The notes under the pieces: generated by a model | What the model was told of the DNA's origin: nothing | The model's database searches: none | The model's input: only the letters and a program-made list of their open reading frames with translations | From: Bacillota bacterium | GTDB lineage: Bacteria; Bacillota; Sulfobacillia; UBA8153 | Assembly (NCBI GenBank): GCA_040756655.1 | Contig: JBFLYN010000005.1 | Coordinates: forward strand, 4,563-68,562 | Length of the DNA stretch: 64,000 bases | Reading direction: 5' to 3' | Position numbers and translations under genes: made by a program | In this document: piece by piece, positions 1 through 64,000 of the stretch | Layout of the letters: each line of letters opens with the position of its first letter | Numbering within the stretch: position 1 is the stretch's first letter

Positions 1-182
1 CTGAGAGCTTCGATACCCACCCCGCCATAACCTGCATACAGATCCAGAAATGAAGCACCGGGTACCCGGGCGGCAATGATGGAAAAGAGCGCTTCTTTGA
101 CTCGATCCGGGGTGGGACGGACCTCCACCCCGCCTCCAGACCGGAGTTTACGTCCGCGAGCCAGTCCCGCTATTACCCGCAT
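1..182 (-). CDS. rsmD: 16S rRNA (guanine966-N2)-methyltransferase RsmD, N-terminal part; C-terminus lies beyond the window start
   Basis: Minus-strand translation from the ATG at 182 gives MRVIAGLARGRKLRSGGGVEVRPTPDRVKEALFSIIAARVPGASFLDLYAGYGGVGIEAL, the classic RsmD N-terminus. A GGAGGTGG RBS lies at 183-194 on the complementary strand. Confidence 0.8.
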   Translation of the reverse strand, partial: MRVIAGLARGRKLRSGGGVEVRPTPDRVKEALFSIIAARVPGASFLDLYAGYGGVGIEAL

Positions 183-465
183 CCTGCCACCTCCCGGCCG
201 ATCTTATTGCCAAAAACATCCAGTGGCAAAGTCTGCATAGAATCTGCCTCACACGCCAAAGAATAGTAGTGCAAGAGTCGGGGACTGTCTAATCAACATT
301 CCCGGTTGATTGACAACCCTCCCCCATAGGCTCTTCCTCCGGTTTCTCCTCTCCCATATCGTTGGTGCAGCATGTGGAATGCAGCACCAACCTTTTTTTG
401 CTTTCCCGGGGCAAAAGGCCACGCCTGCCCCGCAGTGCGGTAACAGGCGTTCATCTATGCCCGCT

Positions 466-1236
466 TTAGTTTCTTGCATTCCCCCGCTGGTATTCCACGA
501 GGGCATCGGTTAGGGCGGTTAGAGTATCCAGGGCCTGGACTATGCGGTCCACATCGCAGAGTTTGCCCGGTTCATATATGGAGACACCGGCGGGGTTTAG
601 TTCGATCCCCCGGATCCCGGTAGAGCCCAGCGCCGCAATGGCCCGGCGCACTGGTTCTGTGAGAACAGCCGCGACCTCCTTTTCGTCGCGGCCCACGATC
701 ACGTACTCACGGTCAAAGCCAGCATCGCCAGTGAGAGTCTGCTTGCGGTGCTGGGGGAGCTCCTTCACACTGGCCCGGAGATAGAGAGTAAAGCCGGTCG
801 GCTTGGACTTGTGGTGCACTGCCACCCGGGTTGACTCCGGACCTTGCCAGTCGAAATCCACGCCCGACGGGATGCGCACGGTGCAAAGATGCCCCCGGTA
901 CTGGCCGGCCAGGTACGGGAAGCTGCCCTCAAATTTCCACTCGCGAGTGTCACTATCCCAGCGCCAGCGGATATCTTTCCTGAGCCGTTGGTGGAGCGGC
1001 GCGTCTTGGCCGGTGACCACGGTCATGTCAGTACGTACGGCCGCCGCTTCCAAGGCCGTGACGAAGCGGTTACGCACGTACCGGTTGATGGCCACGGCCA
1101 GGATGCCGCCCAGCACTAGGAGGAGCATGGCGACGCGCCCGCCCTGTTCGAGCAGTACCATGGCCAAAGCAACCAGGACTGCCACGACGGCCATCATGTA
1201 CGCGATGAGCCTCTTCTCGTAAGACATGGATCTCAC
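466..1236 (-). CDS. hypothetical membrane-anchored protein with two N-terminal TM helices and a globular C-terminal domain
   Basis: 256-aa ORF. The hydrophobic N-terminus (AYMMAVVAVLVALAMVLL / AMLLLVLGGILAVAI) is followed by a soluble domain. No family was recognised. Confidence 0.5.
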   Translation of the reverse strand: MRSMSYEKRLIAYMMAVVAVLVALAMVLLEQGGRVAMLLLVLGGILAVAINRYVRNRFVTALEAAAVRTDMTVVTGQDAPLHQRLRKDIRWRWDSDTREWKFEGSFPYLAGQYRGHLCTVRIPSGVDFDWQGPESTRVAVHHKSKPTGFTLYLRASVKELPQHRKQTLTGDAGFDREYVIVGRDEKEVAAVLTEPVRRAIAALGSTGIRGIELNPAGVSIYEPGKLCDVDRIVQALDTLTALTDALVEYQRGNARN

Positions 1237-1291
1237 CCTCCGTCTCCAATCTTTGCCTTAACACTTCTCCGCGATTTGGAAAAAACCTCCG

Positions 1292-1747
1292 TCAGCTCCC
1301 TCTGGCTAGCAGCAGTTTCGCTCCGAGAGCAAATATCAAGAGCCCCAGGAGCTTCCACCAGTTTAACTCGATGCGCTGGAGGCCGAACCACCCAAAGTTG
1401 TCAATAAGAAGCGCCGTCAGCACCTGCCCGGTGATAATGGCGGTGGTGGCCGGGGCCACGCCGACCCGGGCAATGCTGGCCACCACACCGTAGATGATGA
1501 TCACGCTCAGCGGTCCCCCAAGCAAGAGATACCAGGGTACTGAAATGACCTTGGCCAGTCCGCCCTGGCCAAGACCGGGCATGAAAAGGAGACCGGCGAT
1601 GATGGCAGAACCGATGACGTGCACTATGAAAGCAGTTTCGAGAAGACCGGTGATCTTCCCCAGTGATGCGTTGAGCGCACCCTGAAAGGCCATGGCAATA
1701 CCGGCGACGGCGGCGATGGCCAGCGCTACGATGCTCTTGACCAACAA
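1292..1747 (-). CDS. small multi-pass membrane protein, DMT/DUF606-like transporter family
   Basis: 151-aa ORF with four predicted TM helices and a Gly/Ala-rich composition typical of half-size DMT (YdcZ-like) proteins. Confidence 0.5.
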   Translation of the reverse strand: MLVKSIVALAIAAVAGIAMAFQGALNASLGKITGLLETAFIVHVIGSAIIAGLLFMPGLGQGGLAKVISVPWYLLLGGPLSVIIIYGVVASIARVGVAPATTAIITGQVLTALLIDNFGWFGLQRIELNWWKLLGLLIFALGAKLLLARGS

Positions 1748-1798
1748 CAGCTCTCCCCTGCGCTTTGTCCGGTATATTATGCCAGCGCTGGCAGCTTC

Positions 1799-2391
1799 TC
1801 ATCCCAGCCAGAGCACCAACAACGCCTGGATGAAGCCGATGATGGCTCCCAGCACGGCGCCGGTTACCTCGATGACTCTAAGCTCTCTACCTGCCACTGA
1901 GCGGACCAGACGTTCGACCTCGGAAAGGTCCAAGGTCTCCAATTTGGCCGCCACTACCCCGGCCACGTCCATCCGATCGGTAAGCTCGTCCAGCAAGCGC
2001 CTGAAGTCGCGTTCAAGCCATTCTTGGACTTCGCGCTGGGCATACCCATAAAACTCGTTGATGATGACGGATCTAAGGGGGACGAAGGCCGGCAGCTTCT
2101 GGTCCAACCTCTCGGTTAGGGCACCGGCAAAAACGTGAGACAGGCGCAGCCGGAGTTGCCCGTGGTTAAGCTGCCGGGCAATATCGGAGCTGGAGAGGAG
2201 GTCACTGGCAACGTGTCCGGCAACAGTCTCCACCAGCACCCGGCGGTTTTTGGGAATAACCCCCTGAAACCAGCGAAGACCCAGCCAGGGCCGGTGAGGA
2301 CGGAACAGGAAGCTGATGGCCAGGTGGTTGGTGACCCAGCCGATGAAGGCCCCCAGCAAAGGGAGTATAACGAAGCGGGACAACGGCATCA
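1799..2391 (-). CDS. DUF445-like membrane protein
   Basis: Translation from the ATG at 2391 (MPLSRFVILPLLGAFIGWVTNHLAISFLFRP...IPKNRRVLVETVAGHVASDLL...) resembles the DUF445/YheB family. The upstream part of the 301-aa ORF in the track is low-complexity and probably not coding. Confidence 0.5.
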
Positions 2392-2504
2392 CCCCTGTCC
2401 GTGCCGTATCTTCGCGGGGGCGTGCCAGTATCCCTCGCGTATAAACTCCCTGGCGCAGAAAAAACCTAGCTGGGAAAGCGATTTTGCCGTTAGGAGGTCG
2501 GGCT

Positions 2505-3494
2505 TTGAGCCGGCAATCCTTTGTAGACCTGTGCCACCCCCGTACCGACTTGGCCCTTGAGGAAAGCGAGCGGTTACGCGCCCAGACCGGGCAGGAACTA
2601 CCTGGTGTTTCTGTCAAGGAAGAGCAGGAAGACTCCATCACCATCACCCGCGTGCACATCTTCTCCCGCGAAGGAGAGGAACTCATGGGGAAGGTGCAAG
2701 GCAACTACATTACCATAGAGGCCCCGCGGCTTAAAGTCCGCGATACCGAAGTGCAAGAAAAGGCCGCACAGATCCTGGCCCGCGAATTGGGGGGACTCAT
2801 GCAACCGCTGTACAACGGAGGAGAAGTGCTCGTGGTGGGCCTGGGCAACTGGCAGGCCACCCCGGATGCACTGGGACCGCATGTAGTCGAAAACCTGCTC
2901 ATCACCAGGCACCTCAAAGACTACCTCCCCAAGAACCTCGGTAGCCGGCTGCGGCCGGTATGTGCCGTTGCACCCGGGGTGCTGGGCACCACCGGCATCG
3001 AAAGCAGTGACATCATCGCCGGAGTGATCCAGCGCGTTCGTCCCGGCCTGGTCATTGTCATCGATGCCCTGGCGGCCCGCAATGTGGAACGTATCATAAC
3101 CAGCATCCAGTTGTCTGATACGGGCATCCACCCCGGGTCGGGCGTGGGCAACCGCCGGGTGGGACTTACCCGGGAGACCCTAGGGGTTCCTGTGATGGCC
3201 ATCGGCGTCCCCACGGTGGTGCACGCCATCACCATAGCCGCCAACGCCGTGGACATCCTGGTCCGCCAGTTGGGCCAGCGCAAGGAGTTCTACGGAATAC
3301 TGGCCTCCATGTCCGGCTCCGACAAAAACCGGCTCATCGACGAAGTGCTCAGCCCAACCGTGGGTGACTTGATGGTCACGCCGAAGGAAATCGACGTTTA
3401 CATCGAGGATATGGCCCGGGTGTTGGCCAGCGGGCTGAACGCGGCGCTTCAACCCGGCGTAAGTCACGAGGAACTCCTGGGGTTTTTGCATTAG
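2505..3494 (+). CDS. gpr: germination protease GPR (spore endopeptidase that degrades SASPs)
   Basis: The protein ...SFVDLCHPRTDLALEESERL...GEVLVVGLGNWQATPDALGPHVVENL...GIESSDIIAGVIQ...LVIVIDALAARNVERI...GVPVMAIGVPTVV... matches the GPR family along its whole length. The likely start is the TTG at 2505, preceded by AGGAGG at 2492-2497; the ORF in the track starts at the TTG at 2484. Confidence 0.85.
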   Translation: MSRQSFVDLCHPRTDLALEESERLRAQTGQELPGVSVKEEQEDSITITRVHIFSREGEELMGKVQGNYITIEAPRLKVRDTEVQEKAAQILARELGGLMQPLYNGGEVLVVGLGNWQATPDALGPHVVENLLITRHLKDYLPKNLGSRLRPVCAVAPGVLGTTGIESSDIIAGVIQRVRPGLVIVIDALAARNVERIITSIQLSDTGIHPGSGVGNRRVGLTRETLGVPVMAIGVPTVVHAITIAANAVDILVRQLGQRKEFYGILASMSGSDKNRLIDEVLSPTVGDLMVTPKEIDVYIEDMARVLASGLNAALQPGVSHEELLGFLH

Positions 3495-3540
3495 AAATTC
3501 GAAACGGGCGGCGGCGCCGCCCGTCTTTCACATATCGGTG

Positions 3541-3765
3541 TTATCTGGTGCCTCCGGTACGCCCGGCCAGACTTTGTTCTGCCAGTTGGATCATTCTGCG
3601 GACCATATGTCCTCCGACGGCACCACAGTCTCTGGAAGTAAGGTTGCCCCAGTAATCACCCGGGGGGTTGATCCCGAGATCAGCCGCAACCTCGTACTTG
3701 AACTGGTCCAGCGCCATGCGGGCTTCCGGGATCAGCACCTGGTTTGTCCTCTGACCCTGTCCCAC
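3541..3765 (-). CDS. alpha/beta-type small acid-soluble spore protein (SASP)
   Basis: GTG start at 3765 with a GGGAGGTG RBS. The protein VGQGQRTNQVLIPEARMALDQFKYEVAADLGI...TSRDCGAVGGHMVRRMIQLAEQ carries the diagnostic SASP motifs (NQLLVPGA...IDQMKYEIA...TSRANGSVGG...RLV.LAEQ). Confidence 0.85.
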   Translation of the reverse strand: MGQGQRTNQVLIPEARMALDQFKYEVAADLGINPPGDYWGNLTSRDCGAVGGHMVRRMIQLAEQSLAGRTGGTR

Positions 3766-3794
3766 TTATCTCACCTCCCTTTTTATCCTCCAAC

Positions 3795-3826
3795 CATATT
3801 GTTTTACTGCTAACACGCTTTTATGC
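3795..3826 (-). promoter_or_regulatory. candidate forespore sigma (sigmaG-type) promoter for the SASP gene
   Basis: On the minus strand, GCATA lies about 18-20 nt upstream of ACAATAT/CAATATG, roughly 30 nt upstream of the SASP start. It resembles the GNATR-N18-CATNNTA consensus but the match is imperfect. Confidence 0.35.
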
Positions 3827-4119
3827 TGGGATTCTTTGCTGCACGCACGCGCACGTCAACCTGGTAGTAGTTTTGTCCATACATGATCTTGTATACTGGC
3901 ATTGTTTGCCCGGCCTTCCACCCAGAAGTTCCGCACGTGAGTAGGTAAAATCCGGGTTTGAGCAGGGCAAGGGAAGGGGTTTGATTGGCGGGGCTAATTC
4001 GAATGGTTTGGCCGAGTTTGCCATCGGTTCGATCGGTTCAATCAGTTAGCTCAAAACTTCCAATTGCAGCTTTATCCCACTTAAAAGGAATTTCCCTTGG
4101 CCGGGTGTAACTGGTACTT

Positions 4120-5369
4120 ATGATAAAAGAGCCAGTACAGACCAAGGGAAAACTTGCTCGGCGGTTCATGGGCTACGCTAACAGAGTGTTCGGCTTCTGT
4201 CAGCGCCTGAGAACGCTGGCCGATCGGCGTCCAAAACCCCAGCTCTCGCTGTCCGTCTGCGTAGCTAGCGAGCCTGGTCTTAGCTATCATCTACCGGTTG
4301 GGTAGCCTCCACCAATTGGAGGCGACCTTGCGGACCCGGGCATGGGAAGCAGCCTTGGGCCGCAGGCAACCTCGCCCGAGCGCGGATACGCTGGCCCGGA
4401 CTCTGCAGCAACTAGAGGCCAACGAACTGTGGACTTATAACCAGGCGAGCAGGCCCGCCACAACAAAGTATGGTCAGGTGGAAGCATCGGCGGGCTTATG
4501 GTGATCGCGGTCGACGGGACGGAGCTCTACAAGACCAAGGCCCCACAGCGTGCTTGCAAAAACTGCAGCACCCGTACCTTGAAAAATGGCAAGGTGCAGT
4601 ATTACGAACGGGTAGTGGCCGTATCCCTGGTAGGCCGGGCTCCCCGGGTGCTCTATACCATTGAGCCGCAACGACCGGGGGAGGATGAACCGGCGGCGGC
4701 CTATCGAGCCCTAAGGCAGCTTTATGCTCACAACCCACGCTATGCGGACTGCTGGACGCTGGATGCGCTCTATGCTCGGGCAGAGTTGATCAACCTGGCG
4801 CTGGAGCAGCATCAAGACGTGGTGGTGAAGGTGCGGCAAAAAGAGCGGCACTTGATCCGGGATGCCGAGGGACTATTTGCCAAGCAAGCCCCGGTCTATA
4901 GCGCTCGGGGGGTCACCTTGGCGGAGCGGCCCGGGGTAGTCTACGACCTGGAACTCTGGGAAGCGTATGAGCTGACCACCTGGGATGGGGTCAAGACCCC
5001 GCTGCGCTGCCTGCGGGTAAAGCAGGTACGGCGGACCATTACCATCTTGTAACGACTCTGGGCGGCGCCTACACGGCCAAACTGGTCTGGGCAATCGCTT
5101 TACGGAGGTGGGATATGGAAAACTGTATCTTTCATGACCTCAAGACTCACTGGCACTTAACGCACTGTTACCATCACGAGCAGCCGGCGTTGTACAACCT
5201 GTACCTTTTGTATTGCCTGGCGTTCAACCTGTTCATGCTCTTTTTTCACCGCCAGCTGCGGTCCCCTGAACGAGAGCGGTATAACTACACCGCGCTGGCA
5301 CGCCAGCTGGGTGAAGAGTTGATGCTGCTGGACGTAGCCATCTGGAGGTTGCCCCGCGGTCCTGATTGA
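4120..5369 (+). pseudogene. frameshifted DDE transposase (IS4/IS701-like, DDE_Tnp_1 superfamily) remnant, i.e. a degenerate IS element
   Basis: Four consecutive plus-strand ORFs in three different frames (4120-4305, 4298-4504, 4498-5052, 5115-5369) together span about 420 aa. VIAVDGTELYK and YADCWTLDALYA resemble DDE transposase motifs. The flanking sequence at 3800-4110 is AT-rich relative to the rest of the window. Confidence 0.6.
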
Positions 5370-5573
5370 CCCCAGGCTCGGGTGGTGAGATGCAAGGTGC
5401 CAGTGCAATAAGAGCGAAAGGAAGACCGCGCTTGCGGTCCGAGACGGTTTAAGCGGGCAACGGTTGCTTCCGGTATCATGACTCGACTCCCCCACTTGAC
5501 TACGCAAATGGCAGCAGCTGGGGGCAGATGCGGAACCTCTGCCTTCCACCGGAAACAATCGCAAACCAGCGGG

Positions 5574-7649
5574 CTAACCAGTAAAGAGGAGACCGAAGCT
5601 TCTGCCGAACCGAGACAACACCATCCTGCGCAGGGCGCCGTGTTCGGGCTGAGAAAGCGTCGGGTCGCCGCCCACCAGGGCAATGGCCTCTGTCCGGGCC
5701 AGCTCTACCAGCTCGAGATCCCTGACTGGATCAGCTACTTTGAAATCTGGTAACCCGTGTTGCCTGGTGCCGAAAAACTCGCCGGGGCCCCTTAGCATAA
5801 GGTCCTCTTCGGCCAGTTTAAAGCCATCGGTAACTCGCTCCATGACCTCCAGCCGCTGCCGCGCCTGGTCGGTGCGCGGCTCTCCCACGAGAATGCAGAA
5901 CGACTGTTCGTGGCCCCGGCCCACCCGGCCCCGTAGCTGGTGTAGCTGGGAAAGACCGAACCTGTCGGCCCCTTCAATGACCATGACGGTGGCGTTGGGT
6001 ACGTCCACTCCCACCTCGATGACAGTGGTACATACCACCACCTGCAACTGGTGTTCACGAAATGCCTGCATGGTCGCATGTTTGAGCTTCGCCGCCATGC
6101 GGCCGTGCAACAGCCCGACCCTCAGGCCCCGCAGGGCACCGCGGGACAGCTCCTGGGCCAGCTCGGTGGCTGCTTCAGCCTCCAGTTTGTCCGACTCGGC
6201 CACCAGCGGGCACACCACGTAAGCCTGCCGGCCGGCCTCCACCTGCTCGCGCACGAACCGGTAGACCAGCGGCCTCCGGTCCTCCCGGCGCCAGAAAGTT
6301 CTCACCGGCCGCCGGCCCGGGGGGAGCTCGTCCACGGAAGAAACGTCCAAGTCTCCATAGATGGTCAGAGCCAGGGTGCGGGGAATGGGCGTGGCGGTCA
6401 TCACCAGTACGTCGGGACACGCCCCCTTTTGTTGGAGCAGGGCACGCTGGCGTACCCCAAACCGGTGCTGCTCATCGGTGACTGCCAAGCTCAAGTTGGA
6501 AAACCCCACCGGATCCTGGATGAGAGCATGAGTGCCCACCACCACGTCCAACCCGCCCCTGGACAGAAGCTCCCGCAGCTTTGCCCGTTGGCCCTTGTCA
6601 GTGCTGCCCGTCAGCAACGCGATCCGGACGCCGGCAGGCTCAAGATAACTCCTGAGGTTGGCATAGTGCTGCTCAGCCAAAAGCTCGGTGGGCGCCATGA
6701 GCGCGGCCTGCCTGCCGCTGTCCACTGCCTTGGCCATGGCCAGGGCCGCCACCACCGTCTTACCCGAACCCACGTCGCCCTGCACCAGTCGGTTCATGGG
6801 CGCGGGGCTGGCCATGTCCTGCCAGACTTCGCCGGTGACTCGCTCCTGGGCCCGGGTCAGCCGGAAAGGGAGCCCGGCCAGCACCTGGCTAACCGCGCGG
6901 CCATTCGGCCCGTGACTTACTCCCAGGCGTTGCTGGCTGTACAGCCTGCGGAACTGTGACAGGGCCACCTGCAGCACGAACAACTCCTCGAAAGCCAAGC
7001 GACGACGAGCCTGTTCCAGCGCGCCCAGGTCAGGCGGGAAATGCATGTCGCGCAGGGCCTGTTCCGCCGCGACCAGGCCGGTACGGGCCCGCAAGTCTGC
7101 AGGCAGAGCTTCAGGAAGGACACCGGCATAGCGCTGGGTGGCCTCAAACATGATCTTGCGCAGGCCCGTCTGGGTAAGGCCCGCGCCCAGGGGATAGACC
7201 GGCACCAGCCGTCCGGTACTCAGGTTCTCAGCCTGACCGGGGAATTCAAACTCGGGGGCGTCCACCTGGAGTTCGCCAAAGCGCCGCTCCACCCGGCCGG
7301 TTACCACCAGTTCAACACCGGGGCGGAAGGTGCGTTTCATGTAGGGCTGGTTCCACCATAGTGCCATTACCATGCCAGTGCCGTCGCTAATGCCCACCTT
7401 AACCAGGTGTTTGCCCGGCCGAGGATGAAGCTCGCTTACCGAAACCACCCGCCCGCGGAAGGTCTGGCGGACACCCTCTTGCAGCTGGGAAAGGGGCTTG
7501 AGACTGGTGCGGTCATCGTGGTACCTGGGGTAGTGCTCCAAGAGCTGGGCAACACTAGTCAGGCCCAGGCGCTCCAAGGCCCGGGCCCGGGCCGGACCTA
7601 CTCCCTTGACGTATTGCAGACCCTGGTCAACCCCGGCTCCATCCGACAT
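5574..7649 (-). CDS. recG: ATP-dependent DNA helicase RecG
   Basis: Translation from the ATG at 7649 gives MSDGAGVDQGLQYVKGVGPARARALERLGLTSVAQLLEHYPRY..., followed by a wedge domain and SF2 helicase motifs (GDVGSGKT, DEQHRFG). The family match is unambiguous. Confidence 0.95.
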   Translation of the reverse strand: MSDGAGVDQGLQYVKGVGPARARALERLGLTSVAQLLEHYPRYHDDRTSLKPLSQLQEGVRQTFRGRVVSVSELHPRPGKHLVKVGISDGTGMVMALWWNQPYMKRTFRPGVELVVTGRVERRFGELQVDAPEFEFPGQAENLSTGRLVPVYPLGAGLTQTGLRKIMFEATQRYAGVLPEALPADLRARTGLVAAEQALRDMHFPPDLGALEQARRRLAFEELFVLQVALSQFRRLYSQQRLGVSHGPNGRAVSQVLAGLPFRLTRAQERVTGEVWQDMASPAPMNRLVQGDVGSGKTVVAALAMAKAVDSGRQAALMAPTELLAEQHYANLRSYLEPAGVRIALLTGSTDKGQRAKLRELLSRGGLDVVVGTHALIQDPVGFSNLSLAVTDEQHRFGVRQRALLQQKGACPDVLVMTATPIPRTLALTIYGDLDVSSVDELPPGRRPVRTFWRREDRRPLVYRFVREQVEAGRQAYVVCPLVAESDKLEAEAATELAQELSRGALRGLRVGLLHGRMAAKLKHATMQAFREHQLQVVVCTTVIEVGVDVPNATVMVIEGADRFGLSQLHQLRGRVGRGHEQSFCILVGEPRTDQARQRLEVMERVTDGFKLAEEDLMLRGPGEFFGTRQHGLPDFKVADPVRDLELVELARTEAIALVGGDPTLSQPEHGALRRMVLSRFGRSFGLLFTG

Positions 7650-7665
7650 AGGCTTCGCCCTGCCC

Positions 7666-9303
7666 CTACTCCACCGAAACGATGAAGTAGTAAAGCTCCT
7701 GGTCACCGCGGCGGACTTCCACGTCCAGGAAACCGTAGCGCTCCGCCACCCAGCTCTCCACTTCCCCGGCCTGGTCATCGCCTATGCCCCGGCCCACGAA
7801 GACGGTGACCAGTTCATCCCGGTCCGTGACCATGGTCTCCAAAAGGTCGAACAACACCTGGCAGGGCTCGCTCCCCACCACCTTGATGGTGTCGTTGAGG
7901 ATGCCCAAGATGTCGCCGGGGTTGATCTGGTGGCCATCGAACTTGCTCTTGCGCACAGCGTAGGTGACTTCCCCTGACTTGACGCCCTTAATAGCCTTGG
8001 CCGCCCGCTTGAGGTTGGTGCCCATGTCAGCCTCGGGCCTGATGGCCAAAAGCGCGGCGATGCCCTGGGGGATGTTGCGTGTCGGGACAATGTACATCCT
8101 CCGGCCCACCAGTTTCTTGGCCTGCTTGGCCGCAAGGATGATGTTGGGGTTGTTGGGCAAAAAGATCACTTTTTTGGCATTTGTGCTGGAAACCGCTTCA
8201 GCCACATCCTGGATGCTGGGGTTCATGGTGGGACCGCCGTCGATGACCCGGTCTAGGCCCAGGCTCCTGAACATCTCGATGAGCCCGCCGCCGGACGCCA
8301 CGCCCACCACACCGATATCCCGGGGAGGCGCCGTCTCGACCGATGTGGACATGGGGACCGTGGAAGTTCCCTCTGCGGTCTTTAGATTTTCGTGTTGCTC
8401 CAGCATGTTATCGATGATGATCTGGGACAGGGCGCCGTAGCCCAGGCAGAGTGAGAGCACCTGGCCGGGCCGGTCGGTGTGGATGTGGACCCGCACCAGT
8501 TCTGGTGAACCCACCACCAGCAACGAATCGCCATACTCTTCTAGTCGCGACCGGATCTCGTCCACGGGCATGCGCTGGGACTTGATCAAAAACTGGGCAT
8601 CGTAGGGGTAACGGATGTCGGCCATCTCTTCGGTGACCACGAACTCCACCGCTTTGGCGCTGGTGGCCGCCACCGCCGGTTCCATGATCCCCGCCAGGGC
8701 GTTCATGCCCGCGTCCAGCACGAACACCAAGCCTTTGCCGCCGGCGTCCACCACTCCCGCCTGCTTGAGAACAGGCAGCATGTCCGGGGTCCGGGCCAAG
8801 GTATGGTGGGCTGCCGAACGCGCCGCTTCCCACACGGCCAGGATGTCCCCGCCATCTTGCGCCGCAGCCAGGGCTTTGCGGGCCGCCTCCTTGGCTACGG
8901 TCAGTACCGTGCCCTCCACTGGCTTCATCACTGCCTTGTAGGCGGTATCCACACCTTCTTTGAGGGCCTGTGCCAGTTCCCGAGGACTGGCGGTGGCTTT
9001 GCCCTCCAGGCCCTTGGCGATGCCCCGGAACAGCTGGGACATGATGACCCCGGAATTGCCCCGCGCCCCCATGAGCGAGCCCATGGCCACCGCCTGGGCG
9101 ACCTGGCCCACGCTGGAGGCGGGTTTACGGTTCATCTCGGCCACTGCCGACATGAGCGTAAGGGACATGTTGGTTCCTGTATCTCCGTCGGGCACCGGGA
9201 AGACGTTCAGGGCGTCCACTGCTGCCTTGTAGCGTTCCAGCAGGTTGCTGGCTGCCACTATCATCGATTTGAGGTTTTCTCCGCCCAGCAGCTCCAACTC
9301 CAA
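7666..9303 (-). CDS. yloV: DAK2 domain fusion protein YloV
   Basis: The N-terminal Dak2 domain (NVFPVPDGDTGTNM) and the C-terminal YloV-specific domain are both present. The gene order asp23-yloV-recG is conserved. Confidence 0.9.
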   Translation of the reverse strand: MELELLGGENLKSMIVAASNLLERYKAAVDALNVFPVPDGDTGTNMSLTLMSAVAEMNRKPASSVGQVAQAVAMGSLMGARGNSGVIMSQLFRGIAKGLEGKATASPRELAQALKEGVDTAYKAVMKPVEGTVLTVAKEAARKALAAAQDGGDILAVWEAARSAAHHTLARTPDMLPVLKQAGVVDAGGKGLVFVLDAGMNALAGIMEPAVAATSAKAVEFVVTEEMADIRYPYDAQFLIKSQRMPVDEIRSRLEEYGDSLLVVGSPELVRVHIHTDRPGQVLSLCLGYGALSQIIIDNMLEQHENLKTAEGTSTVPMSTSVETAPPRDIGVVGVASGGGLIEMFRSLGLDRVIDGGPTMNPSIQDVAEAVSSTNAKKVIFLPNNPNIILAAKQAKKLVGRRMYIVPTRNIPQGIAALLAIRPEADMGTNLKRAAKAIKGVKSGEVTYAVRKSKFDGHQINPGDILGILNDTIKVVGSEPCQVLFDLLETMVTDRDELVTVFVGRGIGDDQAGEVESWVAERYGFLDVEVRRGDQELYYFIVSVE

Positions 9304-9314
9304 ACCCCCTGACC

Positions 9315-9677
9315 CTATCGTGGATTCACCCGCACGCCCTGAACGTTGACGCGTACCCGCGCCACCTTCAGACCGGTGCTGCTCTCCACGGTATACTTGA
9401 CCTTCTCCACCACGTTCCTGGCCACTTCAGGGATGCGGGTTCCATACCCGATCACGATGTTCAAAGCGATGGTCACGCGATCTCCGTCCAAATTCACTTC
9501 TACGCCCCGGGCCAGGTTCTCCCTTCCCAAAAGCTCGGCCAGCCCGTCGGCAACCTTGCGAGACGACATCCCCACGATGCCGTAGCACTCGGTGGCCGCC
9601 ACCCCGGCGATGGTAGCGATGACCTCCTCGGAGAGGATTACCTTGCCGATGCCGCTTTCGATTTCGTTGCCGCTCAC
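9315..9677 (-). CDS. Asp23/Gls24 family envelope stress protein (YloU)
   Basis: GTG start at 9677 with a G-rich RBS. The protein MSGNEIESGIGKVILSEEVIATIAGVAATECYGIVGM... matches the Asp23 family. Confidence 0.85.
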   Translation of the reverse strand: MSGNEIESGIGKVILSEEVIATIAGVAATECYGIVGMSSRKVADGLAELLGRENLARGVEVNLDGDRVTIALNIVIGYGTRIPEVARNVVEKVKYTVESSTGLKVARVRVNVQGVRVNPR

Positions 9678-9988
9678 CCGGACACCCCCCAAGGCTCGCT
9701 CCGTACTTAGAGTTAACCTGTTCGCTGTAAGGCACTGATTTCCTCCTTGGCTCAGCGTTCCCCGCCGCCTGCCGGCCCAACCTCAGCCCGGGCAGTCCTG
9801 GCTCACTGACTTGTCCCGCGTGAGGCCGGCGCACACCGCGGTAGCGCGGTGGCGGCACCGCCGACCGGGAGCCGGGCAGGGGACACAACAGCTGCACCAC
9901 CTGCGCGGGAAACTACGAGTCACTGGTTGCAGTGGCCAGCCAGCCTGCAAAAAACGGGGGAAAAACGCATGCCGCACGCACAGCTTTC

Positions 9989-10018
9989 TTGTCACAAGCC
10001 GGGTGGCTGTGGTAGAAT
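9989..10018 (+). promoter_or_regulatory. sigmaA-type promoter for rpmB
   Basis: TTGTCA at 9989-9994, an 18-nt spacer, then TAGAAT at 10013-10018, about 30 nt upstream of the rpmB ATG. Confidence 0.6.
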
Positions 10019-10049
10019 TGGTGTGTTGTCACGAAGGGAGAAATGAACC

Positions 10050-10241
10050 ATGGCCGATTACTGCCAAGTCTGCGGCAAGGGCGTTGTCCACGGGCATAGT
10101 GTGAGTCATTCCAACCGCAAGACCGGGCGCACCTGGGCACCCAACATCCAGAAGGTACGGGCGCTGGTCAAGGGCCGGCCGGTCCGCCTTTCCGTCTGCA
10201 GCCGTTGCCTTAGGTCGGGCAAGGTCCAGCGCTCAGTCTGA
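10050..10241 (+). CDS. rpmB: 50S ribosomal protein L28
   Basis: MADYCQVCGKGVVHGHSVSHSNRKTGRTWAPNIQKVRALVKGRPVRLSVCSRCLRSGKV is a textbook L28 sequence. Confidence 0.95.
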   Translation: MADYCQVCGKGVVHGHSVSHSNRKTGRTWAPNIQKVRALVKGRPVRLSVCSRCLRSGKVQRSV

Positions 10242-10379
10242 TGCCTGGACCCCCGGCACACCGGGGGTCCGGTCCCTACTCCTATCCTTTCCCAAACAGC
10301 TTCATGATCGCGCAAAGGATCGCCCCAATGGGTCTTGGCACCCGGATAACATGTATCCTCAAAGCACAGCGCCCCTCTC

Positions 10380-10664
10380 CTAGGCTCTAGACATCAAGTA
10401 CCAGCCGGCCCACACCAGGCCTCCTCCCACCACCACCAGCCAGGCCCAGCCCGGCAAGGTGTATGCCAGCACCCCGCAACCGGCCAGGAACACGAGCAGG
10501 CCTGCTGTTTTGTAGTTCCCGCGGCCCGCCCGGCGCCAGTGCCTGCCTGCCAAGGCATCACCCCCAGCCTCCCGGTGCTTTCCGAAGACAGTATACGCCC
10601 GGCCGTCGCCTTGGGTGCATCGCATGGGGGTGGGGGTACGCACCGGTTGGTCCAGACGCCACAC
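10380..10664 (-). CDS. possible small two-TM membrane protein (weak call)
   Basis: The ORF has a hydrophobic C-terminus (TAGLLVFLAGCGVLAYTLPGWAWLVVVGGGLVWAGWYL). It sits in the roughly 800-bp convergent gap between rpmB and rpe. No family was recognised and the start is unclear. Confidence 0.25.
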   Translation of the reverse strand: MWRLDQPVRTPTPMRCTQGDGRAYTVFGKHREAGGDALAGRHWRRAGRGNYKTAGLLVFLAGCGVLAYTLPGWAWLVVVGGGLVWAGWYLMSRA

Positions 10665-11044
10665 ACAAGGTACGACCCCAAGTGGACCGCAGGGGAACCC
10701 GGGGAAAATAGGGAGCGGACAAGGACCGGCAACAGCACGGCCCGGGAATTCCGAATGCCCCGGGGTGAGGATGCTAGCGAGTTCTCACCTTCCGGGTCGG
10801 GAGGCTTTTCCGGGATGGTGGATGATGCTGATGGGAAAGCCGACCCTCAAGGTCGCAGCGTGGTCCGGCGGTAGTCCCGGGCCAGTTCGTAGCCATGTCC
10901 TGCCACATCTCCCCCGCGCGCAGAGGAAGGCAAAACCGGCAGGACTTGCCGGGATTCCCAACGGAGACTTGGCTGGTTTCAACACCCAGTTGGGTTCTCT
11001 GGGAAACTCCTGACCTCACACCACCCCGGGTTTCACTCACCGCT

Positions 11045-11722
11045 CTATACCTGCAACGTGGAAGCTCCTACCGCCCGCCGCAGCTTCTTGACCTGCAGTG
11101 CCCTATCTGGGGCTCCGAATATGAAAGAGCCCGCAACCAAGACGGTGGCTCCCGCTCGCACGACCTGTACGGCCGTCTCCTCGTTGATGCCACCATCCAC
11201 CTCCAACTGGCAGGTGAGGGCCAGGTCATGCAGGTGTTTTCTGGCCTTCTCCACCTTGGGCACCACTGACGCGATGAATCGCTGCCCGCCGAAACCAGGG
11301 TCGACTGTCATCAGCAGTAGCAGGTCCAGGCTGGATAGGACTTCCTCGACAGCGACCAGGGGGGTGGCCGGGTTAATGGCCACGCCGGCCTTGGCCCCAT
11401 GGTGGCGGATAGTCTCCAGGGTTCGGTGCAGGTGGGTGCAGGCCTCGGCGTGCACGGTGACCAGGTCGGCACCGGCACTGACAAAGTCAGCCACCAGGCG
11501 CCGGGGCTCTGCCACCATCAGGTGCACGTCCAAAAAGAGCCGGGTGTGGGCCCGGACCGCTTCCACCACCCGTGGTCCAAAGGACAAATTGGGAACGAAT
11601 CGCCCGTCCATGATGTCCAAGTGCAAAAGGTCGGCTCCCGCCGCTTCCACATCCTGGACCTCCCGGGCCAGGTGGGCGAAGTCCGCCGACAAAAGCGATG
11701 GGGCGATCTGCACCACGCTCAT
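11045..11722 (-). CDS. rpe: ribulose-phosphate 3-epimerase
   Basis: MSVVQIAPSLLSADFAHLAREVQDVEAAGADLLHLDIMDGRFVPNLSFGP... matches Rpe. The start overlaps the rsgA stop in an ATGA arrangement. Confidence 0.95.
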   Translation of the reverse strand: MSVVQIAPSLLSADFAHLAREVQDVEAAGADLLHLDIMDGRFVPNLSFGPRVVEAVRAHTRLFLDVHLMVAEPRRLVADFVSAGADLVTVHAEACTHLHRTLETIRHHGAKAGVAINPATPLVAVEEVLSSLDLLLLMTVDPGFGGQRFIASVVPKVEKARKHLHDLALTCQLEVDGGINEETAVQVVRAGATVLVAGSFIFGAPDRALQVKKLRRAVGASTLQV

Positions 11723-12606
11723 GAATACTTCCGCCTTTCGAATTCCTCGATCTCCTCGAGGAAAGCCAGGTAGTTGAGGTAGCGGCTCGGGGCCAACCGG
11801 CCCGCTTCCACTTCTGCCTTGACGGCGCAGTCTGGTTCGTGCCGGTGCAGGCAGTCGGGAAACCTGCAGTCTGGCTGCAGTCCAGCCATGTCCGGGAAGT
11901 ATGAAGCCAGCTCGAACTTGTCCAGAAAGTCCAGGTCCAAGCGGCTAAAACCCGGAGTGTCGGCCACCAGGGCTGCGTTCCCTACGTCCAAAAGCTCCAC
12001 CCGCCGGGTGGTGTGCCGCCCCCGGCCGCTACCTTGGCTTACCCGGCCCACCCGCAGTTCCAGGCCGGGTCGCAGCGCATTGAGGATGCTGGATTTCCCC
12101 ACGCCGCTCTGCCCGGCCATTACCGATACCCGGCCGGCCAGCTCAGCGGCCAGCTCGGCTAGCCCGATGCCGCCGTTGGCGCTGATGGCAAGGGTCCGGT
12201 AGCCGGCCCCGCCATAGAGAGCAAGGAAATCCTGTACCTCTGAAGGGCGGCAAAGGTCCAGCTTGTTCAGGCACACGAGAGGGTCCAGATCCTGGTGGGC
12301 TACGAGCAACAGGAGGCGGTCCAAGAGCGGGAGCTGCAAGTCGGGGTTTTTGATGGTCACCACTACCACGGCCTGGTCCACGTTGGCCACGGGCGGGCGG
12401 ACCAGCTGGTTGCGCCGGGGGAGGATCCCGGTGATCACGCCACCTGGGCCGGGGCCGTCCTCGTAGCGCACCCAGTCGCCGGTTAGCGCAGAGAGGCCTT
12501 CCTTCCGGAAACGGCCCCGTAGTTTGCAGCTGACGATTTCCTCACCGTCCTGGACTTCGTAGACGTCCGAGAACGACCGGACAATTCTCCCGGTTCGCTC
12601 CGACAG
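11719..12606 (-). CDS. rsgA: ribosome small-subunit-dependent GTPase A (RsgA/YloQ); start codon uncertain
   Basis: The C-terminal GTPase and zinc-finger region (AGQSGVGKSSILNAL, CRFPDCLHRHEPDC) is clear. The N-terminal OB-fold (GRIVRSFSDVYEVQDGEEIVSCKLRGRFRKEGLSALTGDWVRY) is encoded directly downstream of, and in frame with, the prkC stop codon, with no ATG/GTG/TTG in that stretch. The 5' end given here is the CTG at 12606. Confidence 0.8.
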   Translation of the reverse strand: MSERTGRIVRSFSDVYEVQDGEEIVSCKLRGRFRKEGLSALTGDWVRYEDGPGPGGVITGILPRRNQLVRPPVANVDQAVVVVTIKNPDLQLPLLDRLLLLVAHQDLDPLVCLNKLDLCRPSEVQDFLALYGGAGYRTLAISANGGIGLAELAAELAGRVSVMAGQSGVGKSSILNALRPGLELRVGRVSQGSGRGRHTTRRVELLDVGNAALVADTPGFSRLDLDFLDKFELASYFPDMAGLQPDCRFPDCLHRHEPDCAVKAEVEAGRLAPSRYLNYLAFLEEIEEFERRKYS

Positions 12607-12627
12607 TTCACACCACTCCCTTGTCCA

Positions 12628-14580
12628 CTACGGCGTGGGCGTGAGGATCTGCTCGGACCACACCCGGTCGCCGACTTTGATCTGCAGCAGAGCCTGGGCA
12701 CCGTACCACCTGACCGTGCGGGTTACCTCCTGGCCACCCATGTGCACGCCCTTGTAGATAACGCTGGCACCAGCAGTGTCGTAAAGGATCCATTCCACCA
12801 CCACCGCGGTGTCGTTATCCCGGTCAGTGGGCACCAAGAACCTGATGGTTTTTTGGTTGGGAGGAGTGACCGGCCCCTTGCTGTACCAGAGCTCTACCTC
12901 CGTGCCCTCGAGCACTTCGTCACCGGGCTCGGGCAACTGGCGAGTTACCACGCCGAGGGGCTGGTCCGAGTATTCCTGGTGCACCTCGCCCTCCTGCAGG
13001 TGCAGGCCGGCCAGTCGCTGAAGCACTTCGTTGACCTGCTGGCCGCGGAAGTCCGGAACCACCACTACCCGCGCCTCGGGACCGAGGCTCACGCGGACGT
13101 CCACGAGGGTTCCCGTACCCACCCGGGTCCCCGAGGGCAGGCTTTGGCTGATGATGGCGCCCTCCGGGATCTCAGGATGGTACTCATAGGTAATGTTGCC
13201 CAGGGCCAGACCACTGCTGATGAGCCTGACATTGGCATCTCGTTCGTTTACGCCCCTAAGATCGGGCACCACCGCCAACGGCAGGCCGAGGCTGACCACC
13301 AGCTTGACTGAGCGCCCCTTGCGCACCAGCGTACCGGGTTCCGGGATCTGCTCGATGACGTAGTTGGCCGGGACCTGGTCGTCGTACCTGTTGGCCACCT
13401 GTTCGGCCGTTAAACCTCTATCCCTGAGCACGTGCTGGGCTTGCAGGTAGACCATGCCGGTAACATCGGGCACCTCCAGGGTGGGTACATTGAGCCAGTC
13501 CCAGACCAGGTAGGCCCCGGCGGCGCCCAGCGCCGACAGCACCAGCAACACCAGTAACACCGCAACCCAGGGCCGTGTCTTGCGCCGGGCCACCGGCAAC
13601 TCCTCCTCGTCCTCGTCCTCAGTGGGCCGGGCCGGGGCTGGCTCAGAACGGGTCCGGGCCCTTGCTTCTGTGGCTCGCGGCGGCGATTTCTCCACCCGAC
13701 GGGGCGGCAGCGGCGATGGTCCGGGAGGATCCGGGGCGATCTGGGCCCCGGCGGGGGCACGCACTTTGGCCAGGCACCGCCCGATGTCTGCCATCATGTC
13801 GCCAGCCGACGCGTAGCGTTCCAGCTGGTTTTTCTCCAGTGCCCGCATGACCAGGCGATCCACGTCCAGGGGAATAGTCAAATTCAGGGAGCGGGGCGGC
13901 ACCACTCTCTCGTGCATGTGCTTTAGCGCGATGGTGACCGCACTTTCGCCCTGGAAAGGCAGCGTGCCGGTGAGCATTTCGTAGAGCACCACGCCCAAAG
14001 AGTACAGGTCCGACTTGGCTCCCGTGAGCCCGCCCCGGGCTTGCTCCGGGGAGAAGTAATGAACGGAACCTATGATGGTCCCGGTATGGGTCAGCGTGGC
14101 ACTGGTCATGGCCCGGGCGATGCCGAAATCGGTAACCTTAACCTTGCTATTGCGAGTTAGCATGATGTTGTGGGGCTTGATGTCCCGGTGTATGATCCGG
14201 TTCTGATGGGCGTGTTCCAGGGCTTCACAGATCTGATAGGCAATATCCAGAGCCTCTACCACCGGCAGGGGCTTGCCTTCCTGGATCCGCTCTTTGAGGG
14301 TGCGCCCGTCGATGAGTTCCATGACTATATAGTGGGTGTCGCCGTCGTTTCCCACATCGTAGATGCTGACAATGTTCTGGTGGGAAAGACTGGCGGCGGC
14401 CTGCGCCTCCCGCCTGAAGCGCCGCAGGAAGTCCTCGTCGGTGGCAAACTGGGGACGCAGCACTTTCACGGCCACCGGGCGGTTGAGCACGTTATCGTGA
14501 GCGCGGTACACCAGGGCCATGCCGCCCCCGCCGATCTTGGCCACCAGTTCGTACCGCCCACCCAGCTTCTGGCCGATCAC
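12628..14580 (-). CDS. prkC: Ser/Thr protein kinase PrkC with a TM segment and extracellular PASTA repeats
   Basis: A Hanks kinase domain (VAVKVL, HRDIKPHNIM, DFGIA), a Pro-rich linker, a TM helix and three PASTA-like repeats are present. The GTG start overlaps the prpC stop in a GTGA arrangement. Confidence 0.95.
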   Translation of the reverse strand: MIGQKLGGRYELVAKIGGGGMALVYRAHDNVLNRPVAVKVLRPQFATDEDFLRRFRREAQAAASLSHQNIVSIYDVGNDGDTHYIVMELIDGRTLKERIQEGKPLPVVEALDIAYQICEALEHAHQNRIIHRDIKPHNIMLTRNSKVKVTDFGIARAMTSATLTHTGTIIGSVHYFSPEQARGGLTGAKSDLYSLGVVLYEMLTGTLPFQGESAVTIALKHMHERVVPPRSLNLTIPLDVDRLVMRALEKNQLERYASAGDMMADIGRCLAKVRAPAGAQIAPDPPGPSPLPPRRVEKSPPRATEARARTRSEPAPARPTEDEDEEELPVARRKTRPWVAVLLVLLVLSALGAAGAYLVWDWLNVPTLEVPDVTGMVYLQAQHVLRDRGLTAEQVANRYDDQVPANYVIEQIPEPGTLVRKGRSVKLVVSLGLPLAVVPDLRGVNERDANVRLISSGLALGNITYEYHPEIPEGAIISQSLPSGTRVGTGTLVDVRVSLGPEARVVVVPDFRGQQVNEVLQRLAGLHLQEGEVHQEYSDQPLGVVTRQLPEPGDEVLEGTEVELWYSKGPVTPPNQKTIRFLVPTDRDNDTAVVVEWILYDTAGASVIYKGVHMGGQEVTRTVRWYGAQALLQIKVGDRVWSEQILTPTP

Positions 14581-15332
14581 ACGCCGTCACCTCCCCCCGC
14601 CCGGCCAATGCCGGCCACCAGCACGGTAATGTTGTCGTTGCCGCCCCGGGCGTTGGCCATTTCCACCAGCTGGTCACCTAGCCCGGCCAGGTCCCGGCAA
14701 CCGTTTATCGCCTCCAATATCTCTTCGCTGGCCACCAGGTTGGTCAGTCCGTCGGTACACATCACAATTATGTCACCATCACAGACGGCGTGCTCGGCAA
14801 TGTCGATGTTCAGCCGGGGTTCGGTGCCCAAGGCCTTGGTAAGGAGATTCCGCTGGGGATGGCGCATGGCTTCTCGTTCTCCCAGCTCGCCGTTTTGCAC
14901 CATGGCTCCTACCACCGAATGGTCCGCAGTCAAGCGCTGCAGCCGGCCCTTGCGGACCAGGTAGGCCCGGGAGTCGCCCACATGCGCAAGCACCAGCCGG
15001 TCTGCGGCCCACAGGGCCGCGGTAAGGGTGGTGCCCATGCCGGAGTAGCCAAAAGTGTCCAGCGCCACCCGGTACACCCGCTCGTTGGCGGCGGCACACG
15101 CCGTAGCCAGGGCGCACTGCAGGTCTTCGCCTCCGCCAGCATGCACCTCCAACCATCGCCTGGTCTCTTCCACCGCCAGCCGGGACGCCACTTCTCCGGC
15201 CTCAAAGCCGCCCATGCCGTCGGCCACCGCCATGAGCACCGGCCGGCACCCGGTCATGAGCTGGCACAGGCAGTAATAGTCCTCGTTGGCCTCGCGGACC
15301 CGCCCCACATCACTGGCGACGCTTGCCAGCAT
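14577..15332 (-). CDS. prpC: PP2C-family Ser/Thr phosphatase (PrpC/Stp)
   Basis: From the ATG at 15332 the protein reads MLASVASDVGRVREANEDYY...DGMGG...GDSRAYL...MCTDGL (PP2C motifs). A GGGGAG RBS lies 8 nt upstream. Confidence 0.9.
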   Translation of the reverse strand: MLASVASDVGRVREANEDYYCLCQLMTGCRPVLMAVADGMGGFEAGEVASRLAVEETRRWLEVHAGGGEDLQCALATACAAANERVYRVALDTFGYSGMGTTLTAALWAADRLVLAHVGDSRAYLVRKGRLQRLTADHSVVGAMVQNGELGEREAMRHPQRNLLTKALGTEPRLNIDIAEHAVCDGDIIVMCTDGLTNLVASEEILEAINGCRDLAGLGDQLVEMANARGGNDNITVLVAGIGRAGGGDGV

Positions 15333-16377
15333 CCACTTCACTCCCCGACCATCTCTGCCTAAGCTGGCCGCATGCACCATCTACCTGGGTGCCTAGTTCG
15401 CGGCGCACTGTCACCGCCGTTCCAAAACCTTGGAGCGTGGCCACAAACGCCCGCACCCGTTCTGGAGGACTGCGGCGATAGCCACTGGCTTCCACCGGGT
15501 TCAAAGGTATGAGGTTCACATGACCTTGCACTGCCTTGACCAGCCCGGCCAGCCTCCTGGCATCCATTTCCCGGTCGTTGATCCCATCCACCAGGACATA
15601 CTCAAAGGTCACCCGGCGTCCGGTGGCCTTGGTATAATCGGCACAAGCCGCCACCAGTTGGTCGATGCTGGCCCGGCCCGCCGCCCCGGGCATGAGCCGG
15701 CGCCGGGTTTCATCATCGGCGGCGTGCAGGGAAACTGCCAGGTTCACCGGCAGTCCTTCCCGGGCCAGCCTCCGGATTTCCGGTACCATTCCGCAGGTGG
15801 AGATGGTGATGGACCGGTGACCGATGCCGGTTCCGGCCGGGTCGTGCAACTGCCGGATGGCCTTGAGCACTGGTTCGTAGTTATCCAGTGGTTCCCCGGT
15901 GCCCATCATCACCACCCGGCTCACACGCTGCCCGCTCCGGTCTTCGCTGATCCTCAATACCTGATCGACGATCTCGCCGCTGGAGAGGTTCCTTGCCCAT
16001 GACCTGCCGGAGGCGCAGAACTGGCAACCCATCCTGCACCCGGCCTGTGATGAGACACAGGCGGTAAGGCCGAACCGGTAGAGAAGCGCTACGGCTTCCA
16101 CCACCAACCCGTCTTCAAGGCGCATGGCATACTTTACCGACCCCGAGCCCTCGTCCTCGCGCCGCTCGTGTATCCAGCAGGCATCCAGCAGGGCCCCAGC
16201 GGATAGCTGCTCCCGGAAAGCTGCCGGCAAGTTGGTCATGGAGTCAAAGCTGCGGGCCTGCGCCGCATACATCCAGCGCCAAAGTTGTTTGGCCCGGTAG
16301 GGAGGTTGACCGTACGCTTTGCAGACCTGTTCCAGCTCACTCAGGGACTTGTCTTTGAGCCGCACCAGCCTGTTCAC
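15310..16377 (-). CDS. rlmN: 23S rRNA (adenine2503-C2)-methyltransferase RlmN (radical SAM)
   Basis: The GTG at 16377 has a GGAGAGG RBS. The protein starts VNRLVRLKDKSLSELEQVCKAYGQPPYRAKQLWRWMY and contains the CxxxCxxC motif (CRMGCQFC). Confidence 0.9.
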   Translation of the reverse strand: MNRLVRLKDKSLSELEQVCKAYGQPPYRAKQLWRWMYAAQARSFDSMTNLPAAFREQLSAGALLDACWIHERREDEGSGSVKYAMRLEDGLVVEAVALLYRFGLTACVSSQAGCRMGCQFCASGRSWARNLSSGEIVDQVLRISEDRSGQRVSRVVMMGTGEPLDNYEPVLKAIRQLHDPAGTGIGHRSITISTCGMVPEIRRLAREGLPVNLAVSLHAADDETRRRLMPGAAGRASIDQLVAACADYTKATGRRVTFEYVLVDGINDREMDARRLAGLVKAVQGHVNLIPLNPVEASGYRRSPPERVRAFVATLQGFGTAVTVRRELGTQVDGACGQLRQRWSGSEVDAGKRRQ

Positions 16378-16421
16378 TCCTGACCTCTCCTCACTATTCG
16401 TCCTTTTGACGGGCTTTCCTG

Positions 16422-17765
16422 CTAGGTATATTTGGCCAGTCTTGCCATGAAAAACCCGTCGGTGCCGTGGCGTTGGGGCCAGAGCTCTACGTATCCCCGG
16501 TCGGTCACGGCCCCTGTCAGCGAACTTGGGAGCCAAGGCCGGGGGTCGTCCAGCCGGAACTGGGGGTGGTCTTGCAGGAAACCTTCCACCACCCCGGGTC
16601 CTTCCGGCCCGGTCAGGGTACAGACGCTGTACACCAGCACCCCTCCGGGTCGCACGCAGGCGCTGGCTCCTTCCAGGAGCTCTCGCTGGAGGCGAGTAAG
16701 GCCGGGTATGTGCCGGGGCTTTTTGCGCCACCGCGCATCCGGGCGGCGCGCCAGCACACCCAGGCCAGAGCAGGGAGCATCCAGCAGCACCCGGTCAAAG
16801 ACCCAGCCTTGTGGCAGACGCCTGGCGTCTCCCTGGGTAACTTCTACGTGGCAAAGCCCAAGACGAAGGGCGTTTTCGCGAATCAGCTGCAACCGCTGCT
16901 CGTTGATATCGTTGGCCACCACTCGCCCGTCCACGCCTACCAGTTCGGCCAAGTGCATGGCCTTCCCGCCCGGCGCCGCGCAGGCGTCCAGCACTTCCTG
17001 GCCGGATTTAGGATCCAGGAGCTGGGCCACGATCATGGACGCTTCGTCCTGGACCTGGAAATGTCCCTGGGCAAACCCGGGTACCTGCCGGATGTTGCCC
17101 GGTGCTAGGAGTTCCACCGCCGCCGGGTGGTGAAGGCCGGTCTTCCAGCGGATGCCCTCGGCGTCCAGGCACCGGGTGAATGCGTCCACCCCGGTGCGGA
17201 GGGTGTTGATGCGAACCGTAAGTCGGGGCGGCTGGTTGTTCCACCGGCATAGCGACGCGGTCTCCTCAAGGCCGATCCTGTCCAGAAACACCGCCACAAT
17301 CCACTCGGGATGGGAGTGCACCAAGGCCAGGTGCTGGGCAGGGCTCTCGTCCAGGGCCGGGTATGGGAGTTCTTCTGCCCTGTGCCGGGATAGCCGGCGG
17401 AGAACGGCATTGACCAACCCGGTTAGCCAGCGCGGCTGGCGGTGGAGCAGCTTGACGGTTTCGTTGACTGCCACCGGGCCCGGGATGTTCTCCATGTACA
17501 GCAGCTGGTAGGCACCCAGCCTAAGAGCCGCCCTGACCCATGGGTCACAGCTGGCCAGCGGGCGGTTGAGATAGCGGGACAGGGCCCAGTCCAGCGTGTT
17601 TTGCCGCCGGACCGTCCCGTAGGCCAGCTCCGTGGCCAGTCTCCGGTCTGGCCCGGTCAGCTCCGGCAGGCCTTGAAGTACCGATTCCAGCGCCAAGTCG
17701 GCGTAGGCGCCCCTGGTGTCCACGGCGTGGAGAGTCCGGAGCGCCGCCTGGCGCGCGCCGGCCAC
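16422..17765 (-). CDS. rsmB: 16S rRNA (cytosine967-C5)-methyltransferase RsmB (Sun)
   Basis: GTG start at 17765. An N-terminal NusB-like domain (ARQAALRTLHAVDTRGAYADLAL) is followed by a SAM-dependent m5C methyltransferase domain (DACAAPGGK, PCSGLGV). Confidence 0.9.
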   Translation of the reverse strand: MAGARQAALRTLHAVDTRGAYADLALESVLQGLPELTGPDRRLATELAYGTVRRQNTLDWALSRYLNRPLASCDPWVRAALRLGAYQLLYMENIPGPVAVNETVKLLHRQPRWLTGLVNAVLRRLSRHRAEELPYPALDESPAQHLALVHSHPEWIVAVFLDRIGLEETASLCRWNNQPPRLTVRINTLRTGVDAFTRCLDAEGIRWKTGLHHPAAVELLAPGNIRQVPGFAQGHFQVQDEASMIVAQLLDPKSGQEVLDACAAPGGKAMHLAELVGVDGRVVANDINEQRLQLIRENALRLGLCHVEVTQGDARRLPQGWVFDRVLLDAPCSGLGVLARRPDARWRKKPRHIPGLTRLQRELLEGASACVRPGGVLVYSVCTLTGPEGPGVVEGFLQDHPQFRLDDPRPWLPSSLTGAVTDRGYVELWPQRHGTDGFFMARLAKYT

Positions 17766-17766
17766 C

Positions 17767-18447
17767 CTAGCGCCGGCGGCTGTCGCGCAGCACCAGCAAG
17801 CGCAAAAGCTGGGCCACTGCCATGGCCGTAGCTGCCAAGTAGGTGAGGGCGGCCGCATCCAGCACCGCACGGGTGGGCGGGACCTCACGGGACGTGATAA
17901 ACCCACCGGATTCCAGCAGGGCCAGGGCCCGCGACGACGCGTTCTTCTCTACTGGCAAGGTGACCACGTGAAAGAGCACTGCCGCGCCAAAGAGCACGAT
18001 CCCCAGGTTCATGAGGCCCATGCTGTCTATGAACAGCCCGATGAGAAACAAGGGAAACGCGGCCGAAGACCCAAAGCCGGCCACCGGCACCAGGCTGTTA
18101 CGCAAGTTCAGCGGGTAGTAGCCGGTATGGTGCTGGATGGCGTGACCTACCTCGTGGGCAGCCACTCCCAACGCGGCCACCGAGTTACTCTCGTACACGC
18201 CCGGAGATAGTCTCAGGATCCGCTGCCTGGGGTCATAATGATCCCCCAACGCCCGGTTGGTGCGTTCAACTCGCACGTTGTCCAGGCCGGCGTTGCGCAA
18301 AAGCTGCCTGGCCACCTCAGCTCCGCCCAGCCTGCTGGTGGACGCTACCCGCGAATAGGTGTCGAATGCGCCTCTGACCCGGGACTGGGCGTACAGGGCA
18401 AAGAGCAAAACGGGCAGCACCAGGATGAAAGTGCTGTCAAAGAACAT
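17767..18447 (-). CDS. YugP-like membrane zinc metallopeptidase (Zn_peptidase_2 family)
   Basis: MFFDSTFILVLPVLLFALYAQSRVRGAFDTYS...GDHYDPRQRILRLS...AAHEVGHAIQH aligns closely to B. subtilis YugP and carries the HExxH motif. Confidence 0.85.
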   Translation of the reverse strand: MFFDSTFILVLPVLLFALYAQSRVRGAFDTYSRVASTSRLGGAEVARQLLRNAGLDNVRVERTNRALGDHYDPRQRILRLSPGVYESNSVAALGVAAHEVGHAIQHHTGYYPLNLRNSLVPVAGFGSSAAFPLFLIGLFIDSMGLMNLGIVLFGAAVLFHVVTLPVEKNASSRALALLESGGFITSREVPPTRAVLDAAALTYLAATAMAVAQLLRLLVLRDSRRR

Positions 18448-19872
18448 CTACCCTCTCTCCTCTCCTTCTTCTTTCCCCAGGATCTGGCCGGGGAATACTG
18501 CGTGTCCTCGCAGGTACGCGCCGCCGTCCATGACCCGCCCACCCGCTGGCTGCACCTGGACCAGTTGCAGGCAGCCATCACCTGTGGCCACTACCGGCCC
18601 GCCATCTGCCAGCGTCACCACCTGGCCCGGCCGGGCAGCACCCGTCCCCGGGTAGAGCTCAGCCTCCCAGACTTTCAGCCGCCGGCCGCGGTCAAAGGTA
18701 TAGGCGCCGGGCCGCGGGTTCAGCGCCCGCACCTGGTTTCTCAGGGCCAGGGCCGGCCGGTTCCAGTCCATGATCTCATCCTCCGGGCCCAGCGGCGGTG
18801 CGTAGGTGGCGGCGGTTTCATCCTGGGGTACACGGGGAGCCTCCCCTTTAGCCACCAGTTCCAGGGTCTTCACCAAGAGCCCGGCGCTGACCACCGAAAG
18901 GCGGCGATGCAGGGTACCCGCGGTGGCATCCGGGGGGATGTCCACGGCTTCTTGCAGGATGATGTCCCCCGCATCCAACCTTCGCGTCATGTACATGGTG
19001 GTGACGCCGGTCCGGGTCTCCCCGGCCATGATGGCGCGCTGGATGGGGGCTGCCCCCCGGTACTTGGGCAACAAGGACGCATGAGCGTTGATGGCCCCCA
19101 GGCGCGGCACTTTGAGCATGGCCTCCGGGAGGATCTGGCCGTAGGCCACCACTACCAGCACATCGGGGGCCAGTTCCTCCAGGGACTCCACCAGCCCGGG
19201 AGATCGGCAAGATTCCGGTTGCCAGGTGTCCAGGCCCAGCTCGGCGGCGGCAAGCTTCACAGGCGGCGGCACCACCCCGGATGTGCGCCCGGACAGCCGG
19301 TCGGGCTGGGTGATCACCGCGAGTACGTGGTAGTGCCGTTCCAGGGCACGCAGTGCCGGCACGGCAAAATCCGGGGTGCCCAGGAACACTACTTTCAAGC
19401 CTGCAGACGCTGGCACTTCGGTGATCGACCGGGCCCGGTCCAGGAAGATGATGCCATCAAGGTGGTCCAGTTCATGCTGGAGCGCCCGGGCCAGCAAGTC
19501 TGCGCCCTCCACCCAAACCGGGCGGCCGTGGCGGTCCAGGGCACCTACGGTCACCCTGGCAGCCCGGGCCACCTCACCCACCAGGCCTGGCACGCTGAGG
19601 CAGCCTTCCACCGCCACTTCTTCGCCACTTCGGGCCACGATTTCAGGGTTGATGAGTTCGATGGGACCTTCGCCCACATCGATGACCACTACCCGCCGGG
19701 CCACCCCCACCTGGGTAGCGGCCAGTCCCACGCCGCTGGCTGCCTTCATGGTCTCCAGCATGTCATCAAGGAGCGTCAGCACTGAACGGGTGATGACCCG
19801 CACCGGACGGGCCTGGGTGCGTAGGGATGGATGGTCATACTTCAGGATTTCGAGTACGGCCAATGCTCTCAC
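18448..19872 (-). CDS. def-fmt: peptide deformylase (Def) and methionyl-tRNA formyltransferase (Fmt) encoded as one uninterrupted 474-aa ORF
   Basis: Residues 1-155 are Def (GVGLAATQVG, EGCLSVPG, QHELDHLDG). Residues from about 159 onward are Fmt (LKVVFLGTPDFAVPALRAL...HASLLPKYRGAAPIQRAI). There is no stop codon between the two; an internal TTG (LKVVF) or GTG could serve as a separate fmt start. Confidence 0.85.
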   Translation of the reverse strand: MRALAVLEILKYDHPSLRTQARPVRVITRSVLTLLDDMLETMKAASGVGLAATQVGVARRVVVIDVGEGPIELINPEIVARSGEEVAVEGCLSVPGLVGEVARAARVTVGALDRHGRPVWVEGADLLARALQHELDHLDGIIFLDRARSITEVPASAGLKVVFLGTPDFAVPALRALERHYHVLAVITQPDRLSGRTSGVVPPPVKLAAAELGLDTWQPESCRSPGLVESLEELAPDVLVVVAYGQILPEAMLKVPRLGAINAHASLLPKYRGAAPIQRAIMAGETRTGVTTMYMTRRLDAGDIILQEAVDIPPDATAGTLHRRLSVVSAGLLVKTLELVAKGEAPRVPQDETAATYAPPLGPEDEIMDWNRPALALRNQVRALNPRPGAYTFDRGRRLKVWEAELYPGTGAARPGQVVTLADGGPVVATGDGCLQLVQVQPAGGRVMDGGAYLRGHAVFPGQILGKEEGEERG

Positions 19873-19878
19873 CTACCG

Positions 19879-22266
19879 TCACATCATGAACACCGGGTCT
19901 GGGTCCACGGCCAGGCGTACCTTCTGCCCCTCGTGGGCCTCCTGGACCCGCAGTGCCAGTTCCAAAAGGGCGTCACGGTCACGGCCGGCCAGCAAGACCT
20001 GCCACCGGTAAGAGCCATGCAGCCTTGAGAGCGGCGCAGGCGCCGGGCCCAGCACCCTGACGCCCGGAACCGGCTCTCCCGCTGCCGCCCGGTGCGCCGC
20101 CCGGGCAACGGCCTCCTCGTCCGGCGAGGAGAATACCAAGTGTACCAGGTGGGTAAAGGGCGGAAAGCCCGCCTGCTCCCGCCAGGCCAGTTCCTGCCGG
20201 TAGAACCCCCCATAGTCGTGGGATGCTGCGGCCTGGATGGCATAGTGGTCGGGATGGTACGTTTGCACCAAGACCCGGCCCGGCCCTCCCCGCCCCGAAC
20301 GGCCGGCTACCTGGGTCAAGAGCTGGAAGGTCCGCTCGGCGCTGCGGAAGTCCGGGAAGTTGAGGCCCGTATCGGCAGTCACCACGCCCACCAGTTCCAC
20401 ACCGGGTATGTCCAGGCCCTTGGCGATCATCTGGGTGCCCACCAGCACTGCCCCGGGCGTGGACCTGAACTCTTCGAGGATTCGCTGGTGGGCACCCCGC
20501 CGCGCAGTGGTGTCCGAGTCCATCCGTAAGACCCGGGTGTTGGGCAGGCTTCTCTGGACCTCGGATTCCACCCGCTCGGTTCCGGCACCAAATCCCCGTA
20601 TGTAGCGGCTTTGGCAGACCGGGCAAGTGTCTGGCGTGTGCTGTTTGAAATCACAGTAGTGGCATCTAAGTTCCCGGCCCTGCCGGTGCAGGGTCAGGGA
20701 CACATCACACTGCGGGCACTGGATGACCAGTCCGCACTCGCGACAGAGCACAAAAGAGGCAAACCCTCGACGGTTCAAAAACAGCATGGCCCGGGCACCC
20801 TTCTGTACGACTTGTTCCAGGGCTTCCCCCAGTTCCCGGCTGAACATGCTCCGGTTGCCCGCTTTCATCTCGGCGCGCATGTCCACCACGGTAACAGGCG
20901 GCAGCTCCGCGCCGTCCACCCGGTGAGAGAGCGTCAATAGCTGGTATTCCCCGGAGGCGGCCCGGGTATATGACTCCAAAGAAGGGGTTGCCGACCCCAG
21001 CACTACCGTGGCCCGGTGCTGGAAGGCCCGCATGATGGCCACTTCCCGCGCATGGTAGCGGGGCGATTCTTCCTGCTTGTAACTGTATTCGTGTTCCTCA
21101 TCCACGATGATGGCGCCCAGGTGCCGGGCGGGCGCAAACACCGCGGAACGCGCGCCCACGATGACCCGGGCCCGGCCACCTTGCACCCGCTGCCACTCAT
21201 CGTACCTCTCACCCGTGGAAAGTGCGCTGTGCAACACGGCCACCTGGTCGCCAAACCGCTCCTGGAACCTGCCCAGGGTCTGCGGCGTAAGGGATATCTC
21301 GGGTACCAGCACGATGGCCTGGCGGCCTTCCTCCAGCACCTCTCCGATGAACCGCAGGTATACCTCGGTCTTGCCGCTGCCGGTTACCCCGTGCAAAAGG
21401 CACACCCCGGGTTTACGACGGTGGAGATCAATGATTGATTGTAACACAAATGCCTGTTCGGCGGTAGGCACAAAGGACACTACCGGGTCCTTCATGCCGG
21501 GAGCCGGCCGGCGAGGGAGCTCTGACTCCACCAGCCGCACCAGACCTTGCCCGGAGAGCCGGTCCAGGACCGGACGGGAGGTACCCTGGGCTGGCACCTT
21601 CCCGCCGGCTTCCACCAGGCGGCGCAGGAGCTCGGCCCGGCGGGGTGCCCGCTTGGCTTCACCCTCTGCTGCCTGGAGGGCCTGGTGGTCTGGAACCGCC
21701 AGCTCCGCGAAAACCTGCCGGCGAGAGCGGGCCCCCGGGGAAAAGGTAGTGTGGCGTTGCACCAGCTCCAGCGCCATGAGCCGGGCGAGCTCCGCCCGTC
21801 CTGCCCCGGTACTCTGCTCCAGTTCTGGTTGGGTCATGGCCCCGTGTTCGGCCAAGACCTCCAGGACACGGGCGCCAGCAGACGACAAGCCCCTGGGCTC
21901 CACCTCGGGCCTGCCCGGTGCGAGGGCGTACACGGTGCGGCCGCGATAGCGGATGACGGCCGGGAGCATGGTCCAAAGTACACTGGCCAGCGGGGCGGCG
22001 TAGTACCGCGACACCTCCCGGGCAAGACCGAGGAGCCCCTCTTCGTAGACGGGCTCCTCATCCAGCACGCTTTTTATGTCCCGGACTCCGGTCACCGGGC
22101 ACTGGTGGTCCAGGGCCACGATGACCCCGGTCACTTCCCTTGGACCCAGCGGCACTGTGACTCGCATGCCCGGGCGCGCCCTTTCTTCCAGCCTTGGGGG
22201 AATTCGGTAATGAAAGCCGGCCGAACGCAGCCCGCGAACGTCCACGGCCACCACCGCAAAAGCCAT
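19879..22266 (-). CDS. priA: primosomal protein N' (PriA helicase)
   Basis: 795-aa ORF with a 3'-DNA-binding N-terminus, a Walker A motif (GVTGSGKTEVY), a DEEH box and Cys-rich zinc-binding motifs (CRECG...CPQCD...CHYC...CPVC). Confidence 0.95.
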   Translation of the reverse strand: MAFAVVAVDVRGLRSAGFHYRIPPRLEERARPGMRVTVPLGPREVTGVIVALDHQCPVTGVRDIKSVLDEEPVYEEGLLGLAREVSRYYAAPLASVLWTMLPAVIRYRGRTVYALAPGRPEVEPRGLSSAGARVLEVLAEHGAMTQPELEQSTGAGRAELARLMALELVQRHTTFSPGARSRRQVFAELAVPDHQALQAAEGEAKRAPRRAELLRRLVEAGGKVPAQGTSRPVLDRLSGQGLVRLVESELPRRPAPGMKDPVVSFVPTAEQAFVLQSIIDLHRRKPGVCLLHGVTGSGKTEVYLRFIGEVLEEGRQAIVLVPEISLTPQTLGRFQERFGDQVAVLHSALSTGERYDEWQRVQGGRARVIVGARSAVFAPARHLGAIIVDEEHEYSYKQEESPRYHAREVAIMRAFQHRATVVLGSATPSLESYTRAASGEYQLLTLSHRVDGAELPPVTVVDMRAEMKAGNRSMFSRELGEALEQVVQKGARAMLFLNRRGFASFVLCRECGLVIQCPQCDVSLTLHRQGRELRCHYCDFKQHTPDTCPVCQSRYIRGFGAGTERVESEVQRSLPNTRVLRMDSDTTARRGAHQRILEEFRSTPGAVLVGTQMIAKGLDIPGVELVGVVTADTGLNFPDFRSAERTFQLLTQVAGRSGRGGPGRVLVQTYHPDHYAIQAAASHDYGGFYRQELAWREQAGFPPFTHLVHLVFSSPDEEAVARAAHRAAAGEPVPGVRVLGPAPAPLSRLHGSYRWQVLLAGRDRDALLELALRVQEAHEGQKVRLAVDPDPVFMM

Positions 22267-23466
22267 CTATCTCCCCTCACTCCAGAGGACCTTGACCCGG
22301 TCGAGGATCACGTGGGCCAGTTTCGTCTTGGGCATCAGGGGGATCTCTTCGGTAGCCCCGGCACTTACCAGGGTGACCTGGTTGTCATCACTGCCAAACC
22401 CGATTCCGGCCCGGGATACGTCATTGGCAAAGACCAAGTCCACGCCTTTTTTCTCCAGCTTGGCCCGGGCCGCCGCCACCACCTCGGTAGTCTCCGCCGC
22501 GAAGGCTACCAGCACCGGCCGGGGCGAAAGACCCGCCAGCTCCTTGATGATGTCCGGGTTCTCCGTCAGCTCCAGGGTGCAGGGGCCGGCCTGTCTTTTG
22601 ATTTTTTCCGCCCGGCGCTCCTTGGGCGCAAAATCCGCCACCGCGGCGGCCATGATCACCGCATCGCTGCCCGGGGCCGTATCCAGCATGGCCTGCCGGA
22701 GTTCAGAAGCAGTCTCAACGTGGATGGTCTTTACGCCCAGCGGCGGCCTAAGGCTAACCGGGCCGGTCACCAGGACCACCCGGGCCCCCCGGTCACGGGC
22801 CGCGGCAGCCAGGGCATAGCCCATTTTGCCCGACGACCGGTTGGAGAGGTACCGTACCGGGTCCAGGGGCTCCACCGTGGGACCTGCACTCACCACCACC
22901 GTGCGGCCCACCAAGTCATGGGGATAGGCGATCAGGGCAATGACCTGCTCCACCACCTTTTCGGGACCGGGGAAGCGGCCCTGCCCGTAGGCGCCCGAAG
23001 CCAGCCGTCCATACTCAGGCTCCATAAAATGGTACCCGATGCCCTGAAGGCGGCTGATGTTTTGCCTGACTATGGGATGAGCATACATGTTGTGGTTCAT
23101 GGCCGGGACCACCAGCACCGGAGCCCGGGTGGCCAGCAGGGTGGTGGAGATGAAATCGTCGGCAACGCCCGAGGCCAGCTTGCCGATAATGTTGGCGGTG
23201 GCCGGAGCGATCACAAAGAGGTCGGCACGCTCGGCCAGTGCGATGTGCTCCACGTTCCAGTGCTTGGGCTCGGCAAACATGTCCAGGATCACCGGGTTGT
23301 GAGCCAGGGTGCGGAAAGTCAGCGGTGTGACGAACTCGGTGGCAGACCGGGTCATGGCCACGTGGACAGTCGCCCCCAGCTGCACCAGCTTGCTGGTCAC
23401 GTCCACTGCCTTGTAGGCGGCAATTCCCCCGGTCACGCACAGGCCAATCGTCTTTCCATGCAACAC
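22267..23466 (-). CDS. coaBC: bifunctional phosphopantothenoylcysteine decarboxylase / phosphopantothenate-cysteine ligase CoaBC
   Basis: The GTG at 23466 follows a GGAGGTGG RBS. The protein begins VLHGKTIGLCVTGGIAAYKA (flavoprotein domain) and continues into a CoaB domain. Confidence 0.9.
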   Translation of the reverse strand: MLHGKTIGLCVTGGIAAYKAVDVTSKLVQLGATVHVAMTRSATEFVTPLTFRTLAHNPVILDMFAEPKHWNVEHIALAERADLFVIAPATANIIGKLASGVADDFISTTLLATRAPVLVVPAMNHNMYAHPIVRQNISRLQGIGYHFMEPEYGRLASGAYGQGRFPGPEKVVEQVIALIAYPHDLVGRTVVVSAGPTVEPLDPVRYLSNRSSGKMGYALAAAARDRGARVVLVTGPVSLRPPLGVKTIHVETASELRQAMLDTAPGSDAVIMAAAVADFAPKERRAEKIKRQAGPCTLELTENPDIIKELAGLSPRPVLVAFAAETTEVVAAARAKLEKKGVDLVFANDVSRAGIGFGSDDNQVTLVSAGATEEIPLMPKTKLAHVILDRVKVLWSEGR

Positions 23467-23544
23467 CAGATACCACCTCCCTGAGGAAAATCGAGGCACA
23501 GAGACTTGTTCAATCCCCGTGCCTTTGTCAAACACCGTCTCCGT

Positions 23545-23748
23545 CTACCGATACCTCGGGCGTGCGTCGGTCACGACCACGCTCCCGTCTGCGATCTCGT
23601 TGAGCGCCAGCGTTACGGGTTTGTTGGACCCCGGGCCTCCCGCCTCGCGGCCCTCCTCCAAGAGCTGCCTGGCTCTTTTGGCTACCGCCACAACCAGTGG
23701 GTACCTGGAGTGCTGACGGACTAGCTTGTCCAAGGATGAAAACTGCAT
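23545..23748 (-). CDS. rpoZ: DNA-directed RNA polymerase subunit omega
   Basis: The ATG at 23748 gives [33 protein letters not shown].... The start shares one nucleotide with the gmk TGA stop (TGATG). Confidence 0.85.
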   Translation of the reverse strand: MQFSSLDKLVRQHSRYPLVVAVAKRARQLLEEGREAGGPGSNKPVTLALNEIADGSVVVTDARPRYR

Positions 23749-24401
23749 CACTTTACGCCAACCTCCCCGGTGTCCAGGTACGCCCCCAACAGGTCCCTTT
23801 GGCGGAAAACCCTGGCCCGCTCCGCCCATACTATGGCACGCAGTTCGGCAGCCGCTCGGTCTAATTGGTCGTTGACGATTATGTAATCGTAACGGCCGGC
23901 ATACTCCACTTCCGCCTTTACTCTCGACAGGCGGAGGCAGATGTCTTGCTGGCTCTCGGTGCCCCGGTCCAGGATGCGGCGCTTTAGTTCGTCCAGGGAC
24001 GGTGGTAGCACGAAGACAAACACTCCGTCGGGATAGCGCTTGCGCAAGGCCACAGCTCCCTGCACATCCTTTTCCAAAAGGACATCGGTGCCGGCGGCCA
24101 TGAGCTCTTCCAGCGGCCTCTCAGGGGTTCCGTAACGGTGACCGAAGACCAGCGCCCATTCCACGAGCTCATCCCGCTCTACCAGGAGATCAAATTCCTG
24201 GCGCGTCACGAACGTGTAATCCACACCGTTGGACTCACCAGCCCGGGGCGGGCGAGTGGTGACCGAAGGGCAAAACCGGATCCCGGCTTCACACTTGAGT
24301 AGCGCCTGGCGCAGGGTCCTCTTGCCGGCCCCCGAGGGGGCAGAGAGCACCACCAGCAGTCCCCGGCGCTTAGGGCCGGCCGCTTTACAGGAAGCACTCA
24401 C
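23748..24401 (-). CDS. gmk: guanylate kinase
   Basis: The motifs [23 protein letters not shown] and [14 protein letters not shown] are present. The GTG start overlaps the remA stop in a GTGA arrangement. Confidence 0.9.
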
Positions 24402-24667
24402 TCTTGCGCAGGCTCCTCGCCACTTTCCTTGGATACCAGGCGGTTGGCAACCGTCTCAGGCTGGACCGCCGACAGGACTACATGATCTGAGTCAGTGATG
24501 ATCACTGCCCGCGTCCGGCGCCCGTAGGTAGCATCGATCAACATCCCGCGATCCCGGGCTTCGGTTATTATCCGCTTTATTGGTGCTGATTCCGGGCTGA
24601 CTATGGCTACGATGCGGTTGGCTGACACGATGTTACCGAAGCCAATGTTGATCAGCTTGATGTCCAT
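24398..24667 (-). CDS. remA: RemA/YlzA (DUF370) extracellular matrix and biofilm regulatory protein
   Basis: [34 protein letters not shown] is almost identical to B. subtilis RemA over this segment. A GGAGGG RBS is present. Confidence 0.9.
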
Positions 24668-24678
24668 CGCCTACCCTC

Positions 24679-24993
24679 CTATCGTCTACCTCCAAGCCGT
24701 GCCACCAGGGCTTCTTTCTGTCTTTTCCCGAGTCCCTGCACCCGCCTCTTTTCATCTATGCCGATCTCTTCCATGATTCGCTGGGCCTTTACCTTGCCCA
24801 CGCGGGGCAGCGAGCGCAGAAGATAAGCCACGCGCATACGTGCGGTGACTTCGTCTTCAGCAGCCAGCACCTGGCTGAAATCCAGGTCGCCCTTTTTCAG
24901 TTGCTCCCGCAATTGGCTGCGGGCACGGCGCATCTGCTGTGCCTTGGCCAGAGCATCCTTCTTCTCTTCTTGAGACAGATTCGGCAGCGCCAC
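24679..24993 (-). CDS. actinobacterial-type integration host factor (mIHF)-like DNA-binding protein
   Basis: The GTG at 24993 with a GGAGG RBS gives MALPNLSQEEKKDALAKAQQMRRARSQLREQLKKGDLDFSQVLAAED...LLRSLPRVGKVKAQRIMEEIGI...RRVQGLGKRQKEAL. The conserved ALPxL...RRAR...LKxG...QVL...LPxVGKVKAQ...GLGxRQ motifs match my recollection of mycobacterial mIHF. The track ORF extends 18 nt further 5' to the GTG at 25011. Confidence 0.7.
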   Translation of the reverse strand: MALPNLSQEEKKDALAKAQQMRRARSQLREQLKKGDLDFSQVLAAEDEVTARMRVAYLLRSLPRVGKVKAQRIMEEIGIDEKRRVQGLGKRQKEALVARLGGRR

Positions 24994-25007
24994 ATTCTCC
25001 CTCCTTT

Positions 25008-25883
25008 TCACTCGATATTCTGCACCTGCTCTCGGATCTTCTCCACTTCGCTCTTGAGAGCAACTACCAGACGTGATAGCCCCACGTCGGCAGACTTGGA
25101 TGCGATGGTGTTAATCTCCCGGTGCAGCTCCTGGGTGAGGAACTCCAGCCGCCGTCCTACGGGTTCGGGACTCTCCAGTGCCGACCGGCACTGCTCCAGG
25201 TGACTATCCATGCGCACCAGTTCCTCGGCGATGTTGGACCGCTCCGCCAAGAGCGCCACCTCCATGGCCAGCCTCTGCTCATCCAAGGCAGCACCGTCCA
25301 GTAGCTGGGCCAACCTGCTCTCGAGTTTCCGCCGGTACGCTTCCACCACTGACCCGGACCGGTCGACGGTATCCTGGAGCAACCCGGCTATGTTCTCAAC
25401 ACGCTGTGCTAGCTCCCGGTGCAGAGCTGCACCTTCGCGCTCCCGCATGGCGGACAGGGCATCCAGTGCTTGGTGCACTGCACTGGAAAGACCTGGCCAC
25501 ACTCTCTCTAGGTCCACTTCCAGTTCAGAAAGGCTGACCAGCTCGGGCAAGGCCAACAGGTCGCCCAGGCTGATCGGGTCCTCCAGGTCCAGGAGTTCCC
25601 TGATCTCCCTCAAAACACCATGATAGGCCATGGCCAGCTGCCTGTCAACCTTTACCTGGCGCCCGCCGGTTTCCAGGTCCAAGTTCAGGAAGACTTCCAC
25701 CCGGCCGCGGTTGATCCGGTCCTTTACCGCCGCCCGCACCCGCTCCTCCAGGGGCGACAGGGCCCGGGGAAGCCTGATGACCACTTCCCCGTAACGATGG
25801 TTCACTGAGCGCATCTCCGCCGTGACCCGCCCGCCGGGTATGGACGCTTCGCCGCGGCCGTACCCGGTCATGGAACGTATCAT
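25008..25883 (-). CDS. yicC: YicC/YloC family stress-induced protein (DUF1732)
   Basis: From the ATG at 25883 the protein reads MIRSMTGYGRGEASIPGGRVTAEMRSVNHRYGEVVIRLPR..., the canonical YicC N-terminus. The stop overlaps the region of the mIHF start. Confidence 0.85.
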   Translation of the reverse strand: MIRSMTGYGRGEASIPGGRVTAEMRSVNHRYGEVVIRLPRALSPLEERVRAAVKDRINRGRVEVFLNLDLETGGRQVKVDRQLAMAYHGVLREIRELLDLEDPISLGDLLALPELVSLSELEVDLERVWPGLSSAVHQALDALSAMREREGAALHRELAQRVENIAGLLQDTVDRSGSVVEAYRRKLESRLAQLLDGAALDEQRLAMEVALLAERSNIAEELVRMDSHLEQCRSALESPEPVGRRLEFLTQELHREINTIASKSADVGLSRLVVALKSEVEKIREQVQNIE

Positions 25884-25996
25884 CGCTCCAGCCCCACTTG
25901 GTGAATTTGGGGAAACGCACAACCTGCTAATTCTCGGTCGAACTCAAAAATCCTCTTGGCCGCACCTAGTTTTGCCAGCATAAGAACGGCTATTCA

Positions 25997-27967
25997 TCAA
26001 ACCCCTGCTTTGAGCCGCATTTCCTCGTGTTTCCTTATGTACCGCATGGTCGTACCCACCAGGGCCGCGTGGGACCAGGTCAGGGGGCTTACCGACAGGG
26101 GCGCGCCGGTGAACGGATCTAGCTGTTCGGACAGGATGCCGCTGCCGGTGGCGTGCCGGGCGGCCCACTGGAGCAGTCGGGCGGGGAACTGGAGGTCCTC
26201 CTTCTTGGAGGCGCGGATGATGTGCCAGTCGGCCAGCCAGAGGGTGCAGACAATCCAGGGGTTGCCGGGGACCTGCTCCAGGTCGTCGCTCCGGCGGAAG
26301 TAGTAGTCGCCGGTGTAGCGGGCCAGCCCTCCCACGGACGTGTTGACCCAGAGACCGCTTTCCACGGCGCGGGCAGTCCCCGCCACCCTGGGGTCGCCGG
26401 GAGGAAGGAATCCCATCAAGGCCACGCCCAGGGTGCTGCTTTCCAGGGTAAGGTCATACTCCCAGCCATTAGCTTCCACCGGGTACAGGCCCCGCACAAA
26501 CCGGCCCAGGTCGGGCCTGTACAGGTGCTCCAGCACGGCCTGCCGGACTTCGGCGGCTGCCTGGGCGTAGGCCAGGTGGGCCCGGTCCCTGAGCAGGGCC
26601 CCGAAGGCGGCGGCCGTCTCCAGGGCCCGGCATACCGCCACGGCGGTAAAGGTGAAGACCCCCCGGCGTTCCTCCCAGAGATCATAGGACGGGAGCGGGA
26701 GATGGCTGGCGTCCCGGTACGCGACCATGAACTCGGCGGCGGGCTTGACCAGCGTCGGGTAGAGGGAGGCTACATATTCCAGGTCCCGCTCCTTTTGGTG
26801 ATAATCCCCCAGGGCCAGGATGACCAGGGCCGTCTCGTCTTCCTGGATGGGCAGCTGGCGGCGCCCCCGGAGGATCCACGGGTGCCAGCTGGAGCCCATG
26901 GACGCATCCGGGTTGTACTTGTGCCAGAAGTACCCTCCCCGGGTGATGGCTCGCCGGCAGAAGCCAAAGAAATCCCGTGCCACGTGCGGGTAACCCGCCA
27001 GATCCATGGCCTGCGCCACCAGGGCGCCGTCCCGGGGCCAGATGTAGCTATAGTGGTCGCGGTTGGTTTGGAGGATATCGGTGTCGTTGGCCGCCAGGAT
27101 GCCGCCGGCCCAGTCCACCTGGGTCCGGATCACCAGCAGGCTGCGCCTGAAGGCCGCCACCACCTCCGAGGGCAGCCCGGCGTAGTCCCGTCCGCTTGGG
27201 TCCACCCAGTGTCGCCAGTAACCGTCGGTCTCGTCCATGAGCACGGCCGGGTCCCTCTCCACCACCAGGTGATGGAGCTGGGTGATTTCCTCAAAGCCGT
27301 CCCCCACCGTTAGCCAGCAGTAGGCGGTAACGGACTGGCCGCCGGGGACTTCCGCTCGAAAAGAGGCCACGCTGTCCACAGCACCCTGGGCAATGGGATT
27401 GCCCTCCAGGATGCCATCTTCCGCGTCCCGCCAGGTGCCCTCGGCCCCGAAAAACCGTTTGCGACCGGTGGAATACTGGAACAGGCCCCGGTTTTCCATG
27501 CGTCCGCTGAACAAAAAACAACGCTTGCGCTTGAAATGGATGAGGGCGTCATGCTCGGGGTCGTAGAAGGCCGTGTCCCCCACGTCGGTCTCGTCGATGT
27601 GAAAATCGCTGGGGAGAAATAGCCTGATCTCGCGGTTATCCAAGGCCAGGTTGGTCACGGTGAACTTCCTGAGAAGGACGTTTTCCTGGTAATGAACGGC
27701 ATCGTTGATGGTAACTTGCACACGCAGGTCACGGTGGCGTGCCTCGCAGTGGGTCACCAGGGAATCCTCGCTGTAACCCAGTGCGCGTTCCCAGCCGTCG
27801 GAGTTCAACCAGTCGAAGCTCCCGTCCACCCAGATTCCGGCCACATTGCGGTCACCTTCGATGTGGTTAACCATGCCGACGTGGGGAAAATACAGTTCTC
27901 GCATGACCAAACGCTCGTCGAAGTTTACAAGAAGCCTGCCGTTGCCGACCACCAGCGCGCGTGCCAT
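25997..27967 (-). CDS. glycoside hydrolase family 15 (glucoamylase/glucodextranase/trehalase-like)
   Basis: The 656-aa protein shows GH15 (alpha/alpha)6-barrel features (...NDTDILQTNRDHYSYIWPRDGALVAQAM..., WEERRGVFTFTAVAV). Confidence 0.75.
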   Translation of the reverse strand: MARALVVGNGRLLVNFDERLVMRELYFPHVGMVNHIEGDRNVAGIWVDGSFDWLNSDGWERALGYSEDSLVTHCEARHRDLRVQVTINDAVHYQENVLLRKFTVTNLALDNREIRLFLPSDFHIDETDVGDTAFYDPEHDALIHFKRKRCFLFSGRMENRGLFQYSTGRKRFFGAEGTWRDAEDGILEGNPIAQGAVDSVASFRAEVPGGQSVTAYCWLTVGDGFEEITQLHHLVVERDPAVLMDETDGYWRHWVDPSGRDYAGLPSEVVAAFRRSLLVIRTQVDWAGGILAANDTDILQTNRDHYSYIWPRDGALVAQAMDLAGYPHVARDFFGFCRRAITRGGYFWHKYNPDASMGSSWHPWILRGRRQLPIQEDETALVILALGDYHQKERDLEYVASLYPTLVKPAAEFMVAYRDASHLPLPSYDLWEERRGVFTFTAVAVCRALETAAAFGALLRDRAHLAYAQAAAEVRQAVLEHLYRPDLGRFVRGLYPVEANGWEYDLTLESSTLGVALMGFLPPGDPRVAGTARAVESGLWVNTSVGGLARYTGDYYFRRSDDLEQVPGNPWIVCTLWLADWHIIRASKKEDLQFPARLLQWAARHATGSGILSEQLDPFTGAPLSVSPLTWSHAALVGTTMRYIRKHEEMRLKAGV

Positions 27968-28088
27968 TGCCTTCCCCCCCGTATAAAAGAAAGGGCTTTT
28001 ACGGATAGTAAGATAGCCTTGAATTTCGGTGGATTCCTACGTCTACCTGGCATTACAGTCAAAAGGTTACACCGTTGGAGCTGTTGTT

Positions 28089-28724
28089 ATGCAACTCGTC
28101 TGGCTAGGCATAGCCGTTGTCCTTGCTTTTATAGCCTATGTACTCCTGTCCCGTGCCCGGCCGCGGCGGCGCCCCGGCCGCCTGCCGCTTCCCGACACGG
28201 AGGTTGCCGGTGAGCTGGACCCAGGTCTTAGGGCATCCCCCGGACCAGCTTTTCACGAGCTTCCGTATCGTCCGGCAGCCGAACCCTGGATTCCCCGCAC
28301 CTACGGCGAAAGCTATATCTATCTTTTGCCCCGCGATCCCCTTTGCTTGTTCTGCTTTTGGGAATTGGCTCCTGAGTTGGAGCACCACCACCGGCAAGAG
28401 GTGGGCCCGGACTACGACCGGGGTCTCCTGGTGATGAGGATCGAGTGTACAGACCGCGGCCGGGTGGTGCTGGAGACCGGAGTTGAGGGCCCTGACGGCA
28501 GCTGGTATTTCCATGGTGCTCGCCCACAACGGCCGTACCGGGCCGTGATCGGCCGCCGGCTGCCCGGTGGCCGCTTTGTGGAACTACTACGGTCGGCCAT
28601 TGTAGTCACCCCGCCGGCCGGCCCGTCATCCATCCTGGACCCAGCCTGGCTGCCGCAAGTCCTGGACTACGACGGCCCCAGCGGGATCAGTTCACCAGGT
28701 CTTTTGGGGGAGGTCCGCCCGTGA
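28089..28724 (+). CDS. DUF4912-like protein with an N-terminal TM helix; stop overlaps the GH57 start (GTGA)
   Basis: An ATG at 28089 with a GGAG RBS gives MQLVWLGIAVVLAFIAYVLL.... The family assignment is from memory of DUF4912 proteins commonly encoded upstream of GH57 branching enzymes. The track ORF starts earlier, at 28029. Confidence 0.4.
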   Translation: MQLVWLGIAVVLAFIAYVLLSRARPRRRPGRLPLPDTEVAGELDPGLRASPGPAFHELPYRPAAEPWIPRTYGESYIYLLPRDPLCLFCFWELAPELEHHHRQEVGPDYDRGLLVMRIECTDRGRVVLETGVEGPDGSWYFHGARPQRPYRAVIGRRLPGGRFVELLRSAIVVTPPAGPSSILDPAWLPQVLDYDGPSGISSPGLLGEVRP

Positions 28725-30322
28725 CTGAGGGTTATGTTTGCTTGATCCTGCACGCTCACCTACCCTTCATCCGCCACCCGGAGCACCCGTGGTTCCTCGA
28801 AGAAAGATGGTTGTTCGAGGCCATCAACGACTGCTATCTCCCACTCCTGGACGTGCTGGACGGCCTGGCGCGTGATGGTGTCAGGACCCGTCTTACCCTC
28901 TCTTTGACTCCCACCCTCATGGCCGGGCTCGATGATGAGCACCTCAGGGACCGGTTTGCGGCCCACCTTCGTGATTTGGTGGAGCTGGCCCGGAAGGAAG
29001 AGGACCGCACGCGCCATTCCGAGTATCACCACCTGGCCCAGTTCTACGCGCACCGGTTTTCCCGGCACCTGGCCAGCTACGAAGGCCGGGGCCGGGACCT
29101 GGTTTCTGCCTTCGCTCGTCACCAGGACGAAGGGCGCCTGGAGATCCTGGCCAGCGCCGCCACCCATGCCTACCTACCGCTGCTAGGCAGCGAGCAGGCG
29201 GCACGGGCACAAGTCATCACGGGTGTTGAGGCCTACCGGCGACGCCTGGGACGTTCTCCCCGGGGTTTCTGGCTGCCCGAGTGTGGCTACCGGCCGGGGT
29301 TGGATCACTTCCTGGCCGAAGCGGGAGTGGAATACGTGATCCTGGAAACCCACGGGGTTACCCATGCGGTACCGCGACCTCGCTACGGCTACCTGGCTCC
29401 CATCACCATGCCCGCGGGAGTCAAGGCTTTCGGGCGAGACCCCGAGTCCTCCAAGCAGGTATGGAGCGCCGACGAAGGCTATCCCGGCGATCCTTGGTAC
29501 CGGGACTACTACCGGGACATAGGTTTTGACCTTGACTATGACTACGTCCGCCCACACCTGGGACCGCCCGGTCAGCGCCTGTGCACCGGGTTCAAGTATC
29601 ACCGGATCACCCACCGCCGGTCCGAGCACAAAGAGCTGTACCAGCCCCACGCTGCCTGGGAACGCGCCGTGGTCCACGCGGGAAACTTTGTGTTCAACCG
29701 GGCCAAGCAGGTGGAATGGCACCGGGGCCACATGGACCGCCTGCCGTTCCTGGTCTGCCCCTACGATGCCGAGCTCTTTGGCCACTGGTGGTTTGAGGGC
29801 CCGTGGTGGCTCGACCAAGTAGTGCGCATGCTGCAAAACCACCCGGTGCTTGAGCCGGCCACTTGCGGCGACTACCTGGACCGGTACCCGAAAAACCAGA
29901 GGTGCCAGCCATCCTTGTCCAGCTGGGGATGCCGCGGCTATAGCGAAGTCTGGCTGGAGGGCAGCAACGACTGGCTGCACCGGCACCTGCACGTGGCGGC
30001 CCGGCGCATGGAGGAACTGGCCCGGCATTTTGAGCGCCCTTCCTACCTGGAACGCCGAGCCCTAAACCAGGCCGCCCGGGAGCTAATGCTTGCCCAGGCC
30101 AGCGACTGGGCCTTCATCCTCAAGACCGGCACCTTTCCGGGCTACGCCCGCCGACGTTTCAAGGGTCACATCGCCGGCTTTCTCGAGCTATACCATGGGC
30201 TCAAGCGAGGAACCCTGGATGAAGCCAGGGTGGTCACCCTGGAAAACCAGACTCCCCTCCTTCACCACGTGGACTACCAGGTCTTTCGACCGGGCGAGGC
30301 AGCCAGGGCCGCCGGGAGCTGA
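28721..30322 (+). CDS. GH57-family 1,4-alpha-glucan branching enzyme
   Basis: MTEGYVCLILHAHLPFIRHPEHPWFLEERWLFEAINDCYLPLL... and the FWLPECGY motif are typical of GH57 branching enzymes. Confidence 0.85.
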   Translation: MTEGYVCLILHAHLPFIRHPEHPWFLEERWLFEAINDCYLPLLDVLDGLARDGVRTRLTLSLTPTLMAGLDDEHLRDRFAAHLRDLVELARKEEDRTRHSEYHHLAQFYAHRFSRHLASYEGRGRDLVSAFARHQDEGRLEILASAATHAYLPLLGSEQAARAQVITGVEAYRRRLGRSPRGFWLPECGYRPGLDHFLAEAGVEYVILETHGVTHAVPRPRYGYLAPITMPAGVKAFGRDPESSKQVWSADEGYPGDPWYRDYYRDIGFDLDYDYVRPHLGPPGQRLCTGFKYHRITHRRSEHKELYQPHAAWERAVVHAGNFVFNRAKQVEWHRGHMDRLPFLVCPYDAELFGHWWFEGPWWLDQVVRMLQNHPVLEPATCGDYLDRYPKNQRCQPSLSSWGCRGYSEVWLEGSNDWLHRHLHVAARRMEELARHFERPSYLERRALNQAARELMLAQASDWAFILKTGTFPGYARRRFKGHIAGFLELYHGLKRGTLDEARVVTLENQTPLLHHVDYQVFRPGEAARAAGS

Positions 30323-30325
30323 AGG

Positions 30326-32671
30326 TCAAGATTGGAGAAGACACCTGACCCGCTCTGCCAGGCTGTCCGCAAGTTCGGCGGCAGTTTCCATGTTGGAGGC
30401 TTCTGCATAGATGCGATAGGCAGCTTTTTGGCCATCGGGGCGGGCCAGTACCCAACCGTCCGGCAACAGGACGCGGACCCCGTCCACTAGTTCCAGATGT
30501 TGCCGTTGATAGCCAGCGATGAGCTCGCGCATGACTTTGCCTGTTTGCTCCCAAGGGCAGGGTATTTCAACTTCCACCCGGTTGAACACGGGCAGCCGGG
30601 CCAGAGCCTGCGCCAGGGTCTGCCCGGTATGGGTCAGCCGGCTGATGACATAGGTCACCCTCAGGATTTCGTCGCTCCAAAACCGGCCCTGGTCTATGTG
30701 CTTTCGTCCCAGATCGATGGGGATTTCGCGGGCCCGGGCAGCAAAGCCGGGTCCTGCGGCGGGCAGCCGGACCACCTCACCTTGATACTGCCGGGCCAAT
30801 TCCTCCAAGACCCCGGGCGCGTGCACGGGTACGGCCAGGCGCGTTCCGCCCGAGGCGAAGAACAGGTGCGCGGTGAGCACCAGGAAGGTGCCGGCATCCA
30901 GGGCCGCCCCCCGGTGCCCCAATCGTACTTCCTCATCTTCCACCAGCAGTTCCAGGTCCTGGTCATCGCCATCATGAGTGCATTCCACCGCCAGGCGGTA
31001 GCAGAGCGAATCCAGGAGTTCCCGGGCCGGGCTGGGGGCCAACAGCCGCAACCGCCGGCCTTCTCCTGGAGAAGATTTGACGGCGCCGGTGACCCAGTCC
31101 AGGTAACGGTCGGTTACCCCCGCGACTGCCCGGGGAATGCCCACCCGGCCACCCCCGGCGGTCTCCGGTCGCTCCAGTGCCTGTTCCAGTCGCCGCAGCC
31201 TGGCTCCGACCAGTTCGCCCCCGTCCTGGTCCAGGAGGCGGATGACCATGCCGGTCCCGGCCGCCGCCACGTAGGCTCCGGCTGCCCGTTCGTGCTCGGT
31301 AACGGCGTAGCGGGCCAGCTGGGGCATGGTTACTCCCAGCTCTACTGTGTCCTGGCCGCACGCCCACACCCCGGCGGAAAGGGCCGCCGCCACGGCCCGG
31401 GCGGCCGGATCCTTGCTGTGACCCAGCACCACCACCCCGCCCAGTGACCCCAGGGCCGTGCCCAGCCGGCAGGCATCCTCCACCAGGAGCTCCCGGTTGA
31501 GCGTCCCTTCTACCCGCCCTGGGTGCAGGAGTGGTCCCAAACCCTGGCCGGGAGCAGCCAGGTGCCGGCTCAGGGTCCGCCCGGCCGGTACGATCTGCCC
31601 GGGCCATACCTTCACCCCCGGGCCCACCCGCGCCCCGCGCTCCACCCGGCTGTTGTCGCCCACTACGGCCCGGGCGTAGACGGAGCTGTCGTCATGAAGG
31701 AAACTTCCCTCGCCCGCCACGGCTTCCAGCACTTCAGCCCCGGGGCCCACGGTAGTTCCCTCCCAGATGGTGGCCTGCTTGAGACGGGCTCCCGCCTCCA
31801 GCCGGGACCGGCGTCCCAGGCAGCTGTTGGCCCCCACTACTGCACCAGGCGCTACCAGGGCGCCCGCCCCGATGACGGCCGGGCTGTGCACCGTGCCGCC
31901 GATCTTCACGCCGGGTTCCACCCATACCCCAGGGGCTAGCTCCCGGCCCGGGATTTTCACCGCCACTCGCCCGTTGAGAGCGTCAACCTGCGCCCTCCGG
32001 TACTGGTCCAGGTCGCCGATATCGCACCAGTAGCCGTCCAACACAACCCCATGTAGCCGTTCACCCTGGGACAGAAGCCGTGGAAAAAGGTCGCGGGAGA
32101 AATCGTAGGGCCCGTCCGGGACTTGGTCCAAAACCTCTCCTGCCAGGAGATAGAGCCCGGTATTGACGGTGTCGCTGAACACTTCCCCCCAGGATGGCTT
32201 CTCCAGGAATTTCACCACCCGCCCGTCGGGGGCAGTAATGACCACCCCGTACTCCAGCGGCCGGGTCACCCGGGTCAGTCCCAGCGTCACCCGGCCCCGG
32301 CTCTCGCAGTGGGCAGCCAGGAAGGCGCTCAGGTCAAAGTCAGTGAGGCAGTCGCCACTGATGACCAAGACGGTACCGCGGTATCCCCGCACGGCATGCC
32401 GCACGCTGCCGGCAGTGCCCAGGGGAGTCTCCTCCCGGACATAATCCACCCGCAGTCCATATGACGACCCGTCCTTTACGTGGTCCATGATGACCCCAGG
32501 CAGATATTGCAGGGTAATGGTCACGTCGATGATGCCGTGAGCCTTTAGTAACTCCAGGATGTACTCGATTACCGGACGGTTGGCCACGGGCACCATGGGC
32601 TTGGGCCTCCGGCAAGTGAGCGGTCTTAGGCGGGTTCCCTCCCCACCCGCCATGATCACTGCCCTAACCAT
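30326..32671 (-). CDS. sugar-1-phosphate nucleotidyltransferase fused to a divergent phosphohexomutase (PGM/PMM)-like C-terminal domain
   Basis: The N-terminus MVRAVIMAGGEGTRLRPLTCRRPKPMVPVANRPVIEYIL is an NTP-transferase domain and is followed by left-handed beta-helix repeats. The C-terminal roughly 400 aa resemble the four-domain phosphohexomutase fold (...DGVRVLLPDGWVLARPDGQKAAYRIYAEA...). The expected TASHNP active-site loop reads GHSKDP and the RPSGTEP loop reads RPDGQKA. Confidence 0.7.
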   Translation of the reverse strand: MVRAVIMAGGEGTRLRPLTCRRPKPMVPVANRPVIEYILELLKAHGIIDVTITLQYLPGVIMDHVKDGSSYGLRVDYVREETPLGTAGSVRHAVRGYRGTVLVISGDCLTDFDLSAFLAAHCESRGRVTLGLTRVTRPLEYGVVITAPDGRVVKFLEKPSWGEVFSDTVNTGLYLLAGEVLDQVPDGPYDFSRDLFPRLLSQGERLHGVVLDGYWCDIGDLDQYRRAQVDALNGRVAVKIPGRELAPGVWVEPGVKIGGTVHSPAVIGAGALVAPGAVVGANSCLGRRSRLEAGARLKQATIWEGTTVGPGAEVLEAVAGEGSFLHDDSSVYARAVVGDNSRVERGARVGPGVKVWPGQIVPAGRTLSRHLAAPGQGLGPLLHPGRVEGTLNRELLVEDACRLGTALGSLGGVVVLGHSKDPAARAVAAALSAGVWACGQDTVELGVTMPQLARYAVTEHERAAGAYVAAAGTGMVIRLLDQDGGELVGARLRRLEQALERPETAGGGRVGIPRAVAGVTDRYLDWVTGAVKSSPGEGRRLRLLAPSPARELLDSLCYRLAVECTHDGDDQDLELLVEDEEVRLGHRGAALDAGTFLVLTAHLFFASGGTRLAVPVHAPGVLEELARQYQGEVVRLPAAGPGFAARAREIPIDLGRKHIDQGRFWSDEILRVTYVISRLTHTGQTLAQALARLPVFNRVEVEIPCPWEQTGKVMRELIAGYQRQHLELVDGVRVLLPDGWVLARPDGQKAAYRIYAEASNMETAAELADSLAERVRCLLQS

Positions 32672-33920
32672 GCGTCTCTCCCTGCCCGTACTGGCCGGCC
32701 AGCATCTGGCGTCCCAGGGCCCGGGCTCTCCTGATCATCTCCGATGACAGGTCCCGGCGCCAAGAACTGTCCCGGTGTGCGGCCACGGTGGCGGTGTACA
32801 CGCCGAAAGTGGCCGCCGCAATACCCGGCCAGGAGTAGTCGCGCACTGCCTTCTGGTAGGCGGCGGCGACCAGCCTCTGGCGAGTGGGCTCGTTGGTGAG
32901 CAAGCGGATGATGTGTTCAGCCAGGGCCCGGGCGTTGCCGGGCTCGGTCTTGATCCCGTTGACCTCGTGTTCGACGATTTCGGCAAGGCCCCCGGTGTCC
33001 GAGACCACCAGCGCCGCACCGGAAGCCATGGCTTCCAGGGCCACAATGCCGAAGGGTTCGTACAGGCTGGGGAACACGGCCACCGCCGCCAGCCGGTAGA
33101 GCTTGGCCAGGGTCTCATCGTCCACGTAGCCGGCAAATGTAACCCGGTCGCCCACCCCCGCTCCGGCGGCCCGGTGCTGCAGTTCGGAGGCGGCCGGGCC
33201 TGATCCCACCACTATGAAGCGAGCTTCCGGACAGGCTTCCAGCACCCGGGGTGCGGCGTCCAGGAGCACGGACACCCCTTTTTCCGGCACCAGCCTCCCC
33301 ACGAACAGGACGTTCGGGCTCCGGCCGGGGGCCAGGGGGTCGGCGGCCAGCTGGCCTGGGTCGATGCCGTTGGGTATGACCGCCAGCTTCTCCGGAGGCA
33401 AACCGAACACCGACATCAAGTCGGACTTCATGTACTGGGAGCAGCAGATGACCTTCCATGCCTCGTAGGTAAGATACCATTCCACGCCGCTGATGTATCG
33501 CTGGTCCGGATTGTGGAGTCCCTGGTGGCGGCCGTGTTCCGTGGCGTGAATGGTGGCAATAAGCGGGGTCCGGTAAAGGTGTTTGAGCGCCCGGGCCGCC
33601 AGTGCCACCAGCCAGTCGTGGGCATGGATCAGGTCGAAGGGCCCCTCGCCCTCCATGATGGAGACCCCCTGCTCCAGCATGGCCACGTTCAGCTGTAGGA
33701 CCCAGGGCAGAAAACCTGGGGTGGTAACCGGATAGGGCTGGACCCGGTGGATGGTGACACGTGCCTGGGTTTCCCTGGGCACGCTGCCCTCTTGCCCGCA
33801 GGTTAGCACGTGGACTTCCACCCCGCGCCCGGACAGGGCCCCGGCCAGGTGGTATACGTGCCTGGCCAGCCCGCCCACGACCCGGGGCGGGTACTCCCAT
33901 GTCAACATCAGCACCCGCAT
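32664..33920 (-). CDS. GT4-family glycosyltransferase, probable alpha-1,4-glucan synthase (GlgA-like)
   Basis: An ATG at 33920 with a GGAGG RBS gives MRVLMLTWEYPPRVVGGLARHVYHLAGAL. The EX7E region (FPSLYEPFGIVALEAMASGAALVVSDTGGLAEIV) is present. The upstream part of the ORF in the track is not coding. Confidence 0.8.
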   Translation of the reverse strand: MRVLMLTWEYPPRVVGGLARHVYHLAGALSGRGVEVHVLTCGQEGSVPRETQARVTIHRVQPYPVTTPGFLPWVLQLNVAMLEQGVSIMEGEGPFDLIHAHDWLVALAARALKHLYRTPLIATIHATEHGRHQGLHNPDQRYISGVEWYLTYEAWKVICCSQYMKSDLMSVFGLPPEKLAVIPNGIDPGQLAADPLAPGRSPNVLFVGRLVPEKGVSVLLDAAPRVLEACPEARFIVVGSGPAASELQHRAAGAGVGDRVTFAGYVDDETLAKLYRLAAVAVFPSLYEPFGIVALEAMASGAALVVSDTGGLAEIVEHEVNGIKTEPGNARALAEHIIRLLTNEPTRQRLVAAAYQKAVRDYSWPGIAAATFGVYTATVAAHRDSSWRRDLSSEMIRRARALGRQMLAGQYGQGETHG

Positions 33921-33924
33921 GTAA

Positions 33925-35886
33925 CTACCTCCTCTGTTCTGGATCAGGAAGCGGCGGTGCACCGCCCAGCACGTCTTCGTGGTAAGCTCGGAGCACTTCG
34001 CCCACGCTCCAAGCCTGGGCGATGCAACCGCCCGGACGGTGCGGGGCACTGCCGTCAAATACCTCAGAAACTGAGCCCAACCCGGCGTCGCCGGTATGGT
34101 CCAGGAGCGGTTCCAGGAGCAACGCCGCATACCGGCGCGAGGAATCGGGGTTGGTGCGGGTAAGCGCCGTCAGAAACGGGCCCAAAAGCCAAGGCCACAC
34201 CGTGCCCTGGTGATATGCCCGGTCTCGTTCTCGGGGACTTCCCCGGTAGGCCGGGTGATAGTCCGGGTGGTCCGGTGACAGCGTCCTGAGCCCGTATGGG
34301 GTCAGCAGCGACTGCCCGCACACCTCCACGACCCGAGCGGCGGCTTCACCCTCTAACACCGGGTAGGGCAAGGAGACGGCCAGCAGCTGGTTGGGGCGCA
34401 GCCGGTCGTCGGGGCAGACCCCCGCTACGTCCCGCAGAAACCCCAGCTGCTGGTTCCAAAACTGCTGTTGGAAGCTGTTTTTGACCAGCCCGGCCAGTTG
34501 CCCGTAGACTGCAGACTCGTCGCTGCCACCGTCCCGGGCCAGAAACTCCAGGGTGCGCAGGGCATTGTACCACAGGGCGTTGATCTCCACCGGCTTGCCC
34601 GTGCGCGGGGTGAACACCTCGTGCCCGTGCTTGGCGTCCATCCAGGTCAGTTGCAGGCCCTCTCCGTCATGGTCCAGGAGGCCGTCGGCACCGGCGTGGA
34701 TACCGTAGGCCGTCCCCCGCCGGTACCAGCCCACAATGTCCACCAGGGCCGGGTAGAGCTGGCGGCGCACAAACCCCATGTCCCCGCCATATTGCAGGTA
34801 CTTGTAGACGGCGTAGAACAACCACAGGCTGGCGTCAATGGTGTTATACTCGGGGCGCGCGCCTTGGTCGGGAAAGCGGTTGGGAACCAGCCCCCGGTGC
34901 CGGGCCCCGGCGAAGGTCGCCATGATGCTGGCCGCCGCCTCCAGGCGCCCACTCAGCAGGCAGACCCCGGGCAGGGCTATGAACGCGTCTCTCCCCCAGT
35001 CGGAAAACCAGTGGTAGCCGGCGATGAGAGTCTTTTGCCCGGTGGCCCGGCGGTCCACCACGAAGGCACCCGCCGAACGATGTAGCCAGCGCACGCGCGC
35101 ATCGCGGTGCCCGGGCACTTGCTCACTGGCAGCCCGGGCGTGCTGGGCGACCGGGTCCAGGTCCGGTGCGGCCCGGGTGGAGGCCCAAAAGTACGCGGGT
35201 CGTCCCTCTGCCAGCTCCAGCCGGAAGACGCCGGGCTGGTAATGGTCCTCGCTGTGGTCCAGCCCGCGCTGGTCCTCCACCGGGTACAGCATGGAGCGGT
35301 ACCAGTGGCCACCCGGGTGGTAGGACCCGTCGGATACGTGGAGGTGGATGGTCCTGGCACCATCAAAGGGTTGCAGCTCCACGGCCCGCTCGCCGGCAAC
35401 CTGCCAGAAGGGCCAGTCCCGCTCCTGGTTGAGGTGGTGATAGTGGCGGTAGTTGACCAGCGGCGCCAACTCCAGCACGGCCCGGTCCTGCGCGAGCAGC
35501 CGGTAGGCCAGGACCACGGTGTTTTCTCCCGGTACCATGAACAGCTCCTTTAGGACCAGGCCCCTGCCCAGGCTGTACGTCCACCGGGGATGCGGGTCCA
35601 GTTCGAACCGCACCAGCCACCGGTGCCCGCCCGGGTGAACAGTCCCCGGGTAGAAGCTGGCGCCCAGGTGGTACGTGTCCCGGCCCCAGCTTACGGTCTC
35701 GTCCACCCTGGACACCAGAAGGTGCCTTTCAGCCGGGGGGTTGAACGCGGCCATGAGCAACCCGTGGTAGCGCCTGGTGTTGATGCCCAGGACCGTTGAT
35801 GAGGCAAAGCCGCCCAGCCCGTTGGCTACGAGCCACTCCCGCCTGGTGCCGGCTTCCAGGGTCAGATCCAGGCCGGTCAGGCGCAT
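33925..35886 (-). CDS. amylo-alpha-1,6-glucosidase / glycogen debranching enzyme (GDE_N + GDE_C family)
   Basis: MRLTGLDLTLEAGTRREWLVANGLGGFASSTVLGINTRRYHGLLMAA is a typical GDE N-terminus, and the C-terminal domain is an (alpha/alpha)6 barrel. An ATG at 35886 follows a G-rich RBS; a GTG at 35901 is also possible. Confidence 0.8.
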   Translation of the reverse strand: MRLTGLDLTLEAGTRREWLVANGLGGFASSTVLGINTRRYHGLLMAAFNPPAERHLLVSRVDETVSWGRDTYHLGASFYPGTVHPGGHRWLVRFELDPHPRWTYSLGRGLVLKELFMVPGENTVVLAYRLLAQDRAVLELAPLVNYRHYHHLNQERDWPFWQVAGERAVELQPFDGARTIHLHVSDGSYHPGGHWYRSMLYPVEDQRGLDHSEDHYQPGVFRLELAEGRPAYFWASTRAAPDLDPVAQHARAASEQVPGHRDARVRWLHRSAGAFVVDRRATGQKTLIAGYHWFSDWGRDAFIALPGVCLLSGRLEAAASIMATFAGARHRGLVPNRFPDQGARPEYNTIDASLWLFYAVYKYLQYGGDMGFVRRQLYPALVDIVGWYRRGTAYGIHAGADGLLDHDGEGLQLTWMDAKHGHEVFTPRTGKPVEINALWYNALRTLEFLARDGGSDESAVYGQLAGLVKNSFQQQFWNQQLGFLRDVAGVCPDDRLRPNQLLAVSLPYPVLEGEAAARVVEVCGQSLLTPYGLRTLSPDHPDYHPAYRGSPRERDRAYHQGTVWPWLLGPFLTALTRTNPDSSRRYAALLLEPLLDHTGDAGLGSVSEVFDGSAPHRPGGCIAQAWSVGEVLRAYHEDVLGGAPPLPDPEQRR

Positions 35887-36028
35887 GCCCGTCCCCCCCA
35901 CGTCCAGCGTCTTTCCCTATGGTCAACCGCAGGTGGCGCAATTATACGGCACCGCACCTTCGGCACACTCCGGGCTTGGTGGTCATACGCTGGATAGACT
36001 GAGCGCATCAAAAGGAGGGCCCTTGCCG

Positions 36029-36994
36029 ATGCCGTCACTCTTTGCCACCGTGCCCTGCGAAGATGCAGGCTCCAAATACTGCCCGTGCCAGCTGGCGCTG
36101 ACCGGGAACTGCCTGGCGTGCCCGGTGCTCAACCAGGGCGGAGCGTGCGATGACTGCGCGTGGAGTGGCACGTGCGTGCTGGTGGAGGCAGCCTGGAACC
36201 GGGGGGAAGCTCGCCCCGGGCGCTCGGAGTACGAGGTGACGGTGGTGGACCGGGTACAGCTGGCTCCCCCGGCCTTCGCCCTGGAAATCAAGGTACCGCC
36301 CGGGCTCGTGGACGGGCTCCAGCCCTCAGGTAGCTTTTTGATGGTCCGCCCGGCCGGGTCGGAACACTGGTTTAACGTGCCTCTTTCCGTAGCGCGGCTC
36401 GATCCGGCCCGTGGCACAGTCACTCATTTTGTGCAAGTGGCGGGTCCCAAGACCCGCACACTGGAACAACACCGGGGCCAGCTGGTGGTGCAGGGGCCCT
36501 TTGCCAGCGGGCTGGTAGGACGGAGGTATCTCCAGGCCCGGCAGGCAGGCCGGAGCCTGCTGGTGGCCAAAGGCATCGGGCAGGGACCCGCCCTGCACCT
36601 GGCCACCAACCTGTTGGCGGCCGGCGGCCGGGTGGACGCCCTGCTGGGACCCGGGGAGCTGGGCCGGGTGGTAATCGACGGGGAATTGGCGGCCCTGGGT
36701 GCCTCGGTGACAGTGCTCAAGCGCGAAAGAGACAAGAACGGGGGCACCTTTCGCCTGTTCTTGTCCCGGGGCAAGTATGACCTCTTGGTCAGTGCCGGGT
36801 CCGACCAGCAGCACCAGGCGCTGTGGAAATTGGCGACCAAGGTAAGCCCCGGGACCCAGATGGTATACACCAACAACGCCGTGATGTGCTGCGGGGAAGG
36901 CATCTGCGGCAGCTGCGGCACCCAGCTGGATGCAGGCTTTACCCGGGCCTGCAAGGCCAGGCTGGCGGCCGCCGATGTGCTGGCACGCAACTGA
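36029..36994 (+). CDS. PyrK-like FAD/NAD(P)-binding oxidoreductase with a Cys-rich N-terminal extension and a C-terminal [2Fe-2S]-type motif
   Basis: The ATG at 36029 has an AAAGGAGGG RBS. The N-terminus is Cys-rich (CPCQLALTGNCLACPVLNQGGACDDCAWSGTC). A ferredoxin-reductase-like core follows, and the C-terminus carries CCGEGICGSCG, as in DHODB electron-transfer subunits. Confidence 0.6.
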   Translation: MPSLFATVPCEDAGSKYCPCQLALTGNCLACPVLNQGGACDDCAWSGTCVLVEAAWNRGEARPGRSEYEVTVVDRVQLAPPAFALEIKVPPGLVDGLQPSGSFLMVRPAGSEHWFNVPLSVARLDPARGTVTHFVQVAGPKTRTLEQHRGQLVVQGPFASGLVGRRYLQARQAGRSLLVAKGIGQGPALHLATNLLAAGGRVDALLGPGELGRVVIDGELAALGASVTVLKRERDKNGGTFRLFLSRGKYDLLVSAGSDQQHQALWKLATKVSPGTQMVYTNNAVMCCGEGICGSCGTQLDAGFTRACKARLAAADVLARN

Positions 36995-37013
36995 ACCTTC
37001 GGGGAGGTAAGAA

Positions 37014-38292
37014 AATGGGAAACAGGGTCCGCGTGCTGGTAGCGGGCGGGGGTTGGGCCGGGTGCGCTGCAGCGTTGGCGGCAGCCAGGGCCGGGGTCCA
37101 GGCAGTGATGTGCGAGCGCACCGACATGCTACTGGGCACAGGCCTGGCCGGGGGGATCATGCGCAACAATGGCCGCTGGACTGCGGCGGAGGAGATCATC
37201 GCCCTGGGGGGAGGCGAGCTCTTCCTGTGCTGCGATGAAAACGCCCTCCACCGTAACCTGGACTTCCCCGGGCACCGCCACGCCAGCCTATACAACGTGA
37301 TCAGCCTCGAACCAGCCGTGAGGCGGCTTTTGGCACGGGCCGGAGTGGAAGTACGGCTGGAGACCAGGATAGTGGGCGTTATCTCTGATGGACGGCATCT
37401 AGAGGCCGTGCGCACCCATGAGGGAGAGGAACTGGAGGCAGCGGCCTTTGTGGACGCCACGGGCACCGCCGGGCCCATGGGCAACTGCCACCGCTACGGC
37501 AACGGTTGTGTCATGTGCATGTTGCGCTGTCCGGCCTTCGGCCCGCGGGTGAGTGTCTCTGCCCTGGCAGGCGTGGGCGAACTGGCAGCCGTCAAGCGCG
37601 CCGGGCACCTGGGCGCCATGAGCGGGTCATGCAAGCTACCCAAGGCCAGCCTCGCCCCGGAACTGGCCCAGCGCTTGAGCCGGGAGGGAGTAGTCCGGCT
37701 GCCCCTGCCCGAACCACTGGCGGCCCGGAGCAAGCTGGGCCTGAAGGCCTGCCAGCAATACGCCCTGCCCGAATACGCCGAGTCGGTTATCCTCCTGGAC
37801 ACGGGCGACGTGAAGCTGATGTCGCCATACCTGGCCCTCGATGACCTGCGCCGCATCCCCGGGCTGGAAAACGCTGTGTACACCGATCCCAAGGCCGGAG
37901 GGCGCGGGAATTCCGTGCGCTTTACGGCGCTCACGCCTCATGGCCCCGAATTGCGGGTGGAGGGCCGCGAGAACCTGTTCTGTGCCGGAGAAAAATGCGG
38001 TGTGCTGGTGGGGCACACCGAAGCCATAGTCACCGGAACGCTGGCCGGGCATAATGCCGCCCGCGTGGCCCAGGCCCGCGCGCCCGTGACCCTGCCACCC
38101 CAGCTGGCGGTGGGGGATTTCGTCGCCTACACCACCCGGGTCTTCGGCACGCCGACAGGACAGTCGCAATCCTTCACCTTTGCCGGCTCCACGTACTTCG
38201 AGCGCATGCAAGCCAACGGCCTGTACCTTACGGACCCAGAGGATATCGCAGGGCGCATTCGCGCGGCTAGAGCCCATGGTCTCTTTACGTAG
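37014..38292 (+). CDS. GidA/MnmG/TrmFO-superfamily FAD-dependent oxidoreductase with an internal Cys cluster
   Basis: The N-terminal Rossmann motif is RVLVAGGGWAGCAAALAAARAG. The C-terminal LFCAGEKCGVLVGHTEAIVTGTLAGHNAA resembles the MnmG/TrmFO signature. A CHRYGNGCVMCMLRC motif (C-x6-C-x2-C-x3-C) suggests an Fe-S cluster. The gene lies 19 nt downstream of the PyrK-like gene and has its own GGGGAGG RBS. Confidence 0.55.
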
Positions 38293-38294
38293 CG

Positions 38295-39461
38295 CTAGCC
38301 CAGGGCCGCCCGGATCCTCTGGGTAGCCTCCCGCAGGCGGTCCTCTTCCACCGTGCAGGCAAAGCGAAGGTAGTCCCGCCCGGCTTTTCCGTAGGCAGCA
38401 CCGGGGACGGCGATGACGTGAGCTTGTTCCAGGAGGCGGGCAGCCAGCCCGGCTGCATCCTCGCCCGGCGGAGCCGGTGCCCACACGTAAAAGGTGCCCA
38501 AGGGAGCTTTTACGTCAAACCCCGCCTGGCGGAGGCCCTCCACCAGCACTTGCCTGCGGGCAGCGTAGACCTGGTTCATGCCGGTGATGAAATCAGCAGG
38601 ATCGTGCTCTAGGGCCGCCACCCCGGCCAGTTGCACGGCGGCAAACTGACCAGAGTCGGTGTTGGTCTTGATGATGCCCAGGGCCCGGAAGACCACATCC
38701 TGGTTGCCCAGGGCCGCACCCAACCGCCAGCCCGTCATGTTAAAAGGTTTAGACAGGGAGTAGAACTCCACGGCCACTTCCCGGGCTCCCGTCACTTGCA
38801 GGATGCTGGGCGCCCGGTAACCATCGAAAGTCAGCTCCACGTAGGCAGCATCGTGACACACCACCAGGCCGTGCCGGTGGGCAAAATCCACCACGTGCTC
38901 GAAAAAGCCCAGGTCGACCACGCCGGTGGTGGGGTTGTTGGGGTAGTTCAAAAGGAGTACCCGGGCCCGGTCGAGGACCGCGGCCGGCACCGCCTCTAAG
39001 TCGGGGAGGAAGCCATTGTCCGCGGCCAGAGGGAGCGGGTAGGGTTCAGCACCGGCCAGCAGAGTGTGGGTACGGTAGACCGGGTAGGCCGGTTCGGGCA
39101 CCAGCGCCACATCGCCGGGACCCACCAGCCCCCAGAGCAGGTGGGCCAGGCCTTCCTTGGACCCGATGACCGTCATCACTTCCCGCTCCGGGTCGAGGTT
39201 CACTCCGAAGCGGCGCTGGTAATAGCGGGCCATGGCCGAACGGAATTCCAGGATGCCCTCGTAAGGCGGGTAGCGGTGAGTGGCCGGGTCCTGGGCGGCC
39301 CGGGCAAGCGCCTCAATGACATGGATGGGGGTAGGGCGGTCGGGGTCCCCCACCCCGAGATCGATGAGGTCGGCCCCCTGCGCGGTCAGGGCGGCCTTCT
39401 TCTTGTTCAGTTCGGCAAACAGGTAGGGCGGTACCTGGGCAATGCGCTCTGCGAATCTCAC
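38295..39461 (-). CDS. dapL: LL-diaminopimelate aminotransferase (DapL-type class I aminotransferase)
   Basis: GTG start at 39461 (VRFAERIAQVPPYLFAELNKKKAALTAQGADLIDLGVGDPDRPTP...), with NPNNPTTGVV also present. The start overlaps the dapF stop in a GTGA arrangement. Confidence 0.8.
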   Translation of the reverse strand: MRFAERIAQVPPYLFAELNKKKAALTAQGADLIDLGVGDPDRPTPIHVIEALARAAQDPATHRYPPYEGILEFRSAMARYYQRRFGVNLDPEREVMTVIGSKEGLAHLLWGLVGPGDVALVPEPAYPVYRTHTLLAGAEPYPLPLAADNGFLPDLEAVPAAVLDRARVLLLNYPNNPTTGVVDLGFFEHVVDFAHRHGLVVCHDAAYVELTFDGYRAPSILQVTGAREVAVEFYSLSKPFNMTGWRLGAALGNQDVVFRALGIIKTNTDSGQFAAVQLAGVAALEHDPADFITGMNQVYAARRQVLVEGLRQAGFDVKAPLGTFYVWAPAPPGEDAAGLAARLLEQAHVIAVPGAAYGKAGRDYLRFACTVEEDRLREATQRIRAALG

Positions 39462-40318
39462 CGGACATTCCCTCCCGTCAAACCCGATGTAAACACCCCA
39501 GTGCAGATTTCCTCGGCCGGCCCCCGGTGCCAGGCATGGCCGTCGTCCCGCCAGACTATCTCCAGGGTCCCGCCTGGCTGGTGGACTTTGACCTCTCGCT
39601 GGCAACGCCCGGCCAACACGGCGGCCACTGCCGACGCCGTGGCTCCGGTGCCCGAGGCCATGGTGATACCTGAACCCCGCTCCCAGATGCGCATGGCCAG
39701 CTCCTGCTGGTTGAGAACCTGAACGAACTCCACGTTGGTCCGTTCAGGAAATGCTGGGTGGTGTTCTATGCTGGGACCAGTGTGCTCCACTTCCACTTGC
39801 CACACATCCTCGACGAAGATCACACAATGCGGGTTCCCCAGGGAAAGACAGGTCACCGGGAACTTGACCCCGTCGACTACCAGGAGTTCTCCTATGACAT
39901 GGTCGCCGGGAGGACCAACCATGGGAATATCGGCCCTTCTGAGCCGGGGGACGCCCATGTCTACCTCCACGGCAGTGACCTTCCCGCCCTCCACCACCAG
40001 GCGGGGCCGGATGATGCCGGCGAGGGTTTCCACGGCCAGTTCCTGCTTTTGGGTCAGGCCGCGGTCGTATACGAAACGGGCCAAGCAACGCATGCCGTTG
40101 CCGCACATCTGGGCCTCTGAACCATCGGCGTTGAACATGCGCATGCGAAAATCCGCCCGGTCTGACGGCAGGACCAGGATGAGTCCATCGGAACCGACAC
40201 CATAGTGGCGGTGGGAGACCCGCCGGGCCACCGTGGGCCAATCCGTCCCCTCGTCTCCCCGGGGGAGGTAGACGTAGATATAGTCATTGCCCAGCCCGTG
40301 CATTTTCACAAACTCCAT
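39458..40318 (-). CDS. dapF: diaminopimelate epimerase
   Basis: The ATG at 40318 gives MEFVKMHGLGNDYIYVYLPRG... and the catalytic Cys regions (MCGNGMRC, GSGTGA... MASGTGA) are present. Confidence 0.9.
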   Translation of the reverse strand: MEFVKMHGLGNDYIYVYLPRGDEGTDWPTVARRVSHRHYGVGSDGLILVLPSDRADFRMRMFNADGSEAQMCGNGMRCLARFVYDRGLTQKQELAVETLAGIIRPRLVVEGGKVTAVEVDMGVPRLRRADIPMVGPPGDHVIGELLVVDGVKFPVTCLSLGNPHCVIFVEDVWQVEVEHTGPSIEHHPAFPERTNVEFVQVLNQQELAMRIWERGSGITMASGTGATASAVAAVLAGRCQREVKVHQPGGTLEIVWRDDGHAWHRGPAEEICTGVFTSGLTGGNVR

Positions 40319-40341
40319 GGTGCACTCACTCCAGTCCCGGT

Positions 40342-43077
40342 TTAAAGATCGTGTCTTTCCACCCCGGAGCGTGCAATTCCTGCCACAACTTGCGCCAGAA
40401 GATGCCTGACGGCGGCTGTTACCAGCATCAGGCCGGACACGGCCAGCGCCGCCATCCATTCTTCCAAGGTTAGACTCCTAGTCTGGAAGTGCGGCTGCAG
40501 GGCCGGGTGAGTGGCCGCCACCAGGGTCATGGCCACTGAGCACGTCACCGCCACCACGAGCCAGGGGTTGCTGGTCAGGCCCATGCTGAAGACGTTGCGC
40601 GTTTCCGACCGGCACTCAAAAACGTGGAAAAGCTGGCAAAACACCAGTGTAACAAAGGCCACGGTGCGGGCCCGGGCAACATCGCCGGTCTGGCCGAGGC
40701 ACCAGCCGAAGGTCAGCGCCGTGGCCGCTGCGATCATTATCCCGCGCACCGCTATCTTTATGCCAAGGCCCCTGGAAAACACACCCTCCTCGCTCCGCCG
40801 GGGCGGGCGCCGCATGTTGTCCGGGTCCGCCGGGTCCACGCCCAGGGCCATGGCGGGCAGCCCGTCGGTGACCAGGTTGACCCACAGGATCTGCATGGGT
40901 ATTAGGGGCAGTGGCCATCCCAGCAGGACGGCGGCCAGCATGACCAGGACTTCGCCTACGTTACATGAAAGAAGGTACCGGATGAACTTGCGGATGTTGT
41001 CGTAGATGGCCCGCCCTTCCTCCACCGCCGCCACGATAGTGCGGAAGTTGTCATCGGCCAAGATCATGTCGGAGGCCTCTTTGGTCACGTCGGTGCCCGA
41101 AAGCCCCATGGCGATGCCGATGTCCGCTTCCTTGACGGCCGGCGCGTCGTTGACCCCATCGCCGGTCATGGCTACCACGTGTCCCTGGGCCCGGAAGGCC
41201 CGGATGAGCCTGAGCTTGTGCTGGGGTGAAACCCGGGCGTAAACCGAAGTGTGCTCCAGGTGGCGGGCCAGTGCCGGGTCGTCCAGTGCGTCTAGCTGGG
41301 CGCCCGTCAGCACGCCTGTGCCCGGGGTCATGAGGCCGGTCTCCCGGGCGACGGCTGCGGCTGTGGCCGGGTGATCACCGGTGATCATGACCGGCCGGAT
41401 GCCCGCCTGGCGGCACCTGGATACCGCCAGCACCGCTTCGGGCCTGGGGGGATCCAACAGTCCCACGATGCCCAGGAAAACCGCGTCTTTCTCAATTTCC
41501 GTCTCACCGGTCGCGGGCAGGTCCCGGTAGGCCAGCGCCAGGACACGCAGCGCCTGCCCGGCCATGGTATCGGCCTGACCGGTGATGCGCCTTTGCCACC
41601 CGGCGTCCAGCCGGTGTTCGGAATCCCCGGCCCGGGCTAGACTGCACATGCCCATGACCGTATCAGGCGCGCCCTTGATGTAGGCACGTCGCACGGCGCC
41701 GCGCTGGACGACCACGCTCATGCAGCGGCGCTCGGCGCTGAAAGGTAGTTCGTCCACGCGGGGGTTGCATCGTGAGAGCGTTTCCCCATCCAGGCCCAGT
41801 TTGGCCGCTGCCACCAGCAGGGCGCCCTCGGTGGGGTCCCCGCTTACCTTCCACTTCCGCTGGATCCTACCCCGTTGCCTTACGTTTTCCTGGAGTAGCC
41901 GTGCATTGTTACAGATGGCCCCGGCGGTGAGGATCAAGGCAAGATCCGGCGCTGCCGGGGCGCCTTCCACCAGGCTGAACTGGCCCTCCGGGCTGTAGCC
42001 GCTGCCGCTGACCTCGTAACGAGCTCCGGAGGCCAGGGTCACTTCCCGGAGAGTCATCTCGTTTTTGGTGAGCGTCCCGGTCTTATCCGAGCAGATCAGG
42101 GTGGCGCACCCCAGGGTCTCCACAGCCGGCAGCCTCCGTACTATGGCCGAACGCGCCGCCATGCGCTGTACGCCCAGGGCCAGCGCTACCGTGACCACGG
42201 CCGGGAGCCCCTCCGGTATGGCGGCCACGGCCAGGCTGACCCCGGCCAGGAACATGTGGAACCAGGACTCACCGCGGGTGATGCCGGCTGCCACCACCAG
42301 CCCGCAGACAAGAAGACAGGCCAGCCCCAGGTAGCGGCCAAGATGGTCCAGGCGTCGCTGGAGGGGAGTGTCCCCGGTGCCGGCCTCTTCGATGGTTTCG
42401 GCGATGGCCCCCATTTCCGTCTCCATGCCCGTGGCCACCACTACTCCCCGGGCCCGGCCCTGGGTCACCACCGTTCCCATGAACACCATGTTGGTCCAGT
42501 CGGGCGACGCTAGCTCCCGGCCGGGTAGCACCCCGGCATGCTTGGCCACGGGCAGGGATTCGCCGGTCAGGAGCGATTGGTCCACTTCCAGCGCCCGGGC
42601 GTGCAAAATCCGGGCATCGGCGGGCACCCGGTCGCCCGGGCCCAGCTGGATGATGTCCCCTGGCACCAGCTCCTCGGCCGGGACCACGCATTCAGCTCCG
42701 TCACGCAGCGCCCGGGCCACCGGAGCGGTCATGCGTTTCAGTGCATGTAAGGAACGCTCGGCCCGGTATTCCTGCACAAAGCCCAAGACGGCGTTGAGCA
42801 CCACGATGACCACGATAGTGACGGCGTCGGCCACTTCCCCCAAGAGGGCGGCCACGGCAGTGGCGGCCAGCAACATCATGACCATGAAATCCTTGAACTG
42901 GTCCAAGAGGATCCGGAGCACCGGGAGCCCGTCGCCGGTTTCCAGGACATTAAGCCCGTAGCGGTCCAGCCGTTCGCGGCACTGGCGGCTGGTAAGCCCC
43001 TCCCACGAACTGCCCAGAAGCTCCAGGACCGTGTCGTTGTCCAGCCCGTGCCAGTGCAGTTTTCCCACTCCCGTCAA
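40342..43077 (-). CDS. calcium-translocating P-type ATPase (PMCA/SERCA-like, YloB homologue)
   Basis: 911-aa ORF with DKTGTLT, TGDGVNDAPAVK and MTGD motifs and 10 TM segments. The start is a TTG at 43077 or a GTG at 43068; neither has a good RBS. Confidence 0.9.
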   Translation of the reverse strand: MTGVGKLHWHGLDNDTVLELLGSSWEGLTSRQCRERLDRYGLNVLETGDGLPVLRILLDQFKDFMVMMLLAATAVAALLGEVADAVTIVVIVVLNAVLGFVQEYRAERSLHALKRMTAPVARALRDGAECVVPAEELVPGDIIQLGPGDRVPADARILHARALEVDQSLLTGESLPVAKHAGVLPGRELASPDWTNMVFMGTVVTQGRARGVVVATGMETEMGAIAETIEEAGTGDTPLQRRLDHLGRYLGLACLLVCGLVVAAGITRGESWFHMFLAGVSLAVAAIPEGLPAVVTVALALGVQRMAARSAIVRRLPAVETLGCATLICSDKTGTLTKNEMTLREVTLASGARYEVSGSGYSPEGQFSLVEGAPAAPDLALILTAGAICNNARLLQENVRQRGRIQRKWKVSGDPTEGALLVAAAKLGLDGETLSRCNPRVDELPFSAERRCMSVVVQRGAVRRAYIKGAPDTVMGMCSLARAGDSEHRLDAGWQRRITGQADTMAGQALRVLALAYRDLPATGETEIEKDAVFLGIVGLLDPPRPEAVLAVSRCRQAGIRPVMITGDHPATAAAVARETGLMTPGTGVLTGAQLDALDDPALARHLEHTSVYARVSPQHKLRLIRAFRAQGHVVAMTGDGVNDAPAVKEADIGIAMGLSGTDVTKEASDMILADDNFRTIVAAVEEGRAIYDNIRKFIRYLLSCNVGEVLVMLAAVLLGWPLPLIPMQILWVNLVTDGLPAMALGVDPADPDNMRRPPRRSEEGVFSRGLGIKIAVRGIMIAAATALTFGWCLGQTGDVARARTVAFVTLVFCQLFHVFECRSETRNVFSMGLTSNPWLVVAVTCSVAMTLVAATHPALQPHFQTRSLTLEEWMAALAVSGLMLVTAAVRHLLAQVVAGIARSGVERHDL

Positions 43078-43149
43078 GGCGCGCTATCAGATGAATATGC
43101 CGGGAGTGAAAGGAAAAGCCCGGCCAACGGCCGGGCGCCAAGGATGCAG

Positions 43150-43254
43150 CTACTTCTTTGCGAAAGTGTCTTTGCCCTCACACTGGGGACACTTGCGGGG
43201 CTTGCACCTGGCATCCTTTTCATGGCCGCACGCTGCACATTTCCAAACTGCCAC
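43150..43254 (-). CDS. unannotated 34-aa zinc-ribbon (CxxC...CxxC) mini-protein
   Basis: The GTG at 43254 is preceded by GGAGAGGAGGG and gives VAVWKCAACGHEKDARCKPRKCPQCEGKDTFAKK followed by a stop. It sits between the Clp1-like gene and the ATPase gene and is absent from the supplied ORF list. Confidence 0.45.
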   Translation of the reverse strand: MAVWKCAACGHEKDARCKPRKCPQCEGKDTFAKK

Positions 43255-43273
43255 CCGGATCCCTCCTCTCCCG

Positions 43274-44449
43274 TCAGATCTCTTTGGGCCGCAACCTTCC
43301 CAGTTCCCGGCCGTCCCGGGTCACCCGGGTGGTGCCGAACACCAGGCCGGTCACGGCCACCTCTACCGGCGTGTACACCCGGGCCTTCCCGCCGGCAAAG
43401 TCCAACCCCTCCAAGACTCCCGTGCCGGCCAGCTCACCCCGGCCGTCCAACAGACCCACCTGGAGCTGGTCGTATGCCGACTGGGACACGGCGTACACAC
43501 GACTTCTGTCCATCAACACAGGACGCGAGGGTGGGGATCCGGGCACCACGGCATAGATGCCATCGGCCGCCCGCTCGGCGTAGACTACCCCAGTTCCCAG
43601 CCGCAATTCCAGGGCCCGGCAGGCAGCGTCATCCAGGCGCTCTCCCGTGCGGTAGCGGGTGCGCAGGCACCTTACGCTGGCCAGGTCCAGCACGCGCAGG
43701 CTCCCGCCTTCCATGGCCCGCCGGTACCCTTCTTCGCGGGCTGCGCGCCGGTACTCCCGGTCTTTCCTCTGGACCCCCGGGGGTACTGCCAGCCTCCAGA
43801 TGCGGGAAGTGCTGGTATCCGGGTAGGCTCGTAACAGGTGCTCTACCTCGCCGGCCCGTTGGAGGGCGACCAGGTGCCGGGGCCTGAGGCCCTCCAGCTT
43901 GGCACCCTTCAGGTAACGCCCGTACGGCCCGTGGATGAGCCCGGTGGTGTTGACCACCACGGCGATGGCACCGCTTTGACGAGCCGCCTCCACCATGCGC
44001 CAGATGCCTGCCAAGAAGGTGGCCTCCACTCCCGGCGGCGAGGTGGCTCCCACGAAAAAGGCAGCGTCCGGGCTAAGTTCGCTCCAACGGGCGACTGGGC
44101 CCCGCACCCGGGCCATGGCGATGGTGCCCGGCGGGCCCAGGTCAGACTGGCCCGTATCCGTGTCCACTATGGCAGTAGCCAGCCCGGCCACAAACAGCAT
44201 GCGGGCCAATTCCAGGACGAACGTGGACTTGCCCGTGTCTGGGCCCCCTACAACCAGCACCAGTCCCGGGTCGGCCCGCACCCTTTCTACTAAGAAGCGC
44301 CCAGTTTGCATGGGTGGAATATTCTCCTCTCCCCATCCGCCGGGCTTCCTGCTCACCGCAGGTAACCTGCTGGTGGACCACGGGCCCCAGCTTGAGTGGC
44401 CCGGAGGATGGGGTCCCTTCAGAATGTTACTCTGACGTAGCGTATCCAC
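43274..44449 (-). CDS. Clp1/Grc3-family P-loop polynucleotide kinase homologue
   Basis: GRFLVERVRADPGLVLVVGGPDTGKSTFVLELARMLFVAGLATAIVDTDTGQSDLGPPGTIAMARV matches the Clp1 P-loop and the following D.GQ/PG segment. The start is either the GTG at 44449 or the ATG at 44311. Confidence 0.6.
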   Translation of the reverse strand: MDTLRQSNILKGPHPPGHSSWGPWSTSRLPAVSRKPGGWGEENIPPMQTGRFLVERVRADPGLVLVVGGPDTGKSTFVLELARMLFVAGLATAIVDTDTGQSDLGPPGTIAMARVRGPVARWSELSPDAAFFVGATSPPGVEATFLAGIWRMVEAARQSGAIAVVVNTTGLIHGPYGRYLKGAKLEGLRPRHLVALQRAGEVEHLLRAYPDTSTSRIWRLAVPPGVQRKDREYRRAAREEGYRRAMEGGSLRVLDLASVRCLRTRYRTGERLDDAACRALELRLGTGVVYAERAADGIYAVVPGSPPSRPVLMDRSRVYAVSQSAYDQLQVGLLDGRGELAGTGVLEGLDFAGGKARVYTPVEVAVTGLVFGTTRVTRDGRELGRLRPKEI

Positions 44450-44557
44450 TCTTCCAGGTAGGTTCGAGGCGACCGCCCGGGGATCTCCGGTAGGCTTGCA
44501 CTAACCCGTCCCCTCCTGCCCGTCTCTCGAACCTTGCCAGAGTGAAGCTACTCCCCC

Positions 44558-45109
44558 CTATTTGAAAAGTTCCCAGTATTCATCGCCCCAGTACTTCCTG
44601 ATAAACTCGTCCCGTCCGGACGCCATACGGTCTGCCTTGTACACGGCGGGGCACTTTCGGTGAAAGTCCTGGTGGTACTCTTCGGCATGGTAAAAGACAC
44701 CCGCCGGCAAAATCGCGGTAACGATGGGGCCGGGGAACCGGCCCGAAGCCTCCAACTCCTGCTTCGAGGCCTCGGCTTTTTGCCTTTGCTCTTCGTTGGT
44801 GTAGAAGATGGCTGCCCGGTAGGACGGGCCCCGGTCATGAAACTGACCGCCCGGGTCGGTGGGATCGATCTGCATCCAGAAGGCTTTGAGGAGTATGTCG
44901 TAACTGGTGATGGCCGGGTCGTAGGTGATGCATACGGCTTCATAATGCCCGGAGGTCTGGGACTTGACCTCCTCGTAGGTGGGGTTTTCCAGGTGACCGC
45001 CGGTGTAGCCAGAGCGTACTTCCAAGACCCCGTCCAGCAGTGCAAATGGGGATACCATGCACCAAAAACACCCGCCGGCGAATACGGCAGTAGCTGCCCG
45101 GTTGCCCAT
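44558..45109 (-). CDS. msrA: peptide methionine sulfoxide reductase MsrA
   Basis: The ATG at 45109 gives MGNRAATAVFAGGCFWCMVSPF...GYTGGH...HQDFHRKCP, with the GCFWC active site. Confidence 0.9.
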   Translation of the reverse strand: MGNRAATAVFAGGCFWCMVSPFALLDGVLEVRSGYTGGHLENPTYEEVKSQTSGHYEAVCITYDPAITSYDILLKAFWMQIDPTDPGGQFHDRGPSYRAAIFYTNEEQRQKAEASKQELEASGRFPGPIVTAILPAGVFYHAEEYHQDFHRKCPAVYKADRMASGRDEFIRKYWGDEYWELFK

Positions 45110-45288
45110 GCTCGTGTTTCCTCCCGTTCGGACCGCTGCTTTCCGTCTGGCATGGATATTCTCCTCCACCGCCCGGCTTCCTGCATGCGTGGCTGGCGGG
45201 TTGTGGATGGCCACCTCTTACTGGTATAATCGGGGTTACCGGGCCCGGTGAACTTCTGGACCCAGGTTTGGCTGTGGAGGACGGCAAC

Positions 45289-47016
45289 ATGACCATGGAC
45301 GCTGCCGCCCTGGCGGGTATAGTTTTCGACGTGAGGCAATGGACGGGCGCCCGGGTAGACCGGGTGTTTCAGCCGTCGGCTTCCGAGGTCCATCTTTCGC
45401 TAAGGCGGCCCGGACAGGCCCAGCGCCTGTGCCTGGGGCTCAGGCCGGACCTGCCCCGCCTCCATTTCACCGCCGCCCGCCCGGAAAACCCTGCCCATCC
45501 CCCGGCCTTCTGCATGGGCCTGAGAAAGTGGCTGGAAGGCGCCCGCCTCCTGCGGGTGGAGTACCCACCCTGGGAACGGTGGGTGGGGTTGCACTTCGCT
45601 GGCCGCTCCAGCCTGGGTGACGAGGTAGAACTGGGGCTCTATGCCGAGCTCATCCCCGGGGCCACCAACCTGGTGCTGGTGCGCCTGCCCAACCGCCAGG
45701 TGCTGGCTGCGCTCAAGCCCGGTACAACCAGCTACCAGCCGCCGCCTCCCCTGTCCGGACCACTGCCCGGCCAAGTTAGCGAAGAAGCACTGGCCGCCGG
45801 GCTCCAGGGCGAAGGGCCGGCCTGGCAGTGCATCCTGGGCACGGTCCGGGGCTTCGGCCCGGTGCTGGCCCGGGAGGCCGTGTACCGTGCCGGCTTCGAC
45901 CCCGGGGCTCCGCCCCGGTTGGTGGAGCCTGCCCGGCTGACGCGGGCGGTGGGCGGGATCGCTGCGGAAGTGGCGGCCGGGCAGTTTTGGCCGGCGGCAT
46001 ATTGCGATGGCCAAGGGCGGCCGCGGCTTTGGCATGTGCTCAAACTGGCGCACCTCCCGGGTCACGTGGCAGAAGCGGCTGAAACCGCCAGCGCCGCCGC
46101 GGACCGCTTCTACACCGCCCACCTGGAGGAAGCAGCCTTCCGCTCCCGGCTCTCGGCCCTGCAAGGCGCACTGGCATCTGCTCGTAAGCGGCTGGAACGC
46201 AAGCGGCTGGCCCAAGCGGCAGACCTACAGCGAGCCGGGGCGGCAGGGGATTTCCGGCTCTGGGCCGAACTCCTCACCGCCTACGCCGACCGGGTGCCAC
46301 CCGGGACCGCTACGGCCAGCCTTCCCAATTACTACCTGCCTGGTAGCCCCGAAGTGTCCATTCCCCTGGACCCGGCGCTGAATGCCCGGGCCAATGCCCG
46401 GGTCTATTTTGACCGTCACGCCAAGGCCGAACGCACACGCCGTGCGGCCACCAAAGAGCTGGAGCGCACCGGGGCCGAACTTGAGTACCTGGAGCGGGTT
46501 AGCGAGACGGTGGAAGCCTGCCGGACCGTGCAGGACCTGGGCGAGGTCTGGGAAGAGCTCGGCGCGGCCGGGTTCATCCGAAACCCACCCGGGCCAGCCG
46601 GGACCCGGGCCCCGAAACCCGACTTCACCGGGCTGGAACTGGTATCTTCACGGGGCGATAGGATCATGGTGGGAAAAAACCACCGGCAGAACGAGCAGCT
46701 GGTGCGGGTGGCCCGGCCCGATGACGTGTGGCTCCACGCCCGGGGCGTGCCCGGCGCTCACGTGCTGCTCCGCCCCGGTAGCGACCAGGGCAGGGAATGG
46801 CCGTCCCGGGAAAGCCTGGAAGAAGCCGCTGAACTTGCCGCGCATTTCAGTCGGGCGGGCAAAGCCCGGTGGGTGGAGGTAGACTGGACCCGGGCCCGGC
46901 ACGTACGGCGGCCCCGCGACGCCAGGCCCGGGCAGGTCATCTATGATCACCAGCAGACTGTACGGGTCAGCTCCGTCCCCCGGCTTTTTCCCTCGCGCAA
47001 CCCACCAGCTGGCTGA
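45289..47016 (+). CDS. rqcH: RqcH/YloA (NFACT family, FbpA-like) ribosome quality control protein
   Basis: The ATG at 45289 has a GGAGGA RBS. NFACT-N, coiled-coil and NFACT-R (DUF814) domains are present (...SSRGDRIMVGKNHRQNEQLVRVARPDDVWLHARGVPGAHVLL...). Confidence 0.85.
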   Translation: MTMDAAALAGIVFDVRQWTGARVDRVFQPSASEVHLSLRRPGQAQRLCLGLRPDLPRLHFTAARPENPAHPPAFCMGLRKWLEGARLLRVEYPPWERWVGLHFAGRSSLGDEVELGLYAELIPGATNLVLVRLPNRQVLAALKPGTTSYQPPPPLSGPLPGQVSEEALAAGLQGEGPAWQCILGTVRGFGPVLAREAVYRAGFDPGAPPRLVEPARLTRAVGGIAAEVAAGQFWPAAYCDGQGRPRLWHVLKLAHLPGHVAEAAETASAAADRFYTAHLEEAAFRSRLSALQGALASARKRLERKRLAQAADLQRAGAAGDFRLWAELLTAYADRVPPGTATASLPNYYLPGSPEVSIPLDPALNARANARVYFDRHAKAERTRRAATKELERTGAELEYLERVSETVEACRTVQDLGEVWEELGAAGFIRNPPGPAGTRAPKPDFTGLELVSSRGDRIMVGKNHRQNEQLVRVARPDDVWLHARGVPGAHVLLRPGSDQGREWPSRESLEEAAELAAHFSRAGKARWVEVDWTRARHVRRPRDARPGQVIYDHQQTVRVSSVPRLFPSRNPPAG

Positions 47017-47905
47017 CCTTCTGCATACCGTGCTCCTCCAGGTAGCGGTGGATGCCTTCCACCACGGCCAGGGGCGACCGGGGATCCACGAAACTGGCCG
47101 TGCCCATCATGACGGCGCTGGCCCCGGCCATGAGGTATTCCAGGGCATCGGGCGCTTGCAAGATGCCGCCCATGCCGATGACCGGCACCCCGGCATGTGC
47201 GGATACCTCCCAGACCATGCGCACACCCACCGGCCGGATGGCGGGCCCGGAAAGACCTCCGGTTACATTGCCCAGGATGGGACGGCGTCTTTGCACATCA
47301 ATGGCCAGCCCCAAGAGGGTGTTGATAAGGGAGATCACGTCGGCCCCGGCCTGTTCCACAGCCCTGGCAATGGCGCGGATATCGGTGACATTGGGTGAGA
47401 GTTTGACCAGCACTGGCAGTCCGGTATTCCTGCGTACGGCGGCCGTGACCCGGGCCGCACTGGCAGCCTCCACCCCGAAGGCCAGCCCCCCGCACTTGAC
47501 GTTGGGACAGGAAATGTTCACTTCCAAGGCAGCTACCCCCGGGGCCCGGTCCAGGCGGCGGGCCAGCGTGGCATACTCCTCCTCATCCTCTCCGGCGATG
47601 TTCACCACTACCGGGCAGCCCAGGCCCTGGAGAAAGGGCAGTTCCTCCTGGATGAACCCTTCGAGGCCGGGGTTTTCCAGACCGATGGCGTTGAGCATGC
47701 CCGCCGGGGTCTCATAGACCCGGGGCGGGGGGTTCCCCATGCGGGGGCGCACGGTCACCGCCTTGGTGACCAGGGCGCCTAGGTTGGCCAGATCGTAGCA
47801 GCGACTGTACTCCCGGCCGAAGCCTGCCGTGCCCGATGCCAGCATGACCGGGTTTTTCAGTTTGAGCTTTCCAAGGTCCACCCCAAGGTCAGGCACATCA
47901 CCCAC
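46967..47905 (-). CDS. pyrD: dihydroorotate dehydrogenase (class 1B) catalytic subunit
   Basis: LKLKNPVMLASGTAGFG...LGALVTKAVT...GMLNAIGLENPG matches PyrD. The gene follows pyrK. Its 3' end is convergent with, and overlaps, rqcH. Confidence 0.9.
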   Translation of the reverse strand: MGDVPDLGVDLGKLKLKNPVMLASGTAGFGREYSRCYDLANLGALVTKAVTVRPRMGNPPPRVYETPAGMLNAIGLENPGLEGFIQEELPFLQGLGCPVVVNIAGEDEEEYATLARRLDRAPGVAALEVNISCPNVKCGGLAFGVEAASAARVTAAVRRNTGLPVLVKLSPNVTDIRAIARAVEQAGADVISLINTLLGLAIDVQRRRPILGNVTGGLSGPAIRPVGVRMVWEVSAHAGVPVIGMGGILQAPDALEYLMAGASAVMMGTASFVDPRSPLAVVEGIHRYLEEHGMQKVSQLVGCAREKAGGRS

Positions 47906-48716
47906 CCCCTCCCGGCAAGCCTGCGAGCACCACCTGGTTGGAGCAGAACACCGGCCCGTCCCGGCAAACCTTCAGGTATCCACCGGACCCGGCGGCCTGG
48001 ACGGCACACCCCAGGCACGCGCCCACCCCGCAGGCCATGTATTGCTCCAGGGAGATATACGTGCTGATGGAGTACTCCCGGGCCAGATCCTGCACGACGG
48101 CGAGCATGGGCACCGGGCCGCACGCGTAGAGGCTGGTGTACTCCTCCCGGGACAGTTCCTCCCGGACCAGGGCGGTAACCAGGCCCGGGTGGCCGGCGGA
48201 ACCATCATCGGTGGCCAGGCGCACCCGGGCGCCCAGCCCCTCAAGTTCGTCCACTCCCACCAAGAGCCCGGCGCTGCGCGCTCCCACGCATGCGGTCACC
48301 ATCGCCCCCGCCTGTATCGCACACGCGGTAGCCCCCACCAGCGGGGCTATGCCGATGCCGCCTGCCGCCACCAGCAGACGACGCCCGGCCGGCGGCACAG
48401 AAAACCCTTGTCCCAGGGGACCCACCAGGTCCAACTGGTCCCCGGCCTCCAGGGCACCCAACCACTGCGTGCCGGCTCCGGCGTGCCTCACCAGCAGCAC
48501 GAGTTCGCCCGCCTCCGGGTGGGAGCGGGCGATACTGATCGGGCGGCGGAGGAGCGGGGACAGTCCCCGGCTCACCCGCAAGTGCACAAACTGCCCGGGC
48601 CGGGCCGCCTGGGCACACCCGGGCGCTAGTATCCTCAGACGGAAATGGCCGGGGGCCACCGGGCGGTTCTCCAATACGGTGGCCATCACCGGCGCCAGTG
48701 GGAACTCAAGCGGCAT
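47898..48716 (-). CDS. pyrK: dihydroorotate dehydrogenase electron-transfer subunit PyrK
   Basis: A ferredoxin-reductase fold is followed by the C-terminal motif YMACGVGACLGCAV. Confidence 0.9.
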   Translation of the reverse strand: MPLEFPLAPVMATVLENRPVAPGHFRLRILAPGCAQAARPGQFVHLRVSRGLSPLLRRPISIARSHPEAGELVLLVRHAGAGTQWLGALEAGDQLDLVGPLGQGFSVPPAGRRLLVAAGGIGIAPLVGATACAIQAGAMVTACVGARSAGLLVGVDELEGLGARVRLATDDGSAGHPGLVTALVREELSREEYTSLYACGPVPMLAVVQDLAREYSISTYISLEQYMACGVGACLGCAVQAAGSGGYLKVCRDGPVFCSNQVVLAGLPGGGG

Positions 48717-48725
48717 GCGACCCTC

Positions 48726-51700
48726 CTAGCTGCCGGTGGACCGGTGGGCCCGGCCCACAGCTTCGTACTGCTGGAGCGCAACGGGTCCCGCCAGTGGCCG
48801 GCTTTTGCGGTGTAGCATGGCCCGGACGGCGGCGGCCGCCGTGTCCGGCGAAGTCAGGCAGGGCACCCCGAACTCGGCGGCGGTCCTCCTGATCTTGAAC
48901 CCGTCACGCTGGGGTACTTTGCCCCGGGTAAGGGTATTGATGACCAGCACCACCTGCCCGGTGGCGATGACATCAAGTACGTGGGGGGAGCCTTCGTCCA
49001 ATTTGGCGACGGTCTCTACCGGTAGCCCGGCCGCCTCCAGGCTGCGGGCGGTGCCGCGGGTGGCCATCAAATGATACCCGGCACCGAAAAGGGCGCGACC
49101 CAGTTCAACCCCGACGGGCTTGTCGCGGTCGGCCACGCTCAGCAACACGGTCCCGGCCCCGGGGAGGTTCACCCCGGCGGCCAAGAACCCCTTGGCCAGC
49201 GCCTCGGCGGCATCCACGTCCACGCCGATGACCTCGCCGGTGGATTTCATCTCCGGGCCCAGGCCGGTATCCACTGCGGTGAGCTTGGCCCAGGAAAACA
49301 CCGGGACTTTCACCGCTACCAGAGCAGAAGGCGGAACCAGGCCAGTTTGGGCGCCCAGGCTGGCCAGGCTAGCCCCGAGAATGATTCGGGTGGCCAGCGG
49401 CACCATGGGAACGCCGGTGACCTTGGTCAAAAACGGTACCGTCCTGCTGGAGCGCAAGTTCGCCTCCAGCACGTAGACCTGGTTGTCTTTGATGACGAAC
49501 TGCACGTTCATGAGCCCGCGCACATTCAGGCCCCGGGCCAGCCGCCGGGTGTAGTCGATTATGGTGTCCTGGAGCGGTTGAGCTAGACTCTGGGCCGGGC
49601 ACATGGCAATGCTGTCTCCAGAATGAACACCGGCCCTTTCTACGTGTTCCATGATGGCCGGCACCAGCACGTCCTCGCCATCGGCCACGGCATCCACCTC
49701 GACCTCACGGCCTTCGAAATACCGGTCCACCAGCACCGGGTGCCGGTCAGAAACCACCACCGCCGAGCGCATGTACTCGAAAAGATCCTCGTCGTTGTAT
49801 ACGATCTCCATGGACCTGCCGCCCAGCACGTAAGAGGGGCGGACCAGCACCGGGTAGCCTACCCGGTGGGCGATGGCCAGGGCCTGGGTGGTATCAAAGG
49901 CCGTGCCCCCCGGGGGGCGGGGGATGTCCAGGCGGGTTAACAGCCGGTCGAATTTTTCCCGGTCTTCGGAGATGTCCAGGGACTCTACGGAAGTACCCAG
50001 CACCAGGGCGTGCTTGGCCACCTCGGACGCTAGGTTGATGGCTGTCTGCCCTCCGAACTGCACCACCACGCCCACGGGCTTTTCCAGGCGGATTACGCTC
50101 ATCACATCCTCGGCGGTGAGCGGTTCGAAGTACAGGCGGTCAGACGCGTTAAAGTCCGTGGACACGGTCTCCGGGTTGTTGTTGAGCATGATGCATTCCA
50201 GTCCCGCCTCCCTCAGGCTGGTGACGGCGTGGACGGAAGAGTAATCGAACTCGATGCCCTGACCGATGCGGATGGGTCCCGAGCCCAGCACCAGTACCTT
50301 CGGGCGGCCAGTGGGAACGGCTTCATTCTCCCGGGCCCGGTAAGTGGAGTAGAAGTAGGGCGTGGTGGCTTCAAACTCGGCAGCGCAGGTGTCCACCATC
50401 TTGTAGACGGGCTCGATTCCCTGTTCCCAGCGGAGCCGCTGCAAGTGCTCAACATCCAGCCCGGCGATGGCCGCCAGGCGAGCATCGGAAAACCCCAGTT
50501 CCTTGGCCGGGCGCAACAGGCCCGGCAGGGCACCGGGCTCCATGAGCCGGGCCTCCATGGAGGTGATGCGCTTGATCCCTTCCAGGAAGAACGGGTCAAT
50601 GTGGCAGAGTGCGTGGATTTCCATGACCTCCCGGCCCCGGCGCAAAAGCTCGGCGATGATGAACATCCTCCGATCATCCGGGCTCTCCAGCGCCTGCCAG
50701 AGGCTGGAGGTATCCTGGGATGCCAGTTCCCGTAGGTACAAGCCGTCGGCCCCGGTCTCCGCCGAGCGGATGGCTTTCTGGAGGGCACCCTCGAAGGTGC
50801 GGTCGATGGCCATGACTTCTCCGGTGGCTTTCATCTGGGTGCCCAGGCTCCGGTTGGCTCCCCGGAACTTGTCAAAGGGCCAGCGCGGGAACTTCAGCAC
50901 CACGTAGTCGATGGCCGGCTCGAAGCAGGCCGAAGTGGCGCCGGTGACCGGGTTGGTGATTTCGGTAAGGTCCAGACCCACGGCGATCTTAGTCGCTACC
51001 CTGGCGATGGGATAGCCCGTGGCCTTGGACGCCAGCGCGCTGGAGCGGCTCACCCGGGGGTTGACCTCGATGACGCAGTACTGGCCGGTACGTGGGTCTA
51101 GAGCAAACTGGACGTTGCACCCACCGGCGATGCCCAGGGTGCAGATGATGTCCAGGGCCGCCCGGCGTAGTTTCTGGTTCTCGCGGTCGGTGAGTGTGAG
51201 AGTCGGGGCCACCACGATGCTGTCGCCGGTGTGGATGCCCATGGGGTCTATGTTCTCCATGGCGCAGATGGCCACGCAGTTTCCGCCCAGGTCCCGCATG
51301 ACCTCGTACTCAATTTCCTTCCAGCCCTCCACGCTGCGCTCCAGGAGAACCTGGCTGATGGGGCTGAGCTTTAGCCCCCGGGCCACGATCAGCTCGAATT
51401 CCTCGTAGGTACGGGCCAGACCGCCGCCGGTGCCGCCCAGGGTGTAGGCCGGGCGCACCACCAGGGGCAGTCCCACCCGGCGGGCAAAGTCCTTGGCCTC
51501 GGATAGCCGGTGGACGATGGCGCTTAAGGGCACCGGGTGTCCGGCCCTTTCCATGGCCTCCTTGAAAAGCAGGCGGTCTTCGGCCATCTGGATGGAGGCA
51601 AGGGAGGTGCCCAAAAGCTCCACCCCGTACTGCTCCAACACCCCGGCCCGCGAAAGCTCCACCGCCAAGTTCAAACCCACCTGCCCCCCAAGCGTGGCCA

Positions 51701-51959
51701 GCAGGCCCTGGGGACGCTCGGCGCGGATGATCTGGGTGGCCACGTCCAGGCGCAAGGGCTCCAGGTACACCCGGTCAGCTACCTCTGCGTCGGTCATGAT
51801 GGTGGCGGGATTAGAGTTTAACAATACCACGGACAGGCCTTCTTCTCGTAAGGCCCGGCAGGCCTGGGTTCCGGCGTAGTCAAACTCCGCCGCCTGCCCG
51901 ATGATGATGGGACCGGAGCCTACGACCATTACTTTCTCCAGACCGGTACGGAGCGGCAA
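48726..51959 (-). CDS. carB: carbamoyl-phosphate synthase large subunit
   Basis: 1077-aa ORF with duplicated ATP-grasp halves and an MGS-like C-terminus. The family match is unambiguous. Confidence 0.97.
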
Positions 51960-51961
51960 GT

Positions 51962-53089
51962 TTATTCCCCCTGGTATGCCAAGGCCGCCGGAAACTCCGG
52001 GGCTTTCTGGGCTGGTGCCTGGCCGCCGAGACTGGTGAGAAACGCGGCCAGGAGGTGCTCGGAATCATTGGGGCCCGGGCCCACCTCTGGGTGGTATTGC
52101 AGGGTGTTCACCGGCAGCCTGCGGTGGGAAAGCCCCTCTACGGTAGCATCGTGCAGGTGGGTGTGGGTGATGTCCACGCCCAGGCCGGCCAGGGATTCCC
52201 GGACCACGGCATATCCATGGTTTTGTGCGGTCATCTGCACGTGATTGGTGCGGAGGTCGCGTACCGGGTGGTTCCCGCCCCGGTGCCCATACTTGAGTTT
52301 GAAGGTGCGGGCGCCCATGGCCAGGGCCAGCACCTGGTGGCCAAGGCAGATCCCGAACAGTCGCGTCTTGCCCAGCAGCTCCCGGGCGGTGCCAATGGCC
52401 GCGTGGGCATCAGCTGGGTCCCCGGGCCCGTTAGAGAACAAGACGCCAGCGGGGTCCATGTCCAGGATGTCTTCAGCGGGGGTGGTGGGCGGCACCACCG
52501 TCACCGTGCAGTTGTGCCTGGAGAAATACCGGATGAGGTTGAGTTTCACCCCCAGGTCCACCACCACCAGGTGCGGCCCGTCTCCGAATACGCGCCAGGG
52601 CCGCCCGGTGGCCACCTCGGCCACAAGGTCGGAGGGGCCCTGGCAGCTGAGCTGCCGGACCAGTTCCTCGCCCGGCGCATCGCCCGAGGTAATGGCCCCA
52701 TTCATGGTGCCGTGCACCCGGAGCTTGCGGGTCAGGGCCCGGGTGTCCACGCCTTCCAGGGCGAGGATACCGTGACCGTAGAGGTAGTCGTCCAGGCGGC
52801 CGATCATCCTGGTATGGGAAGGGGTCGCGCACAGCTGGTGCACCACCAGCCCGCGCACGAAGGGCCTGTGAGACTGTGAGTCCCCTTCACAGATCCCGGT
52901 GTTCCCAATGAGAGGATAGGTCATGGTCACGATCTGCCCGCAATACGATGGGTCGGTCAGCACTTCCTGGTAGCCGGTCATGCCCGTGTTGAACACCACT
53001 TCTCCAAAGGCCGTACCCGGGCGTCCGAAGGCTCTCCCCTCGTAGACAGTCCCATCCTCAAGCACCAGGCGTCCCCGCATGCTGTTCAC
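51962..53089 (-). CDS. carA: carbamoyl-phosphate synthase small (glutaminase) subunit
   Basis: [19 protein letters not shown]... is followed by a class-I glutamine amidotransferase domain (GICLGHQ). Confidence 0.95.
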
Positions 53090-53149
53090 CCCTTCCCCGC
53101 GAGCTCTTATGCCCGCTGCATATCTATACTCCTCTAATGTATATCTATT

Positions 53150-54448
53150 CTAGCCGGCTGTCAAGTTTCCCTCCCACATCAAGATGCGTCCCCCGACTAC
53201 CGTGCCCCAGGGGGAACCCCTGAGCTTCCATCCGGCAAATGGCGTGTTCCGGCTCTTGGAGGCAAAGCGTTCCTCGTCCACGGTGGTCTCCAGTTGGGGG
53301 TCGACGACGGTGAAATCGGCCAGTCCCCCGGCGGCCAGGCGGCCGCCCTCCACGCCCAGGATGCGCGCCGGGTTGGCGGACATGAGTGTTACCACCCGGG
53401 GCCAGTCCACGCGACCCCGGCCCACCAGCTCTCCTGCCACCAGGCCCACTGCCGTCTCCAGGCCGATCATGCCAAACTGGGCGTAGTCATACTCCACCAG
53501 CTTGTCGTCCTGGTGGTGCGGGGCATGGTCGGTGGCAATGACGTCGATGAGGCCACTGGAAAGGCCTTTGAGGAGCGCCTCCACGTGGTCTTGAGACCTC
53601 AAGGGAGGGTTAACCTTGGTGTTGGTATCGTACCAGGTGTCCCGCACTGCCTGGTCCGTCAGGAGCAGGTGATGGGGCGTGACTTCGCAAGTGACGTTAA
53701 CTCCCTGGCTTTTGTAGAATTCGATGAGCTGGAGGCTCTGGGAGGTGCTTACGTGCGCCACGTGCAGCCTGCCCCCGGTGAGGCGGGCCAGCACCAGGTC
53801 CCGGGCCACCATCACCGATTCGGCCTCGGCGGGTATGCCCCGCAGTCCCAGGATGGTGGACACCAACCCCTGGTGCATGACGCCTTCGTGGGACAGGGAG
53901 GGGTCTTCACAGTGGCTGATCACGGGCAAGCCGAAGGGGATGGCATATTGCAGGGCAAGGCGCATGAGTTCTGCGCTGGCCACCGGCTGGCCATCATCGG
54001 AAAGGGCCACCGCCCCGGCGCTGCGCATGTCGGCGATCTCGGCCAGTTCCTCTCCGCGTTGCCCCTTGGAGACGGCCCCCACCGGGTAGACACGCACCAG
54101 TCCGGTCCTGGCGGCCTGGTTCAACACGTACTCCACCACCGCCCGGTTGTCAATGGTGGGCCGGGTGTTGGGCATGCAGGTCACCGCCGTAAAGCCGCCC
54201 CGGGCCGCGGCCCGGGTACCGCTGGCGATGTCTTCTTTGTACTCAAAACCCGGGTCTCTCAGGTGGACATGCATATCTATGAAGCCGGGCATAACCAGCT
54301 TGCCCTTGGCGTCGACGATGCGGGCATCGGCCGAAAGCTCCTGGCCCACGGCAGCGACCCGGTCCCCTTCCACCAATATGTCGAGAACAGCATCAACGCC
54401 CGAAGCCGGGTCGAGCACCCGTCCGCCCTTGATCAAGAGCCGGTTCAC
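53150..54448 (-). CDS. pyrC: dihydroorotase
   Basis: [17 protein letters not shown]...[13 protein letters not shown]... matches the amidohydrolase-family DHOase. Confidence 0.93.
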
Positions 54449-55371
54449 GAGTCGGCACCTCCCAACAAGAGGTAGAGAATGGCCATGCGTACCGCCACAC
54501 CGTTGGTAACTTGTTCCCGGATGGCGGACATGGGAGCATCGGCAATATCCGAGGCAATTTCCACACCCCGGTTCATGGGACCCGGGTGCATGAGCAAGAC
54601 GTCCGGGTGAGCCAGGGCCAGGCGGTCGCGGCTGACCCCGTAATACCTGGCATACTCGCGGGCACTGGGGAACAGGCCCTTTTGCTGCCGCTCCAGCTGC
54701 AGCCTGAGCACGTTGACCACATCGGCACCGGCAATGGCCGGTTCCACCCGGTCGTACACCTTGACTCCGAGGCCCTGGGCTTCCACCGGCAGCAGAGTGG
54801 CCGGGGCTGCCACGCGCACCTCCGCGCCCAGCTTCACCAGTCCCCAGATGTTGGACCTGGCCACCCGGCTGTGCAGGATATCTCCGATGATGGCCACCTT
54901 GAGACCTGCGATTCGCTTCTTGTACTGCTCCATGGTGAACAGGTCCAGGAGACCCTGGGTGGGATGCTCGTGCATGCCGTCGCCGGCGTTGACCACCGAA
55001 GAGCTCACGTGGCGGCTGAGGAAGTGACAGGACCCGGATACCGGGTGACGCATGATGAGCATGTCCACGCCCATAGCCTCGATGGTCCGGGCGGTGTCCA
55101 AAAGCGTCTCGCCCTTCTTAATGGCGGAGGTAGCCGTGGCTATGCTGCTGGTGTCGGCGGACATGTACTTGGCCGCCATCTCGAAGGAGGTCCGGGTCCG
55201 GGTGCTGGCTTCGTAAAACAGGGTGCAGACGGACTTCCCCCGCAAGGTCGGAACCTTCTTGACCTCCCGGGACAGGATCTCTTTCATAGAATCGGCCGTA
55301 TCCAGGATAAGGCGCATGTCTTCCACGGGCATGGTTTCTAGGTCAAGTATGTGCCTTGATGCTAGTTTCAC
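54445..55371 (-). CDS. pyrB: aspartate carbamoyltransferase catalytic subunit
   Basis: The STRTR and HPGP motifs are present (...[11 protein letters not shown]..., ...[10 protein letters not shown]...). The 3' end overlaps the pyrC start. Confidence 0.95.
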
Positions 55372-55395
55372 GAGTCTCCCTCCCTGAGCGTCACA

Positions 55396-56673
55396 TTACA
55401 CTTTGCCCCGGCGACCTTTGGGCAAATCACGGCCGGCGGCCGCTTCCTTCTTTCCCTTGCCCACGGCACTGTTTTGGGAATCAGCGTTGGGGAGCACCTG
55501 GTTTAGGATGATGCCGATGATGGCCGCCGGTCCTACACCCTCGAATGCCAGGACCCCGAAGTGAAACGGCAGTTTGCCGATGCCTACCACCAGGATGGTC
55601 GAGGCGATGACCAGGTTCCGCACGTTGGCAAGGTCGACGCGGTTTTCCACCAGGGTCCGCACACCTACGCTGGCGATCATACCGAACAAGAGCACGCAAA
55701 TGCCGCCCATGACCTGATCAGGGATGGTGCCGATGAGAGCGCCCAGCTTGCCCACAAAACTCAGGGAAAGGGCCAGCACCGCGGCCAGCCTGATGATGGC
55801 CGGGTTGTACACACCGGTGATGGCCAGAACGCCTATGTTCTCGCCATAGGTGGTGTTGGGAGGACCGCCCAAAAGACCGGCCAGGGAGGTAGCCAGGCCA
55901 TCTCCCAGCAGGGTCCGGTGCAACCCGGGCTCGGTGGTGAAGTTTTTGCCCACGGTGCGCCCGATGACCAGCACGTCTCCCACGTGCTCAACCATGGTGG
56001 CGATGGCCACAGGAGCAATGAGGCTGATGGCCGCCGGGTGAAACGCCGGCGTCACGAATCTGGGGAGGGAAATCCAGGCCGCCCCGGCCACGGTGCTAAA
56101 GTCCACCAGGCCCCGGGCCAGGGCAAATAGGTAACCGCCGCCGATGCCCAGGAGGATGGGGATGATCTTGAAAAAGCCTTTGGCATAGATGGCCACGGCA
56201 ATGGCTATGCCCAGGGTTACCATGGCTGTAAGCATGTCACCTTCGGACATGATGCGGGCCGCGCCGGCCAGGATGAGACCGATGACGATGATGACGGGCC
56301 CTACCACCACCGGGGGCAAAAGCCGCGCGATGGACTCAGGACCGGCCACGCGCACCAGCGCCGAACCGGCCAGGTACACCAGGCCGGCAATGACACACCC
56401 GCCCAGGGCAGCCGCGATCCCGTACCCTTCCCGGGCAGCGATGATGGGAGCGATGAACGCAAACGAGGAGCCGAGGTAGGCCGGGACCTTGCCGCCGGTA
56501 ACCAGGTGGAACAGGAGGGTGCCCGCGCCCGAGGTAAACAGGGCCACGGCCGGATCCAGGCCGGTAAGAATGGGGACGAGGATGGTAGCTCCGAACATGG
56601 CAAAAAGGTGTTGCACTGAAAGGACTGTGAACCTTACTCCGCTGACTTCTGCTGGCAAACTCTTCTTCATCAT
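55396..56673 (-). CDS. pyrP: uracil permease (NCS2 family)
   Basis: The ATG at 56673 or 56670 follows GGAGGAGGG. The protein ([36 protein letters not shown]...) is a 12-TM NCS2 transporter. Confidence 0.9.
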
Positions 56674-56692
56674 TGCCCTCCTCCTTCTTGGC

Positions 56693-56793
56693 ACTAGAAA
56701 ACCTCCCACCGCGCAGACCGGGCCGGGAGGTTCTCCTCACTGTCCTCTCCCTTGCCGGTCTCTCTGGACCGCCTTAAAGGGCCTCTCCCTTCA
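56693..56793 (-). promoter_or_regulatory. pyrR-pyrP intergenic PyrR-binding loop and attenuator/terminator
   Basis: The minus-strand RNA reads GGUCCAGAGAGACCGGCAAGGGAGAGG, matching the PyrR box consensus UCCAGAGAGGCUNGCAAGG. A GGAGAACCUCCCGGCC...GGUGGGAGGUUUUCU terminator hairpin with a U-tract follows. Confidence 0.7.
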
Positions 56794-57493
<700 letters not shown>

Positions 57494-57625
57494 GAGAAAA
57501 GCTCCGGCCCCGGGGAAACCAGGACCGAAGCAGCGTGAACCGGTAGCAGAGGCCATCGTCATCCACAAACCGGCGTCCGGGGCAGTGATGCCCCGGACGC
57601 TCCGGAAAAGAGCCAGGATCTATCT

Positions 57626-58453
57626 TTAATAGGGTGCTCCCCACGGTCCAGTCCTGACCTGCGTATCCGTCTGGACCTCGACCTTGGTCTCCGTCCATTC
57701 ATCCACCAGCTCTAGAACGTCATCGACGTCTTCGGATGCCACGGGCTCCCCGTAGACCCGGTTTATCTCCTCCACCGTGATGGTGCTGTCCAGCCGCTCA
57801 CCATTGCTGCCTGGTGCGCCACCATGCCGTTCGGTGGTGGTGACAGTCTCGGTAATGGTCACCGGCGTCACGGTGCTGACAGTGATCGTGGTGGTCAGGG
57901 TGTAGGCCCGGTGGGTCACGAGGAAGGTGGTAGTAGTGGTGGTGACCTCGCGGTCCTGGGTCTTTCCGTTGGGTAGCTGCTTATACTCGATAAAGGTGGT
58001 GCTGTTGACGTCAGTTGTCTCATCCAGCAGCTGAGTCAAGGTCACGGTGAAGCTCTCACTATCCTCATGGAAAGTAACCTCAACCAGCTCGTCGGTCCTC
58101 TCAGCCGTCACTGACGTCACGATGGTGGTGATGCCGCGATCGAAGGCCGGATCCTGCCCTGGGGCTGTCGCCAACCCTTTGCCCTTCCCGTTGGAGGCCA
58201 ACGCGGATAGTGAAACCGTCCCCAGTAACAGAGAAACCAAAAGCACGAAAACAGCGATCCTTCGCGAAGCCGTACTCCAACTCCCCCTTGGTTTGGCTGG
58301 GCCGGTTTCACTTCTCGCTCCCAAGGACCCTTGTGACCACTTGCCGGATCCTGGTTCATTGCATCCCGCGTATCCATTGTTTGCGGGTACCCCAGGGGCA
58401 TGCAAGCTGATCTTTTGGGCGGGCATCACGCGCCTGGCTTGGGCAATACCCAT
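57626..58453 (-). CDS. hypothetical exported or membrane-anchored Thr-rich protein
   Basis: A TM/signal-like segment (RRIAVFVLLVSLLLGTVSLSALA) precedes a Thr/Val-rich repetitive region (TTTTTF...TTTITVSTVTPVTITETVTTT). The start codon is uncertain. No family was recognised. Confidence 0.45.
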   Translation of the reverse strand: MGIAQARRVMPAQKISLHAPGVPANNGYAGCNEPGSGKWSQGSLGARSETGPAKPRGSWSTASRRIAVFVLLVSLLLGTVSLSALASNGKGKGLATAPGQDPAFDRGITTIVTSVTAERTDELVEVTFHEDSESFTVTLTQLLDETTDVNSTTFIEYKQLPNGKTQDREVTTTTTTFLVTHRAYTLTTTITVSTVTPVTITETVTTTERHGGAPGSNGERLDSTITVEEINRVYGEPVASEDVDDVLELVDEWTETKVEVQTDTQVRTGPWGAPY

Positions 58454-58625
58454 CGTTCGAGCCCCATTCAGATCGCCAGGCAGTAGTGCATCGTCATCAC
58501 TGGAAAGCGATAATGGCCGGGATCATTCGCTTCCGGGATGAGAGAAAACCTCACACTGGGACCCAATGCACCATCCCAAAGGCATTGCCCGACTGAGGCT
58601 CCCTCCGTCACAACCTCCGGCAGCT

Positions 58626-58742
58626 TTACCGGGCAGCCGGGGCAAGGCTAAAAAGCACCAAGAGCACCCAGGGCAGCCCAAATACCAGGAGTCCTGCCAG
58701 CCAGAACCCCAGTCCAAACCGCCAGCCATCTGCGAATTTCAC
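58626..58742 (-). CDS. possible 38-aa hydrophobic mini-protein (unannotated)
   Basis: The GTG at 58742 is preceded by AGGAAGGTGG and gives VKFADGWRFGLGFWLAGLLVFGLPWVLLVLFSLAPAAR followed by a stop. It is a single TM helix located between the VOC gene and the Thr-rich protein gene. The call is speculative. Confidence 0.25.
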   Translation of the reverse strand: MKFADGWRFGLGFWLAGLLVFGLPWVLLVLFSLAPAAR

Positions 58743-58827
58743 CCGGACCACCTTCCTCTCCCCTGGTTTCTGACCAGACGCCGGGTCGCATCTGGTCCCT
58801 CAGGTAGTTAGCACTCACCTTGTATTC

Positions 58828-59184
58828 TTAATCCTCGAACCGCTGTACCTCTACCTTGTAGCCGTTGGGATCACGGGCAAAGAAGTGATAGATCCTAAAG
58901 CCAGGATTGGGGCCAGGAGGTCGCTCAACCGGGGCTCCGGCTTCCAGCAGTAAACGGTAGACCCGGTCCACATCCTCAGTGAGCAGGGTGATGATGGGGC
59001 TCAATTCCTGGGGAACGGTGGGATGATGGGTACAGAACCCGATGTATGCCCCGGGTCTTAGCTCGTATACCCGGCAAACTCCCTGGTCCTTGTACAGCAC
59101 AAGCCCCAGGAGTCCCGCGTAGAAGTCATGCGTCTTTTCCAGGTCCTGGGTGCCAAGAAAGGTTATGAGCCCATCCCACGACAT
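58828..59184 (-). CDS. VOC (glyoxalase/bleomycin-resistance) family protein
   Basis: An ATG at 59184 with an AGGAGGG RBS gives MSWDGLITFLGTQDLEKTHDFYAGLLGL..., a beta-alpha-beta-beta-beta VOC module. Confidence 0.7.
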   Translation of the reverse strand: MSWDGLITFLGTQDLEKTHDFYAGLLGLVLYKDQGVCRVYELRPGAYIGFCTHHPTVPQELSPIITLLTEDVDRVYRLLLEAGAPVERPPGPNPGFRIYHFFARDPNGYKVEVQRFED

Positions 59185-59360
59185 GCCGTAACCCTCCTGT
59201 GTTGGCAGCGACTCCACATCACGCTACCGGGCCGGCGATTCCCAGGCATTCTGACTACTGATTCGGGGCCACGTTCCGGAGTTCCTGCCTCCCCCCTCCT
59301 GTCTGCCAGTTGAACACTCTGCCCTCCGCCACACCCTGGGTCCAGTATTTGAACTGGCGG

Positions 59361-60197
59361 CTACGGGCGTCGCAGGGTGATGATGGCCAGTTCGGGGCGG
59401 GAACCCAGGCGCACCGGCATGGGTCCGCCCTGCCCGAGCCCGCGGGTGATGTATAACCACCCGTCGCCCTCCCGGGACAGCCCTTGCACGTGAGTCCGGG
59501 GGAATAGACGTCCCGACGCCGTAGTTACCGCCCCCAGCAGCGGGAGCTTGATCTGGCCACCGTGGGTATGCCCGGTCAGGGTCAGCGCGACGCGGGCGAG
59601 CAACTCCTGGTGGGCGCCACCGCGCCGGTCGGCCTGACCCGGTTCAAACCAGGTAGGCGCGTGGGCCAGCAGCACCACGGGGCCAGCAAGCCCGGCCGGC
59701 AAGGCTTCCGCCAGCCGGTCGTGGCCACTGTAGGGATCGCTCACCCCGGCCAGCACCAGGTGCTCTCCATCTCGTTCCAAGACCACGTGCCGGTTCTCCA
59801 GCACTATCACTCCGGCCTCGGTGAGCCGGGCCGCAATGAGGGACCATCCGGCCCGATGGTCGTGGTTGCCACTCACGGCGTAGGTTGGCGCGACGGAGCC
59901 AAGAGCCTCCATGAACGGGTATACCTTGTGGATTTCCGCCGGGCTTTGATGCACGAAATCCCCAACCACGCAAATGACGTCCACCCCTAGGGCCTTGAGT
60001 GCCGTCACGACCTGCCCGGATGGACTGGTGCGCCTCCCGTGCAGGTCACTGGCCAACCCCATCCGGAACCCGTCAAATGCAGCAGGTAGCCCGGTGATGC
60101 TCACCTCCAGGTGGGTAATGTCCAGGGCGCTGGTTTCCCACCATACGAACAACACCAGCATTAGTGCCAACCCGATTCCAGCCAGGAGCCGGGCCAT
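59361..60197 (-). CDS. calcineurin-like metallophosphoesterase (YkuE-like) with an N-terminal TM helix
   Basis: The ATG at 60197 follows AAAGGGGAGG. The protein (MARLLAGIGLALMLVLFVWW...) contains the metallophosphatase motifs GDFVH, GNHD and GHTHGG. The long 5' extension in the track ORF is not coding. Confidence 0.8.
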   Translation of the reverse strand: MARLLAGIGLALMLVLFVWWETSALDITHLEVSITGLPAAFDGFRMGLASDLHGRRTSPSGQVVTALKALGVDVICVVGDFVHQSPAEIHKVYPFMEALGSVAPTYAVSGNHDHRAGWSLIAARLTEAGVIVLENRHVVLERDGEHLVLAGVSDPYSGHDRLAEALPAGLAGPVVLLAHAPTWFEPGQADRRGGAHQELLARVALTLTGHTHGGQIKLPLLGAVTTASGRLFPRTHVQGLSREGDGWLYITRGLGQGGPMPVRLGSRPELAIITLRRP

Positions 60198-61081
60198 ACG
60201 CCTCCCCTTTCTGCCCGACGCTTTGGGGCAGGTACAAAAGCATCCTCGTAGTCGAGACGCAAGAGCCCGTACCCGGTTCCGGCCGTGGCGGCACCCATTT
60301 GGGAAAGGTCGCATCCTGGAGGACTCCGTCGCACCTTGGCAGAAACTCTTCCGGCCCTTGGCGGCTGATGACCTTGATGCGGGTCCCGCAGGATGCGCGG
60401 TTCGGACCGTGCCCAGGACTCTTTGACGAACCGGTAGTAGTCTTCTCGCCAGCAACCCAGGCAGGCCGGAGTTCAGCCTGGCGGGAGAGGATCGGACAGG
60501 GGTTTTCGCCTGGTTCTTCCTGGTCCAACGCCAGGTGTAACAGGCGCGCAGGGCCCACAACACGGTGGAGTCATCACGGTAACCTCAGCGGCGGGCTGTA
60601 GTGCCAGTACTGGACCAACGGGAAAACCTAAGACACCCGGTCCATGGCCCCCATCCGGTAAAAAGGGGCAAGGCCATGGGTGCGCACGGCCAGCCAAATT
60701 CCAGTGATTTCCTGGGCAATGACCAGCATGGGCCTCTCCCTTGCCCTGGAAAGTGTTGCCCCGGTGCCTATCAAGAAACGGAAACGCGGGTCCGGCGGCA
60801 AGGTAAGAGGTCCTGCCAAAAGAGAAAGATGGCCCAGGCTCCCAGCAGTACTCGTGCCGGGACCCTGCGCCTTGGGCGCTGCCGGCAGTGCCGGTCAGGT
60901 CACCCCCATGTGGTTGTGGGCTGCGCAGGAAAGGAGCCAGGTACGGACTTCGCACGTCCGGACCCCCTGGGCGATGAAGGGGTCCGACCGGGCGATCTCT
61001 TCCGCTTCACCCTGGGATGAATCTTTTGGGACCATGCACTGCGTCCATTAAGTCCCGGCAAGCTCCCGTGACCCGCCTTGG

Positions 61082-62602
61082 TCACCTGCCTCCCGCATCC
61101 TGGCAGGGCAACTCCGGCGCCCCTGCCTGGCGCCGGGGTCGCGCGTGGTAGCCGAGGGCTTCCAGGAGTTCCTCTATGACCACCCGGTCATCAAAAGGCC
61201 ACTTCTGTTCTCCCATGTACTGGTGGGTCTCGTGACCCTTGCCTGCTACCACCACCGTGTCACCCGGGCGGGCCAGCTCCAGGGCCCGCCCAATGGCCAG
61301 CCGCCGGTCGAGGATGATCTCAGCACAGACATGCCCGTTCAGGCCGGCCCGGACCTGCCTGGCTACTTCTCCCGGGTCCTCGCGAGGGCAGTTGTCACTG
61401 GTGATGATGGCATGGTGGGACCAAAGCCCGGCGATGGTGCCCATGAGCGGACGCTTCCCAGAGTCCTTGCCGCCTTCGCACCCAAAAACCAAGAGCGTGC
61501 GGCCTCCGTTCCCGCCTGCGCTCTGCAGCATCCTCTCCAGGGCGGCCGGGTTATGGGCAAAGTCCACCACTACTCGAAAGGGCTGGCCCCGGTCCACGCA
61601 CTCCCACCGTCCCGGCACCGTCACCCGGGCCAGGGCCCCGGCAACGTGAACCGGGTCCACTCCTTCTTCCAGCGCCACGGCTGCAGCCGCCAGTGCGTTG
61701 TCCACATTGTGCTTCCCCGGCATAGCCAGGCTTATGGGTAGGCGCAACCCGGGCGCCACCAGTTCAAACCCGTTGGGAGCTACCCGCCCCACATGCTCTG
61801 CCCGCAGCCAGGCGCCTGGAGAGGTGCCACACGTGATCACCCGGGCCCGGGTCTGGGAAGCCACCCGCATCCAGTTGGGATCGTCGCAGTTGACCACAGC
61901 ATACGGAGCATGCTGGCCCGGACCCGGGGTCGCAAGATTCCTGAACAAGAGGCACTTGGCGGCAAGGTAGTCCTCGAAGTCACGGTGGAAATCGAAGTGG
62001 TCACGGGTGATGTTGGTGAACACCGCGGCGTGAAAGCAGCATCCGGCCACGCGCTTGAGGGCCAGCCCGTGGGAAGAGACTTCCATGACGGCATAGCGGG
62101 CCCCCCGGCCGGCCAGCCGGGCCAGGATCTGGGTGAGCCAGAGGGCATCGGGCGTGGTTTGATGGGACCGCTCCTCCTCCTGCCCGATGCGGTAGCAGAT
62201 GGTGCCCAAAAGCCCGGTGTCGCGCCCGGCGTGCTGCAGGATGTGGTAGAGCATGTGGGCGGTGGTGGTTTTCCCATTGGTGCCTGTGATGCCGATGAGC
62301 CTAAGTCGGGCCGAGGGGTTCCCGTAGAATACCGAGGCCAGGTGAGCCAAAGCCTGCCGGGAGTCCGGGACCAGCACGTGGCAACTTGCCTCCACCTGCC
62401 TTTCCGTTACCGCCACTACTGCACCCCGCCGATAGGCCTCGCTTATGTACTGGTGTCCGTCGTGTTGGTAACCTGGTATGCATACAAACAAGTCTCCAGG
62501 CTTTACCTGCCGGGAATCGTGGGCGATGCCCCGCACCTCTACATCAAGGTCTCCGCGTACCGCCACGACTGGGAGCCCGGCCAGGAGCACCCCAAGCTGC
62601 AC
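61082..62602 (-). CDS. murE: UDP-N-acetylmuramoyl-L-alanyl-D-glutamate--2,6-diaminopimelate ligase
   Basis: The Mur ligase N-terminal, central (GITGTNGKTTT) and C-terminal domains are present, together with the MurE-specific DNPR-like motif (DNCPREDP). The start is the GTG at 62602. Confidence 0.85.
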   Translation of the reverse strand: MQLGVLLAGLPVVAVRGDLDVEVRGIAHDSRQVKPGDLFVCIPGYQHDGHQYISEAYRRGAVVAVTERQVEASCHVLVPDSRQALAHLASVFYGNPSARLRLIGITGTNGKTTTAHMLYHILQHAGRDTGLLGTICYRIGQEEERSHQTTPDALWLTQILARLAGRGARYAVMEVSSHGLALKRVAGCCFHAAVFTNITRDHFDFHRDFEDYLAAKCLLFRNLATPGPGQHAPYAVVNCDDPNWMRVASQTRARVITCGTSPGAWLRAEHVGRVAPNGFELVAPGLRLPISLAMPGKHNVDNALAAAAVALEEGVDPVHVAGALARVTVPGRWECVDRGQPFRVVVDFAHNPAALERMLQSAGGNGGRTLLVFGCEGGKDSGKRPLMGTIAGLWSHHAIITSDNCPREDPGEVARQVRAGLNGHVCAEIILDRRLAIGRALELARPGDTVVVAGKGHETHQYMGEQKWPFDDRVVIEELLEALGYHARPRRQAGAPELPCQDAGGR

Positions 62603-62683
62603 AAACCCCGCCCCCCTCTAGATGGTGTTCGCGTCCAGTCTATTCCCGACAGGAGGCGGGGGTGTGTCAATTTTGCGACCGAG

Positions 62684-63334
62684 TCAGACGCCCCCATGCT
62701 TTTGCGACCAGGCCCGGGGGTTGGACAGGAACTCCTCGATGGTCTTGATCTCCACCGGGCTGAAAAACCCTTCGGAGCCTGCCACTTTCAGAAGCACCGA
62801 CCAGTTGGTGAGAGCGTGCAGCTTGATCCCCGCCTGGCCCAGGATGGCAGCAGATTCCCCGGTATAGGCGTAGTCAAACACCGCCAGTACATGCTCGCAA
62901 AGAGCGCCGGTATTGCGGATACCCTCGGCAAACTTCACCTTGGACTGGCCATTGAACACCAGGTCCTCCACCAGCACCACCCGCTGGCCGGGCAGTACAT
63001 CACCTTCCACCATGGCGTTGCGGCCGAAGCCTTTGGGCTGCTTCCGCACGTAAATCATGGGGAGATCCAGGCGGTCGGCCACCCACGCCGCGTAGGGAAT
63101 CCCAGCCGTTTCCCCGCCTGCCACCACGTCCACGTTCTCCAATCCCACCCGGTTGCGTATGTAGTTGGCAGAAAGCTCGGCGATCTCCGCACGAGGCCCG
63201 GGATAGGATATTACTTTCCGCATATCTACGTACACCGGGCTCACAGTTCCCGACGTGAAGGTAAACGGGTGTTCCAGGTCGCAGAATACGGCCTTTACCT
63301 TCAGCAGCCAACGCGCTACTCGTTCAGCGGGCAT
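62684..63334 (-). CDS. orotate phosphoribosyltransferase-like protein (type I PRTase) with an atypical PRPP-binding loop
   Basis: Overall co-linearity with PyrE: FTFTSGTVSPVYVDMR...AGGETAGIPYAA...YVRKQPKGFG...GQRVVLVEDLVFNGQS. The canonical D-D-x-x-T-T-G-x-S loop instead reads E-D-L-V-F-N-G-Q-S. Confidence 0.6.
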   Translation of the reverse strand: MPAERVARWLLKVKAVFCDLEHPFTFTSGTVSPVYVDMRKVISYPGPRAEIAELSANYIRNRVGLENVDVVAGGETAGIPYAAWVADRLDLPMIYVRKQPKGFGRNAMVEGDVLPGQRVVLVEDLVFNGQSKVKFAEGIRNTGALCEHVLAVFDYAYTGESAAILGQAGIKLHALTNWSVLLKVAGSEGFFSPVEIKTIEEFLSNPRAWSQKHGGV

Positions 63335-64000
63335 GGGCGTTCTCCTCTCTATTGCATCCCTCTCTTTGGCAGCGTGCCCGCAGGACGTCTAGAGCCCACT
63401 GGAAATCCTGGGGCAGTGGGGCATCAAACTCCAACCATTCTCCGTTTCCGGGGTGGCTAAGCCCCAGATAACAGGCGTGGAGAGCCTGTCCCTCCAGGCC
63501 CAGCGTCCCACTACGCCCGCCGTACACCGGGTCTGCTGCCACCGGGTGACCCAGGTGGGCCATGTGCACGCGCACCTGGTGGGTGCGTCCGGTAACCAGT
63601 TCGGCACGGACCAGCGCAAACCTTCCCAGTTCCTCCTGGACTTCATAGCGAGTGACGGAGTTTTTGCCGCCGGGTACCACTGCCATCTTCTTGCGGTAAA
63701 CCGGGTGACGTCCTATTGGGGCGTCCACCTCGCCGCGCCGGGGCGAAGGCACCCCGTGCACCAAGGCCAGGTACTTCCGGAGCGCCCGGCGGTCCTTGAT
63801 CTGTTTGGCCAGTTCCTGGTGGGCCCGCTGGTTCTTGGCCACTACCATCAGACCGGTGGTATCCTTGTCCAGGCGGTGGACGATGCCGGGCCGTATGGTA
63901 TCATTGATAGCCGCCAGGCCGGGGCAGTGGTAAAGGAGGGCGTTGACCAGCGTCCCCTGGTAATTACCGGCGGCCGGGTGCACCACCATCCCGCGGGCCT
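63324..64000 (-). CDS. rluD: RluA-family 23S rRNA pseudouridine synthase (RluD-like); N-terminus lies beyond the window end
   Basis: HRLDKDTTGLMVVAKNQRAHQELAKQIKDRRALRKYLALVHG...GRTHQVRVHMAHLGHPVAADPVYG are RluA/RluD family motifs. The ORF runs off the 3' edge of the window. Confidence 0.85.
   Translation of the reverse strand, partial: ARGMVVHPAAGNYQGTLVNALLYHCPGLAAINDTIRPGIVHRLDKDTTGLMVVAKNQRAHQELAKQIKDRRALRKYLALVHGVPSPRRGEVDAPIGRHPVYRKKMAVVPGGKNSVTRYEVQEELGRFALVRAELVTGRTHQVRVHMAHLGHPVAADPVYGGRSGTLGLEGQALHACYLGLSHPGNGEWLEFDAPLPQDFQWALDVLRARCQREGCNREENAHAR

Follow-up and report, generated by a model that had tools for sequence, protein, structure and literature searches.

We identified a pair of adjacent genes, here called G1 and G2, that forms a two-gene unit on the plus strand of the window (the whole 64-kb stretch of DNA analysed), with good ribosome-binding sites for both genes. 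At a probability of about one half, the pair encodes a heteromeric, NAD(P)H-linked Fe-S flavoenzyme in the style of DHODB that acts on a small organic acid. The G2 family is among the larger protein families still without an assigned function, and solving it would reveal a redox reaction new to anaerobic amino- or organic-acid metabolism, or else a new enzyme coupling pyridine nucleotides and ferredoxin. The features of the unit are as follows.

36011..36019, + strand: ribosome-binding site AAAGGAGGG of G1, read from sequence, 5' of the ATG
36029..36994, + strand: gene 1 (G1), 321 aa, ATG start; PyrK-type FAD/NAD(P)-binding electron-transfer subunit, divergent NF004470/PRK05802 member
36050..36196, + strand: N-terminal 8-Cys domain of G1 (C10, C18, C20, C28, C31, C40, C43, C49), presumed metal or Fe-S cluster site
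36224..36874, + strand: core of G1 at residues about 66-282, an FNR/PyrK-like barrel for FAD and a Rossmann fold for NAD(P)
36890..36952, + strand: C-terminal PyrK-type [2Fe-2S] motif of G1, C288-x4-C293-x2-C296-x11-C308, four Cys invariant in 20 homologues
36995..37014, + strand: G1-G2 spacer, 20 nt, containing the G2 ribosome-binding site GGGGAGG at 37001-37007, read from sequence
37015..38292, + strand: gene 2 (G2), 425 aa, ATG start; GIDA-fold (MnmG/TrmFO-like) FAD protein, presumed catalytic subunit
37486..37533, + strand: ferredoxin-like insert of G2, C158-x6-C165-x2-C168-x3-C172-P173, presumed [4Fe-4S] site
37750..37752, + strand: invariant Cys246 of G2 (KACQQYA), aligned to the essential Cys277 of E. 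coli MnmG
37975..38061, + strand: C-terminal FAD-binding signature LFCAGEKCGVLVGHTEAIVTGTLAGHNAA of G2, residues 321-349

Locus and conserved pairing

A longer G1 reading frame from GTG 35777 was rejected in favour of the ATG at 36029, because the homologues begin at the MPSLF position. The gap between the genes is 20 nt and not the 19 nt given in the first-pass annotation. The unit lies between glycogen and dap genes, with GDE, aminotransferase and DapF genes flanking it. No sigma-70-like promoter or terminator convincingly brackets the pair, the 64-kb window contains no tRNA or Rfam element, and pyrD, nfnB and asrA/C are absent from the ORFs flanking the pair in the window.

The first-pass annotation had staked its proposal on the pair recurring in other genomes, and it does. 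Among 80 metagenome loci holding G1, G2 is adjacent on the same strand in 63, and the flanks of 13 more are too short to judge. Both orders occur in the 63 (33 with G1 first, 29 with G2 first, and one at a distance of 284 nt), and the gaps are short in either order. G1 is adjacent in 20 of the 24 loci of G2's own clade, and the pairing was seen again in L083, L084 and L085. Adjacency follows G2 phylogeny. G2 stands without G1 in about 59 of the 80 G2 loci sampled, and G1 lacks a G2 neighbour in Pelosinus and in a few gut contigs. An HI0933-like flavoprotein near the Pelosinus G1 was considered and rejected as a G2 relative, its match being confined to the FAD motif (E 0.004).

Two short G1 variants that carry only the 8-Cys head still adjoin G2; two further short 8-Cys variants lie on contigs too short for informative context. 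In NF004470 proteins, the 8-Cys domain shows a specific link to the G2 family.

Architecture of the two proteins

G1 had been described as a PyrK-like core with a C-terminal CCGEGICGSCG motif, and both are present: the protein has an FNR-like FAD/NAD fold and a four-Cys [2Fe-2S] motif in which C288, C293, C296 and C308 are invariant among 20 homologues. Four Cys ligands characterize the PyrK-type cluster, and three Cys plus Asp the NfnA type (PMC12221290). G1 nevertheless scores only 34-49 bits against the PyrK equivalogs, whose cut-offs of 219-314 are none of them reached (NF000799, 49.1 versus 314; NF000798, 39.2 versus 219; NF000797, 36.6 versus 270). Residues 8-319 align with positions 6-325 of the 330-position NF004470 profile (E 4e-72), a full-length architecture that includes the Cys-rich N-terminus, at 242.9 bits, which is under the curated cut-off of 313. 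Above that cut-off, at 358-441 bits, are four G2-adjacent orthologues from Clostridium, Tissierellia and Fervidicola; other orthologues reach 213-295 bits. Given its own score and those of the G2-adjacent orthologues, the G1 of the window is best regarded as a divergent member of the NF004470 lineage. NF004470 (PRK05802) bears the generic name [quoted passage not shown], with no function or partner on record.

The eight N-terminal cysteines reported in the first-pass annotation are all there and all invariant in 20 homologues, but they span 40 residues rather than 28, in the pattern C-x7-C-x-C-x7-C-x2-C-x8-C-x2-C-x5-C. A profile of this domain found 204 matches in 1.84 billion representative proteins, always N-terminal, and by this search the domain appears essentially restricted to the NF004470-type family. 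The domain already belongs to an NCBIfam family that is named although uncharacterised. In the predicted structure the 8-Cys domain has low pLDDT. The Cys insert of G2 likewise lies in a low-pLDDT loop (residues 152-176), as is expected of a site that needs its cofactor. Because pLDDT is low in both, the cluster types at these two sites are guesses.

The main Pfam match of G2 is GIDA (110 bits), without Fer4_20, and in structural comparison its predicted fold clearly matches MnmG and TrmFO best. The C-x6-C-x2-C-x3-C motif proposed from the sequence holds up well: C158, C165, C168 and C172, together with P173, show no variation among 18 homologues drawn from several phyla, and the insert is at least 92% conserved across 71 homologues. 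C206, C246 and C323 are also invariant in those 18. The MnmG/TrmFO-type signature LFCAGE...GHTEAIVTGTLAGHNAA, likewise noted earlier, is found at residues 321-349 and aligns to the MnmG/TrmFO motif (L)F(F/Y)AG..G..GY.E(A/S)...G.LAG.NA. The G1 and G2 motifs are not due to chance, because they are invariant across sequences of only 30-60% identity.

The GIDA-type FAD fold is common to G2 and MnmG, but identity to MnmG and TrmFO is about 20% and G2 adds the C-x6-C-x2-C-x3-C-P insert; the G2 family is a distinct Fe-S branch of this fold. It is very large and unnamed, labelled only "FAD-dependent oxidoreductase", and some members are mis-named MnmG or Gid in databases. Relatives occur in no fewer than 591 species representatives and, at 90% identity, make up over 7,000 clusters. 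Its distribution is almost entirely among anaerobes, mostly strict, including gut, biogas and syntrophic taxa. PDB sequence searches with the pair returned only distant MnmG/TrmFO and PyrK/NfnA relatives, and we found no paper on either the G1 or the G2 family.

Genomic contexts and the proposed reaction

The G2 family occurs in two forms, one coupled to NAD(P)H through G1 and one uncoupled, with an identical active site. In Clostridia the G1-linked clade is found among scpAB, ytfJ, dacB, rluB and a PF06962 methylase, which are housekeeping or RNA-related genes. The pair often lies in a dacB/spmAB/ytfJ neighbourhood; a sporulation-specific role was set aside, since the pair is also present outside that neighbourhood, on a Sumerlaeota contig and in the window.

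In the sister clade a full G1 is never present. The commonest partner of the sister-clade G2 is an IT-superfamily-like transporter, directly downstream in 26 of 80 loci, and a dedicated transporter beside G2 points to an imported substrate. In other loci the neighbours are a regulator of the FCD/GntR type, RidA, a PLP enzyme, a B12-binding protein accompanied by a KamB-like reactivase, TPP enzymes resembling ALS, or D-2-hydroxyacid dehydrogenases together with an aminotransferase. A literature search for KamB/KamC gave only unrelated matches. A search of the window for the partner genes of the sister clade (transporter, PLP enzyme, B12 protein, KamB-like protein, RidA, DUF6917 and regulator) found none of them. 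The sister-clade clusters supply a defined set of candidate substrates, for which co-expression of the two proteins is a concrete entry point.

At 117 positions the same residue is at least 92% conserved in both G2 clades, and there are no clade-discriminating residues. Since the conserved active-site residues are common to both clades, the chemistry of one should transfer to the other, and the substrate class of the G1-G2 pair is argued by transfer from the G1-less sister clade. The substrate would most likely be not tRNA but a small organic acid, whether an amino, imino, 2-oxo or 2-hydroxy acid.

From the motifs and folds we infer that G1 could serve as the pyridine-nucleotide-facing electron-transfer subunit, with an NAD(P)(H) site, FAD, a four-Cys [2Fe-2S] cluster and the extra 8-Cys metal domain. 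G2 would be the catalytic subunit of the complex, combining an MnmG/TrmFO-like FAD fold with an inserted four-Cys [4Fe-4S]-type site. Electrons may pass, in either direction, along the path NAD(P)H, FAD of G1, [2Fe-2S], 8-Cys cluster or clusters, [4Fe-4S] of G2, FAD of G2 and substrate. G1 would then be an optional adaptor linking the G2 reaction to NAD(P)(H), and G2 enzymes lacking G1 would presumably rely on ferredoxin or a different carrier. Among the functions suggested in the first-pass annotation, a reductive or oxidative NAD(P)H:acceptor system is the best fit; the folate or nucleic-acid option is weakened by the absence of MnmG/TrmFO residues and by the sister-clade contexts. Against a small acid as substrate, neither the clostridial setting of the pair nor that in the window is a catabolic cluster, and an invariant G2 cysteine aligns to the essential C277 of MnmG.

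Known systems and alternative readings

No characterised complex matching G1 plus G2 was found. In class 1B DHOD (PyrK-PyrD) the partner is the FMN TIM-barrel protein PyrD, encoded by an adjacent pyrD, whereas G1 is paired with an FAD protein of GIDA fold that itself carries an Fe-S motif, and the G1 locus lacks pyrD and pyrimidine genes; PyrK also lacks the N-terminal 8-Cys domain. AsrB is encoded beside asrA and asrC (the siroheme subunit), neither of which occurs in the flanks of G1 in the window or among its conserved neighbours elsewhere. NfnB is GltD-like, with Fer4_20 and Pyr_redox_2, whereas the gene downstream of G1 encodes a GIDA protein without Fer4_20. The earlier statement that the pair is not Nfn, DHODB or AsrAB is borne out by the scores below the PyrK, MnmG and TrmFO cut-offs, the cluster ligands that differ from those of NfnA, and the lack of a PyrD, NfnB or AsrA/C partner.

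A less probable reading is that the pair is an Nfn-like carrier enzyme without an organic substrate, interconverting NADH, NADPH and ferredoxin and possibly bifurcating at the FAD of G2. Bifurcation calls for a flavin from which two electron paths diverge, with ferredoxin reduction coupled to it; from the sequence, several Fe-S sites and two flavin sites are plausible. The architecture does parallel NfnAB, in that a PyrK/NfnA-like small subunit accompanies a larger FAD/Fe-S subunit. MnmG-type folds can use NADH directly, and the almost wholly anaerobic distribution is also in keeping with such a role. That the G2 active site stays constant in widely differing genomic contexts is expected if its substrates are universal carriers, and would also be compatible with an enzyme of general redox carriers instead of one with a specific substrate. 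NfnB-type proteins are Nfn when nfnA lies upstream and Fnor when it does not (PMC12221290), a split that the two G2 clades mirror; by the same improbable reading, the G1-less G2 would be a monofunctional ferredoxin:NAD(P)+ oxidoreductase serving neighbouring pathways. G2, however, is not GltD/NfnB-like, has no Fer4_20 or Pyr_redox_2-type architecture significant as its main match, and shows no evident second NAD(P)-binding motif. The [2Fe-2S] motif of G1 has four invariant Cys in place of the three Cys plus Asp of NfnA, and the dedicated transporter directly downstream of the sister-clade G2 in 26 loci points to a substrate that is imported.

It is more doubtful still that G2 is an Fe-S-dependent enzyme of MnmG/TrmFO lineage that modifies tRNA or rRNA, with G1 as its dedicated NAD(P)H reductase. 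G2 scores far below the MnmG equivalog TIGR00136 (32.7 bits versus a cut-off of 524.85) and the TrmFO equivalogs TIGR00137 (42.5 versus 428.65) and NF003739 (40.1 versus 262), the latter matches covering only residues 278-375. The first catalytic Cys is C47 in MnmG and C51 in TrmFO, where H308 is also catalytic (T. thermophilus numbering; PMC5954106). All are missing in the G2 homologues: MnmG Cys47 (MSCNP) falls in an alignment gap, there is no Cys at residues 36-60 in 18 homologues and no equivalent of TrmFO Cys51 in the N-terminal segment, and TrmFO His308 (HRNT) aligns to G298-N-S-V, in a column where every homologue has G, A or S. The alignment of G2 to MnmG by hhalign covers only residues 7-404 of 629, and the C-terminal helical MnmE-binding domain of MnmG (about 630 aa) is absent from G2.

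What favours RNA modification is the alignment of invariant C246 to MnmG Cys277 (GPRYCPS), for which the hhalign probability is 93% overall and the local confidence low, with a single-sequence template. The very high conservation of G2 across phyla points the same way, as does the location of the pair immediately before rluB, a GNAT gene and the PF06962 methylase in Clostridia and Tissierellia, with G1 directly upstream of rluB in Pelosinus. The rluB block, however, is broadly syntenic housekeeping and also contains the G1-less cluster (four loci). The median pI of the G1-linked G2 (8.4, versus 7.7 in the sister clade) leans this way as well, but the difference is not discriminating. MnmG and TrmFO are folate/FAD-dependent tRNA-modifying enzymes, whereas the sister-clade G2, with the same conserved residues, stands beside a transporter, a metabolite-type regulator and amino- and 2-oxo-acid enzymes, contexts that point to small-molecule metabolism. 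Just as unlikely is a variant in which G2 forms a third, Fe-S-dependent GidA/TrmFO branch using C246 for covalent catalysis, the target being either a base in nucleic acid or a small molecule resembling a pyrimidine, with G1 as an NAD(P)H reductase acting through a new 8-Cys cluster domain.

That the adjacency is incidental, G1 being a normal PyrK, NfnA or AsrB subunit with its true partner elsewhere and G2 an unrelated flavoprotein, would accommodate the loci in which either gene stands alone, but it is effectively refuted by the co-occurrence counts, by adjacency that tracks G2 phylogeny, by PyrK scores far under every cut-off in a protein carrying a family-only 8-Cys domain, and by the lack of pyrD, nfnB or asrA/C nearby.

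Gene layout and the G1 family

The pair consists of G1, a predicted PyrK-type Fe-S flavoprotein with an N-terminal eight-cysteine domain, and G2, a predicted FAD/Fe-S protein of the GIDA fold. The two genes are co-directional, and their neighbours are divergent on one flank and convergent on the other; G1-G2 is therefore a self-contained two-gene unit. The mechanical ORF for G1 opens further upstream, at GTG 35777, and we place the real start at 36029 because all homologues begin at the MPSLF position.

Features of the pair and its flanks
33925-35901, minus strand: glycogen-debranching enzyme (GDE) gene, divergent from the pair
36029 (ATG)-36994 (end of TGA), plus strand: G1, 321 aa, with AAAGGAGGG just 5' of the ATG
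37015 (ATG)-38292, plus strand: G2, 425 aa, with GGGGAGG 5' of the ATG
38295-39605, minus strand: aminotransferase gene, convergent with the pair

All of the motifs that the first-pass annotation claimed for both genes are present, with two small corrections: G2 does lie shortly downstream of G1, after a spacer of 20 nt rather than 19, and the eight N-terminal cysteines of G1 span 40 residues (C10 to C49) instead of 28. Among 20 G1 homologues, 29-63% identical to the window protein, these eight (C10, C18, C20, C28, C31, C40, C43 and C49) are invariant, as are C288, C293, C296 and C308 near the C-terminus. Judged from the alignments, the conservation of the cysteine motifs of G1 and G2 far exceeds chance. 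The first 60 residues of G1 have low confidence in the predicted structure, as would be expected of a metal-dependent fold.

A Pfam search of G1 gave no match above threshold. NCBIfam NF004470 (PRK05802, [quoted passage not shown]) covers residues 8-319 end to end (E 4e-72, 243 bits), below its curated cut-off of 313 bits. The G2-adjoining orthologues from Clostridium tyrobutyricum, other clostridia, Tissierellia and Fervidicola reach 358-441 bits, which identifies NF004470 as the G1 family and makes the window protein a divergent member of it. The PyrK equivalogs give merely 34-49 bits against cut-offs of 219-314. A profile of the eight-cysteine domain, searched at E ≤ 1e-3 against 1.84 billion representative proteins, matched only 204, N-terminally in every case, and the full-length matches are, with few exceptions, G1-like and 300-350 aa long. 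One subgroup, about 270 aa in length (P0263, P0264, P0273, P0282), keeps the eight-cysteine head and has lost the [2Fe-2S] cysteines and the NAD motif GGIGQAP. In two informative loci, L063 (9320-10171, minus strand) and L167 (5001-5834, plus strand), these short variants lie convergent with G2 within the B12/PLP cluster described below.

Glycogen genes occupy 28721-35901 beside the pair (a GH57 branching enzyme, a 781-aa NTP-transferase, a GT4/GT5 synthase-like gene and the GDE). A similar setting recurs at L083 1597-4883 and L084 7308-10975, in two rather remote relatives (38-40% identity for G1), one with GDE and a glycosyltransferase, the other with GH15, CBM53 and GH57. This neighbourhood is probably lineage synteny, with no functional link evident. 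The DapF ORF (39458-40459, minus strand) overlaps the class I/II aminotransferase ORF by about 150 nt (39458-39605); the true aminotransferase start probably lies further into the ORF than the TTG chosen by the ORF lister. A 391-aa protein at 43274-44449 (minus strand), encoded just upstream of a P-type ATPase gene on the same strand, matches the CLP1_P P-loop domain (PF16575, E 5e-33) of the Clp1/polynucleotide-kinase-type family.

The G2 family and its pairing with G1

G2 matches Pfam GIDA (E 1.3e-31). It has the fold of MnmG and TrmFO and is neither enzyme, scoring 33 bits against the MnmG equivalog (cut-off 525) and 43 bits against that of TrmFO (cut-off 429). No counterpart of MnmG C47 or TrmFO C51 was found, residues 36-60 being free of cysteine in every homologue; the position of TrmFO His308 is Gly298 in the G2 alignment, and the MnmG C-terminal domain is absent (residue roles from PMC5954106). 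To judge from these residues, the family-defining MnmG/TrmFO chemistry is not conserved. Over 7,000 clusters in the database match G2; apart from a few with MnmG or Gid labels, all are named just "FAD-dependent oxidoreductase". Some public records (P0083, P0095, P0114) read MnmG/GidA or "tRNA (uracil-5-)-methyltransferase Gid"; the labels are in all likelihood mistaken, because scores fall far under the family cut-offs and the catalytic residues are absent.

Across 18 G2 homologues from Bacillota, Thermodesulfobacteriota/Syntrophia and Chloroflexota (54-75% identity; mean column identity 64%), C158, C165, C168 and C172 are invariant, together with C206, C246 and C323. The motif C-x6-C-x2-C-x3-C-P reads as a putative, stretched ferredoxin-type [4Fe-4S] signature. 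In the model, low confidence falls on the Fe-S insert (residues 152-176) and on the invariant D291-R302 loop.

When one genome was scanned for each species, relatives of G2 occurred in at least 591 species, and G1 adjoined G2 in only about 20 of the best 80 loci. This low figure arises because the G2 tree splits into a G1-linked clade A, with a full G1 adjacent in 20 of the 24 loci sampled besides the window, and a G1-less clade B (0 of 46 loci). Reciprocally, of 80 metagenome loci that contain a G1 relative, 63 carry G2 next to it in the same orientation (33 as G1>G2, 29 as G2>G1, one with a 284-nt gap). Flanks were too short to judge in 13, several of which have part of G2 at the edge of the contig; G2 is missing from four, two of which (L135, L136) keep an 89-aa remnant. 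Three more loci reached from G1 homologues are all G1-G2 or G2-G1 pairs, and L083 is syntenic with the window (GDE, G1 G2, P-type ATPase). The retention of both gene orders, in line with the G2 tree, speaks for a partnership, whether physical or functional; incidental adjacency is effectively excluded. An exception is Pelosinus, with the order G1-rluB-HI0933-like flavoprotein. In Pelosinus sp. UFO1 (L081 8001-11066) this 414-aa flavoprotein, which has only FAD motifs in common with G2, stands in its stead and may be an alternative partner of G1 or a mere neighbour.

Contexts of the G1-less sister clade

In 26 loci clade-B G2 stands immediately 5' of the gene for a polytopic membrane protein of 464 aa, whose DctM-like (IT-superfamily) signal is only weak. 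Its setting in thermophilic Firmicutes is a cluster of varying order and constant content: FCD/GntR regulator, DUF6917, RidA (an imine/enamine deaminase), a 489-aa PLP enzyme, G2, the transporter, an 83-aa protein, a 613-aa protein whose N-terminal B12-binding domain is closest to KamE/OraE, and a KamB-like reactivase (NF052386, 248 bits, cut-off 210). The cluster surrounds the G2 match in L003, L010, L012, L022, L028, L034, L046 (about 3500-16000), L062, L063 and L167; DUF6917 is fused to RidA in L167, and the PLP enzyme has only a weak DgaE/SelA-like signal. It looks like an uncharacterised amino-acid pathway of the B12/PLP aminomutase type. Elsewhere clade-B G2 adjoins ALS-like TPP enzymes (Thermodesulfobacteriota) or an aminotransferase and two D-2-hydroxyacid dehydrogenases.

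Fervidicola ferrireducens and Thermovorax subterraneus have both paralogues in one locus (PLP-G2a-regulator-c7-B12-KamB-G1-G2b-rluB), so that G1-less and G1-linked forms coexist there. At L045 1549-9260 and L057 1551-9269, one G2 comes after the PLP enzyme, the other after G1 and directly upstream of rluB. At 117 positions, both clades (71 sequences) have the same residue conserved to at least 92%, and no position separates one clade from the other; the two clades thus share one active site. From these sequences, G1 would seem to be an optional module for coupling and not the marker of a different reaction.

Proposed function and alternatives

We see the pair as a PyrK-type electron-transfer subunit that has acquired a new catalytic partner; as a system it is not of a wholly new kind. 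As the first-pass annotation held, it is neither class 1B dihydroorotate dehydrogenase (DHODB) nor NfnAB: it resembles both in outline of working, yet family scores, ligands and the G2 fold place it in neither. We favour, at a probability of about one half and by analogy, a DHODB-like logic. Electrons would pass between NAD(P)(H) and G1 through FAD, a PyrK-type [2Fe-2S] cluster and the eight-cysteine site (cofactors predicted from motifs), and from G1 to the four-cysteine cluster of G2 and its FAD, where a small organic acid would be oxidised or reduced. Ferredoxin or some other carrier would serve G1-less G2. An amino-, imino-, 2-oxo- or 2-hydroxy-acid is suggested by the transporter, FCD regulator, RidA, PLP and TPP enzymes, aminotransferase and 2-hydroxyacid dehydrogenases around clade B, and analogy suggests the same class for G1-linked G2.

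An Nfn-like, possibly bifurcating enzyme acting on carriers only would account for an active site constant across contexts, and the G2 clade split has a parallel in the division between NfnB and Fnor (PMC12221290). We consider it unlikely, given the non-NfnB architecture of G2, the dedicated transporter beside clade-B G2 and the PyrK-type cluster of G1, whose predicted ligands are four cysteines; those of NfnA are three cysteines and an aspartate (PMC12221290). Still less probable is a role in RNA modification, for which the fold of G2, the alignment of invariant C246 with essential MnmG C277 (at low local confidence) and the rluB/PF06962 neighbourhood in Clostridia do speak. The catalytic residues of MnmG and TrmFO are missing, however, the sister-clade contexts speak against it, and the rluB block, a housekeeping region of general synteny, hosts the G1-less cluster as well.

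Our searches found no solved structure of either family and no paper on either; the G1-G2 pair is a real, widespread and uncharacterised target.

Follow-up and report, generated by a model that had tools for sequence, protein, structure and literature searches.

A Clp1-family kinase homologue and an RCKP-type rubredoxin-like mini-protein encoded side by side in a Bacillota genome

RESULTS AND DISCUSSION

Organization of the locus

The genes studied here lie in a window of 64,000 nucleotides, the whole stretch of Bacillota DNA that was analyzed. Two minus-strand genes are separated by 19 nt, the first for a homologue of the Clp1/Nol9/Grc3 polynucleotide 5'-OH kinases and the second for a 34-residue RCKP-type rubredoxin-like protein, and a terminator is found only after the second (Table 1). 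The terminator hairpin (43136..43118) consists of eight G-C pairs followed by a T-tract and lies between the mini-gene and a Ca-ATPase gene. The original prediction had placed both genes in one minus-strand block with the Ca-ATPase; the strand is correct, but the terminator parts the mini-gene from the ATPase. It had also described rqcH as divergently encoded nearby. The gene is divergent, but its partner is msrA (44558..45214, minus strand), which sits between the kinase gene and rqcH.

The spacer between msrA and the kinase gene has an unusually stable predicted fold. We found no promoter or terminator match and no Rfam match in these 246 nt, which are not conserved in relatives. Closer relatives carry ATC_hydrolase or nitroreductase genes, and comparison with them ruled out that the spacer is a remnant of either.

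Table 1. Features of the kinase and mini-gene locus (window positions; residue numbers refer to the 345-aa product).
Feature	Position	Strand	Remark
Clp1/Nol9/Grc3-family polynucleotide 5'-OH kinase homologue gene	43274..44311	-	345 aa, stop codon included
Walker A/P-loop GGPDTGKS, residues 22-29	44225..44248	-	Aligns to GPTDVGKS of human CLP1
Walker B region DTDTGQS, residues 50-56	44144..44164	-	Aligns to ELDVGQG of human CLP1
Clasp-like motif NTTGL, residues 121-125	43937..43951	-	Aligns to NTCGW of human and C. elegans Clp1
Lid arginines R188 and R192 (RRAAR)	43736..43750	-	Align to RRECR of human CLP1
C-terminal beta-rich domain, about residues 205-345	43277..43699	-	Resembles Clp1 C-terminal domain
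RCKP-type rubredoxin-like mini-protein gene, 34 aa (MAVWKCAACGHEKDARCKPRKCPQCEGKDTFAKK)	43150..43254	-	NF045720 match; five conserved Cys; net charge +5
Mini-gene ribosome-binding site GGAGAGGAGGG	43261..43271	-	6 nt upstream of GTG, within the 19-nt intergenic spacer
Intrinsic terminator GCCCGGCC-GTT-GGCCGGGC, then TTTTCCTTTC	43108..43136	-	14 nt past the mini-gene stop
Spacer between msrA and kinase gene, 246 nt	44312..44557	-	Unusually stable predicted fold, z=-3.87

The larger gene encodes a Clp1-family protein

The open reading frame (ORF) at 43274..44449 (minus strand) gives the originally described 391-aa protein when read from GTG, and the P-loop strings that had been quoted from it are present. 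The length is the part of that description that did not stand, as the reading from GTG 44449 is probably over-extended. A start at ATG 44311 (M47), giving a 345-aa product, is likely because the N-termini of homologues align at M47 and the public record gives exactly 345 aa. The proposed family was borne out by a profile search, in which Pfam family CLP1_P (PF16575) matched residues 68-244 of the 391-aa reading with 114.9 bits (gathering score, 26.6; E=5.3e-33), and the next best Pfam family reached only E=0.01. The same domain is present in all 29 homologues. When a profile of 19 homologues was compared with the PDB, the top solved relatives were human CLP1 (2.9e-19), C. elegans Clp1, NOL9, and GRC3. 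The AF2 model (pLDDT 92, pTM 0.90) has a predicted Clp1 fold, consisting of the kinase domain and the C-terminal domain, and every one of its best 22 Foldseek matches is a Clp1, Grc3, or Nol9 protein. The eukaryote-type N-terminal domain is absent from the model, with the P-loop already at residue 22 of 345, as expected for prokaryotic Clp1 members (PMC6777427). Membership in the Clp1 family is strongly supported by the sequence profile, the PDB profile search, and the predicted fold together.

Among the 19 homologues, G22, D25, G27, and K28 of Walker A (a GxxxxGK[S/T] sequence) are invariant, as are D50, D52, G54, Q55, and S56 of the Walker B region, which has the [D/E]hhQ form and the catalytic Asp. 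R188 and R192 are also invariant in this set, with a spacing of RxxxR compared to the published RxxxxR. The clasp motif, which is involved in RNA binding and defined as [T/S/L]xGW (PMC6777427), is not matched: the window protein reads T-T-G-L, with T and G conserved among homologues and the Trp position occupied by Leu or Met in 19 of 19. In eukaryotic Clp1, this Trp provides the stacking contact with the terminal base of the RNA, so substrate binding may differ in the protein studied here.

The mini-gene encodes an RCKP-type rubredoxin-like protein

The second gene lies directly downstream behind a strong ribosome-binding site, just as the original prediction described it. Two details of that description had to be corrected. 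The gene is not unannotated: GenBank already lists both it and the kinase gene (named 'Clp1/GlmU family protein' by NCBI), the former as MEW6522665.1, an 'RCKP-type rubredoxin-like domain-containing protein'. The cysteine pattern, given as CxxC-x11-CxxC, is in fact CxxC-x12-CxxC, with a fifth invariant cysteine, C17, inside the RCKP motif. The protein matches NCBIfam NF045720 ("RCKP-type rubredoxin-like") over residues 1-34 of 34 with 66.7 bits (cut-off 45; E=9.3e-19). NCBIfam models, a pattern scan of metagenomes, and a phmmer search of a representative library were used to collect relatives. In 46 related sequences, conservation covers C6, C9, C17, C22, C25, and the RCKP motif, and the RCKP relatives (47 sequences) come from genomes of 29-71% GC. 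The phmmer search gave 66 representative clusters at E<=1e-3 among 1.84 billion proteins, including a few unrelated multi-repeat zinc-ribbon proteins. One hit of the RCKP scan, L124, was discarded as a false positive, a zinc knuckle within a long tRNA-synthetase-like ORF.

With just 34 codons, a GTG start, and no entry in the ORF list from which the original prediction was made, the mini-gene could be taken for a chance ORF or one without functional expression. This reading is scarcely tenable and is effectively refuted by the full-length, above-cut-off match to a curated family, the invariant cysteines and RCKP motif across genomes of such different GC contents, the number of representative clusters, the ribosome-binding site, and the terminator. 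Codon differences from the gene in locus L001 are 12 synonymous and 10 non-synonymous, and L001 has the GGAGAGGAGGG motif ahead of the gene and a similar hairpin 3' of it. On sequence grounds, we regard the 34-aa ORF as a true, conserved gene because it has a strong ribosome-binding site, synonymous differences about as numerous as non-synonymous ones, and an intrinsic terminator directly after it.

The protein resembles the C-terminal rubredoxin-like domain of rubrerythrin (RUBY_RBDX, PF21349), with which it has the CxxC-x12-CxxC knuckle in common. There is a weak Pfam match to RUBY_RBDX (E=0.0012), and an NCBIfam rubrerythrin model matches at its residues 157-186. Unlike that domain, the mini-protein is a free-standing chain of 34 aa with no ferritin-like domain attached; it is strongly basic, and its RCKP motif contains one more invariant Cys. 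Classical rubredoxin (PF00301), an acidic domain of ~50 aa, was not among the Pfam matches at E<=0.1, and RCKP proteins as a group have a median net charge of +5, unlike acidic classical rubredoxins. A literature search on 'RCKP' found nothing relevant. A role of the locus in anti-phage defense was rejected, as the PADLOC defense-system models gave only a weak, P-loop-only match of the kinase to mad8 (E=1.3e-4, residues 14-81) and no match for the mini-protein.

Gene neighborhoods and the proposed link to RqcH

A single-pattern scan of 185,579 GTDB species genomes, with archaeal members counted in, identified at least 504 Clp1-like loci; neighborhood counts refer to the best 80 of these, apart from the window's own locus. 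The original prediction called for conservation of the mini-gene and of its synteny with the kinase gene. The family is conserved, but the pairing occurs in just 2 of the best 80 of at least 504 loci and in four closer relatives, all in one clade. The mini-gene is found 3' of the kinase gene in L001, L051, and L125-L129 and is absent in L002, L005, and L130, members of the same Bacillota clade. Viewed from the mini-gene, a Clp1-like gene occurs near none of 43 RCKP loci, whereas 14 of the 43 lie near rubrerythrin, flavodiiron, desulfoferrodoxin, or Fur-family genes; rubrerythrin, superoxide reductase, or PerR genes are the more frequent neighbors. Linkage of rqcH to the kinase locus is limited to one Bacillota clade (the window, L002, L005, L051, and L125-L130), and rqcH was not within 6 kb in 77 of the 80 other loci (best 80 of at least 504). 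We searched these 80 loci and the closer relatives for rqcH linkage recurring in independent lineages and found none. The kinase gene of the clade sits inside a clade-wide backbone, pyrK-pyrD-rqcH ... Ca-ATPase-dapF, and dapF and the LL-DAP aminotransferase are 57-65% identical within the clade. Because the whole backbone is inherited in one clade, the proximity of rqcH counts as one evolutionary event and not as independent evidence. We take pyr-yloA(rqcH)-yloB(Ca-ATPase) to be the gene order of B. subtilis; a literature search on yloA and yloB found no statement on gene order. Among the loci covered, both the kinase-mini-gene pairing and the proximity to rqcH are inherited features restricted to one Bacillota clade.

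These distributions bear on the proposal of a dedicated two-component module for RNA repair or processing, made up of the kinase and the zinc-ribbon-like mini-protein. Such a module would cooperate with RqcH when stalled ribosomes are rescued, for example by adding phosphate to the 5'-OH ends of mRNA or tRNA fragments that arise there. In its favor, the gap between the genes is just 19 nt and the only terminator follows the second one, the pair is kept in six lineages in which the kinase shares 43-65% identity with that of the window, and rqcH is divergent, 74-167 nt away from the kinase gene, in L002, L005, L051, L129, and L130. The basic RCKP proteins would suit nucleic-acid binding, and there is a precedent in eukaryotes, where a kinase phosphorylates the 5'-OH ends arising in no-go decay ahead of digestion by Xrn1 (PMC6949252). 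We nonetheless consider such a module unlikely, given that 78 of the 80 other loci (best 80 of at least 504) lack the mini-gene, that three members of the same clade have lost it, that RCKP genes elsewhere keep company with oxidative-stress-type genes, that all rqcH-linked loci share one inherited backbone, and that msrA intervenes in the window. A link of the kinase to RqcH is not supported. The two genes have stayed together even as kinase identity fell to about 40%, which is compatible with a real partnership, and the mini-protein is probably not an obligatory kinase subunit.

A more speculative version, which we rate as very improbable, is that the clade kinase, perhaps helped by the basic RCKP knuckle, phosphorylates 5'-OH mRNA or tRNA fragments from collided or split ribosomes so that 5'-P-dependent exonucleases can clear them. 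If true, this would explain the conserved divergent promoter region between rqcH and the kinase gene and would be a bacterial counterpart of the kinase-licensed decay of yeast no-go decay (Trl1/Xrn1; PMC6949252).

Predicted function and comparison with known kinases

The reading that we prefer, at a probability of about 0.72, is that the larger gene encodes a prokaryotic-type Clp1/Nol9/Grc3 RNA 5'-OH kinase and that the mini-gene encodes a co-transcribed metal knuckle, in a pairing that is inherited within the clade and does not make the knuckle an obligatory subunit. Judging from its sequence, the window protein is likely to function as an RNA 5'-OH kinase. It would combine the P-loop kinase domain with a Clp1-like C-terminal domain and dispense with the N-terminal domain. 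K28 and S29 of Walker A, together with aspartates D50 and D52 of Walker B, would most likely bind ATP-Mg2+, and R188 and R192 of the lid would stabilize the transition state. The gamma-phosphate would pass to a 5'-OH end, with single-stranded RNA as the better acceptor and DNA as the poorer one. In this way, 5'-OH ends, such as those left by metal-independent RNases, would become 5'-monophosphate ends, open to 5'-P-dependent nucleases or to ligation. The mini-gene, 19 nt downstream, would be co-transcribed with the kinase gene up to its own terminator, and its product would be a stand-alone metal-binding knuckle of four cysteines plus one. The earlier hint at RNA repair or processing survives in part: an RNA 5'-end kinase is the best inference, but the usual neighbors of the mini-protein are oxidative-stress genes and the rqcH link belongs to one clade.

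Clp1-type kinases had been called rare and uncharacterized in bacteria. They are rare (14 of 1,543 species in the 2019 survey of Saito et al.; PMC6777427), but that of Thermus scotoductus (Ts-Clp1, UniProt E8PQM6) was assayed in 2019 and is ATP dependent, acting on ssRNA better than on ssDNA (PMC6777427). The relative described here is likewise rare, yet already catalogued, and both genes are already named publicly. Like the window kinase, Ts-Clp1 and the bacterial set of that survey have the CLP1_P domain near the N-terminus, a short N-terminal segment, and a rare, patchy distribution. Compared by description, not by sequence, Ts-Clp1 differs in its length of 240 aa and in being described without N- and C-terminal domains (PMC6777427), whereas the 345-aa window kinase has a C-terminal domain of ~140 aa that superposes on Clp1 structures. 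Archaeal Clp1 of Pyrococcus horikoshii (PH0197, 361 aa), reported as a thermostable 5'-OH kinase with a preference for RNA (PMC6777427), is by description of similar length and has the same two-domain layout. Over about residues 2-345, archaeal relatives from Thermoproteota, Hadarchaeota, and Jordarchaeia show 33-37% identity, which makes them no more distant than most bacterial homologues. They differ from the window in gene neighborhood, in which we found no consistent RNA-processing partner, and a tRNA-splicing context is not expected in a bacterium. Human CLP1, C. elegans clpf-1, and Grc3/Nol9 are the best profile and fold matches, and their Walker A, Walker B, and lid arginines align with those of the window kinase, which differs from this eukaryotic group in lacking the N-terminal beta-sandwich domain and in having Leu for the clasp Trp, and which is only 13-23% identical to it. 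It also lacks the Pcf11, TSEN, or Las1 partners of eukaryotic Clp1/Grc3. The predicted chemistry, 5'-OH polynucleotide phosphorylation, is the same as that of T4 Pnkp and bacterial Pnkp-Hen1. The locus leaves existing knowledge unchanged; what it contributes is a well-defined subfamily from Bacillota in which the Clp1-like C-terminal domain is retained, together with a small operon partner, and it offers candidates for experiments.

Coupling to histidine-phosphatase genes in other lineages

Elsewhere, the kinase gene is most often coupled to a histidine-phosphatase gene, with overlapping reading frames in 31 of 80 loci (best 80 of at least 504). The phosphatase is CobC-like, its best curated matches being alpha-ribazole phosphatase CobC and related acid phosphatases, every CobC-type match falling below its curated cut-off. 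A CobA/CobO/BtuR adenosyltransferase gene comes next in four of the phosphatase-coupled loci, which contain no further cobalamin genes. Other neighbors are a YhaM-like OB+HD exonuclease gene, an NTP_transf_5 gene, and a PHP gene. Homologues of these neighbors and of the phosphatase are absent from the window.

Translational coupling to a CobC-like phosphatase, in some cases with CobO next, makes a small-molecule substrate conceivable. The P-loop protein might act in vivo in a corrinoid/nucleotide-loop or other cofactor pathway, its likeness to Clp1 reflecting common ancestry only; the missing RNA-stacking Trp of the clasp and the neutral public name would fit. We think this improbable, as the CobC-type matches are all subthreshold, the loci have no other cobalamin genes, and the window has no such phosphatase. 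The structural likeness to RNA kinases is full length, C-terminal domain included, the remaining neighbors are of nucleic-acid type, and a bacterial homologue phosphorylates RNA in vitro (PMC6777427), all of which favors the RNA 5'-OH kinase. The pairing with a phosphatase gene in other Clp1-like lineages recalls the kinase-plus-phosphatase healing logic of Pnkp systems. Its repeated, tight occurrence suggests an unstudied module for RNA end healing or a cofactor pathway, and we regard this by-product of the analysis as more informative than the window locus itself.

Identity of the kinase and of the mini-gene

We conclude that the kinase gene encodes a Clp1/Grc3-family protein, as the original prediction held. 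The long open reading frame (ORF), in which the quoted strings are found, matches Pfam CLP1_P with 114.9 bits (gathering score, 26.6; E = 5.3e-33), and all other P-loop families gave E values of 0.01 or above. In a profile search with 19 aligned homologues, the best solved relatives were human CLP1 (E = 2.9e-19), C. elegans Clp1, NOL9, and GRC3. The AlphaFold2 model from this alignment is confident (mean pLDDT, 92.2; pTM, 0.90), and each of its first 22 Foldseek matches in the PDB is a Clp1, Grc3, or Nol9 structure; the best is C. elegans Clp1 bound to ssRNA and ADP-AlF4 (E = 4e-16 over 351 aligned columns). About 130 further residues aligned in the model indicate that a beta-rich region (~205 to 345) is the counterpart of the Clp1 C-terminal domain; comparison of the predicted structure with Clp1 structures revealed no N-terminal domain in the 345-aa protein. 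As for function, the protein most likely uses ATP to phosphorylate RNA at 5'-OH ends.

The 391-aa length first proposed is that of the ORF read from GTG, but we prefer the start at ATG 44311 (M47), because a GGGGAGAGGAG box lies upstream, the N-termini of 18 homologues line up there (the 46 codons 5' of it have no counterpart), and the public record MEW6522666.1 ("MAG: Clp1/GlmU family protein [Bacillota bacterium]," 104-kb contig) is exactly the 345-aa product.

The mini-gene is a real gene. Its product gives a full-length match to NCBIfam NF045720 (66.7 bits; cut-off, 45), it differs from its counterpart in the UBA8153 locus L001 by 12 synonymous and 10 non-synonymous codons, and its ribosome-binding site, GGAGAGGAGGG, also occurs there. 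It was called unannotated, which was true only of the ORF list supplied at the time, as the public record holds MEW6522665.1, a 34-aa "RCKP-type rubredoxin-like domain-containing protein." The cysteines (C6, C9, C17, C22, and C25) give CxxC-x12-CxxC rather than the x11 spacing claimed; this spacing is shared with the rubrerythrin C-terminal domain, whereas the invariant Cys within the RCKP motif is an addition of the mini-protein. A phmmer search of 1.84 billion representatives returned 66 clusters at E ≤ 1e-3, mostly proteins of 31 to 90 aa and a few unrelated multi-repeat zinc-ribbon proteins. The mini-gene starts 19 nt downstream of the kinase stop and is followed, 14 nt past its end, by an intrinsic terminator, so the two genes are probably transcribed together, with the transcript ending short of the Ca-ATPase gene. 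Since both products fall in curated families and are annotated in the source record, neither the kinase family assignment nor the mini-gene is new.

Features of the window, kinase motifs, and partner genes at other Clp1-like loci
Feature	Position or loci	Strand	Remarks
LL-DAP (LL-diaminopimelate) aminotransferase	38295..39605	-	NCBIfam-confirmed
dapF	39458..40459 (ORF)	-	NCBIfam-confirmed
Ca-ATPase	40342..43077	-	
Intrinsic terminator	43136..43118		8 G-C pairs and T-tract
Mini-gene	43150..43254	-	34 aa from GTG
Long ORF	43274..44449	-	391 aa from GTG
Kinase gene, preferred reading	43274..44311	-	345 aa
msrA-kinase spacer	44312-44557	-	246 nt
msrA	44558..45214	-	
rqcH	45268..47016	+	
pyrD, pyrK, carB, carA	46967..53089	-	NCBIfam-confirmed
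Walker A	22-29 (345-aa numbering)		GGPDTGKS, conserved
Walker B region	50-56 (345-aa numbering)		DTDTGQS, conserved
Lid arginines	R188, R192 (345-aa numbering)		Invariant
Clasp	345-aa protein		TTGL; Leu or Met instead of [T/S/L]xGW Trp in 19/19 homologues
His_Phos_1	L006-L079, e.g., L012:7038-7682, L006:7038-7679		
Corrinoid adenosyltransferase	L016, L038, L073 (4932-5498), L077 (4088-4654)		
Symbiobacterium-type loci	L003, L004 (4903-5907), L008, L010, L020, L022, L076		
NTP_transf_5 clade	L032, L037, L039, L040, L054, L057, L064, L069		

A longer subfamily common to bacteria and archaea

In the survey of Saito et al. (2019, PMC6777427), 14 of 1,543 bacterial species had Clp1-family genes; among the 293 Firmicutes, only Ammonifex degensii did, with a 368-aa protein. 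When we scanned 185,579 species genomes with a single pattern, we obtained a lower bound of 504 relatives, which confirms this rarity. The accompanying claim that such proteins are uncharacterised in bacteria holds only in part: the 240-aa Thermus scotoductus enzyme (Ts-Clp1) uses ATP (Km, 2.5 µM) to phosphorylate ssRNA and also, though less well, ssDNA (PMC6777427). Bacterial Clp1 proteins were tabulated at 233 to 374 aa, with absence of the conserved archaeal C-terminal domain cited as a bacterial trait, and Ts-Clp1 was described as having neither an N-terminal nor a C-terminal domain (PMC6777427). In contrast, the 345-aa window kinase has a C-terminal domain. Homologues from Thermoproteota, Hadarchaeota, and Jordarchaeia align with it over nearly the full length (33 to 37% identity); judged by sequence, it is a member of a longer subfamily that archaea share.

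Pairing with the mini-gene

Conservation of the pair is real but narrow. Among the best 80 of the at least 504 Clp1-like loci (65 bacterial, 15 archaeal), the mini-gene occurs only at L001 (kinase 65% identical) and L051, immediately 3' of the kinase gene in each. It is kept on three contigs of closer relatives (P0002 and P0003, kinase 64 to 65% identical; P0005, 52%) and is absent from a fourth, P0006 (47%), and from L002 (40%) and L005 (37%). None of 43 true RCKP loci from a metagenome scan encodes a Clp1-like protein (hmmsearch with the homologue profile). Rubrerythrin, flavodiiron protein, desulfoferrodoxin, or Fur-family genes (Pfam-confirmed) lie within 4 kb at 14 of the 43, and the others have mixed neighbourhoods. 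Unlike classical rubredoxins, RCKP proteins are uniformly basic (median net charge, +5). They are 33 to 56 aa long and extremely conserved across genomes of 29 to 71% GC, and we found no mention of the family in PMC Creative Commons papers or bioRxiv.

Linkage to rqcH

The gene order, rightwards, is LL-DAP aminotransferase, dapF, Ca-ATPase, mini-gene, kinase, msrA, rqcH, pyrD, pyrK, carB, and carA, with housekeeping genes at both flanks. The divergent rqcH of the original prediction is indeed nearby, but msrA intervenes, so its direct partner in the window is msrA. At five loci (L002, L005, L051, L129, and L130), rqcH diverges directly from the kinase gene across 74 to 167 nt; at four loci of closer relatives (L125 to L128), msrA, ATC_hydrolase, and nitroreductase genes stand between them. 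These three genes are likewise found at L001, and the window has msrA alone; no remnant of the other two was detectable in 44312-45214 by comparison with these five relatives. The msrA-kinase spacer has a minimum free energy of -115.8 kcal/mol (z = -3.87; 0 of 200 shuffles as stable), and it showed no Rfam match, promoter, terminator, or likeness to the relatives' sequence.

The rqcH-linked loci share a backbone, their dapF and aminotransferase genes being 57 to 65% identical to those of the window, and they group in the Bacillota part of a rough neighbour-joining Clp1 tree. Because this backbone is inherited in common, the linkage counts as a single evolutionary event, whether or not the B. 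subtilis order, which we take to be pyr operon, yloA (rqcH), yloB (Ca-ATPase), holds. Given that order, the kinase gene would have been inserted into an old pyr-rqcH-Ca-ATPase backbone. At the other 77 of the best 80 Clp1-like loci, rqcH is absent within 6 kb. We consider a joint function of the kinase, the mini-protein, and RqcH unlikely; the proposal draws on synteny inside one clade. No defence-system signal was found for the kinase or the mini-protein, and no known RNA family (Rfam) in the window.

L051 (JBLNBR010000032.1), labelled Ignavibacteriales, has divergent rqcH and clp1 followed by RCKP, dapF, and LL-DAP aminotransferase genes, as in the Bacillota window, the last two 59 to 60% identical to the window's. 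Its taxonomic label or binning looks doubtful on this comparison.

Neighbours in other lineages

The neighbours of Clp1-like genes in the wider family mostly fit nucleic-acid end processing; the His_Phos_1, corrinoid adenosyltransferase, YhaM-like, NTP_transf_5, and PHP partners described here are all absent from the window. The commonest is a His_Phos_1 gene (~213 aa) directly 3' of the kinase gene at 31 of the best 80 loci, in most cases with stop/start overlap. This coupling is found mainly in Armatimonadota but spans several clades. The best curated matches of the partner, CobC-type and RNase H-linked acid phosphatases, are all under cut-off, and the pair could be an unstudied kinase-plus-phosphatase module, perhaps for end healing. 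At four loci, a CobA/CobO/BtuR corrinoid adenosyltransferase gene (PF02572; E = 2.7e-63) follows the pair, which hints at a cofactor-related reading; no further cobalamin genes were found near these four. A small-molecule role is also compatible with the wider-family neighbours. At Symbiobacterium-type Bacillota loci, a gene for a YhaM-like OB-fold and HD-domain protein lies just 5' of the Clp1-like gene, and a Sir2-family or BshC gene lies 3'. One tight clade carries an NTP_transf_5 gene (PF14907, "uncharacterised nucleotidyltransferase") 2 to 21 nt 3' of the Clp1-like gene, and most of its members have a PHP-domain gene 5' on the opposite strand.
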